Shown here one piece after another: positions 1 to 55,653 of a stretch of DNA of 55,653 nt. Below the pieces are notes generated by a model. It was not told the DNA's origin and ran no database searches. It was given only the letters and a program-made list of their open reading frames with translations. The position numbers were made by a program, and so were the translations under genes. How positions within the stretch are numbered: the first letter of the stretch is position 1; the number at the start of each line of letters is the position of its first letter. The stretch spans positions 1-55,653 of the forward strand of contig CAYLYN010000004.1 of NCBI GenBank assembly GCA_964387565.1, in the 5' to 3' direction. Origin of the DNA: an uncultured Rikenellaceae bacterium (lineage in GTDB: Bacteria; Bacteroidota; Bacteroidia; Bacteroidales; VadinHA17).

Positions 1-9244: not shown

Positions 9245-10249
9245 ATGAAAGTAGTTGTACTCTATGATCTAAATCCTCTCTGGAATAGCCTGGAAATCAG
9301 CGATACCCGTAATTCCAATAAAGTTCTCTCCGAATCTCTGAAAGAAGAAGGAATTGAAACTTATCTTGAAGAATTGAATGATCCGGATCTTGAAAGAATA
9401 CTTGATAGATATAGTCCTGAGGATACTATTATTTTTAATCTCTGTGAGACCCTGCCAAACAGTAATCACAGTGAAAGAAGAGTTCTTGACATTATTGAAC
9501 AGAAAGGATTCACATATACCGGCAATGTTCCGGAGGTTATAGAACTTAGTTACGACAAGCAGAAGGTTAAGGAAGTTCTCGGTTCACTGGGAATAAGAGT
9601 TCCTTTTGGAGCAGTTCTTACTCCTGAAGAGGCTGCTGACTGGACCCTTTTTCCTGCTATTGTAAAACCGTCACGTGAACACTGTAGCCTTACTATCTCA
9701 GAAAAATCAGTGGTCTTTGACAAATATTCCCTTCAGGAGCAAATTCAGCTGGTCAACAATGAATTAAAACAGCCTGCACTGGTTGAGGATTTTATTGACG
9801 GTCGCGAGTTTCATGTATCAGTATGGAACAATGAACCACCTGAAATTCTGCCCCCTGTAGAAATGGATTTTTCGGCTTTCAGTGACACCAGGAAAAGACT
9901 TTGTACCTACGACTCCAAGTTTGTTCCCGGCTCAGAGCATTACAATAAAATCGAAACACTGATACCGGCACCTCTTGATGAAAAACTGCTCAAAAAGCTG
10001 GAAGAGAAAGTCCTCAAAACATGGAAAGGATTCGGTTGCTATGACTATGCCCGGTTCGATTTCCGCCTTCGGGATGATAAATTCTACCTTCTCGATATTA
10101 ATCCAAATAATGATATCAGCATTGATACGAGCTTCGCTCTTGGTGCAGAAATGAACAGTTATTCATATGGACAGATGGCAAAACGGATTGTAATGATGGC
10201 AGCTGAAAGACACCCTGTGTTTGGTGAGAAATTGCTGACTTCCCAATAA
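9245..10249 (+). CDS. ATP-grasp protein, D-alanine--D-alanine-ligase-like (divergent)
   Basis: 334 aa. Ddl-like layout (VVVLYD..., KQKVKEVLGSLGIRVP, AIVKPSREHCSL, LVEDFIDGREF, ARFDFRL...YLLDINPN). The usual GSS of the phosphate-binding loop reads HCS. Confidence 0.65.
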   Translation: MKVVVLYDLNPLWNSLEISDTRNSNKVLSESLKEEGIETYLEELNDPDLERILDRYSPEDTIIFNLCETLPNSNHSERRVLDIIEQKGFTYTGNVPEVIELSYDKQKVKEVLGSLGIRVPFGAVLTPEEAADWTLFPAIVKPSREHCSLTISEKSVVFDKYSLQEQIQLVNNELKQPALVEDFIDGREFHVSVWNNEPPEILPPVEMDFSAFSDTRKRLCTYDSKFVPGSEHYNKIETLIPAPLDEKLLKKLEEKVLKTWKGFGCYDYARFDFRLRDDKFYLLDINPNNDISIDTSFALGAEMNSYSYGQMAKRIVMMAAERHPVFGEKLLTSQ

Positions 10250-10356
10250 CAATAGCTTTGCTTTCAGGATGACAATTTTGAATTTGTATTCAGAAGTCTT
10301 AATCATAGCTATTAATAATGAAATTTACACCTGCCGATCCTTTAAAACCGAGAAGA

Positions 10357-10821
10357 ATGAAGACCTTGATATTAGGGATGGGCAATGATATCCTCACAGA
10401 TGATGCTATTGGACCAAGACTTATACATGACCTGTCAGGGATTATCGGCAACCGGAATGTTGATCTTAATACAGCCTGCTGCGGAGGGCTGGAGATAATA
10501 GAATATATCAGCGGTTATAATAAGGTCATTTTTATTGATGGAATACATACTTCAGGAGGAATACCAGGTGATGTATATTATTATAAAACTTCTGATTTCC
10601 GGGAAACATCACATCTGTCAAGTCTTCACGATATAACTTTTCTCACTTCACTTAAGCTGGGACAAACACTCGGTATTCAGATACCTGAGGACCTGCATAT
10701 CATTGCTATTGAAATTGTTGAAGATATGGAATTTAGTGAAGAGTTTACTCCCCGGTTAAAAAAAAGGTATCCTGAGATATTAAAAAATGTCGTGACAAAA
10801 ATCAATGCAATTCTAGATTAA
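10357..10821 (+). CDS. [NiFe]-hydrogenase maturation endopeptidase (HyaD/FrhD family)
   Basis: The family signature LILGMGNDILTDDAIGPRL lies at the N-terminus when the ATG at 10357 is used (the ORF track starts at 10318). A conserved His region (SLHDITF) is present. About 155 aa. Confidence 0.8.
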   Translation: MKTLILGMGNDILTDDAIGPRLIHDLSGIIGNRNVDLNTACCGGLEIIEYISGYNKVIFIDGIHTSGGIPGDVYYYKTSDFRETSHLSSLHDITFLTSLKLGQTLGIQIPEDLHIIAIEIVEDMEFSEEFTPRLKKRYPEILKNVVTKINAILD

Positions 10822-10885
10822 ACACAAAGAATCTCTCACATATTCAAAGCTTTTCAAAAAAAAACTTGACTTGCCTTATTTTAAT

Positions 10886-10924
10886 TGTTATTTTAGTAAC
10901 AGAGTTACTGTTATTTTAGTAACA
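10886..10924. promoter_or_regulatory. tandem 16-bp boxes TGTTATTTTAGTAACA (each TGTTA-N6-TAACA), 23-bp period, upstream of mvhD
   Basis: Exact copies at 10886-10901 and 10909-10924. They are bridged by the inverted repeat GTAAC-AGA-GTTAC (10896-10908). Box centres lie 75 and 52 nt upstream of the mvhD ATG. Confidence 0.5.
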
Positions 10925-10968
10925 ATCTGTTTTTTAATGGTTATTGTCAAACCAAAGAGTAAATTAAT

Positions 10969-11394
10969 ATGGAATATAAGCCCCGGATTGTTGCATTTCT
11001 GTGCAAATGGTGTTCTTATACAGGAGCAGATCTTGCAGGAACATCGCGCATGGAATATAAAGCTAATGTGCGAGTAATAAGGGTAATGTGTTCAGGCCGG
11101 ATTGAACCTACATTTGTTCTAAGAGCTTTTACAAAAGGTGCTGATGGAGTGCTGGTTTGTGGTTGTCATCCGGGAGATTGCCATTATCAGGAAGGCAACT
11201 ACCGATGCCTCAGGAGATTCATGTTGTTGCAGAAATACATAAAACAGATGGGAATTGAGCCTCAAAGGTTGAAACTTGAATGGATCAGTGCAAGTGAAGG
11301 AAAACAATATGCGGAACTTGTAAACAGTTTTACGGAGACAATTGCTGAAATGGGGCCATGCTCTATTGAAAAAACAATGAAGGTTCTAACATAG
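10969..11394 (+). CDS. mvhD: MvhD-type hydrogenase delta subunit ([2Fe-2S] electron-transfer protein)
   Basis: 141 aa. IVAFLCKWCSYTGADLAG, VMCSGR, VLVCGCHPGDCHYQEGN: the classic MvhD/FlpD Cys pattern. Confidence 0.9.
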   Translation: MEYKPRIVAFLCKWCSYTGADLAGTSRMEYKANVRVIRVMCSGRIEPTFVLRAFTKGADGVLVCGCHPGDCHYQEGNYRCLRRFMLLQKYIKQMGIEPQRLKLEWISASEGKQYAELVNSFTETIAEMGPCSIEKTMKVLT

Positions 11395-11411
11395 ATACAA
11401 ACTTTATTATA

Positions 11412-12386
11412 ATGGAAGGATCAAAGTCAAAACTTAAACTTGCCGTTTACTGGGCCTCTGCCTGCGGAGGCTGCTGCGTATCAGTACTTGATGTTCACGA
11501 AAAGCTTTTTGACGTGATAGCTGCTGCTGATCTCGTTTTTTGGCCTATTGCTCTGGATATCAAATATAAAGATGTTGAAGAGATGCCTGATAATCATATT
11601 GATGTAACTCTTTTTAACGGGGCAGTCAGAAACAGTGAAAACGAACATATGGCCAAGCTGTTAAGAAAGAAAACAAAAGTACTTGTTGCATATGGTAGTT
11701 GCTCTCATCTGGGAGGGATACCCGGATTAGCTAATTTTTCTACAAAAGAAGACATCTTAAGAAGGGTTTTTGAAGAAAGTGAATCAGCAATTAATCCGGA
11801 AAAAACAAGGCCTCAGCCTGAATATGAAGTTAAGGAAGGCACATTGGAAATACCAGTCTTCTATAATGATGTCCGGACTCTTTCTCAAACAGTAGATGTT
11901 GATTACTATCTGCCGGGTTGTCCGCCTCAGACAGAAAGACTTCTGGAAGTTTTCTCTGCTATAGTAAGCGGGGCGGAACTTCCATCGAAGGGCTCAGTAA
12001 TAGGAGCTGAATCAAAAGCCCAGTGCGATGAATGTATCCGGAAAAAGACGGAGAACAAACTTATAAAGAAATTCTATCGCCCGTGGGAAGTTACTGATGA
12101 CGGAGAGACATGTTTCCTGGAACAGGGTATCATTTGCATGGGACCGGCAACAAGAGCAGGATGCGGATATCGTTGCATAAAAGGCAATGCGCCCTGCCGC
12201 GGATGTTATGGACCTGTTTCTGAAGCTATAGATCCGGGAGCAAAAATGATGTCCTCTATCGCAAATATAGTTGACGCAAAAGAACCCGAAGATATCCAGA
12301 GGGTACTCGAGGACGTTGTTGATCCTGCAGGGATTTCTTATCGTTTTAGTCTGCCCTCTTCATTAATTAGAAGGACACTGTCATGA
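11412..12386 (+). CDS. mvhG: [NiFe] hydrogenase small subunit, MvhG-type (group 3c-like)
   Basis: 324 aa, no TAT signal. Proximal-cluster motif YWASACGGCCVSVLD, then GSCSHLGGIPG, LPGCPP and a C-terminal Cys cluster CMGPATRAGCGYRCIKGNAPCRGCYGP. Its 3' end overlaps mvhA by 4 nt (ATGA). Confidence 0.88.
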   Translation: MEGSKSKLKLAVYWASACGGCCVSVLDVHEKLFDVIAAADLVFWPIALDIKYKDVEEMPDNHIDVTLFNGAVRNSENEHMAKLLRKKTKVLVAYGSCSHLGGIPGLANFSTKEDILRRVFEESESAINPEKTRPQPEYEVKEGTLEIPVFYNDVRTLSQTVDVDYYLPGCPPQTERLLEVFSAIVSGAELPSKGSVIGAESKAQCDECIRKKTENKLIKKFYRPWEVTDDGETCFLEQGIICMGPATRAGCGYRCIKGNAPCRGCYGPVSEAIDPGAKMMSSIANIVDAKEPEDIQRVLEDVVDPAGISYRFSLPSSLIRRTLS

Positions 12387-13846
12387 AAAAGATCACAATA
12401 GACCCCATAACGCGCCTCGAAGGTCATGGAAAAATTGAAATTTTCCTTAATAAGGACGGAGAGGTAGATAATGCCTATTTCCAGGTCCCCGAGCTAAGAG
12501 GATTTGAAAAATTCTGCGAGGGAAGACCCGTTGAGGAACTCCCTGCAATAGTTGCAAAAATCTGCGGCGTGTGCCCGGGATGCCATCACATGGCCTCAGG
12601 AAAGGCGGTTGATGCAGTCTTTGGGGTAGAGCCTCCTACTACTGCAAAAAAGCTCAGGGAACTCTTTTATATGGCGCACTTCGTACATAGCCATACAGCC
12701 CATTTTTATGCTCTTGCTGCTCCCGATTTTGTAGTTGGTCCTGGTGCACCATCTGCCAAAAGGAATATCCTTGGGGTTATCGAAGTAGTTGGAAAGGAGA
12801 TCGGTACTGAAGTTATTAAGCAACGGCGATTCGCACAGGAGATACAGGCTCTGCTTGGAGGACATCAGACATTTGTAGTAATGAATATACCGGGCGGAGT
12901 AAGAAAAGGACTTACCGCTAAAGAAAGAGACGATATTGTTGAAAAAGCAAAAGGCTTTATAGATTTCTCAAATTTCACACTTAAGATCTTTAACGATATA
13001 GTACTCGGGAATAAGGATTATGTAGATATTATCCTCAACGGACCATATAGTTTGAAATTACACTCTATGGGGCTTGTCGACAAAAACAACAAGGTAAACT
13101 TCTACGACGGAAAGGTAAGAGTTGTAGATACAGAAGGTAAAGAGCTTTACAAATATTCAGAAAATGAATACCTCGATTATGTAGCCGAACATGTTGAACC
13201 CTGGAGCTACCTTAAGTTTCCATTTCTTAAGAAAATAGGATGGAAAGGTTTTGTTGATGGTCAGAATTCAGGATTATACCATGCAACTCCATTATCAAGG
13301 CTGAATGCAGCCGACGGTATGGCCACACCGATGGCACAAAAAGAATATGAAAGAATGTACTCAACCCTTGGGGGAAAACCTGTTCATGCTACTCTCGCGA
13401 TGCACTGGGCAAGGCTTATCGAACTATTATATTCAGCAGAACGATGCCTTGAGCTTGCAATGGATCCTGAAATTACAGGAAAAGAACTGCGTGCACAACT
13501 TGGTCCGATACCCGGAGAAGGTGTTGGTATTGTTGAAGCTCAGAGAGGAACCCTTACCCATCACTATTGGACAGATGACAAAGGGATGGTAACCAAAGTA
13601 AATATCATTGTTGGAACTACAAACAACAACGGAGCCATCTGTATGTCTATAAGGAAAGCAGCTGAGGGACTTATCAGAAAAGGGGAAGAGGTGACCGATG
13701 GAATACTTAATATGATAGAGATGGCCTTCAGGGCATATGACCCTTGCTTTTCATGTGCTACCCATAGTCTTCCCGGTCAGATGTCAATGATCCTTGAGAT
13801 CCGTGATCATAACGGCAAATTAGTACAACGGCTGATAAGAGATTAA
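12383..13846 (+). CDS. mvhA: [NiFe] hydrogenase large subunit, MvhA-type (group 3c-like)
   Basis: 487 aa. N-terminal RLEGHG, NiFe ligand motifs KICGVCPGCH and DPCFSCATH, followed by a 26-aa C-terminal extension, the usual target of the maturation protease. Confidence 0.9.
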   Translation: MKKITIDPITRLEGHGKIEIFLNKDGEVDNAYFQVPELRGFEKFCEGRPVEELPAIVAKICGVCPGCHHMASGKAVDAVFGVEPPTTAKKLRELFYMAHFVHSHTAHFYALAAPDFVVGPGAPSAKRNILGVIEVVGKEIGTEVIKQRRFAQEIQALLGGHQTFVVMNIPGGVRKGLTAKERDDIVEKAKGFIDFSNFTLKIFNDIVLGNKDYVDIILNGPYSLKLHSMGLVDKNNKVNFYDGKVRVVDTEGKELYKYSENEYLDYVAEHVEPWSYLKFPFLKKIGWKGFVDGQNSGLYHATPLSRLNAADGMATPMAQKEYERMYSTLGGKPVHATLAMHWARLIELLYSAERCLELAMDPEITGKELRAQLGPIPGEGVGIVEAQRGTLTHHYWTDDKGMVTKVNIIVGTTNNNGAICMSIRKAAEGLIRKGEEVTDGILNMIEMAFRAYDPCFSCATHSLPGQMSMILEIRDHNGKLVQRLIRD

Positions 13847-13887
13847 GAATTAAGGATAGATATTTTTTAACCATAAATTAATAGGAT

Positions 13888-15690
13888 ATGCGAACCGGAG
13901 TCTTTTTCTGCCAGATGAATGAAAACAGCAGACTCAATATTGATGCCATCGCAAAGTATTCGGCAAATCTTCCTGATGTTGAAACAGTTCAGATCTTAGG
14001 ATTGAAACCACATCCGGATGTGGAAATTCTCTCAGGACTTATCAGATCTAATAATCTGGAAAGAATTGTTATTGCCGGAGATATGCCTGGTTACTTTAAG
14101 CCAGTGTTTACTAAAGCAATGGCAATTGCGGGGGGTAATACTGATGAAATACGCCTTGCTTCATTCCAGGAGCATGGGGCAAGAGGGGAAAATGCCATGA
14201 ACCGCGCCAAAGCAATTGTTGCATGTGCCTCTATGGGAGTTCCTTTTCCTCTTGTTGCAGTAACGGGAGGAAATCCTGTAAATCATGCGACACTTATTAT
14301 TGGAGGTGGAATAGCCGGCATCCAGGCGGCACTGGAGCTTGCCAACGCCGGGAAAAAGGTTTTCCTTGTTGAACAGACCGGGACTATTGGCGGACATATG
14401 GCTATGTTCGACAAGACATTTCCTACGCTCGACTGCGCAGCATGTATACTTACACCCAAGATGGTTGATGCAGGACAGCATAAGATGATACGCCTGCTTA
14501 CAAGATCAAAAGTAGTGGAGGTCAGCGGCAAGCCTGGCTCCTACAGGGTAAAAATTAAACAAAGTGCGCGGTTTGTAGATGTCAATTCATGCATAGCCTG
14601 TAATCTGTGTGCAGAGGTTTGCCCTGTTAAGGTTCCAAGTGAATTCGATTCCGGGATATCTTTACGAAAAGCAATATATATTCCTTTTCCCCAGGCAGTA
14701 CCCAATGCTTATCTGGTTGATAAAGAGAGTTGTACCTACATACAATCTTTAGGTCAGAAATGTGGCGTTTGTGTGAAAAAATGTCCCAAAGAATGTATTA
14801 ACCTGAACGAAGAAGATCAGTTAGTCGATATTGAAGTTGGAAATATTGTACTGGCTACCGGTTACGAACTACTGGATGTAAGCAAAATAGAACAATATGG
14901 ATATGGCACCTACCCTAATGTTCTAACCTCGCTTGAATTTGAACGACTTACCAATGCTTCAGGCTCTACAGGGGGGAAGATTGTGATGAAATCAAAAAGA
15001 ATAAATAAAAAGACACAGGAAGAGGAGTGGTTCTTTTCATCTGAAGGAATACCTCCTAAAAGTGTCGGACTTATACATTGTGTTGGTTCAAGAAGTAAAA
15101 AATATAATCCCTACTGCTCCAGGGTTTGTTGTATGTATTCCTTGAAATTTGCTCACCTGATAAAAGAAAAAATACCGAATGTCACTGTTTATGAATTCTA
15201 TATAGACATGAGAGCTTTTGGTAAAGGGTATGAAGAATTTGCCGAGCGGATAAAACAGGAAGGGACATTTGTTGTGCGAGGGCATTCAGCATCAGTATCA
15301 ATGAATAATGGTCAGATGTCGGTCCGTGGAGAAGACATTTTCAATGACAGGTTAGTTGAGTTCGATGTTGATATGGTTGTACTTGCAGTAGGGCTTGTGC
15401 CTGCACAGGGCAGTGAAGAGCTTAGCCGAATGCTTGGAGTGGACAGGGACAGTGACGGATGGTTCTCAGAACTTGACTATAACGGAAGTCCAACCGATAC
15501 CGATAAAGGAGGTATTTATGTAGCAGGCATGTGCCAGGCGCCAAAGGATATACCGGATACAGTGGCCCAGGCTTCAGCAGTCGCCGCCGGTGTGCTGAGC
15601 AGCCTTACCAGCGGAAAGGGGATCGGACACCTGAGCACAATCCCCCTCAGGGAGATTGAGGAAAGAGCTAAAAAGATTCAAATAGTATAA
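13888..15690 (+). CDS. hdrA: HdrA-like flavoprotein, paralog 1 (Cys-poor N-domain, inserted ferredoxin domain, no C-terminal ferredoxin)
   Basis: 600 aa. LIIGGGIAGIQAALE FAD fold, GGHMAMFDKTFPTLDCAACILTPKM, an inserted 2x[4Fe-4S] domain (CIACNLCAEVCP ... CGVCVKKCP), HCVGSR...YCSRVCCMY, and GIYVAGMCQAPKDIPDTVAQA. Confidence 0.85.
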   Translation: MRTGVFFCQMNENSRLNIDAIAKYSANLPDVETVQILGLKPHPDVEILSGLIRSNNLERIVIAGDMPGYFKPVFTKAMAIAGGNTDEIRLASFQEHGARGENAMNRAKAIVACASMGVPFPLVAVTGGNPVNHATLIIGGGIAGIQAALELANAGKKVFLVEQTGTIGGHMAMFDKTFPTLDCAACILTPKMVDAGQHKMIRLLTRSKVVEVSGKPGSYRVKIKQSARFVDVNSCIACNLCAEVCPVKVPSEFDSGISLRKAIYIPFPQAVPNAYLVDKESCTYIQSLGQKCGVCVKKCPKECINLNEEDQLVDIEVGNIVLATGYELLDVSKIEQYGYGTYPNVLTSLEFERLTNASGSTGGKIVMKSKRINKKTQEEEWFFSSEGIPPKSVGLIHCVGSRSKKYNPYCSRVCCMYSLKFAHLIKEKIPNVTVYEFYIDMRAFGKGYEEFAERIKQEGTFVVRGHSASVSMNNGQMSVRGEDIFNDRLVEFDVDMVVLAVGLVPAQGSEELSRMLGVDRDSDGWFSELDYNGSPTDTDKGGIYVAGMCQAPKDIPDTVAQASAVAAGVLSSLTSGKGIGHLSTIPLREIEERAKKIQIV

Positions 15691-15699
15691 AGAAGCATT

Positions 15700-16857
15700 A
15701 TGGCAATTAGAGTAAATCCCAAATTCATTGATGTACTGGACCGCTTTGGTGCTGAAGATGTTCAATTATGCTACCAGTGCGGAGATTGTTCAACAGTTTG
15801 TCCTCATGCAGATGAAGTATATAAATTTCCACGTAAATCGATGCGTTCACTGCAAATGGGACTGGACCAGAAAATTGAACATAGCCTGGAACCATGGCTG
15901 TGTTACTATTGTGGACAATGCTCGGAACAGTGTCCAAGGGAAGCAGATCCGGGTGAAACAATGATGAGTCTAAGACGCTGGCTTATTTCCCGTTATGACG
16001 TTACCGGTATTGCAGCAAGGTTCTTCAAATCAAAAACTACAGAGATAGTTGCTGTTATAATTACTGCTGTTGTGACTGGAATATTTCTGACACTCTATGG
16101 TCTGTCAGCTGGAAGCATCCATATCTATGATGGTGACGGAGCATTTCTTCCCAGCAGTTTCATTCACAGATTTGACCTGACTATTGGATTGATTGTTGGT
16201 CTTTTTTTAGTAATAAATGCCATCCGGATGTGGTATTTTGTAATGATTAAAGGAACCCCTTTCCCTGTTCCCTGGTGGTCATATATTCTTGAACTCTACC
16301 AGCTGCCATGGCATTTCTTCACTCAGAAACGCTATTCCGAATGTGAGAGTCAGAATAAAAAAACATTCTTTATGCCATGGTTAGTTCACCTTGGTCTTAT
16401 GCTGGGATATGTAACCATGCTGATACTGGTCATGGTTTTTATAGAGGCTTTTCAGTCCGGACCTGAAATCAACTGGTCAGTACATGTTTTCGGATACCTG
16501 GCTAGTATTGGATTGATAATCGGTACAATATATTTTATCAGGAACCGCTTCAGGAAGAATTATATTCAATATAAGAAATCGCATAGCACAGACTGGATGT
16601 TTGTGGTATTGCTGTTTCTGATTGTTGTTACAGGTATTGCTCAGCATCTGTTTCACAGGACCGGCCTTCTGGTTGAGGCAAATATTACTTATGTCTTTCA
16701 CCTTATGTGTGTCGTTCCCTGGCTTCTCAGGATGCCATTCTCCAAATGGGCTCATCTTGTATACCGACCACTGGCCATGTATTTTGCTGCCATTCGTAAA
16801 GATGCCATAATCCGGCAGGAAGAAATAATACAATCTTCACCGGTTTATATAAAATAA
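15700..16857 (+). CDS. QmoC-like membrane FeS/cytochrome-b-type subunit (HdrC-like domain fused to NarI/HdrE-like 6-TM domain)
   Basis: 385 aa. Two CX2CX2CX3CP motifs (CYQCGDCSTVCP, CYYCGQCSEQCP), then six hydrophobic helices with His candidates (VHLGLML, QHLFH, FHLMC, KWAHLVYRP). Confidence 0.7.
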   Translation: MAIRVNPKFIDVLDRFGAEDVQLCYQCGDCSTVCPHADEVYKFPRKSMRSLQMGLDQKIEHSLEPWLCYYCGQCSEQCPREADPGETMMSLRRWLISRYDVTGIAARFFKSKTTEIVAVIITAVVTGIFLTLYGLSAGSIHIYDGDGAFLPSSFIHRFDLTIGLIVGLFLVINAIRMWYFVMIKGTPFPVPWWSYILELYQLPWHFFTQKRYSECESQNKKTFFMPWLVHLGLMLGYVTMLILVMVFIEAFQSGPEINWSVHVFGYLASIGLIIGTIYFIRNRFRKNYIQYKKSHSTDWMFVVLLFLIVVTGIAQHLFHRTGLLVEANITYVFHLMCVVPWLLRMPFSKWAHLVYRPLAMYFAAIRKDAIIRQEEIIQSSPVYIK

Positions 16858-16868
16858 AAAACAGATTC

Positions 16869-18605
16869 ATGAAAAATTGCAGAATAGGCGTTTATGTCTG
16901 CATGTGCGGAACAAATATCGCCAGGATAGTAGATGTGGAAGCTGTTGCAGAATTTGCTGCAGGTCTGCCAAACGTTGTTACAGCGAAAACATATAAATAT
17001 ATGTGCTCAAATCCCGGACAGGAAATGATTGCACAGGATATTAAAGAAAATCAGCTTAACAGAGTGGTTGTGGCAGCCTGCAGTCCTAACATGCATGAAC
17101 GCACCTTCAGAAATGCACTGAAATCTGCAGGTATTAATCAGTATCTGCTTGAAATGGCAAATATCCGTGAACAATGCAGCTGGGTACACAAAGATCCTGC
17201 AGAGGCAACTGAAAAAGCCAAAGCACTTGTTTTCTCAGCCATCAAAAGGGTAGAACTTCATGAAGAGCTGGAGAGCGTATCTGTTAATATGTGCACAAGT
17301 GTACTTGTAATCGGGGGGGGTATTGCCGGTATGACAACAGCCCTGGAGGTTGCCGATGCAGGCTACCCTGTTCACCTTGTTGAAAAGGATGACCATCTTG
17401 GAGGGCATATTTCACGAGTTGATCTTACAGCTCCATATTTATATTCTGCCCGCGACCTTATTACTGAGCGAATTAACAGGATTGAGAAACATAATAAAGT
17501 TGAAGTCCACCTCAATTCAAAGCTTACAAATCTGACTGGATTCATAGGAAATTTCACTGCCAGAATTGAATCAGATAACGGGAAAGGGGATACGGAGAAA
17601 AATGTCAGGGAAGTAGAAATAGGAAATGTCGTCGTATGCACAGGTTATAAGGAATTCGATGCATCGCGCATAATCCATTACGGCTACGGGAAATTACCAA
17701 ACGTAATTACTTCATTCGAACTGGAGAGAATGATAAGGGCTGGTCGTATTGAAACAAAAGACGGGAAAATCCCACAATATGTAGCAATTATTCATTGTGT
17801 CGGAAGCCGTAACCCTGAGTTTCATACTTATTGCTCCAGAGTATGCTGCATGACTGCCCTTAAGTATGCCCATGAGATTAAGAATGCTAATCCGGAATGT
17901 TACATTTCAGATATTTATATTGACATGCATGCTTTCGGAAAAGGGCATGAGGATTTTTACCTGAAATCATCGGAGGCAAAAACACTGTTTCTGATGTATG
18001 AAAAGGATGACAGGCCGGTCATTCGAAAGGCCGGGCCTAAAGATGATTGTGAAATGCTTATTGAAGTAAATGAAAAACTCTCAGGAGAACATATCGAAAT
18101 TCCTGCCGACATGATCGTCCTTATGGTAGGCATGGAAGCACGGGAAGATTCTCATGAGATTGCACGTACTGTCAACATAAGCCAGGACAAAGATGGCTGG
18201 TTTATAGAGAGTCATCCAAAACTTGAACCGGTTGCTACAACTACCGATGGAGTTTTTATTGCCGGTACATGCGTTGCTCCAAAAGATATTCCTGATACAG
18301 TTGCCCAGGCACGAGCTGCAGCAGCAAGGATACTTGCAAGAATAGCAAAAGGCAAAATAGAGGTTGATGCATTATATTCTGAAGTAAATGAGGAGATCTG
18401 TTCCGGTTGCAGGTTCTGTAACCAGCTCTGCCCCTTCAGTGCAATTGAATTTAATGAGGAGAAAAGGCAAAGCCATATCATCAGTGCTCTGTGCAAGGGA
18501 TGCGGAGTATGTGTTGCGGGTTGTCCCTCAGGTGCAATAAAAGGCAGACATTTTACTGATCAGCAGGTACTTGCCCAGGTAGACGGATTACTTGTAGATT
18601 TATAG
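16869..18605 (+). CDS. hdrA: HdrA-like flavoprotein, paralog 2 (Cys-rich N-domain, C-terminal ferredoxin domain, no inserted ferredoxin)
   Basis: 578 aa. Canonical HdrA N-domain (IGVYVCMCGTNIA, YKYMCSNPGQ, VVVAACSPNMHE, IREQCSWVH), VIGGGIAGMTTALE, HCVGSR...YCSRVCCM, and a C-terminal 2x[4Fe-4S] domain (CSGCRFCNQLCP, CKGCGVCVAGCP). Confidence 0.88.
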   Translation: MKNCRIGVYVCMCGTNIARIVDVEAVAEFAAGLPNVVTAKTYKYMCSNPGQEMIAQDIKENQLNRVVVAACSPNMHERTFRNALKSAGINQYLLEMANIREQCSWVHKDPAEATEKAKALVFSAIKRVELHEELESVSVNMCTSVLVIGGGIAGMTTALEVADAGYPVHLVEKDDHLGGHISRVDLTAPYLYSARDLITERINRIEKHNKVEVHLNSKLTNLTGFIGNFTARIESDNGKGDTEKNVREVEIGNVVVCTGYKEFDASRIIHYGYGKLPNVITSFELERMIRAGRIETKDGKIPQYVAIIHCVGSRNPEFHTYCSRVCCMTALKYAHEIKNANPECYISDIYIDMHAFGKGHEDFYLKSSEAKTLFLMYEKDDRPVIRKAGPKDDCEMLIEVNEKLSGEHIEIPADMIVLMVGMEAREDSHEIARTVNISQDKDGWFIESHPKLEPVATTTDGVFIAGTCVAPKDIPDTVAQARAAAARILARIAKGKIEVDALYSEVNEEICSGCRFCNQLCPFSAIEFNEEKRQSHIISALCKGCGVCVAGCPSGAIKGRHFTDQQVLAQVDGLLVDL

Positions 18606-18635
18606 ATATTTTTTGCATTATTCTGACTTCTTTTT

Positions 18636-18667
18636 GCAATGTTTGTAGTTCCAACATTGCGAACTAC
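18636..18667 (+). terminator. two mutually exclusive hairpins after hdrA (possible terminator/attenuator)
   Basis: GCAATGTT(18636-43)/AACATTGC(18653-60) and GTAGTTC(18645-51)/GAACTAC(18661-67). There is no downstream T-tract. Confidence 0.25.
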
Positions 18668-18673
18668 TCTTAA

Positions 18674-19636
18674 ATGAGAATTAAGGATACCATTGATAAG
18701 ATACCGGGAGGTCTGATGATCATCCCCCTCTTACTTGGTGCACTCATTAACACCCTTTTCCCTCAGGCTTTATTGATAGGTGGATTTACAAGTGCTATGT
18801 TCAAACAGGGTGCTTTGCCTATTCTGGGAGTATTCTTATTCTGCATGGGATCGCAGATAAGTTTTAAAGTTGCTCCCAGGTCGCTTAAGAAAGGAATTAT
18901 CCTTACTGTTACAAAGTATGCTATTGGTGTTGCAATCGGACTGGGAGTGGCTAAAATTTTTGGTCCGGCAGGACTATTCGGGTTAACACCACTTGCAATC
19001 ATAGCAGCAATGACGAACTCCAATGGAGGGCTGTATGTTGCTCTTACAGGTGAATATGGAGATGAAACAGATGTTGGAGCTGTATCAATACTCTCTCTTA
19101 ATGATGGTCCGTTCCTGACTATGGTGGCTTTGGGATTATCAGGCCAGGCTGCAATCCCATTTATGGCATTTATAGCTGTAATAGTGCCTATTTCACTTGG
19201 TATGATCCTTGGTAATCTCGATCCAAAAATGAAATCCTTTCTCGCAGGAGGTGAAAAACTACTTATCCCTTTTTTTGCCTTTCCTTTAGGTGCTGCTATG
19301 AATCTTTCAGATGTATTTGATGCCGGTCTGTCAGGTATACTTCTCGGAGTAATGACAGCATTTATTACCGGCTTTGGAGGATATTTTGCCCTGAGAGCAT
19401 TCGGTGAAAGAAGGAGTATTGCAGGACTTGCAGAAGGTTCAACAGCGGGCAATGCGGTAGGAACACCTGCTGCCATTGCGGCGGCTGATATTTCATATCT
19501 TCCATTTGCAGCTGCTGCAACGGCACAGATTGCTGCATCCTGCATCATAACGGCATTGCTTTGTCCGTTCATTGTGGTATTTATGCATAATTACTTAAAG
19601 AAGAAAGAACTAGCTAAATCAATATTGATCCGGTAA
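18674..19636 (+). CDS. kdgT: 2-keto-3-deoxygluconate permease (KdgT family)
   Basis: 320 aa, polytopic. The N-terminus MRIKDTIDKIPGGLMIIPLLLGALINTLFP closely resembles KdgT. Confidence 0.8.
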   Translation: MRIKDTIDKIPGGLMIIPLLLGALINTLFPQALLIGGFTSAMFKQGALPILGVFLFCMGSQISFKVAPRSLKKGIILTVTKYAIGVAIGLGVAKIFGPAGLFGLTPLAIIAAMTNSNGGLYVALTGEYGDETDVGAVSILSLNDGPFLTMVALGLSGQAAIPFMAFIAVIVPISLGMILGNLDPKMKSFLAGGEKLLIPFFAFPLGAAMNLSDVFDAGLSGILLGVMTAFITGFGGYFALRAFGERRSIAGLAEGSTAGNAVGTPAAIAAADISYLPFAAAATAQIAASCIITALLCPFIVVFMHNYLKKKELAKSILIR

Positions 19637-19724
19637 TTATCTGATATTTGAAATCTTAGAGAATCCTTTGCAGAAGCTTGGTCAGCAAAGAAAAGAATGA
19701 TTGAGACCCTTATCCCTGATTATA

Positions 19725-21218
19725 TTAATCTGCCTGAATTTTCTCTTTTGTCAGCCGGTTATTAACTGTCCTGAAGATATTCAGAGTATTCCCGTTTTTA
19801 AGTTCATCAGGTAATAATTCATGAGGCCAGTTCTGAAATGCAAGTGGCCTTACAAAACGCTTAATTGCATCTCCGCCAACTGATGTAAAACGTCCATCAG
19901 TAGTAGCCGGAAAGGGGCCTCCATGTTGCATACTCAGACATACCTCAACTCCAGTAGGCACTCCGTTAATGATAAATCTTCCACACAAATTTTTAATGTT
20001 GTCAACCAGATCGGTATGATTCTTCATATCATCTACTGTGGCCATCATTGTACAGGTCAGCTGACCTTCCATTGAGCTGGCAATACGTGCAAAATCATCC
20101 ATTGAATTACATTGAACCACCAGTGAATAGGGTCCGAAAATTTCTTCATGCAGCTTAGGATTATGCAGAAACTCGTCTGAAGAGACGGTAGCTATTGTAG
20201 GTATTCCACTGTTTTCACTCTTTTGCAGTTCAGATACTGCAACTATGGTAACTCCCTTTTCCTTTAGAATCTTATCGCGAAGACTCATAAAAGAGCTTGC
20301 AATATTTGCATGCAGCATTTTTGCAGGTGCAATTTTCCTTATTTCTTCGCCTAGTGATGACATAAATTTGTTTAAATCGCTACCCGCCAAACCAATAATA
20401 ACGCCCGGATTTGTACAGAACTGACCTGCTCCCAATGTGATGGAGGCAGCATACATTTTTGCTATTCCATCGGGCGATTCACTAATTTTTCCCGGCATCA
20501 TGAACACAGGATTTACACTTCCCATCTCTGCAAAGACAGGAATCGGATTCTTACGTTCATTTCCCCATCTGAAAAGCAGTGTCCCAACAGATAAAGATCC
20601 TGTAAACCCTACTGCTCTTGTATATGGATGTTTAACCAAAGCTTCACCTGCATAGTCAGAGGTGAAACTGATATGTGAAAAAATACCTTCCGGCATACTC
20701 ATATTTTGTGCAGCTTTCTGAATTAACTCTGCCACCATTTCAGATGTCTTCAGATGTCCCGGGTGGGCTTTAACTATTACCGGGCATCCGGCTGCAAGTG
20801 CACTAGCCGTATCTCCGCCACCTGTGGAATATGCTAAAGGGAAATTACTTGGACCAAAAACAACAACCGGTCCAAGCGGGACATTCATTTTCCTGATATC
20901 AGGTTTAGGAGGAGTACGATCAGGATCAGCAGTGTCAATCCTTGCGTCAAGCCACTCTCCACTTTCGCAATAATCCGCATAACTTCGTAACTGGAATATT
21001 GTCCTGGCTTTTTCATTCTTCAGCCTCGCTTCAGGAAGACTGGTCTCTTCCATGCAGGTTCTTATTAACTCATCACCTGTATTTTCCAGTTCCTCTGCAA
21101 TTGCGTACAGAAATGCCTTTCTCCTGCTTAATGAAAAGTTCCTATATAGTGTAAATGCAGTCCAGGCTTTTTGCATTACAACATCGATCTCTTTATTGAT
21201 AATTTCTTTCGATTCCAT
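19725..21218 (-). CDS. aldehyde dehydrogenase, alpha-ketoglutarate-semialdehyde dehydrogenase-like (XylA-type of the Weimberg route)
   Basis: 497 aa. FGPSNFPLAYSTGGGDTASALAAGCPVIVKAHPGH and GAGQFCTNPG (catalytic Cys) resemble KGSADH-type ALDHs. Confidence 0.75.
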   Translation of the reverse strand: MESKEIINKEIDVVMQKAWTAFTLYRNFSLSRRKAFLYAIAEELENTGDELIRTCMEETSLPEARLKNEKARTIFQLRSYADYCESGEWLDARIDTADPDRTPPKPDIRKMNVPLGPVVVFGPSNFPLAYSTGGGDTASALAAGCPVIVKAHPGHLKTSEMVAELIQKAAQNMSMPEGIFSHISFTSDYAGEALVKHPYTRAVGFTGSLSVGTLLFRWGNERKNPIPVFAEMGSVNPVFMMPGKISESPDGIAKMYAASITLGAGQFCTNPGVIIGLAGSDLNKFMSSLGEEIRKIAPAKMLHANIASSFMSLRDKILKEKGVTIVAVSELQKSENSGIPTIATVSSDEFLHNPKLHEEIFGPYSLVVQCNSMDDFARIASSMEGQLTCTMMATVDDMKNHTDLVDNIKNLCGRFIINGVPTGVEVCLSMQHGGPFPATTDGRFTSVGGDAIKRFVRPLAFQNWPHELLPDELKNGNTLNIFRTVNNRLTKEKIQAD

Positions 21219-21232
21219 ATTTCATGCCTTAA

Positions 21233-22555
21233 TCAGATTATTGAATTTAAGATTAATACCCCCATAAGTCCGATAAAGGAAATAAGAGTTTCCATAAGGG
21301 TCCATGAGAAAAATGTTTGTTTCAGGGAAATATTGAAAAACTCCTTGAACATCCAGAAGGCAGTATCGTTTACATGGGACATAAAAACACTTCCGGAACC
21401 AACAGCCAGAACCATAAGTTCAGGGGAAGCACCTGACGAAACAACCAGTGGAGCCATAATCCCTGATGCGGTTATTGCAGCAACAGTTGCCGATCCTATT
21501 GTAAACCTCAGGAGAGCAGTCACCAGCCAGGCAAACAATAATGGTTGCATCTGCCATTCCTTACTAAAGGATAGAATATAATCTGCTGCACCACTGTCGG
21601 TTAATACCTGCTTAAAAACCCCTCCGGCAGTAATAATCAGCAATATCATTGCGATTCCTGATATACCCTGGCTTAACCACCTCATCACTTTTTCCATCTC
21701 ATGTCCTGCCCGTATACCAAAAAACCAGGAGGCAATAATCACAGTTAATAATAATGCAATGTTTGCATCCCCTGTGAATAACAAAATCTTTCCCGGAACA
21801 GAGTCAGCGGGCAAGAAACTGGTTGCTACAACAGAAAGTGTTATAAGAATAACTGGTAAAAGAGCTATTACGAAAGAAGGGACCGCAGCTGGAAGCTCAC
21901 TCTCCGAGACATCTTCACCCTCTGCAAATAAACCGGTCAGACTTACCTTGATATTTTTAAGCAATCTTCCCAGATAGGGTCCTGCAAGGACTATTGCAGG
22001 AATGGCCAGGATAAAACCGTAAATCAGTGTTTTACCCATATCTGCATTGAAAGCTTTCACTAGAATAACCGGACCGGGGTGAGGTGGCAGAAAACAATGT
22101 GCAGTCGATAATGAAGCAGCCATCGGGATAGCAAGGTACAGCAATGGTAATCGCGTCTCCCTGGCTATTGAGAATATCAGAGGAACCAGGATTACAAAAC
22201 CGGCATTATAAAAGAGCGGTATACCAACAAGAAATCCTGTTAGAAGTAAGGACCACTGGATATTACTCACACCAAAGGCTTTAATAAGTGTCAGAGAGAT
22301 TTTTTTTGCTGCTCCGCTCGATTCCAGGATTTTGCCCAGTACAGCCCCAAGACATATTATCAGAGTCAAACCTGCAAGAGTGCTGCCTACACCTGTTTCA
22401 ATTGATTTGATTAATACCGAAGGTGACATTCCGAGAAATAATCCCGAAAGAACAGAAACGATTAAAAGTGAAAGAAACGGACTTACCTTTTTTATCGACA
22501 AAAAAATCTGTAAAGCAATCGCCAGGATAACAATAATGAGCATCATCTTATGCAA
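21233..22555 (-). CDS. GntP-family gluconate/aldonate:H+ symporter
   Basis: 440 aa, about 12 TM. GntP-like N-terminus and repeat organisation. Overlaps the upstream FAH gene by 8 nt. Confidence 0.8.
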   Translation of the reverse strand: MHKMMLIIVILAIALQIFLSIKKVSPFLSLLIVSVLSGLFLGMSPSVLIKSIETGVGSTLAGLTLIICLGAVLGKILESSGAAKKISLTLIKAFGVSNIQWSLLLTGFLVGIPLFYNAGFVILVPLIFSIARETRLPLLYLAIPMAASLSTAHCFLPPHPGPVILVKAFNADMGKTLIYGFILAIPAIVLAGPYLGRLLKNIKVSLTGLFAEGEDVSESELPAAVPSFVIALLPVILITLSVVATSFLPADSVPGKILLFTGDANIALLLTVIIASWFFGIRAGHEMEKVMRWLSQGISGIAMILLIITAGGVFKQVLTDSGAADYILSFSKEWQMQPLLFAWLVTALLRFTIGSATVAAITASGIMAPLVVSSGASPELMVLAVGSGSVFMSHVNDTAFWMFKEFFNISLKQTFFSWTLMETLISFIGLMGVLILNSII

Positions 22556-23375
22556 CAGTATTAATCAGTTTTCCTATAGAATCAATCATTATTACTATTT
22601 CATCCCCCGATTCTAAAGTAAAGGTGCCGGGAGGGACTATTCCCGTGCCGGTCATTATAAGACAACCATGCGGAAAACTGCATTCGAGATAAACATATTT
22701 CACGAGCTCTTCCAGACTTCGTTTCATCTGGCTTACAGTAATACTGTCTTCAAACACAAGCTGTTTAGCTCTGAATATCTGAAGGTAAATTTTTCTGTTC
22801 CTGTCAAATGGACTATCCGAGATAAAGACTGCAGGCCCCAGTGATGCACAACCATCATAAGTTTTGGCCTGTGGCAGGTATAATGGATTCTCGCCTTCAA
22901 TACTTCTGCTGCTCATGTCATTTCCGGCAGTATAGCCAACAATTTTACCTGATGAAGTTACAACAAGTGTAAGTTCCGGTTCGGGAACATTCCAGGTACT
23001 GTCTTTCCTTATCCTCACCGGGCTGTTATGGCCGGCTATACGAAAAGGATTACTTTTAAAGAAACATTCAGGTCTCACCGCTTCATAGACTTTCCCATAA
23101 AAATCGGCTCCTCCTGTAACTTTACTCTCCTCCTCCCTTCCGATTTTACTCCTGAGATATGTGACACCGCAAGCCCATAGTTCCTGCCGGCTGCCAATAG
23201 GCGGCAATACTTCACTTATGAGAGATGAATCACCGGGAATAAGTGTAGATATAACACTTAATGTATTTTGATATAAATTATCATCATTAATAAAGGTTTC
23301 CCAATCCTCATTTATAAGATAATAATGATCTTCTGCTTCAATAACTATCCCGTTAACTGTTTTGAATAACCTCAT
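22548..23375 (-). CDS. fumarylacetoacetate-hydrolase-family enzyme, 2-keto-3-deoxy-pentonate dehydratase-like (XylX/KdaD-type)
   Basis: 275 aa. FAH-fold C-terminal domain (ACGVTY, GNDMSSR, PQAKTYDGC, TGTGIVPP). The function is suggested by its position between an IlvD/Edd sugar-acid dehydratase and KGSADH. Confidence 0.65.
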   Translation of the reverse strand: MRLFKTVNGIVIEAEDHYYLINEDWETFINDDNLYQNTLSVISTLIPGDSSLISEVLPPIGSRQELWACGVTYLRSKIGREEESKVTGGADFYGKVYEAVRPECFFKSNPFRIAGHNSPVRIRKDSTWNVPEPELTLVVTSSGKIVGYTAGNDMSSRSIEGENPLYLPQAKTYDGCASLGPAVFISDSPFDRNRKIYLQIFRAKQLVFEDSITVSQMKRSLEELVKYVYLECSFPHGCLIMTGTGIVPPGTFTLESGDEIVIMIDSIGKLINTVA

Positions 23376-23404
23376 GACTTATTGATTTAAACAGGTTAAA
23401 TTTA

Positions 23405-25126
23405 TCAATGTGAATCCCTCATAACGACAGATCCTGATTCTCCTGCAAGAAAATCAAAATCACACCCCTTATCAGCCTGCTGTACATGCTGAATGAACAT
23501 ACTGACATAGCCGCGTGAAGCAACCGGTGGAGGCGGAGTCCACGAATTTCTCCTCCTTTGTAAGATTTCTTCTGACACATCCAGGTTCAGGCTTCTTTCC
23601 TTTACATTAAGCTCTATTATATCTCCATTTTCCACGAGTGCAAGAGTACCTCCTGCAGTTGATTCGGGTGAAACATGCAGTACTACAGTACCGTACGCTG
23701 TTCCGCTCATCCTTCCATCCGAGATGCGGACCATATCTGTGATACCCTTTTTTATCAGCTTCTGAGGCAGATCCATGTTTCCTACTTCAGGCATACCCGG
23801 GTACCCTGCCGGCCCTACTCCCTTCAGTACCATAATACAATTCTCATCTATGTCAAGGTCAGGATCATCAATCCTCTCATGGTAATCTTCCATACTCTCA
23901 AAAACAACTGCCCTGCCCCTGTGATGAAGCAGCTCGCCTGAAGTTGCCGAAGGTTTAATTACCGCACCATTCTCGCACAGATTGCCTTTCAGAACAGCAA
24001 TTCCTGCTTTTTCCTTAAAAGGATTTTCCAATTTTGCAATTACATCGTAGTTATAACATGGCGCTCCTTTACAGTTTTCGCCAATCGACTTTCCATTAAC
24101 TGTAATCGCATCAGCATGAATAATATCTTTAAGCTGATCAATTATTACAGGTAATCCCCCGGCGTAGTAAAAATCTTCCATCAGGTATTTACCTGAAGGC
24201 ATAAGGTTAAGCAACAGAGGCATATCACTTCCCAGCTTATCGAAATCGTCAAGAGTAAGCTTGACTCCTATCCTGCCTGCAATTGCCAGCATGTGAATTA
24301 TCAGGTTAGTCGAACCACCTACTGCTGAATTGATTCTGATTGCATTTTCAAATGAGTTCCTGGTCAGGATGTCTGACATCTTCAGGTTTTCCTTTACCAT
24401 CTCTACTATCCGGTTCCCGGAGAGGTGAGCCATTACTTTTTTTCTCGAGTCTACTGCCGGTATGGCAGCAGCACCAGGCAATGTAAGTCCAAGTGCTTCT
24501 ACCATTGTTGCCATTGTTGAAGCAGTACCCATCGTCATACAATGTCCTGCGCTTCTTGAAACACAACTTTCAGCTTCTACCAGATCCTGTTCCGATATGG
24601 TGCCGGCTTTCAGACCTTCAGAAAGCTGCCAGGTTGATGTTCCGGATCCAATTTCCTTTCCCCTGAACTTGCCATTAAGCATAGGTCCGCCGGGGACAAC
24701 TATAGTTGGCAGATTTACACTGGCTGCTCCCATAAGGGTTGAGGGTGTTGTTTTGTCACACCCGGTCAGCAGTACTATCCCGTCTAATGGATTTGCCCTG
24801 ATCGTCTCTTCCACATCCATACTTGCCAGGTTGCGCCAGAGCATCGTTGTTGGCTTCATAATTGTCTCACCCAGCGACATCACCGGAAACTCGAGAGGAA
24901 AGCCTCCTGCCTCATAAACACCACGCTTCACAATCTCGGCAAACTCCCTTAGATGTCCGTTGCATGGAGTCAGATCCGACCATGTATTGCAGATGCCAAT
25001 AACGGGTTTTCCTCTGAACATATGATCAGGATGGCCCTGGTTCCTCAGCCAGCTGCGATGAACAAAACCCATTTTATCATTTTTGCCGAACCACTCGCTG
25101 CTCCTTAAATAATAAGACTTCCCCAT
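23405..25126 (-). CDS. IlvD/Edd-family sugar-acid dehydratase (L-arabinonate/D-xylonate dehydratase-like)
   Basis: 573 aa. LRSSEWFGKNDKMGFVHRSWLRNQG, GICNTWSDLTPCN, LLTGCDKTTP, SRSAGHCMTMGTASTM: the pentonate-dehydratase subgroup pattern. Confidence 0.85.
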   Translation of the reverse strand: MGKSYYLRSSEWFGKNDKMGFVHRSWLRNQGHPDHMFRGKPVIGICNTWSDLTPCNGHLREFAEIVKRGVYEAGGFPLEFPVMSLGETIMKPTTMLWRNLASMDVEETIRANPLDGIVLLTGCDKTTPSTLMGAASVNLPTIVVPGGPMLNGKFRGKEIGSGTSTWQLSEGLKAGTISEQDLVEAESCVSRSAGHCMTMGTASTMATMVEALGLTLPGAAAIPAVDSRKKVMAHLSGNRIVEMVKENLKMSDILTRNSFENAIRINSAVGGSTNLIIHMLAIAGRIGVKLTLDDFDKLGSDMPLLLNLMPSGKYLMEDFYYAGGLPVIIDQLKDIIHADAITVNGKSIGENCKGAPCYNYDVIAKLENPFKEKAGIAVLKGNLCENGAVIKPSATSGELLHHRGRAVVFESMEDYHERIDDPDLDIDENCIMVLKGVGPAGYPGMPEVGNMDLPQKLIKKGITDMVRISDGRMSGTAYGTVVLHVSPESTAGGTLALVENGDIIELNVKERSLNLDVSEEILQRRRNSWTPPPPVASRGYVSMFIQHVQQADKGCDFDFLAGESGSVVMRDSH

Positions 25127-25148
25127 TTTATTAATAGTTTATAAATAA

Positions 25149-26978
25149 TCATAAAGATGTCCCGCGTTTCCATGGGATAAAATCAACCTGTCCGTTAATT
25201 ATGCTGGCAGGTTCTTTTATGCCGCCTGCCACCTCAATTACATAGTTTAAAATCCTTTCGGCAACCTGTTCAATATTTTCCTTCCCTTCAATTATAGTCC
25301 CTGCATTAATATCGATTATATCAGGCATCTTATGAAAAAGGCTGGTGTTTGTTGATATTTTTATTACCGGCGCAACAGGATTGCCTGTGGGTGTGCCAAG
25401 ACCGGTTGTGAACAAAACCAGGTTGGCACCTGAAGCTACCTCAGCAGTTACTGACTCAACATCATTGCCAGGACTGCAAAGAAGGTGAAGTCCCTGTCTA
25501 TTTATTTTTTCAGGATAGTCTGATACCGATACAACAGAAGAAGTACCGCCTTTTTTTGCAGCCCCGGCTGATTTCATGGCATCTGTTATAAGGCCATCAC
25601 TGATATTTCCCGGTGAGGGATTACTGTCAAAACCTGAACCGGCAGCTCTTGCTTTATCATTGTACGACTTCATTATTTCCAGGAACTTATCCGCATCGGA
25701 CTTATTTACACAACGGTCATAGAGATTTTGCTCCACTCCACTGAGTTCCGGAAACTCTGACAGGATAACTGAACCACCAAGGGCAACAATCATATCTGAA
25801 ACCAGGCCAACTGCAGGATTAGCAGAGATCCCTGAAAATCCATCTGATCCGCCACATTCAACACCAATGCAGAGTTTTGAAAGAGGTGCCGGCCTGCGTT
25901 CAACCTTGTCAGCCTCAGCCAGCCCCCTGAAGACTGAACGGATAGCCTGCCTGATCATTTCATCTTCAGATCCTATCTTTTGTTGTTCAAATTCAAAAAG
26001 CGGCTTTGAAAAATCCGGATCACGTTTTCTGATCTCTTTGTGTAAGATAGAAAGCTGAGCATTCTGGCAACCCAGGCTGAGAACAGTAGCTCCGGCCACA
26101 TTCGGGTGAGTGATATACCCTGCAAGAAGTCCGCACAGCTCCTCTGAGTCCTGCCTCGATTCCCCGCATCCGCCGCTGTGAGTGAGAAATCTGATCCCCG
26201 ATACATTTCTGAAGATCTTTGGCTTCTCAGTTCCTGCATCTGAATTGGCAGATCCATGCTCTGGTGTATCAACTGAAGATTTCTCATTTTTATAAGATGA
26301 GACCAGATCCCTGACCAGAGAGTTATATTTCGACACTTGCTGATATCCAAGTTCATGAAGAACTGCGTCTTTAATGATTTCCACGTTTCTGTTCTCACAA
26401 AAGACCATTGGCATTACCAGCCAGTAGTTAGCAGTACCAACCTGACCATCGGCCCTGTGATATCCCTGGAAACTTCTGCCCTTAAAAGTGTCTGTTGCAG
26501 GTGGTGACCAGATATAATTACGGGGATTGTTCCTTATTACTTCACTTGTGGCATTAACAGTGTTTTCTACTGTTATTGCCTTTCCTTTTGGAATCGATTG
26601 AATGGCTGTACCAACCTTTATACCATAAAGATAAATTGTCTGCCCGGCCGGTAGATCAGACAGGGCGAATTTATGCTTTGCGCCAATAAATGCTTTAATT
26701 ACTACCTGTTTATCTCCCAGTAATACATTAGTTCCTTCATCCAAATCTTCAAGGGCAACCGCAACATTGTCAAGAGGATGAAGATGAAGGACCCGGTTCT
26801 TTACCATACCGGCATCTTCCTTCAAAGGATCATCTATAAAACTGTTAAATGCCTGCATATCTTTTACCTGATTATCATTAGATTTCCCCGGAATACCAAA
26901 CACCATTCCGAATGATGACATGAAAATGAAATTCCTCCTTGAGAGAATTGATTTAAATTCCGATCCTGATCTTGCCAT
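25149..26978 (-). CDS. UxaA/GarD-family dehydratase (altronate / galactarate dehydratase-like)
   Basis: SAF-like N-domain LHLHPLDNVAVAL plus the UxaA C-domain (GCGESRQDSE, VECGGSDGFSGISANP). The ATG at 26978 adds a 57-aa extension containing SRRNFIF. An alternative start is M58 at 26807. Confidence 0.8.
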   Translation of the reverse strand: MARSGSEFKSILSRRNFIFMSSFGMVFGIPGKSNDNQVKDMQAFNSFIDDPLKEDAGMVKNRVLHLHPLDNVAVALEDLDEGTNVLLGDKQVVIKAFIGAKHKFALSDLPAGQTIYLYGIKVGTAIQSIPKGKAITVENTVNATSEVIRNNPRNYIWSPPATDTFKGRSFQGYHRADGQVGTANYWLVMPMVFCENRNVEIIKDAVLHELGYQQVSKYNSLVRDLVSSYKNEKSSVDTPEHGSANSDAGTEKPKIFRNVSGIRFLTHSGGCGESRQDSEELCGLLAGYITHPNVAGATVLSLGCQNAQLSILHKEIRKRDPDFSKPLFEFEQQKIGSEDEMIRQAIRSVFRGLAEADKVERRPAPLSKLCIGVECGGSDGFSGISANPAVGLVSDMIVALGGSVILSEFPELSGVEQNLYDRCVNKSDADKFLEIMKSYNDKARAAGSGFDSNPSPGNISDGLITDAMKSAGAAKKGGTSSVVSVSDYPEKINRQGLHLLCSPGNDVESVTAEVASGANLVLFTTGLGTPTGNPVAPVIKISTNTSLFHKMPDIIDINAGTIIEGKENIEQVAERILNYVIEVAGGIKEPASIINGQVDFIPWKRGTSL

Positions 26979-27051
26979 TCCGGATGATACTTTGCTTGCG
27001 CTGACTATTATTAAACCTGAAATCTCTTTTCATAACCGGTTATGAATTCGC

Positions 27052-28071
27052 TTATTTTCCTTTCTTGTTTATAAGTGCATTTAATATTGGGGTAACCCAT
27101 TGTTCCTTGTCAATATCAAAAACAATGAAATCGCTGTCAAACTGCCAGTATGCCCAGCTGAAACCAAGCTTTTCGGCAGTTCTCGCAACATATGCAGTAT
27201 ACCTTGCCCGCGATTCCATTGGAGCTTTATCATATGAGCCAAATTCTCCAAGGAAAATAGGACGGTTATGGGCTTTTGACCAGTCAGCAGCCACTTTCAG
27301 TCTTGAATCAACCAGCTCCTTTTCTTCTTTTGTTCCGGTCCAGGTTATTCCGCTAAGATTCGCATTATCCTTTGACCATGATGCTCCCTGGTGAGTGAAT
27401 TTCATAGGGTGATAGAAATGAACTGTTACTATTATATTCCTGTCATTCTCAGGCAGTAAGAGCGTAGGCAGTGTTTCAATACCATTCCAGTTGGCGGGCC
27501 CTATTATTAAGGTACGGTTCGGGTTGGTTGCACGGATTATATCAATAGCATCAACCAGAAATGAGTTCCATAAATCAGGTGTAAGCTTCCTGTTTGGTTC
27601 ATTCAGGATCTCAAATATCACATTTGATGGCTGATCTTTGTATCTTGGTGCCAGTTGCTTCCATACTGCAAGGAACATATCCTTTTTTGCCACCGGATCA
27701 TCTGCCATAGCATTATATTCATGCATGTCAAGGATTACCATCAGATCTGCCTCTACAGCATTTTTCACTGCCCAGTCAAGAGTCTCAAGCCAGTTTTGAT
27801 TGATCTTAAATTCACTATCCATATTTGAAAAAGGATGCATGTTTATACGGACATTTGAGAAACCCGCCTCTCTGATCATTTTAAAATATGCCTCCCTGAA
27901 ACGACCTTGCGTATGATCTTTCCATAGCTCTTTGTCATAGCCAATTATGTTCACGCCTCTGGAAAGCTTTTTATTCTGTTCAGTGGCAGAGATAACCTGT
28001 CCGTTTATTTTGAGATTAAATAAGACAAGACAGATAATTATTGCTGTAAAAAGGATTGAATTTTTCATCAT
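27052..28071 (-). CDS. glycoside hydrolase family 5 (endoglucanase/mannanase-like), secreted
   Basis: 339 aa with a signal peptide. GH5 hallmarks: RGVNIIGYD, VIFEILNEPN (acid/base Glu), FLGEFG (nucleophile Glu), WAYWQF. Confidence 0.85.
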   Translation of the reverse strand: MMKNSILFTAIIICLVLFNLKINGQVISATEQNKKLSRGVNIIGYDKELWKDHTQGRFREAYFKMIREAGFSNVRINMHPFSNMDSEFKINQNWLETLDWAVKNAVEADLMVILDMHEYNAMADDPVAKKDMFLAVWKQLAPRYKDQPSNVIFEILNEPNRKLTPDLWNSFLVDAIDIIRATNPNRTLIIGPANWNGIETLPTLLLPENDRNIIVTVHFYHPMKFTHQGASWSKDNANLSGITWTGTKEEKELVDSRLKVAADWSKAHNRPIFLGEFGSYDKAPMESRARYTAYVARTAEKLGFSWAYWQFDSDFIVFDIDKEQWVTPILNALINKKGK

Positions 28072-28119
28072 AATATAATTTTGATTTTAAAGGAATGATG
28101 GAACAGAACATGTTTGATA
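28072..28119 (-). promoter_or_regulatory. conserved 5' leader, copy A (TCAAACATG-N5-TTCCATCATTCC-T-TTAAAATCAA-N9-ATGATG on the coding strand)
   Basis: Three exact blocks (plus strand TTGATTTTAA, GGAATGATGGAA, CATGTTTGA) are shared in the same order with 49259-49303, upstream of an unrelated gene. Confidence 0.55.
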
Positions 28120-28265
28120 AATTTATAAAATGAGTGTCGGTAATTATACACAAAACTCCATTGATTTTCATTTTAAGTTCACATTTTGTAAGTTAACACT
28201 CTTTTAAATATAAATCTTTTCGTTAATATAAAACTTCCGTTTTTACATAATTATATCTCATCAAT

Positions 28266-30431
28266 ATGAAAAGAAGAGATTTTATCAGGACTTCATCGGC
28301 AGCTTTAGCTGCAACACAGATTCCTGATGTTTTATTTCCTGAGAATTCAGGATTAATTGCACAGGATACATGGTTCAATCGTCCAATGAGATGGGCTCAG
28401 CTTACTCTTGTGGAAAATGATCCGGGTCGATTTGATCCAGATTTCTGGCTGAGTTATTTCAAACTTATTCATGCCGACGGGGCCACTCTGAGTGCAGGAG
28501 GTGTAGTGGCTTATTATCCAACTGATGTGCCTCTGCACCACAGGAGCAAATGGCTTGATGGTTCCGATCCCCTGGGTTACCTGATGACCGGGTGTCGTAA
28601 AATGAATATGTCGCTTATTACCCGTACCGATCCCCATGCCACATGGCAGAATGTTTATGAGGCACATCCCGACTGGATAGCAGTCAACTCCGATGGTGAA
28701 AAGCGACGCCACTGGTCAAATCCTGAATTATGGGTGACCTGTGCACTCGGCCCATATAATTTTGAGTTCATGACGCAGGTTCATAAAGAGATCATGGAGC
28801 GTTATGAGCCTGATGGTATTTTTTCAAACCGATGGGCAGGACATGGAATCTGTTACTGTGAACATTGTGTAAAGGATTTCAGGAAGTATTCAGGTATGGA
28901 ATTACCTCGCAGCAGCGATAAGTCAGACATAGCATTTCTGAAGTACACGGAATGGAGTACCGGCCGGCTCAAAGAGCTATGGCTGTTATGGGATAATGTA
29001 ATCCGGAAACAGAAATCCACTTCAAGGTTTATTCCTAACGGCTTCCCTGATAAGGTTATAACCGGTCAGCTATCTGATATTGTTTTCACTGACCACCAGG
29101 CCAGAAGCGGATTTACCATGCCCTGGTCTAATGGAAAGGTTGCCAAAGAGCTGCGTGCTTCCATTGGAATGAAACCACTTGGTGGTATATTCAGCGTTGG
29201 TATAGCTGACCAGAACAGGTGGTCCGATTCAGTTCAGAGTGAAGCAGAAACAAGGATATGGGTTGCAGAGGGAACTGCAAATGGCATGCGTCCGTGGTTT
29301 ACCAAGTTCTCCGGAGTACTTTATGATAAACGCTGGCTAGGAACAGTGGAAAAAATATACCAGGAACACTTCAGGAACGAAAAATATTTACGTAATACTG
29401 CACCGCTGGCACGAGTTGGAATGGTATTTTCAGAACGGTCCCGAATTACGGGCAGAGAAGTATGGCAACAAAGATCCGAAGATCACTCATCGGGGATGTA
29501 CCATGCTCTTATTGAGGCAAGGATCCCGTTTGAGATGGTGAACGATCGTTTGCTGGATAAGGAACACCTGAAACCTTTCGGGTTGCTTATCCTTCCAAAT
29601 ATTGCTGCTTTGTCGGATAAACAGTGCAGGCAGCTGAAGGAGTATGCAGAGGAGGGAGGATCAATCCTGGCTACCTTTGAAACTTCACTATATGATGAAG
29701 AGGGCAGAAGAAGAAATGACTTCGGGCTGGCAGACCTTTTTGGCCTGTCATATGACAACGGAGTTGAAGGTCCGATGAAGAACAGCTATCTGAAACTAAA
29801 GAAAGATCCGGTTACCAGTAAATATCATCCTGTACTGGACCAGATGGAAGATGCTTACAGGATAATCAATACAATATACAGGGTAAAAGTAAGACCTTTT
29901 TCAGATTTCCCTTCACCGGTAACACTAATACCAACATATCCTGATCTCCCGATGGAGCATGTTTATCCAAGAAATGAGGATACTGATATTAGGGAACTTT
30001 ATATGAGGGAAAGTGGAAAATCAAGAATAGTATATTTCCCCGGAGATATGGATCGTACATTCTGGCAGGTATTCTGCAAAGATCATGGCAGGCTCTTAAC
30101 AAATGCTATTAACTGGGCTCTTAATGAAGATCCATTAGTTGAAGTGAAGGGGCCTGGTGTACTGGATGTAACTATCTGGAGACAGGAGCAGTCAATGACA
30201 ATCCATCTTGTTAACCTTACCAATCCAATGATGATGAAGGGCCCTTACAGGGAACTGATACCTGTACCGGCTGATGTTACAATCAGGATCCCTGAGGGAC
30301 TGAGGCCACTTAATATACATCTGCTGATAAAAGGATCACAGCTTCCCTTAAAGTTCTCAGGTGACAGGTTAGTGATAACAGTACCGGAAATAACTGATCA
30401 TGAAATTATTGGAATTGATCTGCAGACCTGA
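28266..30431 (+). CDS. TAT-exported putative glycoside hydrolase (GHL6-like TIM barrel + GH42-type trimerisation/GATase-like domain)
   Basis: 721 aa. Twin-arginine signal MKRRDFIRTSSAALAA. The N-terminal half resembles the 'hypothetical glycosyl hydrolase 6' family. The middle region (LLILPNIAALSDKQCRQLKEYAEEGGSILATFE) resembles the beta-galactosidase trimerisation domain. Called from memory, not searched. Confidence 0.5.
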   Translation: MKRRDFIRTSSAALAATQIPDVLFPENSGLIAQDTWFNRPMRWAQLTLVENDPGRFDPDFWLSYFKLIHADGATLSAGGVVAYYPTDVPLHHRSKWLDGSDPLGYLMTGCRKMNMSLITRTDPHATWQNVYEAHPDWIAVNSDGEKRRHWSNPELWVTCALGPYNFEFMTQVHKEIMERYEPDGIFSNRWAGHGICYCEHCVKDFRKYSGMELPRSSDKSDIAFLKYTEWSTGRLKELWLLWDNVIRKQKSTSRFIPNGFPDKVITGQLSDIVFTDHQARSGFTMPWSNGKVAKELRASIGMKPLGGIFSVGIADQNRWSDSVQSEAETRIWVAEGTANGMRPWFTKFSGVLYDKRWLGTVEKIYQEHFRNEKYLRNTAPLARVGMVFSERSRITGREVWQQRSEDHSSGMYHALIEARIPFEMVNDRLLDKEHLKPFGLLILPNIAALSDKQCRQLKEYAEEGGSILATFETSLYDEEGRRRNDFGLADLFGLSYDNGVEGPMKNSYLKLKKDPVTSKYHPVLDQMEDAYRIINTIYRVKVRPFSDFPSPVTLIPTYPDLPMEHVYPRNEDTDIRELYMRESGKSRIVYFPGDMDRTFWQVFCKDHGRLLTNAINWALNEDPLVEVKGPGVLDVTIWRQEQSMTIHLVNLTNPMMMKGPYRELIPVPADVTIRIPEGLRPLNIHLLIKGSQLPLKFSGDRLVITVPEITDHEIIGIDLQT

Positions 30432-30466
30432 TTGTATTAAGCTTCTGTAACAGTTGGGAGGCGATA

Positions 30467-31147
30467 TCAACCCATAGTTATATTCCCTTCAGGCATAAAT
30501 GAGGTATCCATATAGTACCTGCCCGGATCAGCGGGATCAATGTAAACATCTATGCGGGATTTTCCTGAAAGGTACGAAGAAGGATCAATTGTGTAATCCT
30601 TACTTACGAAGTAAAACTCCCTGTTCGTATTAGTGTCCGTCCACCTGCATTTTATCACCCAGGGATTCTTATCCCCCATCTTGTATCTTTCATTTCTGCC
30701 GATTGTTACTAATTCTGCAGAAATCTTCATCCCATTACTTTTCAGTCTTTTATCTGCAGCATCCTTCATAAAGCTCCTGAAAAACAGGTAAAAACAAAAA
30801 ATGGATATAAATCCCGCAACAATAACACCCCTCATATTGTATCCGATAGTATCTCCGAAGTCTATTTTCGTTGGATCATCTTTGTCATACCAGACTTTGA
30901 CTTTTTCTCCTGTTGAAACATAATTTCGTTTTGGTGTTGTTGCAGTAACCTCAGCTCCGTCAGATGTATTAAAAGTGACAGTAACTCTTGCAAGTCCCTT
31001 TCCTCTGGTGTTTCTGTCAGATACAGTAGCCTCAACCGGAATCCCGTTATTTTTTAGTCTGACCGATTTGAGTACACTGCTTAACGGAAAAATCATAAAT
31101 ATAGCTGCAGCAATAGCTGCTACCAGTGCGGCTTTTTTTGCGTTCAT
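30467..31147 (-). CDS. membrane protein with two DUF3592-like modules
   Basis: 226 aa. The pattern TM-beta-rich module-TM-beta-rich module (…GIPVEATV…VTFNTSDG…VKVWYDKDDP… / …GMKISAELV…IKCRWTD…IDVYIDPADP…) is typical of DUF3592. Confidence 0.6.
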   Translation of the reverse strand: MNAKKAALVAAIAAAIFMIFPLSSVLKSVRLKNNGIPVEATVSDRNTRGKGLARVTVTFNTSDGAEVTATTPKRNYVSTGEKVKVWYDKDDPTKIDFGDTIGYNMRGVIVAGFISIFCFYLFFRSFMKDAADKRLKSNGMKISAELVTIGRNERYKMGDKNPWVIKCRWTDTNTNREFYFVSKDYTIDPSSYLSGKSRIDVYIDPADPGRYYMDTSFMPEGNITMG

Positions 31148-31276
31148 GTGAATGGAGAATAGATGTTCTGTATAAAGTAATCTAACACCAAATTAATGAA
31201 TATTTTCAGAATTCAATCTAAATAATTAAGAGTAGTATTTAATATCTGAACAAATCCACTAAAGAGAAATCAGTTA

Positions 31277-32692
31277 TTATCTGACACAATTTGTCTTCAG
31301 GTAGTCCATCCGCTTTTTCAACTTTTCAATTTCAATAGAGTAATCAGGGTTGTTCATCAGATTGGTTGTCTCTTTCCTGTCATTCGAAAGATCGAAGAAT
31401 TCCTCGTATTTATAATAAGGCCACATTATATATTTTGAATCACGAGTGATAATAGCCTCAGATGAAGGGATCCTGCTCTCATTAGTAACGAAGGGATGCT
31501 CATAATAAAAATCTTCTCTCCAGCCACTCCTGTCATCTGAGAGATAGAGTCTCGAAAGGTCCTCTCCCTGCATAGTCTCTGGCACATTGATCCCTGTTGC
31601 GGAGAGGATTAAGGGAGCGATATCGATATTTAAGACGAATTCTTCATTATAACAATTCCGCTTGCTTTGAACAAGTCGCGGATCATGTACTATCAGGGGA
31701 ACTCTGACAGATTCCTCATATGGATACCATTTATCGGCAAGACCATGTTCAGAATGAAAATATCCGTTGTCGCCCATAAATATTATTAGCGTATTATCAT
31801 AAACTCCCTGCTCCCTGAGTTCATTGATTATCCTGCCTGTTGCAGCATCGAGTTCGGTAAGCATCCTGTAATATGCTTTCATATACCTCTGATATTTTTC
31901 AGGGGAATCGAATCTCCAGTGCCATCTGATCCTGCCTTCGTTAACCTCTGTCGAGAGAAAATAAGGCAGCAACCGGAAGTAATCATCAGAAGAGGTTTCA
32001 GGTACCGGAATAGTATCATTTTTATATAAGGCTTCACTTTCAGGCTGGTAACGATACTGGTCAGGATGATTATCCTCTGCATGTGTTGCAAAGAAACTGA
32101 CAGAGAGTACAAAAGGTTTATTCCTGGGTCGTTCTTTAAGGAAGATCAGGGCATCACGGCAGTTCCTGGCAGTAACATGTATTGAATCACCATCAGCTTC
32201 CGGCCACCAGTGCTTTCCTTCATATTCCCTTGAAAAATCAAAATTATCAGGGTCGATCTTTCCTACACCATACTTCCCGACAAAACCCGAATAGTAACCT
32301 GCCTCCCTGAGTAATGCAGGATATGTCAGTGAGAATGCTGCAGGAGAAAGAGGAACTCCAAAATCTCTGATACCGTGACGGCTCATATACTGGCCTGTTA
32401 GTAATGAGGCTCTGCTCACCATACTAATTGAAGTTGTTACAAATGCATTAGTAAACCGGATACCGTCAGCGGCAAGTGAATCAAGATTTGGAGTATGCAG
32501 TATATCATTCCCCATGCAATTAAGTGAATTCCACCTCAGATCATCAGCCAGGAGGAAGAGAACATTCATTTTTTCATCCCCGCTGTCTGTTTTCCCTGAA
32601 CTGCAGGAGGCTGATAAAAGGCAGAATCCACCCGATATTGCGACACTGTATATTTTATGGAAATGCCTGCTAAATGAATTCATAAATCTCAA
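31277..32692 (-). CDS. sulfatase (lipoprotein), Ser-type with non-canonical S-M-V-S-R maturation motif
   Basis: 471 aa. NVLFLLADDLRW, TSISMVSRASLLTGQ (nt 32411-32425), FMGDNGY. Lipobox LSASC. Confidence 0.85.
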   Translation of the reverse strand: MRFMNSFSRHFHKIYSVAISGGFCLLSASCSSGKTDSGDEKMNVLFLLADDLRWNSLNCMGNDILHTPNLDSLAADGIRFTNAFVTTSISMVSRASLLTGQYMSRHGIRDFGVPLSPAAFSLTYPALLREAGYYSGFVGKYGVGKIDPDNFDFSREYEGKHWWPEADGDSIHVTARNCRDALIFLKERPRNKPFVLSVSFFATHAEDNHPDQYRYQPESEALYKNDTIPVPETSSDDYFRLLPYFLSTEVNEGRIRWHWRFDSPEKYQRYMKAYYRMLTELDAATGRIINELREQGVYDNTLIIFMGDNGYFHSEHGLADKWYPYEESVRVPLIVHDPRLVQSKRNCYNEEFVLNIDIAPLILSATGINVPETMQGEDLSRLYLSDDRSGWREDFYYEHPFVTNESRIPSSEAIITRDSKYIMWPYYKYEEFFDLSNDRKETTNLMNNPDYSIEIEKLKKRMDYLKTNCVR

Positions 32693-32722
32693 TTTCCTTA
32701 AAGGTATAATCCCTTTTTCTGA

Positions 32723-34213
32723 CTATTCAAAATTCATGTTACCCCCTCTTTCCCTGATCCAGGTTCTCAGGATCTGCCTGTGCGATTCTAACTCATCTTC
32801 GAATTCCTGATCATATGCAAGATTTCGCATTTCACCCGGATCATTTATAAGATCGAAAAACTGTTCATTGAAGGTCCCGGAAGTAAAATAGTTATATTTA
32901 AATCTCTCAGTTCTTACCATTCGCCCCAGTCTCGTTGTATCAGGCTTGTAATCGGCAAGCTCAACAATAATACTTTCGTGCAGTGAAGAAAGTTTACCTT
33001 CAATCAGAGGACGAAGGCTTTTACCTGCAAAATTCAATTCCGTACTGATGGAGGCATAATCACAAAATGTAGGAACCAGATCGGCTAATGTTACAATACT
33101 ACTGCTTACCCTGTTCTTTTTGATTTTTCCAGGGTAAATAAAAAACAAAGGGACCTTAGCAGACTCTTCATAAAGGCTATTTTTTGCCGCCCACTTATGA
33201 GCAGCTGCTCCATCACCATGATCTGAAGTGAATACAATTATTGTGTTTTTATCAAATCCGTTCCCCTCAATTTCTTTTAAAAGCCTTCCTATTTCAGAGT
33301 CCACACGCTCAGTCATCCTGTAATAGGCATTAAGATATGATTGCCATTCTTCATCAGAATAAGTGAATGCCAGCTTAGTCTCCAAACCATAAGTTTCATG
33401 GTGCAGTCTCTTTTCTGTTAAGAATTCCGGTTCATTTTTACTAACCGGGAAGTTAAAAGGAAGCGGAGGAAGATCTTTAAGCTTATCCGGGGCTATACCA
33501 ATCGGGTCAGGTAAACGGTATTTGAACCCATAGTAGCGTATTTCAAGCAGAGAATCATTTTCAGAAACCCATCCCGATTTTCTTGGATGGAAACATATAT
33601 CATGCGGATTATGATAGCTTACGACCAGAAATAATGGTTTCTTCCTGTCATAATTTTTGAGAAAGGCTGTCACAGCGTCAGTTAATGGAGGATCCGTTTC
33701 CGATCCAAGCATCCATGGTTCTTTTTCAGCATCATAGAATGGAAGTACCTCGAATCCCCTGATTTTCCTTTCACCTGATCTGGCTGCTGCTCTCTGAGGA
33801 TAACTTTCAGGCAGGTGCCATTTACCTCCCCATATGGTATTATAACCAGCCTCACGAAATATCTCTCCAACAGTCACAACATCTGAATTGAGTGAATCAC
33901 CATTATAAACCACGCCTGTTTCACAAGGCATCATTCCGGATATGATACTCGACCTTGACGGGCCGGAAACAGGAGATGTACAATATGCCTGGGTAAATCT
34001 TATTCCCGTTTGAGCCAGCCTGTCCATATTCGGTGTTTTGACATATTTGTTGCCGGCGATACCCAATGTTTGTGAATTCTGCTGATCAGTGAAGATTAAA
34101 ATTATGTTTGGTTGTTCCTGTTTCCCGTTGTTGGAACAAGAAACACCTCCATAAAAGAGAAGTGCGGTAACAGGTAAAATACAGGTATTACTTTTTATTA
34201 TCGGGATTCTCAT
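32723..34213 (-). CDS. sulfatase (lipoprotein), Ser-type (S-G-P-S-R)
   Basis: 496 aa. NIILIFTDQQ, CTSPVSGPSRSSIISG (nt 33953-33967), FTSDHGD. Lipobox GGVSC. Confidence 0.85.
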   Translation of the reverse strand: MRIPIIKSNTCILPVTALLFYGGVSCSNNGKQEQPNIILIFTDQQNSQTLGIAGNKYVKTPNMDRLAQTGIRFTQAYCTSPVSGPSRSSIISGMMPCETGVVYNGDSLNSDVVTVGEIFREAGYNTIWGGKWHLPESYPQRAAARSGERKIRGFEVLPFYDAEKEPWMLGSETDPPLTDAVTAFLKNYDRKKPLFLVVSYHNPHDICFHPRKSGWVSENDSLLEIRYYGFKYRLPDPIGIAPDKLKDLPPLPFNFPVSKNEPEFLTEKRLHHETYGLETKLAFTYSDEEWQSYLNAYYRMTERVDSEIGRLLKEIEGNGFDKNTIIVFTSDHGDGAAAHKWAAKNSLYEESAKVPLFFIYPGKIKKNRVSSSIVTLADLVPTFCDYASISTELNFAGKSLRPLIEGKLSSLHESIIVELADYKPDTTRLGRMVRTERFKYNYFTSGTFNEQFFDLINDPGEMRNLAYDQEFEDELESHRQILRTWIRERGGNMNFE

Positions 34214-34229
34214 AACAAAGCATTGAGTA

Positions 34230-36644
34230 CTATTCCGGCAATCTGCCTATATGTAATTCTTTCTGTGATGTTGAAAGATATTCAAAAAGCGGCAGATTTC
34301 GTAACTGGTCAACATCTTTGATTTTATTGACATTGACAAAAACTATATCTCCGTGAGTCTTTCCAAACTCTCCCTTGAAATCATATATGGCTGCCATTAC
34401 TGTGAGCTTACCCTCCTGGATAAGATCCTTATATTTTTTCGTAGCTATATTAACCTGGTAATCGAGGTTTTTCTCAATTATATGTGAGTGCAGCTTATCA
34501 AAATCCTTTATAGCCTGTTCTTTTATTGAAGGCTTCAGAAAATCCAGTTCATGCTTAATGCTATAGCTCTCATCCTCAAATCCTTTAAGATAAGCTTTAA
34601 TGGCACCACAGTCTGAATGACCCAGGAACATCAAGATCTGGGTTTTAAGATGGTAAATCCCATAATCAACAGATCCCTCGGTTGAGAGTATCTGGTTTCC
34701 TATATTCTGAATTGTGAATACCTTATTTGAAGTATCGGGCATCAGTGAATTAAGAGGCACACGTGAATCAGCACAGGTAACGAGGGTTATATATGGTTTC
34801 TGCTCAAAACTGAAGCTGTCGAAATACTCCTTGGGATGGGTCTGTACAAAATAATTGTTCCCCAGTACTATCTGGGTGATTATTTCCGGCGGGAGCAGGG
34901 ACTTTGGTTTTACAGGAGCTTTCTTAATATCAGGCTCTACCTCGCCGATTGCAGCAACCACCATATCATGAAGAGTATCGCGGCGACTTACATGCCCGAG
35001 CAGGTGTTCAATCTCTTCAAGCCTTAACCTGTCACGCACTCCTGAATGTGCTTCAGCTACCTTCAGATCAATACCTTTTGCTGACAGATTTTCGTATAAT
35101 CTTTTAATCAGCCTTGCACCACTGGAGTCAATATGTGCAGATGTACTCAGATCAAAAATTACTGTTTTGATAGGTTTCTCTGATGCCTTTATCTTTTCCC
35201 ATACAACACGGTAAACATAAGCTACATTGAAGTAATAGAGAGGAGCTTCTACCCTGAAAAGAAAAATTTCAGGAATCAGTTCATTATCAGGATGTCTTTT
35301 AATATCAGTGTAACGGTTGGTACCTGGAATCCTGCCAAGGAAAGCGATATGCGGGCTTGACACAGCCCTTATAATAAGTGTCAGCGAAAAAAGTGCAGCG
35401 AAGAGAACTCCTTTGAGAATGCCAAATATAATTACTGCAATAAGAGATGTCATTGCAATAACGAAATCAATCCTGTTCACCTTGTACATCCTCTTCATTT
35501 CCCTGAAGTCGAATAGCCCCTTGATAGCAAAAAGAACTATAGCAGCAAGGATTACCATAGGAAGGTTCTTCAGCAGCCCTGTAAGAAAAAGAAGACACAT
35601 CCCTATTGCTATTGAAGCCACAATCAGGGATACGGGTGTTTTAGCTCCTGCCTTATCATTAACTGCCGATTGAGATAAGCCTCCGCTAACCGGATAACCC
35701 GATCCAATAGAAGTAACCAGATTGGCAACACCCAGCGCAAGCAATTCCTGTCCTGCATCAATATCATATCCGTTTTTCTGGGCAAGGGTTTTGGCAGCAG
35801 AAACACTTTCAATATAAGCCAGCAGAAAACAGGCAAAGGCCAGAGGGATTATATTCATCATATCCCCGATAATATTGTCAGCTTTAAGATCAGGCATCCG
35901 GAAGTCTGGTAAGCCAGCCGGTAATACTCCTACTGTTTTGAAACCCATTGAACCCAGCGGAGTGAAGCTTATTACCAGGATAGATACGATAACAACGACA
36001 ATTGCCACAGGCTTTCCTGGAAAGAGTTTATTACCTATCACAAGAAGTGCAATTGCAGTTATGCCAAATATCAATACAACCAGTTTTGTATCCGATATCT
36101 GGCCCCCAAGTGCCAGAATCCGTGAAATGAATGATTCTCCCCCTCCTGGCACACCAAATAACTTTGGGATCTGGGATAATCCAATCATAATTGCAGCACC
36201 GGCCTTGAAACCAACAAGCACTGTTTCACTTATGAAGTTAATTATGCTGCTTAGGCGCAGTATATATGCAAGTACAGAAATCACAGAAAATACAAGTGCA
36301 GACAATGAGGCGAGGTCAACCCAGCGCTGGACATCTCCGCCTGAAAGATCGGCAAGTGTAACACCTATAAGCATTGAAATAGCAGAAGTAGGACCTATTG
36401 CAAGTTGCCTGCTGGTTCCAAAAAAAGCATAGAAAAGCCCTCCCAGCAGGTATCCGTATATGCCATATTGCGGAGGTAATCCCGCCAGTGTTGCATAGGC
36501 CAGAGATACTGGTATTGCATAAGCTGCGAGGGTGAAACCTGAAACAATATCACTGCCAAGAAGTCCTGCTGAATATTCTGGTATCCAGGTTAATGCAGGA
36601 ATGTACTTCCTTAGCTTTAATTGAATGAAACCGTTAGCATTCAT
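34230..36644 (-). CDS. SulP-family anion transporter fused to STAS and beta-carbonic-anhydrase domains
   Basis: 804 aa. SulP membrane domain, a STAS region (VIFDLSTSAHIDSSGARLIKRL), and C-terminal beta-CA zinc-ligand motifs CADSRV and GHSDCGA. Confidence 0.85.
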   Translation of the reverse strand: MNANGFIQLKLRKYIPALTWIPEYSAGLLGSDIVSGFTLAAYAIPVSLAYATLAGLPPQYGIYGYLLGGLFYAFFGTSRQLAIGPTSAISMLIGVTLADLSGGDVQRWVDLASLSALVFSVISVLAYILRLSSIINFISETVLVGFKAGAAIMIGLSQIPKLFGVPGGGESFISRILALGGQISDTKLVVLIFGITAIALLVIGNKLFPGKPVAIVVVIVSILVISFTPLGSMGFKTVGVLPAGLPDFRMPDLKADNIIGDMMNIIPLAFACFLLAYIESVSAAKTLAQKNGYDIDAGQELLALGVANLVTSIGSGYPVSGGLSQSAVNDKAGAKTPVSLIVASIAIGMCLLFLTGLLKNLPMVILAAIVLFAIKGLFDFREMKRMYKVNRIDFVIAMTSLIAVIIFGILKGVLFAALFSLTLIIRAVSSPHIAFLGRIPGTNRYTDIKRHPDNELIPEIFLFRVEAPLYYFNVAYVYRVVWEKIKASEKPIKTVIFDLSTSAHIDSSGARLIKRLYENLSAKGIDLKVAEAHSGVRDRLRLEEIEHLLGHVSRRDTLHDMVVAAIGEVEPDIKKAPVKPKSLLPPEIITQIVLGNNYFVQTHPKEYFDSFSFEQKPYITLVTCADSRVPLNSLMPDTSNKVFTIQNIGNQILSTEGSVDYGIYHLKTQILMFLGHSDCGAIKAYLKGFEDESYSIKHELDFLKPSIKEQAIKDFDKLHSHIIEKNLDYQVNIATKKYKDLIQEGKLTVMAAIYDFKGEFGKTHGDIVFVNVNKIKDVDQLRNLPLFEYLSTSQKELHIGRLPE

Positions 36645-36838
36645 ATTATGGTAAATTGAATCATCGAGGGCTTATTATGCTAATATATATGAAAAAAGTC
36701 ATATATAATCTATCTGACAGACTGTTCCAGTAGTTTTGGATTATTTATACAGAAGGATATATCAGACTCAAAAATCACTTAAAATATTATATATTGGCAG
36801 AAATAGATAATTTTGAGTCGCAATATAATAAGGTTAAA

Positions 36839-38065
36839 ATGCTGACAAATTATGTTATTCTTGCGCTCTGCGTAATAATTCTGTTGTCATATCTTTTTGA
36901 TATTACCTTCAAATATTCAAAAATCCCCGGAGTAGCAATGCTGATCCTGATGGGCATTGCTCTTCAGCTGGCTGTTAATTACACCGGGATAAGGATTCCG
37001 AATTTAATGCCCACACTTCCGATACTTGGTACTCTAGGTCTTATTCTTATTGTAATGGATGCAGCTCTTGAGATAAAACTCGAAAGAACCAAGGCTAAAT
37101 GCCTGGCAAGGGGGGTTATTTCAGCATTTGTCCTGTTAATATTTTTTGTATCTGTGCTTACACTTTTACTGGTAAATGTCTGGGACAAACCAGTAACTGA
37201 TGCGCTTCTCAATGCAATTCCACTGGGAATTATAAGCAGCGCTGTGGCGATACCCTCTGCAGTACTTCTCGACCGCGACCAGAGAGAATTTATAACTTTT
37301 GAAAGCTCCGTTTCAGACATTATCGGAATACTTGCCTTTGATTTCATTTTATTAAGCGAAGAATCAATTGGGATTAAACTTGTCAGTTTCGGTCTGTCTG
37401 GCCTGATTACCATAATCATAGCAGCAGTAATGACAGCCATCCTGGCAATATTGCTTCACAAAATTCAGTATCATGTAAGTTACATCATCATACTTACCTC
37501 GGTAGTTCTCGTTTATACCCTCGCAAAACTCGTTCATCTGCCGGGACTATTTCTTGTAGTTGTATTCGGACTGGCACTTGCTAATAACAGACTGGTTGAA
37601 AATACTTTCGTAAACAGGTTTGTGCATTTTGAAAAATTCAGGGAGGATATAAATTCATTCAAGAAGATACTTACTGAGCTCACTTTTCTCGTCAGGTCAT
37701 TCTTCTTCATTATGTTCGGATTTTATACCAGTCTTGCAGGTTTTATAAATATCAATAACCTTTTGTTGGCAACCGGAATCACTGCAGCTATTTTTATAAG
37801 CCGCTGGCTTTTCTTCTTGTTACTTATGGGAAATGAAAGCGGTAAGCTGGTATGGTTCGCCCCTCGCGGACTTATAACAATTCTCCTTTTTATAAGTATT
37901 CCTGAATATCACCGGATGGAATTAATAAATGATGAAGTGGTGACACTGGTAATTCTTATGTCGATATTTGTTATGATGCTGGGTAATATTGTATCAAAAC
38001 GCAGTAAACATTTACCGGACGCAAAAACAGAAGAACCTTATGTTGCCGGTTCGTTAAATGACTAA
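36839..38065 (+). CDS. cation:proton antiporter (Na+/H+ exchanger family)
   Basis: About 408 aa from the ATG at 36839 (the ORF track opens at a TTG, 36794). About 11-12 TM segments. General CPA-like composition; weak family call. Confidence 0.6.
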   Translation: MLTNYVILALCVIILLSYLFDITFKYSKIPGVAMLILMGIALQLAVNYTGIRIPNLMPTLPILGTLGLILIVMDAALEIKLERTKAKCLARGVISAFVLLIFFVSVLTLLLVNVWDKPVTDALLNAIPLGIISSAVAIPSAVLLDRDQREFITFESSVSDIIGILAFDFILLSEESIGIKLVSFGLSGLITIIIAAVMTAILAILLHKIQYHVSYIIILTSVVLVYTLAKLVHLPGLFLVVVFGLALANNRLVENTFVNRFVHFEKFREDINSFKKILTELTFLVRSFFFIMFGFYTSLAGFININNLLLATGITAAIFISRWLFFLLLMGNESGKLVWFAPRGLITILLFISIPEYHRMELINDEVVTLVILMSIFVMMLGNIVSKRSKHLPDAKTEEPYVAGSLND

Positions 38066-38080
38066 AAGATCAAAGAATGT

Positions 38081-38587
38081 TCATTTTTGAACCGGAATAT
38101 CAGATCGAAGTTCAGAACCATAAAACTGAAATTCAGTCTGGTCAGCAAAAGCGATATTAATAAAGTAGATCTTCTTCCCTAATTTCTCGAAGCTTCCCTC
38201 GACATATTCTTTCATGATATACGCATTCCGTATCCCTTCCTTTATATGACTTACAAACATCCAGTGGTAAAACTCCGCTTCACTGCTTGTGGTTAAGAAA
38301 CCCGGATTATCCATTTTGACAGCCATTCCCATAAAAAACACTTTTTCCTTTCCTCCAATGTCAATAGTGATGACCAGGCTGTCTTTAACCGGCTTAAAAA
38401 GAATATTCAGGCCCTGATCTGTCCAGTTTTTTAAGACAGTGGAACTGTCATCCTGCAAATAAAAAGCATCATCAATCTTATAATAGCTTGAATTATCTGA
38501 TCCTGATACATTCCCAGCCTGACCTTGTAAGACCGCAGGGATTAATATCAACAGGAACAGCATATTAAACAGGAAGATTTTTCTCAT
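38081..38587 (-). CDS. hypothetical secreted protein
   Basis: 168 aa with a signal peptide (LILIPAVLQGQA). No recognisable family. Confidence 0.45.
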   Translation of the reverse strand: MRKIFLFNMLFLLILIPAVLQGQAGNVSGSDNSSYYKIDDAFYLQDDSSTVLKNWTDQGLNILFKPVKDSLVITIDIGGKEKVFFMGMAVKMDNPGFLTTSSEAEFYHWMFVSHIKEGIRNAYIMKEYVEGSFEKLGKKIYFINIAFADQTEFQFYGSELRSDIPVQK

Positions 38588-38732
38588 TATTAACTAATCT
38601 CATTTACAAGTTTTTCAGGGCAGAAAGATATAGATTATTCAATCAACTATTAACGATTTAAGCATAATTGCCTGTTGATACTGAAAATTTTTTAACTTGT
38701 CAGCATTGTTTACTTTTTTACCTGAGAAAATC

Positions 38733-39497
38733 ATGACAGTTAAATACCCGGAAAGTTTTGCACGGTTTTATGATACAATCTATCACCGTGTAAGAGACTT
38801 CACAGACCATGGATATTTTATGAAAGAAATCATGGATACAGGTGGTAAAATACTTGAGGCCGGGGCAGGGACAGGAAGATTATTTTCAGATGCCCTTGAT
38901 CACGGGTCAGATATCTATGGATTAGATATCAGCGAATCGATGACAAATGTGCTTCTCAGCAAGCTGCCTGAAGAACAGCATTACAGGATATCCCTGCAAA
39001 ATATTGTAAACTTCACTTTCGATTTTAAATTTGACCTGATAATTGCTCCTTTCAGAGTTTTTATGCACCTGCTTTCAAAAGAGGAACAGATCAGTGCACT
39101 TAATAATGTATATAAGCATCTTAATCCGAATGGACGATTTATTTTCGATACCTTCATCCCCGATCTGAACCAGATCATTTCCGGGTTAAGTTACAGGATG
39201 GATTTTGAAGGTGAATATGAGCCTGGAAAAATGATCAGGAGATTTGTCTCCACAAAACCAAGCCTCATTAATCAGATTATCCAGGTAGACTTTCATCTTG
39301 AATGGGAGGAAGGGGAAAAGATGATGGAAGATGACTGGTCGTTACCAATGAGATTCTATTTCAGATACGAGCTGGAGCACCTTGTTGAAAGATCATTGTT
39401 TGAGAAGTATCACATAATTGGTGATTATCATGGCAGTGAATTAAACAACGAGTCAAAGGATTTCATTGTAATCTGTGAGAAGATTATTTCTCCATGA
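38733..39497 (+). CDS. class I SAM-dependent methyltransferase
   Basis: Motif I ILEAGAGTGR, post-I DIYGLDIS, motif II-like region LIIAPF. ATG at 38733 (the ORF track opens at a TTG, 38697). Confidence 0.8.
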   Translation: MTVKYPESFARFYDTIYHRVRDFTDHGYFMKEIMDTGGKILEAGAGTGRLFSDALDHGSDIYGLDISESMTNVLLSKLPEEQHYRISLQNIVNFTFDFKFDLIIAPFRVFMHLLSKEEQISALNNVYKHLNPNGRFIFDTFIPDLNQIISGLSYRMDFEGEYEPGKMIRRFVSTKPSLINQIIQVDFHLEWEEGEKMMEDDWSLPMRFYFRYELEHLVERSLFEKYHIIGDYHGSELNNESKDFIVICEKIISP

Positions 39498-39550
39498 ACT
39501 AGCTCTGCTCACTCCGTGTTTATAAAAAAAATCTGAATAAATTTGGGCTG

Positions 39551-40438
39551 ATGACTAAACTTATGCTACTATCATCTCTTGCCAGCCGGTTCGCGGAAGG
39601 CAATTCGGAATTGCAACAGCTTACCGGCACATGGTTCCTTATAATGCTATCGGCTGTAATTCTCTGTTTTGTTGTGAGTGAAATTACACAGAATTACAGC
39701 CAGGTCGACAAATTGTGGAGTATAATGCCTATAATTTACAGCCTGGTAACCCTTATTTCTTTTCCAACATCCCGGATCCTGTTAATGACTCTTCTTGTTA
39801 CAGCCTGGGGATTAAGGCTGAGCTATAACTTTGGCAGAAAAGGGGGATACAGTATTATACCATGGAAAGGAGAAGAGGATTACAGGTGGAAGATACTCAG
39901 GGAAAATCCGCTTCTTAAAGGAAGGATCAGATTTGGTCTTTTTAATCTCTTTTTCATATCCTTTTACCAGCAAATTCTTATTCTTCTCTTCACGACTCCT
40001 TTGCTTGCTGCGGCAAAATACACCGGCAGCAACCTGAATTTACTTGATCTCCTTGCAGCATCTCTTTTTATGATTTTCCTTTCTGTTGAAGCTGTAGCAG
40101 ATAACCAGCTTTTCAGATTCCACAGCCGGAAAAAACTGGGTCTGAAAGATGGCATCTACAAAGAATCACTTTTAAAAGGATTTATGTCAGAAGGATTATG
40201 GCGTTATTCAAGACATCCAAACTTCGCATCTGAACAGTCGATCTGGTTAAGCTTCTATCTGTTCAGCATTGCTGCTACTGGAAAAGTTTTCAACTGGACT
40301 GTTTCAGGATCGTTACTACTGATACTCCTTTTTGCAGGAAGTACCATAATGACTGAAAAGATTAGCAGCAGTAAATACCCTGAATACAGCAATTACAGGA
40401 AGAAAGTACCCAAATTTTTTCCGGATTTTTCCAGGTAA
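39551..40438 (+). CDS. DUF1295 / steroid-5-alpha-reductase-like membrane protein
   Basis: 295 aa, polytopic. C-terminal signature GLWRYSRHPNFASEQ. Confidence 0.7.
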   Translation: MTKLMLLSSLASRFAEGNSELQQLTGTWFLIMLSAVILCFVVSEITQNYSQVDKLWSIMPIIYSLVTLISFPTSRILLMTLLVTAWGLRLSYNFGRKGGYSIIPWKGEEDYRWKILRENPLLKGRIRFGLFNLFFISFYQQILILLFTTPLLAAAKYTGSNLNLLDLLAASLFMIFLSVEAVADNQLFRFHSRKKLGLKDGIYKESLLKGFMSEGLWRYSRHPNFASEQSIWLSFYLFSIAATGKVFNWTVSGSLLLILLFAGSTIMTEKISSSKYPEYSNYRKKVPKFFPDFSR

Positions 40439-40450
40439 TCATCTGCAGAT

Positions 40451-41668
40451 CTACTCCTTAATTTCCGGCAGCTTTTCAAAATCAGGAACATCAACAAGGT
40501 AAACATTACAATAACCTGTAACATCACTTGTGTAAAGTATACTGGCCCCGTCACTGCTGAAACGAGGATGAGGATGCGATTGCTGAATATTCATTGTTGA
40601 ATTATGTCTGCATAACACTCTCGGACCCTCATATGAAGTTCCATTCCATCTCCATAAACGTATCTCTTTTCCCCCATCACCAACAATAAGATTCATATCG
40701 TTGGAATGAATATGTCCCGTATATTCTGAGAACCTGGTTTCCACCTCTCCTGTATTATCATATTTTATACGACCAAGGAAGGCACTTCCATTGGTCCTTG
40801 CACCATGATACCCAATTGTTTCACCATCAGCATACCAGTATTCATGACCGACCCTCTCACCTTCCTCCTTTCTTGGACGAACTTTCCAGACCTCTTTCGT
40901 TTCAACATTCATGCACCATATTCTGTTATCTACCTTTTCCCAGGGCCCCTCATGGCAGAATGTCAGTAGATCACTCCTTGTCGGGGATGTATTAATATGA
41001 CCGATCCAGTAATCTTCCTCAAAAATAATCTCACTTCCCGAGCCGTCTGTTGCAACTCTGATTATCCTGCTTTTTGGTTTCGCAGCCCATGTCTCTTCAA
41101 AACCTATGTAATTTCTCATAAGGTCCACTTCAAAACGGCCTGACATATCTTCCCAAACTCCAAAATAGACATATTTACCATCTGCTGAACAGTTTGTCAT
41201 TGATATATCCCATTTCGAATCCAGTTCAAGAAGAGTTCTTTCAGCAAGTGTGTTTAAATCAATGGCAATCAGACTAAGGTCATGAAAGAAATATGCTTCT
41301 TCCTTAACAGGATTCCTGCATGCCCGTTGAAATTCTATTTCGCGTGGAAGAGGAACCGGTTCAAGATCTGTAAGTTGTTGAATCTCATAATTTGACATAT
41401 CAACACTGTAAAGGTTGACATGATTATTTCGTGCTGAAGAGAATAGCAGCTTCCTGCCTTCTGCAAACCAACCAGGATTGGTAAAATAGAAATGATTGCT
41501 ATGTCCCTTATAATCTGTTAGTTGTTTAATTTCGACACCAGTGTACCTGTCTTTAATAATTTTCATTTCGGAAGGCCAGATATCTCCTTTTCCTGATCCG
41601 CCTTTATCACAACAAGAATTTAACCCGGTTATGAGTGCAGTCGCCAGTATGGTGTAAAAAAATTTCAT
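40451..41668 (-). CDS. ogl: oligogalacturonate lyase (PL22 family), lipoprotein form
   Basis: 405 aa. Beta-propeller with FCHEGP, GHEYWY, SHPHPRFSSDGASILYTSDVTG, matching Ogl-type lyases. N-terminal lipobox GLNSCC. Confidence 0.75.
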   Translation of the reverse strand: MKFFYTILATALITGLNSCCDKGGSGKGDIWPSEMKIIKDRYTGVEIKQLTDYKGHSNHFYFTNPGWFAEGRKLLFSSARNNHVNLYSVDMSNYEIQQLTDLEPVPLPREIEFQRACRNPVKEEAYFFHDLSLIAIDLNTLAERTLLELDSKWDISMTNCSADGKYVYFGVWEDMSGRFEVDLMRNYIGFEETWAAKPKSRIIRVATDGSGSEIIFEEDYWIGHINTSPTRSDLLTFCHEGPWEKVDNRIWCMNVETKEVWKVRPRKEEGERVGHEYWYADGETIGYHGARTNGSAFLGRIKYDNTGEVETRFSEYTGHIHSNDMNLIVGDGGKEIRLWRWNGTSYEGPRVLCRHNSTMNIQQSHPHPRFSSDGASILYTSDVTGYCNVYLVDVPDFEKLPEIKE

Positions 41669-41698
41669 ATTATAGTTTTTATTGTGATTTTCAAAATC

Positions 41699-42409
41699 CT
41701 AATGACCAAAAGAAAGATACATCACTGCAGCAACAGACGCACCTGTAAGAGGTCCCAGAACTGGAATCCAGGAATATCCCCAATCGCTGTCCCTCTTCCC
41801 TGGTATCGGGAGAAAAAAATGCATTATCCTGGGGCCAAGATCACGAGCCGGATTAATGGCATATCCTGTTGGTCCTCCCAATGAAAGACCTATTCCAAGC
41901 ACCACCAGGGCAACCGGGAGTGCATTCAATGAACCCAGACCTACATCCGGAGCTGCCATATAGAGTACTGCAAGTGCCAGGACATAGGTTCCTATTATTT
42001 CAGTAAGTATATTGAAAACAGTGCTTCTTATGTTTGGTGCAGTACAGAATACTGCCAGCTTCAGATCAGCATCCTGTGTGGCATCAAAATGCTTTTTATA
42101 AGCCAGCCAGGCAAGGAATGATCCGAACATCGCTCCAAGTACCTGTGCACAAATATATAATGGCATCAGCGAGGCTGAAAACTTTCCGGCTATCACCAGG
42201 GCAAGAGTTACAGCAGGATTAAGATGAGCTCCGCTTACAGGAGCAGCCACCAGAACTCCTGTAAAGACACCAATAGCCCACCCGAATGAAATTACTATCC
42301 ACCCGCTGTTATTACCTTTAGTTCCTGTAAGAAGTACATTAGAAACAACTCCGCTACCAAATACAAGGATCATTGCGGTACCAAAAAATTCTGCAAAGAA
42401 AACATTCAT
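41699..42409 (-). CDS. glpF: glycerol uptake facilitator (MIP/aquaglyceroporin)
   Basis: 236 aa with two NPA boxes (HLNPAVT, AINPARD). Confidence 0.92.
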   Translation of the reverse strand: MNVFFAEFFGTAMILVFGSGVVSNVLLTGTKGNNSGWIVISFGWAIGVFTGVLVAAPVSGAHLNPAVTLALVIAGKFSASLMPLYICAQVLGAMFGSFLAWLAYKKHFDATQDADLKLAVFCTAPNIRSTVFNILTEIIGTYVLALAVLYMAAPDVGLGSLNALPVALVVLGIGLSLGGPTGYAINPARDLGPRIMHFFLPIPGKRDSDWGYSWIPVLGPLTGASVAAVMYLSFGH

Positions 42410-42498
42410 AAAGTTTATGGAATTATGTTATAAATTAAATTTTTTTTCATCCTCTTTCAGGCTATATCACTTCAGGAATATCCTGATCATACAATATC

Positions 42499-43989
42499 TT
42501 ATTCTACAGTCCAGGACTGTGTAGTCTTTACTGCCTTTTTCCATCCCGAAATAAGTACCTTTCTATCTTTCTCTTTCATATCGGGGGAAAAGGACTTCTC
42601 TGCTTTCCACTGCTTCTTAATCTCATTAATGCTGCTCCAGAATTTAATAGCCAGTCCGGCAAGGTAGGCTGCTCCGAGTGCAGTTGTTTCTGTGATCTCA
42701 GGACGGATAACTTTTGCCTGAAGAAGATCTGACTGGAACTGCATCAGATGGTCATTAACAGTAGCTCCGCCATCAACACGAAGCTCCCTGATGTCAAGGT
42801 TGGAATCCTTCTGCATTGCCAGAAGTACATCCAGAGTCTGATAGGCTATGCTGTCAAGAGCTGCACAGGCTATATGAGCCGACGTTGTTCCCCTTGTTAT
42901 TCCCACCAGTGTTCCCCGTGCATGCTGATTCCAGTATGGTGCACCCAGACCTGCAAATGCCGGGACAAAATATACACCGGCACTGTCTTTGACCTGAGCA
43001 GCAAGCTTCTCAATATCAGCCGATTTCTTTATTATACCCAGACCATCCCTTAACCATTGAACAACAGCACCGGCAATAAAAATGCTACCTTCAAGAGCAT
43101 AATGAGTCTCATTGCCAATTTTCCAGGCAATTGTTGTTAATAACCTGTTTCTTGAAGTTATTGGTTTCCTGCCAATGTTCATAACCATAAAACAGCCTGT
43201 TCCATATGTGTTCTTTACCATTCCCGGTTCGATACACATCTGACCAAACAGGGCAGCCTGCTGATCTCCTGCTATGCCTGCAACGGGAATCTCAGAATCA
43301 AAAAGTCCGGATGTCTTTCCGTATATCTCACTTGATGATCTGACCTCAGGAAGCATTGATGCCGGAATGTCAAAAATCTTCAGAAGATCATTATCCCATT
43401 TCAGGGTATGAATGTTGAACAGCATTGTTCTTGAGGCATTTGATACGTCAGTAATATGAAGCCTGCCCCCGGTAAGCTTCCAGACCAGCCATGAATCGAT
43501 AGTCCCGAATGCCAGTTCTCCTTTATCGGCAAGTTTACGGGCACCTTTTATATTATCAAGTATCCATTTTACTTTAGTGCCTGAAAAATATGCATCAATA
43601 ATAAGTCCCGTCTTCTTCTGTATTGTTTTGTCATGTCCGGCTTCTTTCATTTTGTCACACAGAACTGCGGTTCGTCTGTCCTGCCAGACTATTGCATTGT
43701 AAACAGGCTTTCCTGTTTTCCTGTTCCACACAACAGTCGTTTCCCTCTGATTTGTTATACCAATGGCTTTAACGGCTGAACTCTTAAGATTTGACTTTTT
43801 TATAACATCGAGAGCAACACCTGACTGAGTTGACCATATCTCTTCCGGATCGTGTTCCACCCATCCCGGTTTTGGAAAGATCTGCGTGAACTCCTTCTGA
43901 GAGGATGCTACTGAATGACCGCTATGGTCAAATATAATAGCCCTTGAACTTGTTGTACCCTGATCGAGAGCAAGTATATATTCTTTCAT
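42499..43989 (-). CDS. glpK: glycerol kinase
   Basis: 496 aa. [28 protein letters not shown], and FGGY-family C-terminal motifs. Confidence 0.95.
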
Positions 43990-44016
43990 AATGTATAATT
44001 AGAAGGTATAAAGTAA

Positions 44017-45576
44017 TTAAATATATTTTTTTATAAGCTCATTATAAGAGTCCAGTTCTTTTTTCTGCCAGTTACCGTCATACCCCAGTTTTTCAGCCAT
44101 TATCCTGACAACATCAGGAGCCATTTCAGCGCTGGCTTTTGCATTAAGCAAAGTTGCCCTGGTCCTCCTTGCAAGAACATCATCAAGATGCAGGGGCATT
44201 TCATTCCCGCATATCCAGGCAATCTCTGCCCTTGTATATGGAAGGTCTTTGTGAAGAGGCAATCCGGAATCGGGATCCTCAATAATGTTTTTTTCAATTT
44301 CCTTATATTCCTCCCCGTAAATACTCAGTCTGCCAGCATCATTCAATGAGTTTTTCTCTGACAGTTTAAGATTATACGTTATACATTTTCTCTTTTCAAG
44401 TAACCCTGCTTTAACAGCCCTGTCAAGTGTCTCCTCTGCCATGCGTCTGTATGTTGTCCATTTACCCCCGACAACAGATAGCAGCCCTGATGCTGAAAGG
44501 GTAATCTTATGTCGGCGTGAAACTTCCTTTGTGGCACCCGGATTTGAAGGATCAGCTGCAAGGGGCCTGAGTCCGGCATAGATACTTAACACGTCTTTCC
44601 GTTCAGGAGGCCTTTTAAGATACGAGGCTGCTGTATTAAGGATAAAATCAATTTCCTTTTCCTGTGCAACAGGCTCAAGGGAAATATCATCCAGAGGAGT
44701 ATCGGTGGTTCCTACAACGACTTCATCATACCAGGGTATTGCAAAAAGGACCCTTCCGTCATCAGTTTTAGGGATCATTATTGCCGAATTACTCTCAAGA
44801 AATGACCTGTTCAGAACCAGGTGTATTCCCTGTGAAGGTCTTATTGATGGTAATGCTGAAGGATTGTCCATCTTTGCTACCGAATCAGCAAAAACACCTG
44901 TTGCATTTATGACAACTCTGCCGTTTATAATGAATTCTTCATCCGACAGCATTTCGTGAGCCCTGACTCCTGAGATATTTCCATTCCCACTCTTCATCAG
45001 CTCATCTACCCTGAAATAGTTGAGGACAGTTGCACCTCTTTTCACGCATTCACGGGCAAGAGCAATTACCATCCTTGAATCATCAAACTGTCCGTCGTGA
45101 TAAACGATGCCTCCTCTCAGTCCTTCTTCCTTTAGGTTGGGAAGCCTTGAAATTGTTTTTTCTTTATTGATATAATATGATTTCCCAAGGCTTAAACGGC
45201 CCGAAAGAATATCGTAAAACTTCAGCCCCGCATAGTACTTTACAAAATCAAAATATGAATATAGCGGAATAATAAACTCCTGATCGGATGTAAGGTGAGG
45301 AGCATTTTTAAGCATAATACCACGCTCATGCAAGGCTTCTATTACAAGCATGATATCACCCTTCGCCAGATACCTTACTCCTCCATGCACGAGCTTTGTG
45401 CTCCTTGAAGATGTGGCAGTTGCAAAATCAGCCTGCTCAAGCAGCAGGGTCTCATATCCTCTGCTGATGCCATCAAGTGCTACACCTAATCCTGTAGCAC
45501 CACCACCTATTACAATGAGGTCCCACATTTTGCCCTTTTCCTGCTTCAGATTTTTGATCAGTTCGGTTCGGTTCAT
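44017..45576 (-). CDS. glpD: FAD-dependent glycerol-3-phosphate dehydrogenase
   Basis: 519 aa. DLIVIGGGATGLGVALD dinucleotide fold, STKLVHGGVRYL, GGKWTTYR. Confidence 0.9.
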   Translation of the reverse strand: MNRTELIKNLKQEKGKMWDLIVIGGGATGLGVALDGISRGYETLLLEQADFATATSSRSTKLVHGGVRYLAKGDIMLVIEALHERGIMLKNAPHLTSDQEFIIPLYSYFDFVKYYAGLKFYDILSGRLSLGKSYYINKEKTISRLPNLKEEGLRGGIVYHDGQFDDSRMVIALARECVKRGATVLNYFRVDELMKSGNGNISGVRAHEMLSDEEFIINGRVVINATGVFADSVAKMDNPSALPSIRPSQGIHLVLNRSFLESNSAIMIPKTDDGRVLFAIPWYDEVVVGTTDTPLDDISLEPVAQEKEIDFILNTAASYLKRPPERKDVLSIYAGLRPLAADPSNPGATKEVSRRHKITLSASGLLSVVGGKWTTYRRMAEETLDRAVKAGLLEKRKCITYNLKLSEKNSLNDAGRLSIYGEEYKEIEKNIIEDPDSGLPLHKDLPYTRAEIAWICGNEMPLHLDDVLARRTRATLLNAKASAEMAPDVVRIMAEKLGYDGNWQKKELDSYNELIKKYI

Positions 45577-45651
45577 CGCTGAAAATTAAATGATATGGAA
45601 TATTAATAATACAAAGAATAATCAATAGTTCACCAGTTTATTAGCTGAATA

Positions 45652-48126
45652 TTATTCAGTTAAATTGAAAAGTGCCGGTTTCTGGCAGGTGTAATCAAAC
45701 CTCAGATTGCCATTGGCATCAGATTTTATTGAACTGTATTCTGTGCCATTAACCAATAGTTTAAACATCGTATCAGGCTTTAAATCCGAGAGTGAAATGT
45801 TATATGTTCCCGCAGACAATATTTCCCAGATATAGTTACCTTCATTCCAGTCATTAATAATGATATCAACGGGCCGACTATTAGTCCGTGTTAAAGTCAG
45901 TCCTTCTGAATCTCTGTTCCCTGGAAAAAATTTCAGAGTATCTCCTTTCATGTCAACTCCAAAGCTCTTGCTTGCCTCAAATGAAAAACCTGAAGAGGCA
46001 ACTTTATACCTGTCAGACATTAAGTGTATATTATACACTTTATTTCTTAACATATAATTGAATTCTGTTCCGTTAAGGTCTTCAGGCAGATCAGGCTCAA
46101 GTCCGAATCTGTTCCATTTAGGCCTGATGCCATATATATCTCTGTACAGAGCGGTTATTGCTGTACCCGAACCGGCCAGAATATCTGATCCGATACCAGT
46201 CTGTGTCAGCCGGCTGAAACGTTGTGATGAAAGCCCGTCCTTATTATATTGTTCTAAAAGTTTCTTTATATACTTTAAAGCAATCTCTTTATTGTATTTC
46301 ACATATGATCTTACACCTAAATAACCCCACGTTGGAAAAATATCTCCATTTTCATAGTTTGGGAATGGCCAGTTAACCCGTTCATACACCTCTTCCTTTT
46401 TAAATGATTCAAAACACAGCGGCCAGTGAAACAGATCTTCTGAATTTGTTTTTGCCTCTATCTGGTCAAGTACGGATTTTATCCTTTCAGGGTTATCACA
46501 AATTCCGAATGCTATGGCGGCAAAGTTGACAGGAGTCACCAGGTTATCTCCATGAAGGGATCCATCTTTATCACGCCAGTAGATATATTGTTTTTTTTCC
46601 TCCGACCAGAATCCTCCATATTGAACAGGCATATTGAAAGCCTCTTTAAGTCTTGTTGCAATTGTTGAATAGTATGCAGCCTTACCAGTATCGCCAAGTA
46701 TTGTTTCACATTCCGCCCAGAGATTCATTGCTTCATACATCTGGGCATTTACAAAGGCATTCTCAAAGCTTGCCCACACCACATCAATCCAGTCACTGCA
46801 CTTGTTCTCCCCGGTATTGTCATTTAGCATCTCAAAGATCCCGTTATTGTTGGAGTCCCTTTTAATAAGCCAGTTTAGCACCTTTTCACAGTTGAGCTTA
46901 TGTGATTTCAGCCATTCTGTATCTCCTGTCTGGTGAAAAAGCTCGACGGTATTAATAACCTGTGAGGGCTGGGCATCAATGGTATATCCCCAGGGACAGT
47001 CATAATATCCTGTCTCATAATTATAGTTGCTGTTTTCAGCTTCAGGAACATCATGCCATCTTGAGAGGACCCTGCCATCACTCTCTGTTGCCTGGTCTCT
47101 TTCCTGGTCGAGCATAGATGCCATGTTTTTCAGATAATTCATATCATTAAGAGCCATCCCTAACTGGGCAAAGAAAGGTTCATGGAGACATTTCCAGTTT
47201 GTTACCCATCCGTTACCTCCCATTATATTTTTATCCACAACCCCGTACCGGCCTGTAGTATTAAGAAGTTCTCTTACTGCAACTGCATCAATTCCCTTAA
47301 GATCCCCCCTGCTGTATTGATTTTCATAATCAGCATAACTGATCTGGATTCTCATTGAAAGAATCCCTGCACTTACATCAAAAGGCCTGAAAACATCATT
47401 ATGCCCGCTGACAAACCTGCTGAGATTATAACGTTGCCCCAACTCATTCTGTGTCAGATACTGGGTAAATTTAAACTCCTCATCCGGCGTATGGCTGAAA
47501 GAGCTCGCAATACTGCCTCCGGCATTACAGCCGGCTTCAATCCTTAGTCCTGTTCCTCTATCTGTCTCCCAGAAAGTTACGCCGTCGGTATGCACTCCAT
47601 ACGTATCATTCTGATTATGCAGGTATTTGCACCATACAACACCTCCGGTATTAAGGATACCTCCCTTCCACGTTTCCATGCTTCCGAAAAACCAGGCTGG
47701 CATGGCCATATCATCAAGATTCAGGTTTTCCGGGTACTCCCTCCTGATTTCCCATATGATATTATTTGCACTGACTGAAAAAATCCAGGTCTCTGAAATG
47801 CTTATACTGTCATTCCCAAAGACAATATCACTTATGGTAATCGTGTTTCGGCGCTTTTTAACTTTCAGCGTGTGAGCAGACTCCAGAGAGGAAAAAACAC
47901 TGGAATGAGTCTTAATTGAAGTGCAGGCTCCTGAAGAAGAAAGTGTATTTCTTCCTTTTACTAAAAGCTCACTGATCCTGCAACCCTGAGCATAATCTAT
48001 TTTAAGCTGTATATTCGAGGATGAATCGGTCAGGGTAATAATTTTCCCGTCACGATCATGGTCCAGAACCTGAGCGTGTATTGAAAAAGATATCAGCAGC
48101 ATCAGTATGGCTGACAGGCTGCGCAT
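45652..48126 (-). CDS. large secreted protein, possible (alpha/alpha)6-type glycoside hydrolase plus beta-sandwich domains
   Basis: 824 aa with a signal peptide (LISFSIHAQ). The central region has a six-hairpin-glycosidase-like character (W/D/E-rich; ...WLIKRDSNNNGIFEM...). Family not recognised. Confidence 0.45.
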   Translation of the reverse strand: MRSLSAILMLLISFSIHAQVLDHDRDGKIITLTDSSSNIQLKIDYAQGCRISELLVKGRNTLSSSGACTSIKTHSSVFSSLESAHTLKVKKRRNTITISDIVFGNDSISISETWIFSVSANNIIWEIRREYPENLNLDDMAMPAWFFGSMETWKGGILNTGGVVWCKYLHNQNDTYGVHTDGVTFWETDRGTGLRIEAGCNAGGSIASSFSHTPDEEFKFTQYLTQNELGQRYNLSRFVSGHNDVFRPFDVSAGILSMRIQISYADYENQYSRGDLKGIDAVAVRELLNTTGRYGVVDKNIMGGNGWVTNWKCLHEPFFAQLGMALNDMNYLKNMASMLDQERDQATESDGRVLSRWHDVPEAENSNYNYETGYYDCPWGYTIDAQPSQVINTVELFHQTGDTEWLKSHKLNCEKVLNWLIKRDSNNNGIFEMLNDNTGENKCSDWIDVVWASFENAFVNAQMYEAMNLWAECETILGDTGKAAYYSTIATRLKEAFNMPVQYGGFWSEEKKQYIYWRDKDGSLHGDNLVTPVNFAAIAFGICDNPERIKSVLDQIEAKTNSEDLFHWPLCFESFKKEEVYERVNWPFPNYENGDIFPTWGYLGVRSYVKYNKEIALKYIKKLLEQYNKDGLSSQRFSRLTQTGIGSDILAGSGTAITALYRDIYGIRPKWNRFGLEPDLPEDLNGTEFNYMLRNKVYNIHLMSDRYKVASSGFSFEASKSFGVDMKGDTLKFFPGNRDSEGLTLTRTNSRPVDIIINDWNEGNYIWEILSAGTYNISLSDLKPDTMFKLLVNGTEYSSIKSDANGNLRFDYTCQKPALFNLTE

Positions 48127-48142
48127 TTAAGAATTTAAGTTT

Positions 48143-49258
48143 CTAATCTACAAACTTCAGACAGGATGGGGATTTTATTTTATAATCTTTCCCTGGAAGG
48201 ATCGGAACACCGGTTTTTTTATTCAATGTGAAAAGAGTGATATTACCGGAATTCTGATTTCCAACAATAAGATACTTTCCTGAAGGGTCGATAACAAAAT
48301 TCCTTGGCCATTCACCACCGCAGGAAGTAATATCTGCTACAGTTAATCTGCCGTCAGAACCAACTTTGTAAGTCACTATTGAATTATGCCCCCTGTTTGA
48401 TCCATACAGAAATTTCCCGTCTCTTGATAAATGGACATCGGCACAGAAGCTCTTCTCACTGAAACCCTGAGGCAGTGTGGATAAAGTCTGGATCTCTTTA
48501 AGATTTCCGTCCTTTTCAATATTGAAAACCGTAAGAGTGGAATTCAGCTCGTTGATAACAAACATTTTCGAGCCATCCTTGCTGAAGGTAAAATGACGGG
48601 GGCCTGCTCCTTTTGCCAGCTTTGCGTACCCGGTATTTATAAGCTTGCCTGTTTCCCTGTTGAGATCATAAATAGCCACCCTGTCAAGACCCAGGTCAGT
48701 CAGATAGATTTTCTTTCCATCGGGACCCGGAGAAACCATATGAGCATGTGACCGCGTTCCCTCTTCTCCCCTGAACATTATTGTATCACTTACTTCAACA
48801 GGCACTCCTTTGGAATCAAGTCTCACTACTGCTACAGATCCTCCTCCATAATTAGCAATGAGCAGGTAATCCTCCGAAGGAGTCAGTGAGATATAGCATG
48901 GACCACCATTCGGTACAGCAAGATCCTTGATTTTCTCTGTTGTTCCAGATTTAAGATCAAGCTTAAGAGCAGTAAGTCCGCCTGCCCTTACTCCATTCAT
49001 CCTGCCTACCTCATTTACTGCGTAAATCATGCTTAACTTCTTCGAGATGCAGAAATAGGAAGGATTATTTCCGGCATCATTTTCAGTAACCGGTGTGAAG
49101 GTCCCTTTTCCCAGATCAACATCAAGCACATGTATTCCTTTCTCTCCCTGGCCGGTATATTTTCCAACATAAAGCCTTGATGTCTGGCCATTAAGCACGA
49201 CTGAAAATACCAGCAATAATACCGGAATCAATACTGAATTATAAATTTTTTTCATCAT
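48143..49258 (-). CDS. secreted 7-bladed beta-propeller lactonase (6-phosphogluconolactonase/YbhE-like)
   Basis: Repeated blade motifs (GxxPxHxxxSPDGKxLYxxN-like). The start is set at the tandem ATGATG (49258) preceding a signal peptide MMKKIYNSVLIPVLLLVFSVVLNGQ. The 27-codon extension in the ORF track is the translated conserved leader. Confidence 0.75.
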   Translation of the reverse strand: MMKKIYNSVLIPVLLLVFSVVLNGQTSRLYVGKYTGQGEKGIHVLDVDLGKGTFTPVTENDAGNNPSYFCISKKLSMIYAVNEVGRMNGVRAGGLTALKLDLKSGTTEKIKDLAVPNGGPCYISLTPSEDYLLIANYGGGSVAVVRLDSKGVPVEVSDTIMFRGEEGTRSHAHMVSPGPDGKKIYLTDLGLDRVAIYDLNRETGKLINTGYAKLAKGAGPRHFTFSKDGSKMFVINELNSTLTVFNIEKDGNLKEIQTLSTLPQGFSEKSFCADVHLSRDGKFLYGSNRGHNSIVTYKVGSDGRLTVADITSCGGEWPRNFVIDPSGKYLIVGNQNSGNITLFTLNKKTGVPILPGKDYKIKSPSCLKFVD

Positions 49259-49303
49259 ATAATAATTGATTTTAATGGAATGATGGAATCCGCATGTTTG
49301 AAT
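49259..49303 (-). promoter_or_regulatory. conserved 5' leader, copy B (TCAAACATG-N4-TTCCATCATTCC-A-TTAAAATCAA-N7-ATGATG on the coding strand)
   Basis: Same three exact blocks as 28072-28119, placed immediately upstream of a tandem ATGATG start. Confidence 0.55.
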
Positions 49304-49373
49304 ATTATTTCTATTCTTGTTTTCATATTGTTCAATCATGTGAGTATCATCATAAGTATTTTATGTTCTGAAT

Positions 49374-50321
49374 CTAAACTTCAAAGTCATCTACCTCCCT
49401 GTATGCCTCAATAACTCTTGCCTCTCCCTCTTTTGTTCTGCTCTTCATTCCATGTTCCATGCAGATAACACCCTGGTAACCCTTGCTATGTACAAATTTG
49501 AATACATTTTTATAATTGATTTCCCCTGTTGTCGGTTCCATTCTGCCAGGATTATCACCACAATGCAATGCAGCAATTTCGCTCCAGGCAGCTTCCATAT
49601 TCGGTATAATGTTACCTTCTGTAATCTGCTGATGATAAACGTCTTCGATGATTTTGCAAGATGGACGGTTTACTGCCCTGCAAATAGCAAATGCCTGAGG
49701 TATGCCGGTCAGGAACAGTCCCGGATGGTCTCTTATTGTATTCAGAGGTTCAAGTACTATTGTTAGTCCGGCAGGTTCAACAATGTCACAACAATACCTG
49801 AGGTTGTCGATGACATTTGCTGTCTGGAAATCTCTTGAAAGTCTTTCGTCGTATCTGCCTGGTACAACCAGAGCATGTTTTGCTCCGGTTCTTTTCGCAA
49901 CTTCCACACCCTCTTTCATTTTACTGAGCAGCATCTCCCGTGTTTCCTGCTTGTTAAGCACAAATGATGTTACAGAGAAGTCGGCATAAAGTACAAAAGG
50001 TCCGAAGTCCATTCCAAGACGCTGAAGTTCTCCTGTAAGTTTTACCTGCTCATCAGGAGGCCTGTTCATCAGTCCGTTGTCAAACATTGCTCTGAAACCC
50101 ATATCGTGACAGAATTTTATATTGTCGACAATATCAGTTCCGGCATGCTCACGGAACATGCCAACCGAAGGTGCATATTTCAGTTTGAATGGAACAACAG
50201 GATCTGGTGCTTTTCCTTTTGTCTTTTTCTTCCCTTCCTGACCAAAAACTGCAGGAGCAGCTAAAACAGCGGCTCCTGCTAGTGTGGCTCTTCTTATGAA
50301 ATCTCTTCTTGAATTTATCAT
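49374..50321 (-). CDS. TAT-exported xylose-isomerase-like TIM-barrel protein (sugar phosphate isomerase/epimerase, hydroxypyruvate-isomerase-like)
   Basis: 315 aa. Twin-arginine signal SRRDFIRRATLAGAAVLAAPAVFG. The AP-endonuclease-2/xylose-isomerase-like pattern includes VLEPLN and HCGDNPGR. Confidence 0.7.
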   Translation of the reverse strand: MINSRRDFIRRATLAGAAVLAAPAVFGQEGKKKTKGKAPDPVVPFKLKYAPSVGMFREHAGTDIVDNIKFCHDMGFRAMFDNGLMNRPPDEQVKLTGELQRLGMDFGPFVLYADFSVTSFVLNKQETREMLLSKMKEGVEVAKRTGAKHALVVPGRYDERLSRDFQTANVIDNLRYCCDIVEPAGLTIVLEPLNTIRDHPGLFLTGIPQAFAICRAVNRPSCKIIEDVYHQQITEGNIIPNMEAAWSEIAALHCGDNPGRMEPTTGEINYKNVFKFVHSKGYQGVICMEHGMKSRTKEGEARVIEAYREVDDFEV

Positions 50322-50360
50322 ATCAGAAAAAAATTACATTTAAGCAGTGGTTCATCTAAA

Positions 50361-51710
50361 TCAACCCTCACCCGGTACGTAAGGAAGTCCTGCAACAGGT
50401 ACTTCTTTAGGTATGTTCACCGGACCAAAATCAAATACTGTCGGGCCGAGTTTGAGGTCGGAGTTCATCATCTCCTCATAAGTGGTCTCTTTACCGGTAT
50501 AAGCAGAGATACGTCCCATTATTGCTACCATGGTTGATATTGCAGTATTCTCCAGTTCATTGAATGTCTTACCGGTTCTGATGGCAGTTACAAGATCAAT
50601 ATGTTCCTGGACATAAGGATCAACACTTACATTATTAGTCGGTTTCCCGTCTTTATCCAGAGGATAATCATATTTCCAGAGCTCTGTTCCTGCAAGATCA
50701 AGTACTGCATTCCGGCAGTTGGTTGATCCCTTTGCACCCTGAAGTCGTTCGGATACATTGTTTACACAGCCATTAATCTGACGACACATACTATGAGCAT
50801 GAATGCCGTTCTCAAAGGTATAATCGATGCTGAAGTTGTCATACTGATCACCGGTAACGCGGCGCAGTCTTGAACCAAAGCCTACTGCTTTGACGGGGTG
50901 AGAACCTGTGAACCAGTTAAGAACATCAAGATTATGTACATGCTGTTCAACAATATGGTCACCTGAAAGCCAGGTCCAGTTAACCCAGTTACGTATCATA
51001 TACTCCATTTCACTCCAGCTGGGATTGGGATCGCGGTGCCATAGTTTGCCACCATTCCAGTATACTGTTCCACCAACCAGGTCACCAATAAGGCCCTGTG
51101 CTACCTGCTGCCATGTAGCGACATAGTCTCGCTGATGCCTCCTCTGAGTTCCAGTTGCAATGCTCAGCTCAAGCCCTTTTGCCTTCTGGGCTGTAGCCAT
51201 AACTGACCTTGCTCCGACAGGGTCAACACAAACCGGCTTTTCTGAAAATACGTGTTTCTTTGCCTGGACACATGCAGCCAGGTGCTCTGGACGGAAATAC
51301 GGAGGAGTTGCAAGAATTACAATGTCAACACCTGAATCGATCACTTTCTGGAAAGCATCGAAACCTGTAAAACAGTTCTCAGCAGGAACATCCTGGCCTT
51401 TCTGCTTCTTTATAGCATCCCTGCATGAATCAACTCTGTCCTGGAACGTATCACCAAGTGCAGTAACCTGAAGGTTTGGACCTGCACTAAGAAAATTGAT
51501 TGCAGCTCCTGTACCCCGACCGCCACAGCCAACTACCCCTGCTTTAAGCACCGGCCCATCAGGAGCCTGGTCGAGCATAACAGGAATTGTAACGCTCTTT
51601 TTTGATTCACGGGAACAGCTGGCAAGTATTGTGGGAGCAACTACGCCTGCCACACCCACTGATGCTGCTTTGCCAAGGAAATTTCGTCTTGAAATACTGG
51701 ATTTTTTCAT
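50361..51710 (-). CDS. TAT-exported Gfo/Idh/MocA-family NAD(P)-dependent oxidoreductase
   Basis: 449 aa. Signal SRRNFLGKAASVGVAGV...LASC. Rossmann motif AGVVGCGGRGTGAA, EKP (FSEKPV), and GDHIVEQHVHNLDV. Confidence 0.8.
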   Translation of the reverse strand: MKKSSISRRNFLGKAASVGVAGVVAPTILASCSRESKKSVTIPVMLDQAPDGPVLKAGVVGCGGRGTGAAINFLSAGPNLQVTALGDTFQDRVDSCRDAIKKQKGQDVPAENCFTGFDAFQKVIDSGVDIVILATPPYFRPEHLAACVQAKKHVFSEKPVCVDPVGARSVMATAQKAKGLELSIATGTQRRHQRDYVATWQQVAQGLIGDLVGGTVYWNGGKLWHRDPNPSWSEMEYMIRNWVNWTWLSGDHIVEQHVHNLDVLNWFTGSHPVKAVGFGSRLRRVTGDQYDNFSIDYTFENGIHAHSMCRQINGCVNNVSERLQGAKGSTNCRNAVLDLAGTELWKYDYPLDKDGKPTNNVSVDPYVQEHIDLVTAIRTGKTFNELENTAISTMVAIMGRISAYTGKETTYEEMMNSDLKLGPTVFDFGPVNIPKEVPVAGLPYVPGEG

Positions 51711-51829
51711 ATTGGTAAGGTTAGTGTTATGAAAAGAATTAATTACCTGCTATATGGATGACCTTTGTAAATATAAATAATAAATAAATTATTAGCCAGC
51801 AGCTTAAATATTTTTAACTATTAAAATGT

Positions 51830-53362
51830 TTAATTGTGAGATCCAGTGTTACCGGTCTTTTCATTGAACTCGCAAACAACTCTGAATCCCACATTAAAAC
51901 AATCGGAATACCACCATATGCTTTTTGGCATTTGAGGATCAGTTTTAAGCCAGGCGGCAGTTCGCGTATAATCGCGGGCAGCACTTCTCAGAACATCTGC
52001 AGTGCTAAGGAATGATCCGCCTCTTACTACTCTTTCCTCACCTGAAGCCGGACCTGTTGGATCTTTCACAACTCCTTCCGGGTATATCGAATAGGCATCC
52101 GGCTGGTACCAGTCCGAACAGAATTCAGCAACATTCCCCAGCATATTTTTAAGTCCGAAAGCATTTGGTTTTACCCTGTCAGCAAGTTGTGTCTTTGCAG
52201 AACTGTTGGCTTTATATATCACATATGTGTTGATAACTGTTGTATCGTTTCTGGAAAGCTTTGCCCTGAGTCCGGTTTTCTGAAACTTATCAGGATCGCC
52301 AGGGAAAAAGTATGGCCCTTCACTACCCGAACGGCATGCATATTCCCACTCTGCTTCTGTTGGCAGACGATAGGTTTTGCCTGTTACCTTGCTTAGCCAC
52401 CTGCAGTAGGTCTCAGCAGCATGAAAAGAGAATGATATGGCAGGCCTCTGCCCCATTCCCCATCCCTGGTCAGGCTGTCCGTAAGGAGGAGTTGCACCGG
52501 ATATAGCATCAGTTTCATTCTCCCGATTTTTTCGGGTACCTTCCGTATCAGTAGTGCGACCCTCGGCAGCTGTCTGTACATAAAAAGCCAGATATTCATC
52601 CCAGGTTACCTCTATCTCAGCCATAAAGAAAGGACTCAGCTCAACTTCCCTTACCGGCCCTTCATCAGGCTGCCTGAAAGGCTCATCAGGAGGACTGCCC
52701 ATTTTGAACTTTCCTCCGGGAACAGCAACCATATTGAATGATACAGATGAGTTTGGAATCTTTTCAGTATAATTTTCAAATTTATCCACTATTGCAGGTT
52801 CAGTATATATTTCCTTTGGAGCAGCCGATGCAGCACCGAATGTAGCATTGCTGCCATGTGTATATCCCTCTATATAATGACCTGCATTCAGGTGGCAGTT
52901 AATACAATGTAATTCATCATTATCTTTTGTCTGTGTGTAATATAAATGGGCATTCTCACCCTCCTTTGTAAGCTTTGCAGGAAACAGGTTTACATGACAT
53001 TTCTTACAGCTGCTTTCAAAAACATGTCCTCGCGCTACTTCAAGCCTTCCCCTCTCTTCCCAGTTAAATGATGCGGAATCCTTTGTCCAGTAACTCCAGA
53101 GATCTCTCAATCCTGTTTTAGCTTTATGATAAAGGTAATTATCTCCTTTGGGCGGGAGATGGCATTCAACGCAGGCAATTCGTGATCCTGATCTTGTATC
53201 ATAATGAACCGATTTTTTCCAGGCTGCATCAGCCAGGGGATGTATGTGACAGGACATGCAAAAATCATTTGAGGATGTTATATCAATGGCTTTTCCCCCC
53301 CCAAGTATCAGTAATGCTCCCAAAATCAGACCGGGAACAAACCAAAGCAGAACTTTCTTCAT
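51830..53362 (-). CDS. membrane-anchored NapC/NirT-type tetrahaem cytochrome c fused to an FGE/SUMF1-fold domain lacking the catalytic Cys pair
   Basis: 510 aa with an N-terminal TM helix. Four CXXCH motifs (CMSCH, CVECH, CKKCH, CINCH) lie within aa 35-157. aa ~205-505 show FGE-sulfatase-fold signatures (VPGGKFKMGSP, EVTWDEY, RLPTEAEWEYACR, RGGSFLSTADVLRSAAR, VGFRVV). Confidence 0.75.
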   Translation of the reverse strand: MKKVLLWFVPGLILGALLILGGGKAIDITSSNDFCMSCHIHPLADAAWKKSVHYDTRSGSRIACVECHLPPKGDNYLYHKAKTGLRDLWSYWTKDSASFNWEERGRLEVARGHVFESSCKKCHVNLFPAKLTKEGENAHLYYTQTKDNDELHCINCHLNAGHYIEGYTHGSNATFGAASAAPKEIYTEPAIVDKFENYTEKIPNSSVSFNMVAVPGGKFKMGSPPDEPFRQPDEGPVREVELSPFFMAEIEVTWDEYLAFYVQTAAEGRTTDTEGTRKNRENETDAISGATPPYGQPDQGWGMGQRPAISFSFHAAETYCRWLSKVTGKTYRLPTEAEWEYACRSGSEGPYFFPGDPDKFQKTGLRAKLSRNDTTVINTYVIYKANSSAKTQLADRVKPNAFGLKNMLGNVAEFCSDWYQPDAYSIYPEGVVKDPTGPASGEERVVRGGSFLSTADVLRSAARDYTRTAAWLKTDPQMPKSIWWYSDCFNVGFRVVCEFNEKTGNTGSHN

Positions 53363-53415
53363 TTTTGTTTTTTTTGAGGCTTAAGATAGATAATTATCTT
53401 TCACAAGCCACAGGC

Positions 53416-53431
53416 TGTGAAAATTTTCACA
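53416..53431. promoter_or_regulatory. perfect CRP/FNR-type palindrome TGTGA-AAATTT-TCACA in a divergent promoter region
   Basis: Read directly. An extra TCACA half-site lies at 53401-53405 and a 12-bp palindrome AGATAATTATCT at 53388-53399. The site centre is about 61 nt from the cytochrome-FGE ATG and about 76 nt from the 53500 ATG. Confidence 0.45.
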
Positions 53432-53499
53432 ATAAAAACAGTCAAAAACAGTTACTTATTGTTATAGTTTAAATTGTAATTTTGGCATTCAACCAAATA

Positions 53500-54930
53500 A
53501 TGATGAAAAGGATTCTTATTCTCCTGCTTGTTATCATTTCTGCATCTTCCGTATTTGCACATCCATGGAAACCAAGACATTATGTAATTGTTGATACCGA
53601 TGCAGGGATTGACGACATCAAAGCTATCTCAATGCTCCTGGCATCTCCTGATGTGAGGGTTCTGGCAATAAGTATATCCCCTGGAGCTCTGAATGCCCAG
53701 GCAGGTTACCGGAAGATTAAAAGCCTTCTTAACAGCTATTACCACGAGGGTATCCCGGTTGGCATAAACAGATCCTGCGGTTTCAAATCGCCGGATTTTC
53801 CAAATGCCCTTGAAGCCAGATGGGGAGATGAAACTCTTGTTAATCCGGCTGATGCACCGGAAAGCATTGATATGCTCAGAGAAATATTCTCCATTGAAAA
53901 AAACAAAGTGAGTATGATATGCCTGGGAGGATTATCAACTGCAGCGTCTGCCCTGAAACAGATCCCTCAGACCAGGGAAAGTATCAGACAGATAATCTGG
54001 AGTGCCGATGGATTCTCAGATAAAATGGGATTTAATTTTAAAATTGACCCTAAATCCGCAGCTAGTGTTATTGGAGGCGGAATACCGGTTTCAGTGGTGA
54101 AAAGTGCAGGATCAGTTGAATTCTATGATCATTCCCTGATTGGCAGAATCTCAGAAATCAACAATGTATATTCGGGAATGATCTCAAAATTCCTAAAATC
54201 AGAAGAAGGCAGGAATCATGAATTTTCGTTCAGTCTTGTTGATGATGCTGTGCCGGTATATTTGCATTATCCTGCACTCTTCAGTACCGATTCAACTGAA
54301 AAAGGCATTGAAGCTGTTCCTGATGATATCAGTCAGATAAAAGATAAAACAATAAAAATTTTCCGTGGAGAAACTGTTGAAAGAAACCAGGTTATTAAGG
54401 AGTTACCGGTGACTCCATCATTTTATTTCAATGACATTGAATCTTCTGTATCAGAGATCATTAACAAATACGGACCCGACGAATGGACATCAGGTGTGAT
54501 AGCAAATGAACTGCACAGACACCTAGGTGTATTTGCTATTGCAGGTGTTAAGATGGGAATCAGGGCCAGAGAGTATTTTGATACAGGTGTTGATGAATTT
54601 AAAGTAACATCATTTGCAGGATCCATGCCTCCACTCAGCTGCATGAATGACGGTCTGCAGGTAAGCACAGGTGCTACTCCGGGTCACGGTCTCCTTACTG
54701 TTAAATCAGATTCGCTTGCCCCTGCAGCAATATTCACATATATGAACAGGAAAATTAAACTCACTCTGAAACCCGACATTGCAGCAATGATCAGTAACGA
54801 ACTTAGCGAAATCAATTTTGTATATGGTCTTGACAGCGATATCTACTGGGAACTGGTCAGGAAAAATTCAATAAAATACTGGTTAAAGCTTGACCGACAT
54901 GATATTTTCATAATCGAAAAGCTTCACTGA
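53500..54930 (+). CDS. secreted fusion protein: inosine-uridine nucleoside-hydrolase-like domain + FmdE-like domain
   Basis: ATG at 53500/53503 (the ORF track opens at a TTG, 53482). Signal peptide ...SASSVFAHP. IUNH fingerprint VIVDTDAGIDDIKAI (DxDxxxDD, nt 53593-53616). The C-terminal segment ELHRHLGVFAIAGVKMGIRA...SCMNDGLQVSTGATPGHGLLTV matches the FmdE/FwdE family pattern. Confidence 0.7.
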   Translation: MMKRILILLLVIISASSVFAHPWKPRHYVIVDTDAGIDDIKAISMLLASPDVRVLAISISPGALNAQAGYRKIKSLLNSYYHEGIPVGINRSCGFKSPDFPNALEARWGDETLVNPADAPESIDMLREIFSIEKNKVSMICLGGLSTAASALKQIPQTRESIRQIIWSADGFSDKMGFNFKIDPKSAASVIGGGIPVSVVKSAGSVEFYDHSLIGRISEINNVYSGMISKFLKSEEGRNHEFSFSLVDDAVPVYLHYPALFSTDSTEKGIEAVPDDISQIKDKTIKIFRGETVERNQVIKELPVTPSFYFNDIESSVSEIINKYGPDEWTSGVIANELHRHLGVFAIAGVKMGIRAREYFDTGVDEFKVTSFAGSMPPLSCMNDGLQVSTGATPGHGLLTVKSDSLAPAAIFTYMNRKIKLTLKPDIAAMISNELSEINFVYGLDSDIYWELVRKNSIKYWLKLDRHDIFIIEKLH

Positions 54931-55002
54931 GAATAAAGATGAATGATTATCAAACATCCGGGGCATGTTTTTTGTTACTTCAAAGATGTTCATAACTCTG
55001 AT

Positions 55003-55341
55003 ATGAAGCAGTTATCGTTATTAGTTATTCTGTTCTCTCTGACTATTTCAGGGTGTAAAAAGAACAATTATGATGCTCCCGGATGCATTGAGGATAAAAT
55101 AGATGCCTTTAAAGTAAGCGTTGTGTGCGATCACGGGGCCTATGTGGCATTATACAGCTTTAACGATAAGGATGTATATGTTTTTTTTGAAGGATACTGC
55201 GGGGCTGATCTTGGGGCAAAAGTATACTCATCAGACTGCCTTTACCTTGGATTCCTTGGCGGAATAGCAGGGAATACATTTATCCAGGGAGTGAACTTCT
55301 ATAATAATGCCAGGTATATAAAGAGAATCTGGGAGAATTGA
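55003..55341 (+). CDS. small hypothetical lipoprotein
   Basis: The ATG at 55003 gives MKQLSLLVILFSLTISGCKKNN (lipobox). The mature part is Cys-containing and about 95 aa. No family recognised. Confidence 0.5.
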   Translation: MKQLSLLVILFSLTISGCKKNNYDAPGCIEDKIDAFKVSVVCDHGAYVALYSFNDKDVYVFFEGYCGADLGAKVYSSDCLYLGFLGGIAGNTFIQGVNFYNNARYIKRIWEN

Positions 55342-55388
55342 GATAATCCCTCTTTAAATATAACTGCAACAACACCCGGGAGATACGG

Positions 55389-55559
55389 TGTAGAAAAAAT
55401 CAAAGCTATACTATATATTTCTCTGTGTGACTCTGTGTTCCAGATAGCTCCCGATAGCTATCGGGACGGAGCTCTGTGGACCTCTGTACAACAACAAGTT
55501 AAGAACTTACACAGAGATCACAAAGTTGTCACAGAGCTTAACAGAGGACTTTTTCTACA
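55389..55559. repeat. REP/MITE-like palindromic element rich in CTCTGTG / CACAGAG heptamers
   Basis: Terminal inverted 10-mers TGTAGAAAAA (55389-98) and TTTTTCTACA (55550-59). CTCTGTG at 55421, 55431 and 55472 (variant at 55482), mirrored by CACAGAG at 55510 and 55530 (variant at 55540). Central perfect 16-bp palindrome CCCGATAGCTATCGGG (55450-65). Confidence 0.6.
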
Positions 55560-55653
55560 TCCCAATGACAATTACTGAAATGTGATGGGAAGAAACTGAG
55601 CTCCTATTTATTATAGTTATCGAAAAAATCGTTCCCCTTATCATCAGTTATTA

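Follow-up and report, generated by a model that had tools for sequence, protein, structure and literature searches.

Gene content and layout of the locus

Within the 55,653-nt stretch of DNA analysed here (the window), six genes on the forward strand between positions 10969 and 18605 encode, in order, MvhD (10969–11394, 141 aa), MvhG (11412–12386, 324 aa), MvhA (12383–13846, 487 aa), a first HdrA paralogue (HdrA1, 13888–15690, 600 aa), a QmoC-like membrane protein (15700–16857, 385 aa), and a second HdrA paralogue (HdrA2, 16869–18605, 578 aa). The coordinates and intergenic distances of 17, -4, 41, 9, and 11 nt given in a preliminary description of this DNA were reproduced, which confirms the six-gene set as a real feature, and none of the five short gaps holds a terminator-like site. 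Pfam or NCBIfam scans of all window ORFs of at least 120 aa detected no protein of the CCG-domain (HdrB/HdrD), Apr, Sat, Dsr, or Hyp families, in agreement with the earlier statement that CCG-domain proteins and apr, sat, and dsr genes are missing from the window. The locus also includes a gene overlooked in that description, namely a HycI/HybD-type maturation endopeptidase (10318–10821, forward strand) located 147 nt upstream of mvhD and recognized by TIGR00072 (85.6 bits, cut-off 47.45) and PF01750 (36.5 bits). The 147-nt gap contains two exact copies of a 16-nt repeat, TGTTATTTTAGTAACA, 23 nt apart (10886–10924). This repeat is identical in one of the compared loci (L001) and recurs in variant form, again spaced by 23 nt, at the equivalent position of another (L002). 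The pair is a candidate operator.

The hydrogenase module

The assignments of MvhD, MvhG, and MvhA proposed earlier were all recovered by profile matches, i.e., PF02662 for MvhD (188.5 bits), PF01058 (85 bits) and a VhuG-like model (228 bits) for MvhG, and the VhuA model NF041785 for MvhA (391.6 bits, under the 800-bit equivalog cut-off). MvhD, a [2Fe-2S] subunit, serves as the adaptor between the electron-input module and HdrA, and its Cys12, 15, 41, 66, and 71 are kept in 69/69 orthologues. In MvhG, 12 Cys are kept in 65/65 sequences, and the translated N-terminus (MEGSKSKLKLAVYW) contains no RR motif and hence no twin-arginine signal, which marks the subunit as cytoplasmic. The best solved relative of MvhA is the MvhA chain 5ODC_F, aligned over the full length (residues 1–481 vs 1–468, E = 1.1e-121); the translation contains the reported RLEGHG, CGVCPGCH, and DPCFSCATH motifs, and the Ni-Fe ligands Cys61, 64, 455, and 458 are kept in 63/65 sequences. 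MvhA is accordingly classified, from its sequence, as a group-3c-type [NiFe] hydrogenase large subunit. Its 26-residue C-terminal extension is presumably removed after His461 by the endopeptidase. Most loci have a protease gene close to the module, and in the gene order seen outside Bacteroidota it sits directly 3′ of mvhA.

Two complementary HdrA paralogues

HdrA1 and HdrA2 each match HdrA (E = 1e-110 to 1e-178), the former aligning to residues 5–568 of 5ODC_A (E = 3.9e-135) and the latter to residues 10–244 and 317–653 of 8RVU_a (E = 1.6e-153). HdrA1 combines a FAD/thioredoxin-reductase domain carrying its own [4Fe-4S] cluster with an inserted 2x[4Fe-4S] ferredoxin domain and keeps a DCAAC motif (equivalents of Cys194/Cys197); the cluster ligands of its N-terminal domain are lost except for Cys8, and it has no C-terminal ferredoxin domain. 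HdrA2 retains all cluster Cys of the N-terminal domain, a FAD domain with a [4Fe-4S] cluster, and a C-terminal 2x[4Fe-4S] ferredoxin domain; Cys194/Cys197 are lost (S and D at the DCxxC positions), and the entire inserted ferredoxin domain is gone. These features are stable, with Cys183/186, Cys235/238/241/245, Cys282/292/295/299, and Cys398/410/414/415 of HdrA1 kept in 75/75 orthologues, and Cys11/13/46/71, Cys310/322/326/327, and the eight C-terminal Cys of HdrA2 in 71/71. The exact complementarity thus holds in at least 71 orthologues of each protein, and we read the two paralogues as complementary halves of the canonical HdrA homodimer, with HdrA1 as the probable bifurcating half and HdrA2 as the probable docking and input half. 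The pair had initially been taken for a sign of QmoABC architecture, but an assignment as QmoA and QmoB was rejected given this complementary loss of domains and ligands.

This complementarity matches the heterodimer logic and electron paths laid out by Chadwick et al. 2022 (PMC9012536), in which the same pattern was earlier described for ANME archaea. The tandem or fused heterodimeric HdrA of ANME and the Moorella MetFV-HdrABC follow the same symmetry-breaking logic, i.e., one paralogue has the N-terminal cluster domain without Cys197, the other keeps Cys197, and the ferredoxin domains are complementary. In contrast to these systems, in which the Cys197 paralogue has no N-terminal domain and HdrBC or other soluble modules are the partners, the Cys197 paralogue here retains a ligand-less N-terminal domain and the partner is a membrane subunit.

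HdrA2 also retains a FAD motif and a thioredoxin-reductase-domain cluster of its own (71/71), neither of which has a role in the mechanism proposed below. A flavin with no assigned role would fit a non-bifurcating H2:menaquinone oxidoreductase with a vestigial ferredoxin branch, in which the HdrA pair serves only as a wire, and HdrA-containing complexes reportedly do not all bifurcate (a 2021 review by Appel et al. is said to make this point). However, decay would be expected of a vestigial branch, whereas all eight Cys in the inserted ferredoxin domain are kept in 75/75 orthologues, and the split ligands of the composite N-terminal cluster in 75/75 and 71/71, in both cases down to ~50% identity. 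Two large flavoproteins would also make a costly wire, and we consider this reading improbable.

The QmoC-like membrane subunit

The translation of the 385-aa protein includes the two CX2CX2CX3CP motifs noted previously, and both hydropathy and AlphaFold secondary structure indicate six membrane helices, as had been described, with the N-terminus inside. An HdrC-like 2x[4Fe-4S] domain (residues 1–100; TIGR03290, E = 6e-15; 7BKB_C, E = 1.5e-12) is thus fused to a six-helix membrane domain. The eight cluster Cys are kept in 82–83 of 83 sequences. Across 23 orthologues drawn from several phyla, His156, 230, 262, 295, 316, 319, 334, and 352 do not vary, and His230, 334, and 352, together with Cys215, are invariant even in paralogues of 24–35% identity; the candidate haem ligands proposed earlier are therefore conserved. 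His residues lie near both membrane faces, and the subunit is proposed to be a di-haem cytochrome b and the quinone site. For the membrane domain itself, the NarI family PF02665 stayed below threshold (20 bits vs a cut-off of 22.9, 9/34 members), a profile search of PDB sequences returned nothing, and a fold search with the mediocre AlphaFold model (mean pLDDT 63) gave no significant match, the best being EtfD (9OJN, E = 0.35). TcuB models do match it (E = 1e-11).

Over its whole length (model positions 4–360 of 360) the protein matches NCBIfam NF038018 qmoC with E = 1.7e-58, at a score (198.8 bits) short of the 300-bit equivalog cut-off. The earlier label of a Qmo-like membrane module hence stands as far as the full-length match goes and has to be narrowed by the missed cut-off and the missing apr linkage: the resemblance to Qmo is confined to the architecture of the single QmoC subunit. 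The QmoABC complex of sulfate reducers and of sulfur oxidisers shares the fusion of an HdrC-like 2x[4Fe-4S] domain to a six-helix membrane domain, and likewise includes a pair of HdrA-related flavoproteins as well as an MvhD-type module. The flavoproteins here are, however, of another type than QmoA/QmoB, MvhD stands as a protein of its own, the genes follow the order A1-C-A2 instead of A-B-C, aprBA is not linked, and a hydrogenase is encoded in the operon.

A true QmoABC that serves APS reductase in dissimilatory sulfur metabolism and has Mvh for its long-sought third partner appears extremely improbable. Many orthologues are indeed named QmoC in JGI annotations, the gene order outside Bacteroidota, with mvhD ~0–3 nt after hdrA2, resembles a split QmoB, and Mvh was proposed as a Qmo partner by Ramos et al. 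2012, via the MvhD-like domain of QmoB. Against this, apr, sat, and dsr are all absent from the window, the qmoC cut-off is missed, and most carriers belong to Bacteroidales, a group not known to reduce sulfate. Both flavoproteins here are full HdrA-type proteins with N-terminal domains, whereas QmoA is short.

Conservation, gene order, and exchange of the electron donor

Comparison across the best 80 genome loci, from 80 species-level genomes and spanning >10 phylum-level labels, bore out the co-occurrence of these genes: where the locus has room, QmoC is preceded by HdrA1 in 74/74 cases and followed by HdrA2 in 69/69, and the Mvh module adjoins the HdrA/QmoC core in 55/58, in two gene orders. 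Bacteroidota-labelled loci have mvhDGA adjacent in 43/44 cases, in the order mvhDGA-hdrA1-qmoC-hdrA2, and loci of other phyla in 12/14, in the order hdrA1-qmoC-hdrA2-mvhDGA-protease. Linkage to mvhDGA therefore survives rearrangement, and the recurrence of the arrangement in 80 species-level genomes places it far beyond chance. Bacteroidales account for 59 of the best 80 genome loci and for all of the best 120 protein clusters, making them the main carriers; the module is common in Bacteroidota, and the initial view of a Bacteroidota-like host as unusual does not hold.

At two Thermoanaerobaculia loci (L067 and L074), a selenocysteine formate dehydrogenase takes the place of MvhGA, with an Fe-S protein and then an FdhA carrying an in-frame TGA (HCARL-U-HSVTV) downstream of the core and MvhD, so that MvhD remains beside the HdrA/QmoC core even when the hydrogenase is replaced. 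This swap mirrors a known exchange on HdrABC, in which the FdhAB-MvhD-HdrABC of Methanococcus and Methanospirillum (7BKB) uses MvhD as adaptor and formate dehydrogenase instead of hydrogenase as donor, and marks the HdrA/QmoC core as the coupling device. The outputs differ, with the QmoC-like protein and the membrane here versus HdrBC and formylmethanofuran dehydrogenase there.

In one MAG (L076), a complete canonical hdrC/hdrB(CCG)-hdrA-mvhDGA-protease set adjoins the module, and each of the two has its own hydrogenase; the QmoC-like protein therefore looks like a substitute for HdrBC and not an add-on to it. That some carriers also encode a canonical Hdr, and that HdrA paralogues are promiscuous, could be taken to indicate a reductase of heterodisulfide or DsrC-type disulfides that still relies on HdrBC, or on a different CCG protein, from elsewhere in the genome, with the QmoC-like protein only as a membrane anchor or side branch. 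This we regard as very unlikely, as the HdrC-like domain, normally the bridge between HdrA and HdrB, is fused here to a membrane domain, a linked CCG gene occurs only in L076 and within a separate set with its own HdrA and hydrogenase, and the six genes form a self-contained unit in 55/58 loci. These patterns support a hydrogenase, two HdrA flavoproteins, and a membrane Fe-S/cytochrome-b-type subunit acting as one conserved functional unit without HdrB. To this extent the chimeric hydrogenase-HdrA-quinone complex put forward earlier is upheld, with haem binding, quinone reactivity, and bifurcation as predicted properties.

Relation to known systems

MvhADG normally docks onto HdrABC, in which HdrB reduces heterodisulfide. 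Relative to this complex of hydrogenotrophic methanogens (5ODC, 8RVU, 9SW2), MvhA, MvhG, and MvhD are full-length homologues, HdrA1 and HdrA2 jointly hold every HdrA domain and cluster, the N-terminus of the QmoC-like protein corresponds to HdrC, and the two systems probably share the principle of flavin-based bifurcation to ferredoxin. HdrB is replaced here by a membrane domain, and there is consequently no heterodisulfide site. Unlike the symmetric HdrA homodimer, the two paralogues would form an obligate heterodimer with one complete electron path only, and one of each subunit is expected rather than a dimer of hexamers.

FixABCX/EtfABCX complexes bifurcate with quinone as high-potential and ferredoxin or flavodoxin as low-potential acceptor, and TcuB, with an Fe-S domain and a haem-containing membrane domain, relays electrons to the membrane from a flavoprotein. 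The former are functional analogues of the proposed complex and the latter has the same architecture as the QmoC-like protein, although their flavoproteins and donors (NADH; tricarballylate) are unrelated and hydrogenase is not involved.

The architecture is not new. A cluster of the same composition (MvhADG, two HdrA, and a membrane cytochrome-b-type HdrC-QmoC protein, likewise without AprAB), with the same hypothesis of a function in H2, menaquinone, and ferredoxin turnover, was published in 2022–2024 for Ca. Methanoglobus nevadensis and Ca. M. hypatiae, two methanogenic Archaeoglobi (Buessecker et al., bioRxiv 10.1101/2022.12.01.518715, ISME J 2023; Lynes et al. 2023/2024, 10.1101/2023.09.08.556235), and is highly transcribed in culture. 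That cluster is archaeal and thermophilic, and is likened to the bacterial module by its listed composition. Both papers term it ‘unique’ and mention neither a wide bacterial distribution nor a formate dehydrogenase variant.

Proposed complex and direction of electron flow

We propose, with a probability of about 0.55, that the locus encodes an asymmetric, membrane-anchored MvhA-MvhG-MvhD-HdrA1-HdrA2-QmoC-like complex that takes up H2 and bifurcates its electrons to menaquinone and ferredoxin, along with the maturation protease for it. All steps of the path are modelled by homology on the Mvh-Hdr structure as summarised in PMC9012536. H2 would be oxidised on the cytoplasmic side at the [NiFe] site of MvhA, and electrons would travel via the clusters of MvhG and the [2Fe-2S] cluster of MvhD to the C-terminal ferredoxin domain, whose sole copy is on HdrA2, and from there to the FAD of HdrA1. 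At this flavin, the low-potential electron would enter a single composite [4Fe-4S] cluster, formed by the HdrA2 N-terminal Cys and Cys186 of HdrA1, and leave to ferredoxin via the inserted ferredoxin domain, present only on HdrA1. The high-potential electron would take the thioredoxin-reductase-domain cluster, the HdrC-like domain, and the haem(s) b to menaquinone, for a net reaction of 2 H2 + MK + 2 Fd(ox) -> MKH2 + 2 Fd(red) + 2 H+. With standard potentials of -414 mV (H2), -74 mV (MK), and about -450 mV (Fd), such bifurcation yields roughly -29 kJ per mol H2.

The complex should be reversible in principle, being a chain of reversible modules, and H2 uptake is taken as the main direction. 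Running in reverse, it would confurcate electrons from menaquinol, derived for example from succinate or acyl-CoA oxidation, and reduced ferredoxin into H2 at low H2 partial pressure, in a syntrophy-like manner. MAG titles place many carriers in methanogenic or sedimentary habitats, and the outer-face His156, 262, 316, and 319 suggest a quinone site near that face, in which case quinol oxidation would deliver its protons to the outside, contributing to the proton-motive force; confurcation has also been proposed for Qmo (Ramos 2012). We nonetheless hold this direction to be possible but rather unlikely: it requires H2 below about 1 Pa by our own calculation, and the authors describing the highly expressed Archaeoglobi cluster propose H2 oxidation to menaquinone and ferredoxin. 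The formate dehydrogenase variant suits donor use equally with production, and sequence alone is compatible with either direction. If H2 uptake is indeed the main direction, part of the large potential drop from H2 to quinone would be saved as reduced ferredoxin, for example for use by Rnf.

Operon structure and genomic context

The plus-strand ORF listing reproduces, at identical coordinates, the six same-strand genes of the preliminary description and their spacings of 17, -4, 41, 9 and 11 nt. These encode MvhD (10969-11394; PF02662, 188.5 bits), the VhuG-like small subunit MvhG (11412-12386), the VhuA-like large subunit MvhA (12383-13846), a first HdrA homologue (HdrA1, 13888-15690), a 385-aa QmoC-like protein identified with the NCBIfam qmoC model (15700-16857) and a second HdrA homologue (HdrA2, 16869-18605), with MvhG, MvhA and both HdrA homologues assigned from Pfam and NCBIfam models. 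All sequence motifs previously listed for MvhA and the 385-aa protein were found in the ORF translations. A hydrogenase maturation endopeptidase gene had been overlooked (10318-10821, 147 nt upstream of mvhD; Pfam/NCBIfam); in MvhA, the C-terminal DPCFSCATH is followed by 26 further residues, and an extension of this kind is the usual substrate of such endopeptidases. Pfam and NCBIfam scans of all window ORFs of at least 120 aa detected no Hyp protein and, as claimed earlier, no CCG-domain, apr, sat or dsr gene.

No terminator-like site was detected in the five intergenic gaps of the operon, this being the one result used from a promoter scan of the window that is unsuited to Bacteroidota promoters, and an Rfam scan of the whole window returned no matches. 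The next gene 3' of the operon encodes an unrelated KdgT permease. Upstream of mvhD, the 16-nt sequence TGTTATTTTAGTAACA forms an exact tandem repeat with 23 nt spacing (10886-10924), which is kept at equal spacing, as an identical copy or close variant, in the two nearest relatives (L001, 5181-5220; L002, 5174-5215). We consider this repeat a candidate operator.

Several other features of the window were recorded alongside the operon. A mercury-methylation gene pair lies on the minus strand, with its flanking genes, at 5914-8768: HgcA (7268-8305; 414 bits against a cut-off of 275) carries the cap-helix motif NVWCAAGK, HgcB (6967-7260; 118 bits against a cut-off of 99) ends in CC, and the flanks encode an ArsR-family regulator (8445-8768) and an Acr3/SBF-type permease (5914-6948), both also on the minus strand. 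The presence of HgcA and HgcB makes this Bacteroidales host a putative mercury methylator. Downstream of the operon, 18674-36644 is devoted to sugar-acid and polysaccharide catabolism (KdgT, GntP, an aldehyde dehydrogenase, IlvD/Edd-type and altronate/galactarate dehydratases, a GH5 cellulase and two sulfatases), which fits a saccharolytic Bacteroidales lifestyle; the same region encodes a SulP transporter-carbonic anhydrase fusion. A further unusual fusion (51830-53362, minus strand) joins an N-terminal NapC/NirT/NrfH-type multihaem cytochrome c, a type that belongs to a quinol dehydrogenase family, to a formylglycine-generating-enzyme/GldK-like domain, which hints at a quinone-linked periplasmic function.

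A group-3c-type hydrogenase module

The earlier assignment of the hydrogenase to a group-3c type is supported by sequence features. The Ni-Fe ligands of MvhA (Cys61, 64, 455 and 458) are conserved in 63 of 65 sequences; its best PDB match is MvhA itself (5ODC_F, E = 1.1e-121, full length), which outranks group 3d and 3b enzymes, and its best NCBIfam model is VhuA; a dedicated [2Fe-2S] subunit, MvhD, is present; and the N-terminus of MvhG contains no RR motif and hence no Tat signal, as in a cytoplasmic small subunit. The assignment did not extend to the equivalog level, as scores fell below the cut-offs of the VhuA (391.6 bits vs 800), VhuG (228.2 vs 450) and VhuD (132.4 vs 215) models. Since these models are tuned to methanogens, we regard the module as a bacterial relative rather than an equivalog.

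The QmoC-like membrane subunit

The QmoC-like protein aligns with positions 4-360 of the 360-position NCBIfam qmoC model (E = 1.7e-58) and scores 198.8 bits, where the equivalog cut-off is 300. Its residues 5-98 match HdrC (7BKB_C, E = 1.5e-12; TIGR03290, E = 6.4e-15), with the two four-Cys motifs kept in 82-83 of 83 sequences. The six membrane helices described earlier were recovered by hydropathy and AlphaFold secondary structure, with Lys and Arg in the membrane part confined to loops 185-226 and 285-296 and to the C-terminal tail, which indicates an N-in topology. The candidate haem ligands likewise stood up to alignment, with His156, 230, 262, 295, 316, 319, 334 and 352 invariant in 23 orthologues from several phyla, and His230, His334, His352 and Cys215 invariant even in QmoC-like paralogues of 24-35% identity. 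Four of these histidines are positioned near the outer face (156, 262, 316, 319), three near the inner face (230, 295, 352) and one mid-membrane (334), a predicted placement that would suit two bis-His haems spanning the membrane.

NarI (PF02665) matched the membrane domain only below threshold, in 9 of 34 members, and a profile built from 34 membrane-domain sequences found no match among PDB sequences. An AlphaFold2 model, based on a 31-sequence alignment of 72-86% identity, reached a mean pLDDT of 63 (helices 70-90, Fe-S domain <50), and a Foldseek search of this model against the PDB gave no significant hit, the best being EtfD (9OJN, E = 0.35) and NarI (E ~1). The wider family is small, with 158 clusters at 50% identity in an exhaustive search at E <=1e-30; a look-up of the window's own protein matched Logan contigs of at most 6 kb.

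Complementary HdrA paralogues

The two HdrA homologues differ in a complementary manner. In the best PDB alignments, HdrA1 matches 5ODC_A residues 5-568, and HdrA2 matches 8RVU_a residues 10-244 and 317-653. HdrA1 has lost the N-terminal cluster ligands, with Cys8 alone left, and retains the equivalents of Cys194 and Cys197 (Cys183/186 in DCAAC, 75/75), along with an inserted ferredoxin domain whose eight Cys are conserved in 75/75; it has no C-terminal ferredoxin domain. Conversely, HdrA2 retains the N-terminal Cys11/13/46/71 (71/71), carries Ser and Asp at the Cys194/Cys197 positions, and has a C-terminal ferredoxin domain (eight Cys, 71/71) in place of the inserted one. The four Cys of the thioredoxin-reductase-domain cluster are present in both (75/75 in HdrA1, 71/71 in HdrA2), and direct pairwise alignment confirmed the complementary positions. 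On public contigs (L081; 1949 and 4936, the counterparts of window positions 13888 and 16869), automatic gene calls place the starts of HdrA1 and HdrA2 too far downstream, by 9 and 11 codons respectively, so that the first conserved Cys of the N-terminus is lost; the longer ORFs are favoured by alignment to solved HdrA.

In methanogen HdrA, electrons exit to HdrBC by way of the cluster in the thioredoxin-reductase domain, and to ferredoxin via the N-terminal cluster and then the inserted ferredoxin domain, with Cys197 of the partner protomer as the fourth ligand of the N-terminal cluster (Chadwick et al. 2022, PMC9012536). Complementary tandem HdrA paralogues of ANME were interpreted as heterodimers in the same study, and the split seen in that asymmetric arrangement, with N-terminal ligands on one paralogue, Cys197 on the other and the ferredoxin domains divided between them, recurs here. 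Following the ANME logic, we infer from this complementarity that HdrA1 and HdrA2 form an obligate heterodimer, which would combine a single input domain with one composite N-terminal cluster and one domain for output to ferredoxin, i.e. a single complete bifurcation path. The paralogues are thus not analogues of QmoA and QmoB, in contrast to their earlier framing in terms of QmoABC, given that ligands and domains are divided between them as halves of an HdrA.

Conservation and variant loci

QmoC-like homologues form >1,900 clusters at 90%; the top 120 are all 72-86% identical, with the named ones from Bacteroidales MAGs, and Bacteroidales again predominated in a homologue search with a multi-phylum profile. 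Within a one-genome-per-species collection, 131 loci encode a QmoC-like relative, and the best 80 of these were examined. As many as 59 of the 80 are labelled Bacteroidota, so the host is not unusual, contrary to the preliminary description; the other 21 are labelled as Acidobacteriota/Thermoanaerobaculia, Aminicenantes, Chrysiogenota, Sumerlaeota, Latescibacterota, Planctomycetota and deltaproteobacterial groups. The six proteins of the nearest relative (L001, Bacteroidales SMAG_U14069) are 94-97% identical to those of the window. Across the best 80 loci, and wherever the contig left room, HdrA1 is encoded directly upstream of QmoC (74/74) and HdrA2 downstream (69/69). The full order mvhD-mvhG-mvhA-hdrA1-qmoC-hdrA2, whose co-occurrence had been proposed as a check, is found in 43 of 44 Bacteroidota loci with room, and a rearranged order, hdrA1-qmoC-hdrA2-mvhD-mvhG-mvhA-protease, in 12 of 14 loci from other phyla. 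Because the arrangement recurs in 80 species-level genomes, a chance gene neighbourhood was rejected, and the persistence of linkage despite rearrangement across phyla provides strong evidence that Mvh, HdrA1, the QmoC-like protein and HdrA2 constitute one functional unit.

Variant loci further delimit this unit. In two Thermoanaerobaculia MAGs (L067, 13320-16158; L074, 13320-16182), hdrA1-qmoC-hdrA2-mvhD is followed by genes for a 271-aa Fe-S protein and a molybdopterin oxidoreductase, which replace MvhG and MvhA. The in-frame TGA of the latter, within NNVDHCARL-U-HSVTVAG, identifies it at the sequence level as a selenocysteine FdhA-type formate dehydrogenase. The donor module on the shared core thus appears exchangeable, which parallels the exchange of Mvh and Fdh on methanogen HdrABC. 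In a deltaproteobacterial MAG (L076, 102-7930), a canonical set of hdrC, hdrB(CCG), full-length hdrA (664 aa), mvhDGA and protease sits directly upstream of hdrA1-qmoC-hdrA2-mvhDGA-protease, each set having its own hydrogenase. The presence of two parallel, complete Mvh systems argues that the QmoC-like protein substitutes for HdrBC rather than aiding it.

Other arrangements were also observed. In L052 (702-13377) and L059 (3-12894), one mvhDGA lies between two paralogous HdrA1/QmoC/HdrA2 trios, the second QmoC being 38% identical with His156 replaced by Glu, which suggests that one hydrogenase serves either of two membrane modules. Among Bacteroidales, L043 (6890-11719) combines an HdrA2-like protein and MvhD with a pair of Fe-S proteins and a Flx-like NAD-binding flavoprotein; in L028 (14359-18703, minus strand), one partial and one full-length HdrA (649 aa) occur with a 101-aa ORF and a QmoC-like protein, and no hydrogenase is encoded in the module; and L027 (13209-14393) has an extra QmoC-like gene directly 3' of hdrA2.

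Relationship to known systems

The HdrC-type 2x[4Fe-4S] module is shared with HdrABC and is here fused to a membrane domain. Unlike HdrABC, in which HdrB provides the disulfide-reducing site through two CCG domains with non-cubane clusters and HdrA carries its N-terminal cluster, FAD/thioredoxin-reductase domain, inserted ferredoxin domain and C-terminal ferredoxin domain on one homodimer-forming polypeptide, the window encodes no PF02754 protein and divides these features between HdrA1 and HdrA2. In related loci, no CCG/PF02754 gene is linked to the module, save for the separate, complete Hdr set of L076. Dependence of the complex on HdrBC was rejected on these grounds.

The other obvious comparison is with QmoABC, whose QmoC joins an HdrC-like Fe-S domain to a six-helix membrane domain with haem b. 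The QmoC-like protein resembles it in domain architecture and aligns along the full model, at 198.8 bits against the cut-off of 300. QmoA is a short HdrA-like flavoprotein and QmoB an HdrA-like protein with a fused MvhD-like domain (in part from PMC3333476), whereas HdrA1 and HdrA2 are ~580-600 aa long, keep HdrA N-terminal domains and are accompanied by MvhD as a separate gene. QmoABC is moreover linked to aprBA (APS reductase), and the 55.6-kb window contains no apr, sat or dsr gene; together with the missed qmoC cut-off, this led us to reject a true Qmo/APS reductase system.

The closest counterpart, compared by published description, is an Archaeoglobi cluster which shares MvhADG, two HdrA, an HdrC-QmoC cytochrome-b fusion and the lack of AprAB. 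Ramos et al. (2012, PMC3333476) had suggested that the partner still lacking for QmoB could be a hydrogenase such as Mvh. For Ca. Methanoglobus nevadensis, Buessecker et al. (bioRxiv 10.1101/2022.12.01.518715; ISME J 2023) reported "a fascinating gene cluster" in which MvhABG is accompanied by two HdrA homologues and a QmoC-HdrC fusion, and speculated on electron flow among H2, ferredoxin and menaquinone. The cluster is highly expressed in culture, and bifurcation of H2 electrons to menaquinone and ferredoxin has been proposed (Lynes et al., 10.1101/2023.09.08.556235). Both architecture and hypothesis are hence already in print for Archaea, and the present locus is a new bacterial member of a kind recognised genomically. 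In the open-access literature, searches combining QmoC with Mvh, group 3c or Bacteroidetes brought up no account of the bacterial version, of how widely it occurs, of its formate dehydrogenase variant or of the complementarity at ligand level, and no biochemical characterisation of any member.

Proposed mechanism and significance

We see about an even chance that these loci represent a widespread bacterial class of membrane-anchored, flavin-based bifurcating oxidoreductases, in which an obligate heterodimer of HdrA1 and HdrA2, together with MvhD and a QmoC-like cytochrome b, would receive electrons from a [NiFe] hydrogenase or a selenocysteine formate dehydrogenase and divide them between menaquinone and ferredoxin. 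H2 would be oxidized in the cytoplasm, consistent with the Tat-less MvhG; one electron would pass through the composite cluster and the HdrA1 inserted domain to ferredoxin, while the other would reach menaquinone from the HdrA1 thioredoxin-reductase-domain cluster by way of the HdrC-like domain and haem b. From standard potentials, the reaction is exergonic by ~29 kJ per mol H2, and a cytoplasmic hydrogenase would in this way store some of the potential difference between H2 and quinone in the form of reduced ferredoxin. The complex may also run in reverse, in the confurcating direction. The bifurcating scheme agrees in substance with the preliminary interpretation, which was imprecise in its Qmo analogy and wrong in taking a Bacteroidota host to be unusual. 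Genes for quinone-using enzymes elsewhere in the window (a NapC/NrfH-type cytochrome c and a GlpD-type dehydrogenase) are consistent with a host quinone pool.

Group 3c hydrogenases are common in non-methanogenic bacteria, which, to our knowledge, lack the heterodisulfide on which the role of these enzymes in methanogens rests. The locus points to a concrete, testable candidate for their acceptor in Bacteroidales and in no fewer than ten further groups at phylum level. If the proposed bifurcation is correct, the high-potential acceptor would be the quinone pool instead of heterodisulfide while ferredoxin reduction is kept, the complex would supply many bacterial group 3c hydrogenases with their missing physiological partner, and cytoplasmic oxidation of H2 or formate would conserve energy without heterodisulfide. 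The complex would then be a counterpart of quinone-dependent bifurcation by FixABCX-type systems that is driven by a hydrogenase or a formate dehydrogenase. An asymmetric HdrA heterodimer with one complete electron path would also be an attractive minimal system for the mechanism of HdrA bifurcation, in a tractable bacterial setting for a complex discussed until now only in hard-to-grow Archaeoglobi. Such a complex would also call for revised accounting of H2 and formate uptake or release in Bacteroidales-dominated sediments, digesters and similar anoxic systems.

Follow-up and report, generated by a model that had tools for sequence, protein, structure and literature searches.

What does a domain with the fold of a formylglycine-generating enzyme (FGE) do when it is fused to a membrane-anchored tetrahaem cytochrome? 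The question is raised by one gene on a stretch of 55,653 nucleotides from an uncultured Rikenellaceae bacterium (assembly GCA_964387565.1, contig CAYLYN010000004.1; hereafter the window, meaning the whole stretch that was analysed). It touches on a second question, namely how the locked-in NAD(P) of a periplasmic Gfo/Idh/MocA (GFO) dehydrogenase is re-oxidised without the reduction of a second sugar. GFO dehydrogenases of this class, which carry locked-in NAD(P) and are exported by the twin-arginine (TAT) route, are central to newly recognised breakdown of glycans, glucosinolates and drugs in Bacteroidota, and their cofactor-recycling problem is documented. Here, we propose a flavin/haem wire to the quinone pool as a candidate answer. 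In the literature that we searched, we found no description of the fusion, of the FGE-like/GFO gene pair or of a flavinylated FGE fold.

Fusion of a tetrahaem cytochrome with an FGE-fold domain

A sequence-only reading of the window had described a transmembrane (TM) anchor, four CXXCH motifs and a full FGE fold in a single ORF, and the translation, Pfam and fold matching all agreed with it (Table 1). Cytochrom_NNT (PF03264) was matched at aa 4-163 with 88.2 bits against a cut-off of 24.1, and FGE-sulfatase (PF03781) at aa 210-465 with 160.7 bits against 23.3, which dispelled the earlier concern that the C-terminal domain might fall below the threshold for the fold. The haem motifs lie at aa 35, 64, 119 and 153 (nt 53246-53260, 53159-53173, 52994-53008 and 52892-52906) and are nearly invariant among 58 aligned relatives; His41, His53, His139 and His162 of the haem domain, together with Lys80 and Asp87, are nearly invariant as well. 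From the positive-inside rule, and because haem attachment needs the periplasm, we infer that the rest of the protein beyond the TM anchor is periplasmic.

Table 1. Features of the fusion gene and its neighbours (window coordinates in nt)
Feature	Position	Strand	Basis
Whole gene: membrane-anchored tetrahaem cytochrome with FGE-fold domain, 510 aa	51830..53362	-	ORF listing, ATG start; Pfam Cytochrom_NNT and FGE-sulfatase; full-length homologues
N-terminal TM anchor, aa 4-24, VLLWFVPGLILGALLILGGGK, preceded by Lys-Lys	53291..53353	-	highest hydropathy window; translation
NapC/NirT-type tetrahaem domain, aa 4-163	52874..53353	-	Pfam; CXXCH motifs; conservation
Linker, aa 164-209, predicted flexible	52736..52873	-	pLDDT; conservation; alignment with free-standing relatives
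FGE-fold domain of the hallmark subfamily, aa 210-498	51869..52735	-	Pfam; PDB sequence matches to FGEs and PvdO; Foldseek
DAISGAT, aa 285-291, candidate ApbE flavinylation motif; Thr291 the predicted FMN attachment site	52490..52510	-	translation; published motif; conservation
Degenerate copper site GGSFLSTADVLRSAAR	51974..52021	-	translation; HMMER alignment to solved Cu-FGEs
Hallmark loop DPQMPKSIWWYSD, aa 475-487, inserted ahead of the last GFRVV strand	51902..51940	-	translation; conservation
Perfect palindrome TGTGAAAATTTTCACA, TGTGA-N6-TCACA, CRP-type	53416..53431	.	119-bp divergent intergenic region; 54-69 nt ahead of the start codon
TAT-exported Gfo/Idh/MocA oxidoreductase, 449 aa, conserved partner	50361..51710	-	Pfam GFO_IDH_MocA; TAT signal model; directly downstream in fused and free-standing relatives
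TAT-exported xylose-isomerase-like TIM barrel, 315 aa, frequent third cassette member	49374..50321	-	Pfam; TAT model; related loci
Lactonase with a seven-bladed beta-propeller, listed length 398 aa	48143..49339	-	Pfam Lactonase, 336.8 bits

We obtained 7,924 homologues at E<=1e-5, and the best 120 of these are mostly 504-531 aa long (range 472-563), are 76-93% identical and contain both domains. At least four haem motifs together with the FGE-like hallmark were present in 287 members of the sets gathered here, from several phyla, and full-length fusions occur in hundreds in Bacteroidota, Acidobacteriota and KSB1. A search of a representative library was dominated by giant multi-FGE-repeat proteins and yielded few useful relatives. 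Residues 154-182 were modelled by AF2 at pLDDT below 50, in keeping with a flexible linker; F195 of the linker is invariant, and the linker ends in a conserved F..YTE.IP segment with which the free-standing relatives of the domain begin. These free-standing relatives carry signal peptides. In other lineages, different cytochrome c modules are independently joined to the same FGE-like domain, namely two PSCyt1 modules in locus L131, whose cluster also encodes a separate NapC-related 6-haem protein, and one CXXCH module in locus L115.

A separate FGE-like subfamily without the catalytic cysteines

In the HMMER alignment, GGSFLST of the query stands opposite GGSFLCH and GGSYLCH of solved copper-dependent FGEs (Cu-FGEs), placing Ser at the position of the first catalytic Cys. 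The second catalytic Cys, which in FGEs lies five residues after the first (CxxxxC), corresponds by spacing to Leu in GGSFLSTADVL, a position just past the end of the printed alignment. The absence of the catalytic pair, as first noticed in the sequence-only reading, was thus upheld by alignment and spacing. The epithet "Cys-less" used there fits this pair alone; the domain as a whole has five Cys (Cys320, 343, 415, 488 and 497), of which Cys415 is invariant. Because the Cu-binding pair is absent, the domain is not a sulfatase maturase. The formylglycine position is Ser, not Cys, in both sulfatases of the window, and Ser-type sulfatases are not matured by Cu-FGE, so that a maturase role, also doubted from the outset, was rejected.

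By its sequence, the FGE-like domain is a separate subfamily marked by a DPQxPKSxWWYSD loop. D475, P476, Q477, P479, S481, W483, W484, S486 and D487 of this loop are invariant, and the loop is also found in the free-standing relatives. Among PDB structures, the AF2 model was matched best by PvdO (5hha, TM 0.76 on target) and next by Cu-FGEs (Foldseek). The structural check proposed with the first reading confirmed the FGE fold, although confidence was low for the haem domain and for both the motif loop and hallmark loop; the model offered no usable geometry for the motif loop, the haems or the arrangement of the domains.

Linkage to a TAT-exported GFO dehydrogenase

The gene had been described as heading a string of periplasmic sugar oxidoreductases. 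It is indeed the first gene of a series for exported enzymes of sugar metabolism, in which a GFO protein and a TIM barrel, both with TAT signals, are followed by a lactonase; the last is probably exported, judging from a hydrophobic segment that resembles a signal and follows a Met further inside the listed ORF. A census of architecture and neighbourhood, as suggested by the sequence-only reading, found the fusion in several phyla and recovered the GFO pairing. The GFO gene is next in all 11 NapC-fused metagenome loci that have downstream sequence, and also in the Acidobacteriota locus L161, the KSB1 locus L162 and locus L169; in L170, two peptidase genes lie between the FGE-like gene and the GFO gene. 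The same pairing was observed for free-standing forms at 35-45% identity (L093, L099, L100, L102-106, L109-111, L117, L120, L130 and L164-168), with 4-base overlaps among the FGE-like, GFO and TIM genes in L166. The partner is a specific orthologue, as the one in L084 scored 547 bits against 27-38 for the other GFO paralogues of that locus. Of the 80 closest loci, 33 have SusC/SusD-like genes instead of GFO downstream, and the pairing is therefore not obligatory in gene order in this lineage. As judged from these gene orders and sequences, the FGE-like domain is tied specifically to the adjoining GFO dehydrogenase, and the gene pair is kept across phyla, also without the fused cytochrome.

The lactonase gene accompanies the FGE-like gene in 29 of 80 related loci and in the distant L115, and ThuA or a 3-keto-disaccharide hydrolase is encoded close to some relatives. 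A divergent gene for a nucleoside-hydrolase/FmdE protein is kept in 54 of the 80 close loci and in L082, and not in other distant relatives; it was treated as lineage-specific and outside the core module. Conserved synteny upstream (PLD-like, esterase, MBL-fold and class I fumarase genes, over the 80 loci) was discounted as shared ancestry of housekeeping genes in closely related genomes.

The CRP-like promoter site noted earlier proved to be a perfect palindrome, and nowhere else in the window was the pattern matched without a mismatch. Its half-sites are conserved in the 8 closest orthologous loci, where they flank a variable spacer at an equal distance (69-71 nt by script count); the palindrome is absent from the loci of the wider family beyond these 8.

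A candidate flavinylation site in the FGE-like domain

The FGE-like domain carries a match to the ApbE flavinylation motif D-x-x-[S/T]-G-A-[S/T] (PMC12052999). No other ORF in the window matches the strict motif, which occurred in 3 of 1,370 non-family ORFs as background, and the ordinary FGE domains examined were without it. G289 and T291 are invariant in the alignment of relatives, and the identical heptad DAISGAT is found in 117 of the 120 closest homologues. Of the 287 fused members, 285 have Asp, 284 have Ser or Thr and all 287 have Gly at the respective motif positions, followed by Ala in 214 or Pro in 73 and by Thr in all 287. The motif ends in Thr (61) or Ser (56) in a further 117 members, a hydroxyl in every case, so that the final Thr/Ser is retained in 404 of 404 members examined. 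The majority of distant relatives deviate from the canonical motif, with Pro replacing Ala or Arg-Pro replacing Gly-Ala. The changes Gly-to-Ala and Ala-to-Val are reported to cause a loss of about 50% of flavinylation (reviewed in PMC12052999); Pro and Arg lie outside those substitutions.

The candidate motif is predicted to be extracytoplasmic, since it comes after a TM anchor of N-in orientation and after the c-type haem motifs. The loop that bears it is long and family-specific, failed to align with canonical FGEs and was modelled at pLDDT below 50; the low confidence fits a mobile arm. Conservation extends well past the heptad (PPYGxPDQGWG), which could reflect a protein interface or a ligand site instead of a flavin site. 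The Pfam scan of the fusion returned cytochrome models and FGE-sulfatase, and no FMN_bind. If flavinylated, the FGE fold would be a new carrier fold for ApbE.

ApbE-like ORFs were detected in 11 of the 167 sequences scanned, all directly adjoining the FGE-like gene, with Pfam scores of 169-255 bits confirming their identity. Independent gene calls confirmed the one in L161 and added L167, L168 and L169, which gave 14 related loci, each with ApbE directly beside the FGE-like gene. We count about six separate lineages among them, because their FGE-like domains are 32-74% identical and the loci range from 39 to 63% GC. We also considered the other cassette proteins as ApbE targets and rejected them: the GFO, the TIM barrel and the lactonase have zero [ST]GA[ST] matches, and in the divergently encoded nucleoside-hydrolase/FmdE protein a TGAT occurs on its own, without the strict motif. 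In the locus sequences of the window and the 80 closest Bacteroidales loci there is no ApbE gene, and the ApbE of the window organism would have to be encoded elsewhere in its genome.

Proposed function and alternatives

At a probability of about 0.52, we propose that the protein would be the membrane-anchored electron-transfer subunit of a periplasmic sugar (or glycoside) dehydrogenase linked to the respiratory chain, working by an FMN relay. ApbE would place FMN on Thr291 in the periplasm. The GFO protein, exported folded with its non-exchangeable NAD(P), would oxidise a sugar and be left in the NAD(P)H form, which would be re-oxidised by the FMN on the flexible FGE-like loop; in ping-pong terms, the FMN would take the place of the enzyme's "second substrate", and it would split the two-electron hydride into one-electron steps. 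The electrons would then pass through the four haems to the membrane and reduce menaquinone at the NapC-type site, and the oxidised sugar would be processed by the TIM-barrel protein and the lactonase. In the free-standing relatives, the flavin domain might pass electrons to other carriers. The involvement of FMN at every step is what we infer from the motif and the ApbE neighbours, and hydride transfer from the NAD(P)H of a GFO enzyme to a flavin carried by a separate protein has no precedent known to us. FMN installed by ApbE does act as an electron relay that connects membrane carriers with enzymes of the periplasm (PMC8238504). Somewhat short of an even chance, in our estimate, is the proposal that recruitment of the FGE fold has given rise to a new class of ApbE-flavinylated carrier, whose FMN on a mobile loop re-oxidises the NAD(P)H of the GFO, with the NapC fusion of Bacteroidota, Acidobacteriota and KSB1 linking an NAD(P) enzyme to the menaquinone pool within one polypeptide, and that an otherwise redox-neutral periplasmic sugar pathway thereby becomes respiratory.

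One alternative is a docking scaffold, in which a cofactor-free FGE-like domain, like PorK/GldK, holds the GFO or another partner to the tetrahaem cytochrome and the SGAT-like loop is the interface. FGE folds without catalytic residues have structural roles, PorK is among the fold matches and the GldK model scores about 103 bits; the reach of loop conservation far past the heptad, the non-canonical Arg-Pro or Gly-Pro motif of many relatives and the lack of an ApbE gene in the window and in the loci of the closest relatives would suit it as well. We nevertheless consider a scaffold unlikely. It leaves unexplained why ApbE stands beside the FGE-like gene in about six lineages, where the GFO, the TIM barrel and the lactonase offer no [ST]GA[ST] as an alternative target, and why the hydroxyl is strictly retained while Thr and Ser exchange freely; it also lacks a converter between the two electrons of NAD(P)H and the one-electron haems.

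The direction of electron flow bears on a further alternative, in which menaquinol is oxidised at the tetrahaem domain and its electrons leave by way of the FGE-like domain, whether or not this bears flavin, for the GFO or another substrate in the periplasm; keto-sugars or another acceptor might, for instance, be reduced. NapC/NirT proteins are classically quinol dehydrogenases, and the Pfam and NCBIfam matches are to NapC, NrfH and TorC. Flavinylated domains often feed periplasmic reductases (PMC8238504). A published GFO pathway, moreover, has a 3-keto sugar reduction step. We hold this direction to be quite unlikely, given that, by textbook potentials, menaquinol at about -75 mV is ill placed to reduce an NAD(P)-bound enzyme at about -320 mV, whereas transfer from sugar to menaquinone is downhill; the lactonase of the operon, also present in the distant L115, fits an oxidised (lactone) product. 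From these potentials, electrons are likely to run from sugar to quinone and not from quinol to the domain. The sequence-only reading had the fusion exchanging electrons between the quinol pool and an FGE module of unknown activity; the fusion stands, but the module is now tied to a GFO, has a candidate flavin site and would probably send electrons from sugar to quinone.

Very unlikely, in our view, is a catalytic role for the FGE-like domain as a nonheme iron enzyme or a PvdO-like oxidase of a small molecule, with the haems giving or removing electrons. The database label "SUMF1/EgtB/PvdO family nonheme iron enzyme" and the rank of PvdO, which NCBIfam calls a dehydrogenase, as best NCBIfam and best fold match speak for it. 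Against it, the invariant residues are Trp, Arg, Glu, Asp, Gly, Pro and the single Cys415, with no conserved His/Cys cluster; the PvdO and EgtB models remain far from their cut-offs (115 vs 500 and 69.5 vs 360 bits); Pfam found no DinB domain; and the linkage to ApbE and GFO would go unexplained. A frameshift or misassembly that merged a NapC gene with an FGE-family gene, the first worry about the join, is practically out of the question and was ruled out by the homologue census, which held no point in its favour: the best homologues are full-length with both domains, and hundreds of independent fusions from differing samples, assemblers and phyla share the conserved linker, F195 included, the 287 members marking a genuine and conserved covalent fusion.

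If the FMN-relay reading is true, the short list of ApbE substrates would gain a new fold, and a function would be assigned to thousands of genes that now carry the wrong label, "formylglycine-generating enzyme" or "nonheme iron enzyme"; they would no longer be tallied as sulfatase maturases in metagenome annotation. Extracytoplasmic sugar oxidation could then be recognised as a means of energy conservation in many environmental anaerobes, among them Bacteroidales of fens, sediments and digesters, Acidobacteriota, KSB1 and Chitinophagaceae.

Comparison with known systems

With NapC, NirT, NrfH, CymA and TorC the fusion shares a single N-terminal TM helix, four CXXCH motifs with the spacing of the family and a PF03264 match above threshold. 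Scores with the curated models fall far short of the cut-offs (NapC/NirT TIGR02161, 52.1 vs 310.6; NrfH TIGR03153, 64.5 vs 134.2; TorC, 66.6 vs 478), and the first haem motif is CXXCHxH, compared with CXXCHxM in NrfH. TorC likewise has an extra periplasmic domain at its C-terminus, which is a haem domain there and an FGE fold here. A search of PDB sequences with the haem domain gave no match at E<=0.01 and, at E<=10, just weak NrfH; in that weak alignment (2j7a, E=0.012), HKAKTGLRD stands opposite FKAIAGARD, with Lys80 and Asp87 at least 90% conserved. These two may correspond to quinol-site residues of NrfH (compare Lys91 of CymA). Within the NapC family, the fusion would be set apart by its likely partner, an NAD(P)-dependent sugar dehydrogenase, and by its likely direction, quinone reduction.

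Known ApbE carriers (NqrC, RnfG, PplA, the FMN domains of fumarate and urocanate reductases, DUF2271 and DUF3570) resemble the FGE-like domain in being periplasmic, in bearing the motif on a loop, in having apbE next door in many lineages and in a presumed one-/two-electron relay from membrane carriers to a periplasmic enzyme. The difference lies in the FGE/C-type-lectin-like fold instead of FMN_bind, and in the Gly-Pro or Arg-Pro of many members of the fusion family. None of the carrier domains FMN_bind, DUF2271, DUF3570 and NqrB/RnfD was matched in the fusion protein by Pfam, and the main texts of the flavinylation surveys, with the supplements of the 2021 survey that were searched, do not mention FGE, sulfatase or Gfo.

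PvdO is a periplasmic FGE-fold protein in pyoverdine maturation. Like the domain described here, it is without the FGE catalytic Cys, and it is involved in oxidation. The fusion scores 115.3 bits against a cut-off of 500 with the PvdO model (NF051459), and the pyoverdine context is absent. PvdO itself has CIAG-KPRYQQ at the equivalent of the motif loop, without a flavinylation motif, and is without the DPQxPKSxWW loop, a haem domain and a GFO or ApbE context. Cu-FGEs (SUMF1 and bacterial FGE) share the fold and the segments RLPTEAEWEYA, GNVxE(F/W) and RGGS, and differ in that the fusion domain lacks both Cu-binding Cys and has extra loops. With the models of the T9SS FGE-fold lipoproteins, PorK/GldK (TIGR03525, 102.8 vs 350) and GldJ (43.7 vs 458), the fusion scores below the cut-offs, and its N-terminus is a TM anchor and haem domain, not a lipobox. 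Of the sulfoxide synthases EgtB, OvoA and SenA, which have a DinB-type iron-binding domain ahead of an FGE-like one, the FGE-like part alone is matched (69.5 vs 360 and 68.7 vs 420), and DinB was not found.

The partner gene shares a twin-arginine signal, a Rossmann GxGxxG and a TIM-barrel neighbour with TAT-exported GFO enzymes such as Zymomonas GFOR, the Bacteroides BT2158/AL3 glycoside 3-dehydrogenase pathway and DgpA. Its nearest solved relatives are DgpA1 and inositol dehydrogenases, and it falls outside the BT2158 family (18 bits vs 750). In the GFOR, BT2158 and DgpA systems NAD(P)H is recycled on a second sugar and the process is redox-neutral, whereas the flavin/haem partner here would drain electrons to the quinone pool. 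Coupling of periplasmic sugar oxidation to the respiratory chain is shared with ThuAB and LacABC, the cytochrome-c-linked glycoside 3-dehydrogenases, and ThuB is a GFO-family enzyme that requires a non-obvious partner protein (PMC8121099). In the system proposed here, that partner would be an FGE-fold protein in place of ThuA, and the link to the membrane a fused NapC-type cytochrome.

Domain architecture of the fusion protein and loss of the copper site

The fusion protein starts with Lys-Lys followed by a 21-residue hydrophobic anchor (translation and hydropathy) and carries four CXXCH motifs, at aa 35, 64, 119 and 153. As the sequence-only reading had proposed, Pfam recognized both a NapC/NirT-type cytochrome (Cytochrom_NNT, aa 4-163, 88.2 bits against a cut-off of 24.1) and a formylglycine-generating enzyme (FGE) fold (FGE-sulfatase, aa 210-465, 160.7 bits against 23.3). 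A protein search returned 7,924 matches at E<=1e-5, the best 120 of which carried both domains, were mostly 504-531 aa long (range 472-563) and shared 76-93% identity. A genome scan found 217 relatives, and the best 80 were nearly all from MAGs of uncultured Bacteroidales/Bacteroidota from fens, lakes, sediments and digesters; seeding a search with a free-standing relative brought up many further NapC-fused forms, found in Acidobacteriota, Terriglobia and candidate division KSB1. F195 in the linker was invariant among 58 diverse relatives. Given so many matches in several phyla and the conserved linker, we rejected the joining of a NapC gene and an FGE-family gene by frameshift or misassembly, whose probability is negligible, and the architecture is genuine.

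The degenerate site GGSFLSTADVLRSAAR was found exactly where it had been placed, at nt 51974-52021. In HMMER alignments, the query GGSFLST stood opposite GGSFLCH or GGSYLCH of solved copper-dependent FGEs, so that the first catalytic Cys is replaced by Ser. The second position is presumably Leu, judging by the known CxxxxC spacing, in agreement with the earlier claim that the catalytic pair is absent. The description of the domain as Cys-less holds for this pair but not literally, since five Cys are present and Cys415 is invariant. The FGE core was confident in an AF2 model built on the 58 diverse relatives, with PvdO as the top PDB match (5hha, TM 0.76) and Cu-FGEs next; confidence for the motif loop was low (pLDDT <50), and the model gave no usable geometry for the loop, the haems or the placement of the domains.

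Positions of the features in the window and in related loci
Feature	Position	Strand	Remark
Fusion gene	51830-53362	-	510 aa, ATG start (ORF listing)
Candidate flavinylation motif DAISGAT	aa 285-291 of fusion protein		translation
GFO (Gfo/Idh/MocA oxidoreductase)	50361-51710	same as fusion gene	TAT signal; downstream
Xylose-isomerase-like TIM-barrel protein (TIM)	49374-50321	same as fusion gene	TAT signal; downstream
Seven-bladed lactonase	48143-49339	same as fusion gene	downstream
Secreted nucleoside-hydrolase/FmdE fusion	53482-54930	+	inosine-uridine nucleoside-hydrolase and FmdE domains; divergent from fusion gene
Palindrome TGTGAAAATTTTCACA	53416-53431		CRP/FNR-type, perfect; in 119-bp region common to both divergent genes
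Two adjacent sulfatases	31277-32692, 32723-34213	-	no Cys at formylglycine position
Two PSCyt1 (planctomycete cytochrome c) modules fused to FGE-like subfamily, and separate NapC-related 6-haem protein of the cluster	L131 4067-5644, 6900-8993
One CXXCH module fused to FGE-like subfamily	L115 1264-2583

A candidate flavinylation motif and its ApbE neighbours

The flavin transferase ApbE takes FMN from FAD and attaches it to the final Ser/Thr of D-x-x-[S/T]-G-A-[S/T] in extracytoplasmic proteins (PMC12052999, PMC8238504). Among all ORFs of the 55.6 kb, only the fusion ORF carries this strict motif, with Thr291 as the predicted acceptor; the surrounding loop does not align with canonical FGEs. 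The strict motif is absent from ordinary FGE domains and occurs in 3 of 1,370 non-family ORFs. The shorter pattern [ST]GA[ST] had no match in the GFO, TIM barrel and lactonase of the window, and in the nucleoside-hydrolase/FmdE protein TGAT occurs without the rest of the motif. This protein reads STGAT in its FmdE domain, which may simply be an FmdE family motif.

In the 58 diverse relatives, neither Thr291 nor Gly289 varies, and conservation of Asp285 reaches at least 90%. We also counted the motif composition over 404 members of the hallmark subfamily, which is defined by a DPQxPKSxWWYSD loop (aa 475-487 here, inserted ahead of the last strand) and includes free-standing secreted proteins of ~320-350 aa.

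Composition of the candidate motif in the hallmark subfamily
Motif position	Haem-fused (n=287)	Other (n=117)
1	Asp 285	Asp 101
4	Ser/Thr 284	Thr/Ser 112
5	Gly 287	Arg 64, Gly 52
6	Ala 214, Pro 73	Pro 113, Ala 4
7	Thr 287	Thr 61, Ser 56

In many relatives, compared with the canonical motif, Pro replaces Ala or Arg-Pro replaces Gly-Ala, and known substitutions at the Gly and Ala positions halve flavinylation (PMC12052999). A hydroxyl is kept at the acceptor position in 117/117 of the other members while Thr and Ser exchange freely, as would be expected were the hydroxyl the feature that counts. The candidate loop is also conserved past the heptad, and this may indicate an interface. The wider loop conservation speaks for, and the strict retention of a hydroxyl against, the possibility that the FGE-like domain is a docking scaffold without a cofactor, which we consider unlikely. 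Two representative-library relatives, P0126 and P0192, are NapC-fused but no longer have the GGxFxMGS...DEGP stretch at the N-terminus of the FGE domain; that they retain the flavinylation-like loop and the DPQxPKSxWW loop suggests that these two form the functional core.

ApbE-like ORFs were present in 11 of 167 sequences scanned, and all 11 directly adjoin an FGE-like gene. Five were confirmed by Pfam (169-255 bits), and precomputed annotations added ApbE for three loci (L167, L168 and L169) and confirmed it for L161. The ApbE-bearing loci, with FGE-like domains of 32-74% identity and a locus GC of 39-63%, group into about six separate lineages, two of them NapC-fused. No apbE was found in the window and its 80 closest loci, so the flavin reading has to assume a housekeeping ApbE encoded elsewhere.

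Pairing of the FGE-like gene with a specific GFO

Upstream PLD-like, esterase, MBL-fold and class I fumarase genes are conserved among the 80 closest loci, and we give this synteny no functional weight since they are housekeeping genes of closely related genomes. Downstream, GFO, TIM and lactonase lie within three genes in ~38 of these loci, as in the window; a SusC/SusD-like pair takes their place in 33 of the 80, so that ~40% have no adjoining GFO. Because there are two downstream arrangements, close relatives alone leave the GFO link ambiguous.

We then turned to 80 metagenome loci, found with an alignment that had a free-standing hallmark form at its head. An orthologue of the window's GFO follows the hallmark gene directly and on the same strand in each of the 11 NapC-fused loci whose downstream sequence is available; it also directly follows most free-standing hallmark genes at 35-45% identity, often with the TIM gene. 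Independent gene calls and Pfam found the pairing again in Acidobacteriota (L161), KSB1 (L162), two further lineages (L164/L166) and Chitinophagaceae (L167, L168); in L166, the three cassette genes overlap by four bases. The partner GFO of L084 scored 547 bits against 27-38 for nearby GFO paralogues, and by such scores the partner is one specific orthologue. Since the pairing persists in distant and free-standing relatives, the conserved core is FGE-like plus GFO (plus TIM). Comparison of the loci shows the cytochrome to be a variable addition: NapC-type in the window and, through independent fusions, two PSCyt1 modules in L131 and one CXXCH module in L115.

Several loci vary the arrangement. 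The L131 cluster has a separate NapC-related 6-haem membrane protein; in L109 (6949-7596), and alike in L110, a gene for a Tll0287-like single-haem protein immediately precedes a free-standing FGE-like gene, which has GFO and TIM behind it; and in L170 (7633-10418) two M16-family peptidase genes separate the NapC-FGE-like gene from GFO and TIM. A 3-keto-disaccharide hydrolase (DUF1080) gene (L161, 12195-12739) and a ThuA gene (L164, 149-1171) lie near the FGE-like/GFO pair, and these neighbours in two distant lineages hint that at least some members carry out 3-keto-glycoside chemistry.

Operon, promoter and other genes of the window

The downstream run also contains genes for a rhamnosidase-like glycosidase, GlpD, GlpK and GlpF on the same strand, with intergenic gaps of 16-119 bp and no convincing terminator found between them. 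The divergent nucleoside-hydrolase/FmdE gene is kept at this place in 54 of 80 related Bacteroidales loci. The proposed CRP-like promoter site is borne out: it is the only zero-mismatch match to the palindrome in the window, and its half-sites are kept, with a varying spacer and equal start-codon distance, in the 8 closest orthologous loci and not conserved beyond them, which makes it a real, lineage-specific feature. Both sulfatases have Ser at the formylglycine position, as had been read; one has S-G-P-S-R and the other S-M-V-S-R, with Val replacing the usually conserved Pro.

A cluster at 11412-18605 (+) comprises genes resembling those for the small and large [NiFe]-hydrogenase subunits and, after them, two HdrA-like flavoprotein/ferredoxin-domain genes and one for a 4Fe-4S protein. 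It calls to mind electron-bifurcating modules of the Mvh/Hdr type and is, to our knowledge, unusual for a Bacteroidales genome. Genes at 18674-26978 encode KdgT and GntP permeases, an aldehyde dehydrogenase, an FAA-hydrolase-family protein, an ILVD/EDD-type dehydratase and an altronate/galactarate-dehydratase-like protein, pointing to sugar-acid catabolism; they could consume aldonates from the periplasmic GFO and lactonase, proximity (~25 kb) being the sole link. An 804-aa protein (34230-36644, -) combines SulP sulfate-permease, STAS and beta-carbonic anhydrase domains, and a 345-aa protein (7268-8305, -) matches the CdhD family (delta subunit of CO dehydrogenase/acetyl-CoA synthase); no further Wood-Ljungdahl genes were seen in its vicinity.

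Proposed mechanism

Sequence comparison shows the domain architecture, the loss of the Cu site, the conserved motif and the linkage to GFO and ApbE genes, and from these we propose a mechanism. ApbE would attach FMN to Thr291 in the periplasm. The TAT-exported GFO would oxidise a sugar and leave the hydride on non-exchangeable NAD(P), and the loop-borne FMN would re-oxidise NAD(P)H, playing the part that a second substrate has in a ping-pong GFOR-type enzyme, and split the electron pair. Through the four haems the electrons would reach the membrane, and menaquinone would be reduced there by the NapC-type site. The need of GFO-type enzymes for a cofactor-re-oxidising partner is already documented. 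The conserved Lys80 and Asp87 lie, in a weak alignment, opposite a segment of NrfH that we take to be its quinol site. We give this full mechanism a probability of about 50%.

The direction from sugar to quinone is inferred from standard potentials and the lactonase in the operon; the reverse, quinol-driven direction is rather improbable. A reading of the FGE-like domain as a stand-alone metalloenzyme, which would leave the GFO and ApbE linkages unexplained, we regard as very unlikely. The FGE fold probably carries covalent flavin and so links a periplasmic NAD(P)-dehydrogenase to a quinone-pool cytochrome.

Comparison with known systems

In the literature covered, which leaves out most subscription journals, we found no description of the fusion, the FGE-like/GFO pair or the cassette; FGE, sulfatase and Gfo do not occur in the main text of any flavinylation survey searched, nor in the part searched of the 2021 survey's supplements. 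By Pfam, the fusion protein belongs to the NapC/NirT family, but by curated models it is not an orthologue of NapC, NirT, NrfH or TorC. It shares its fold with Cu-dependent FGEs but lacks their defining Cys pair, and it falls below the curated cut-offs of PvdO, GldK and EgtB. Its motif, location and gene neighbourhood are like those of ApbE substrates, although the FGE fold is not listed among theirs. The FGE-like module would be a widespread, unannotated electron-transfer module, akin to quinone-linked periplasmic dehydrogenases and ApbE-flavinylated relays.
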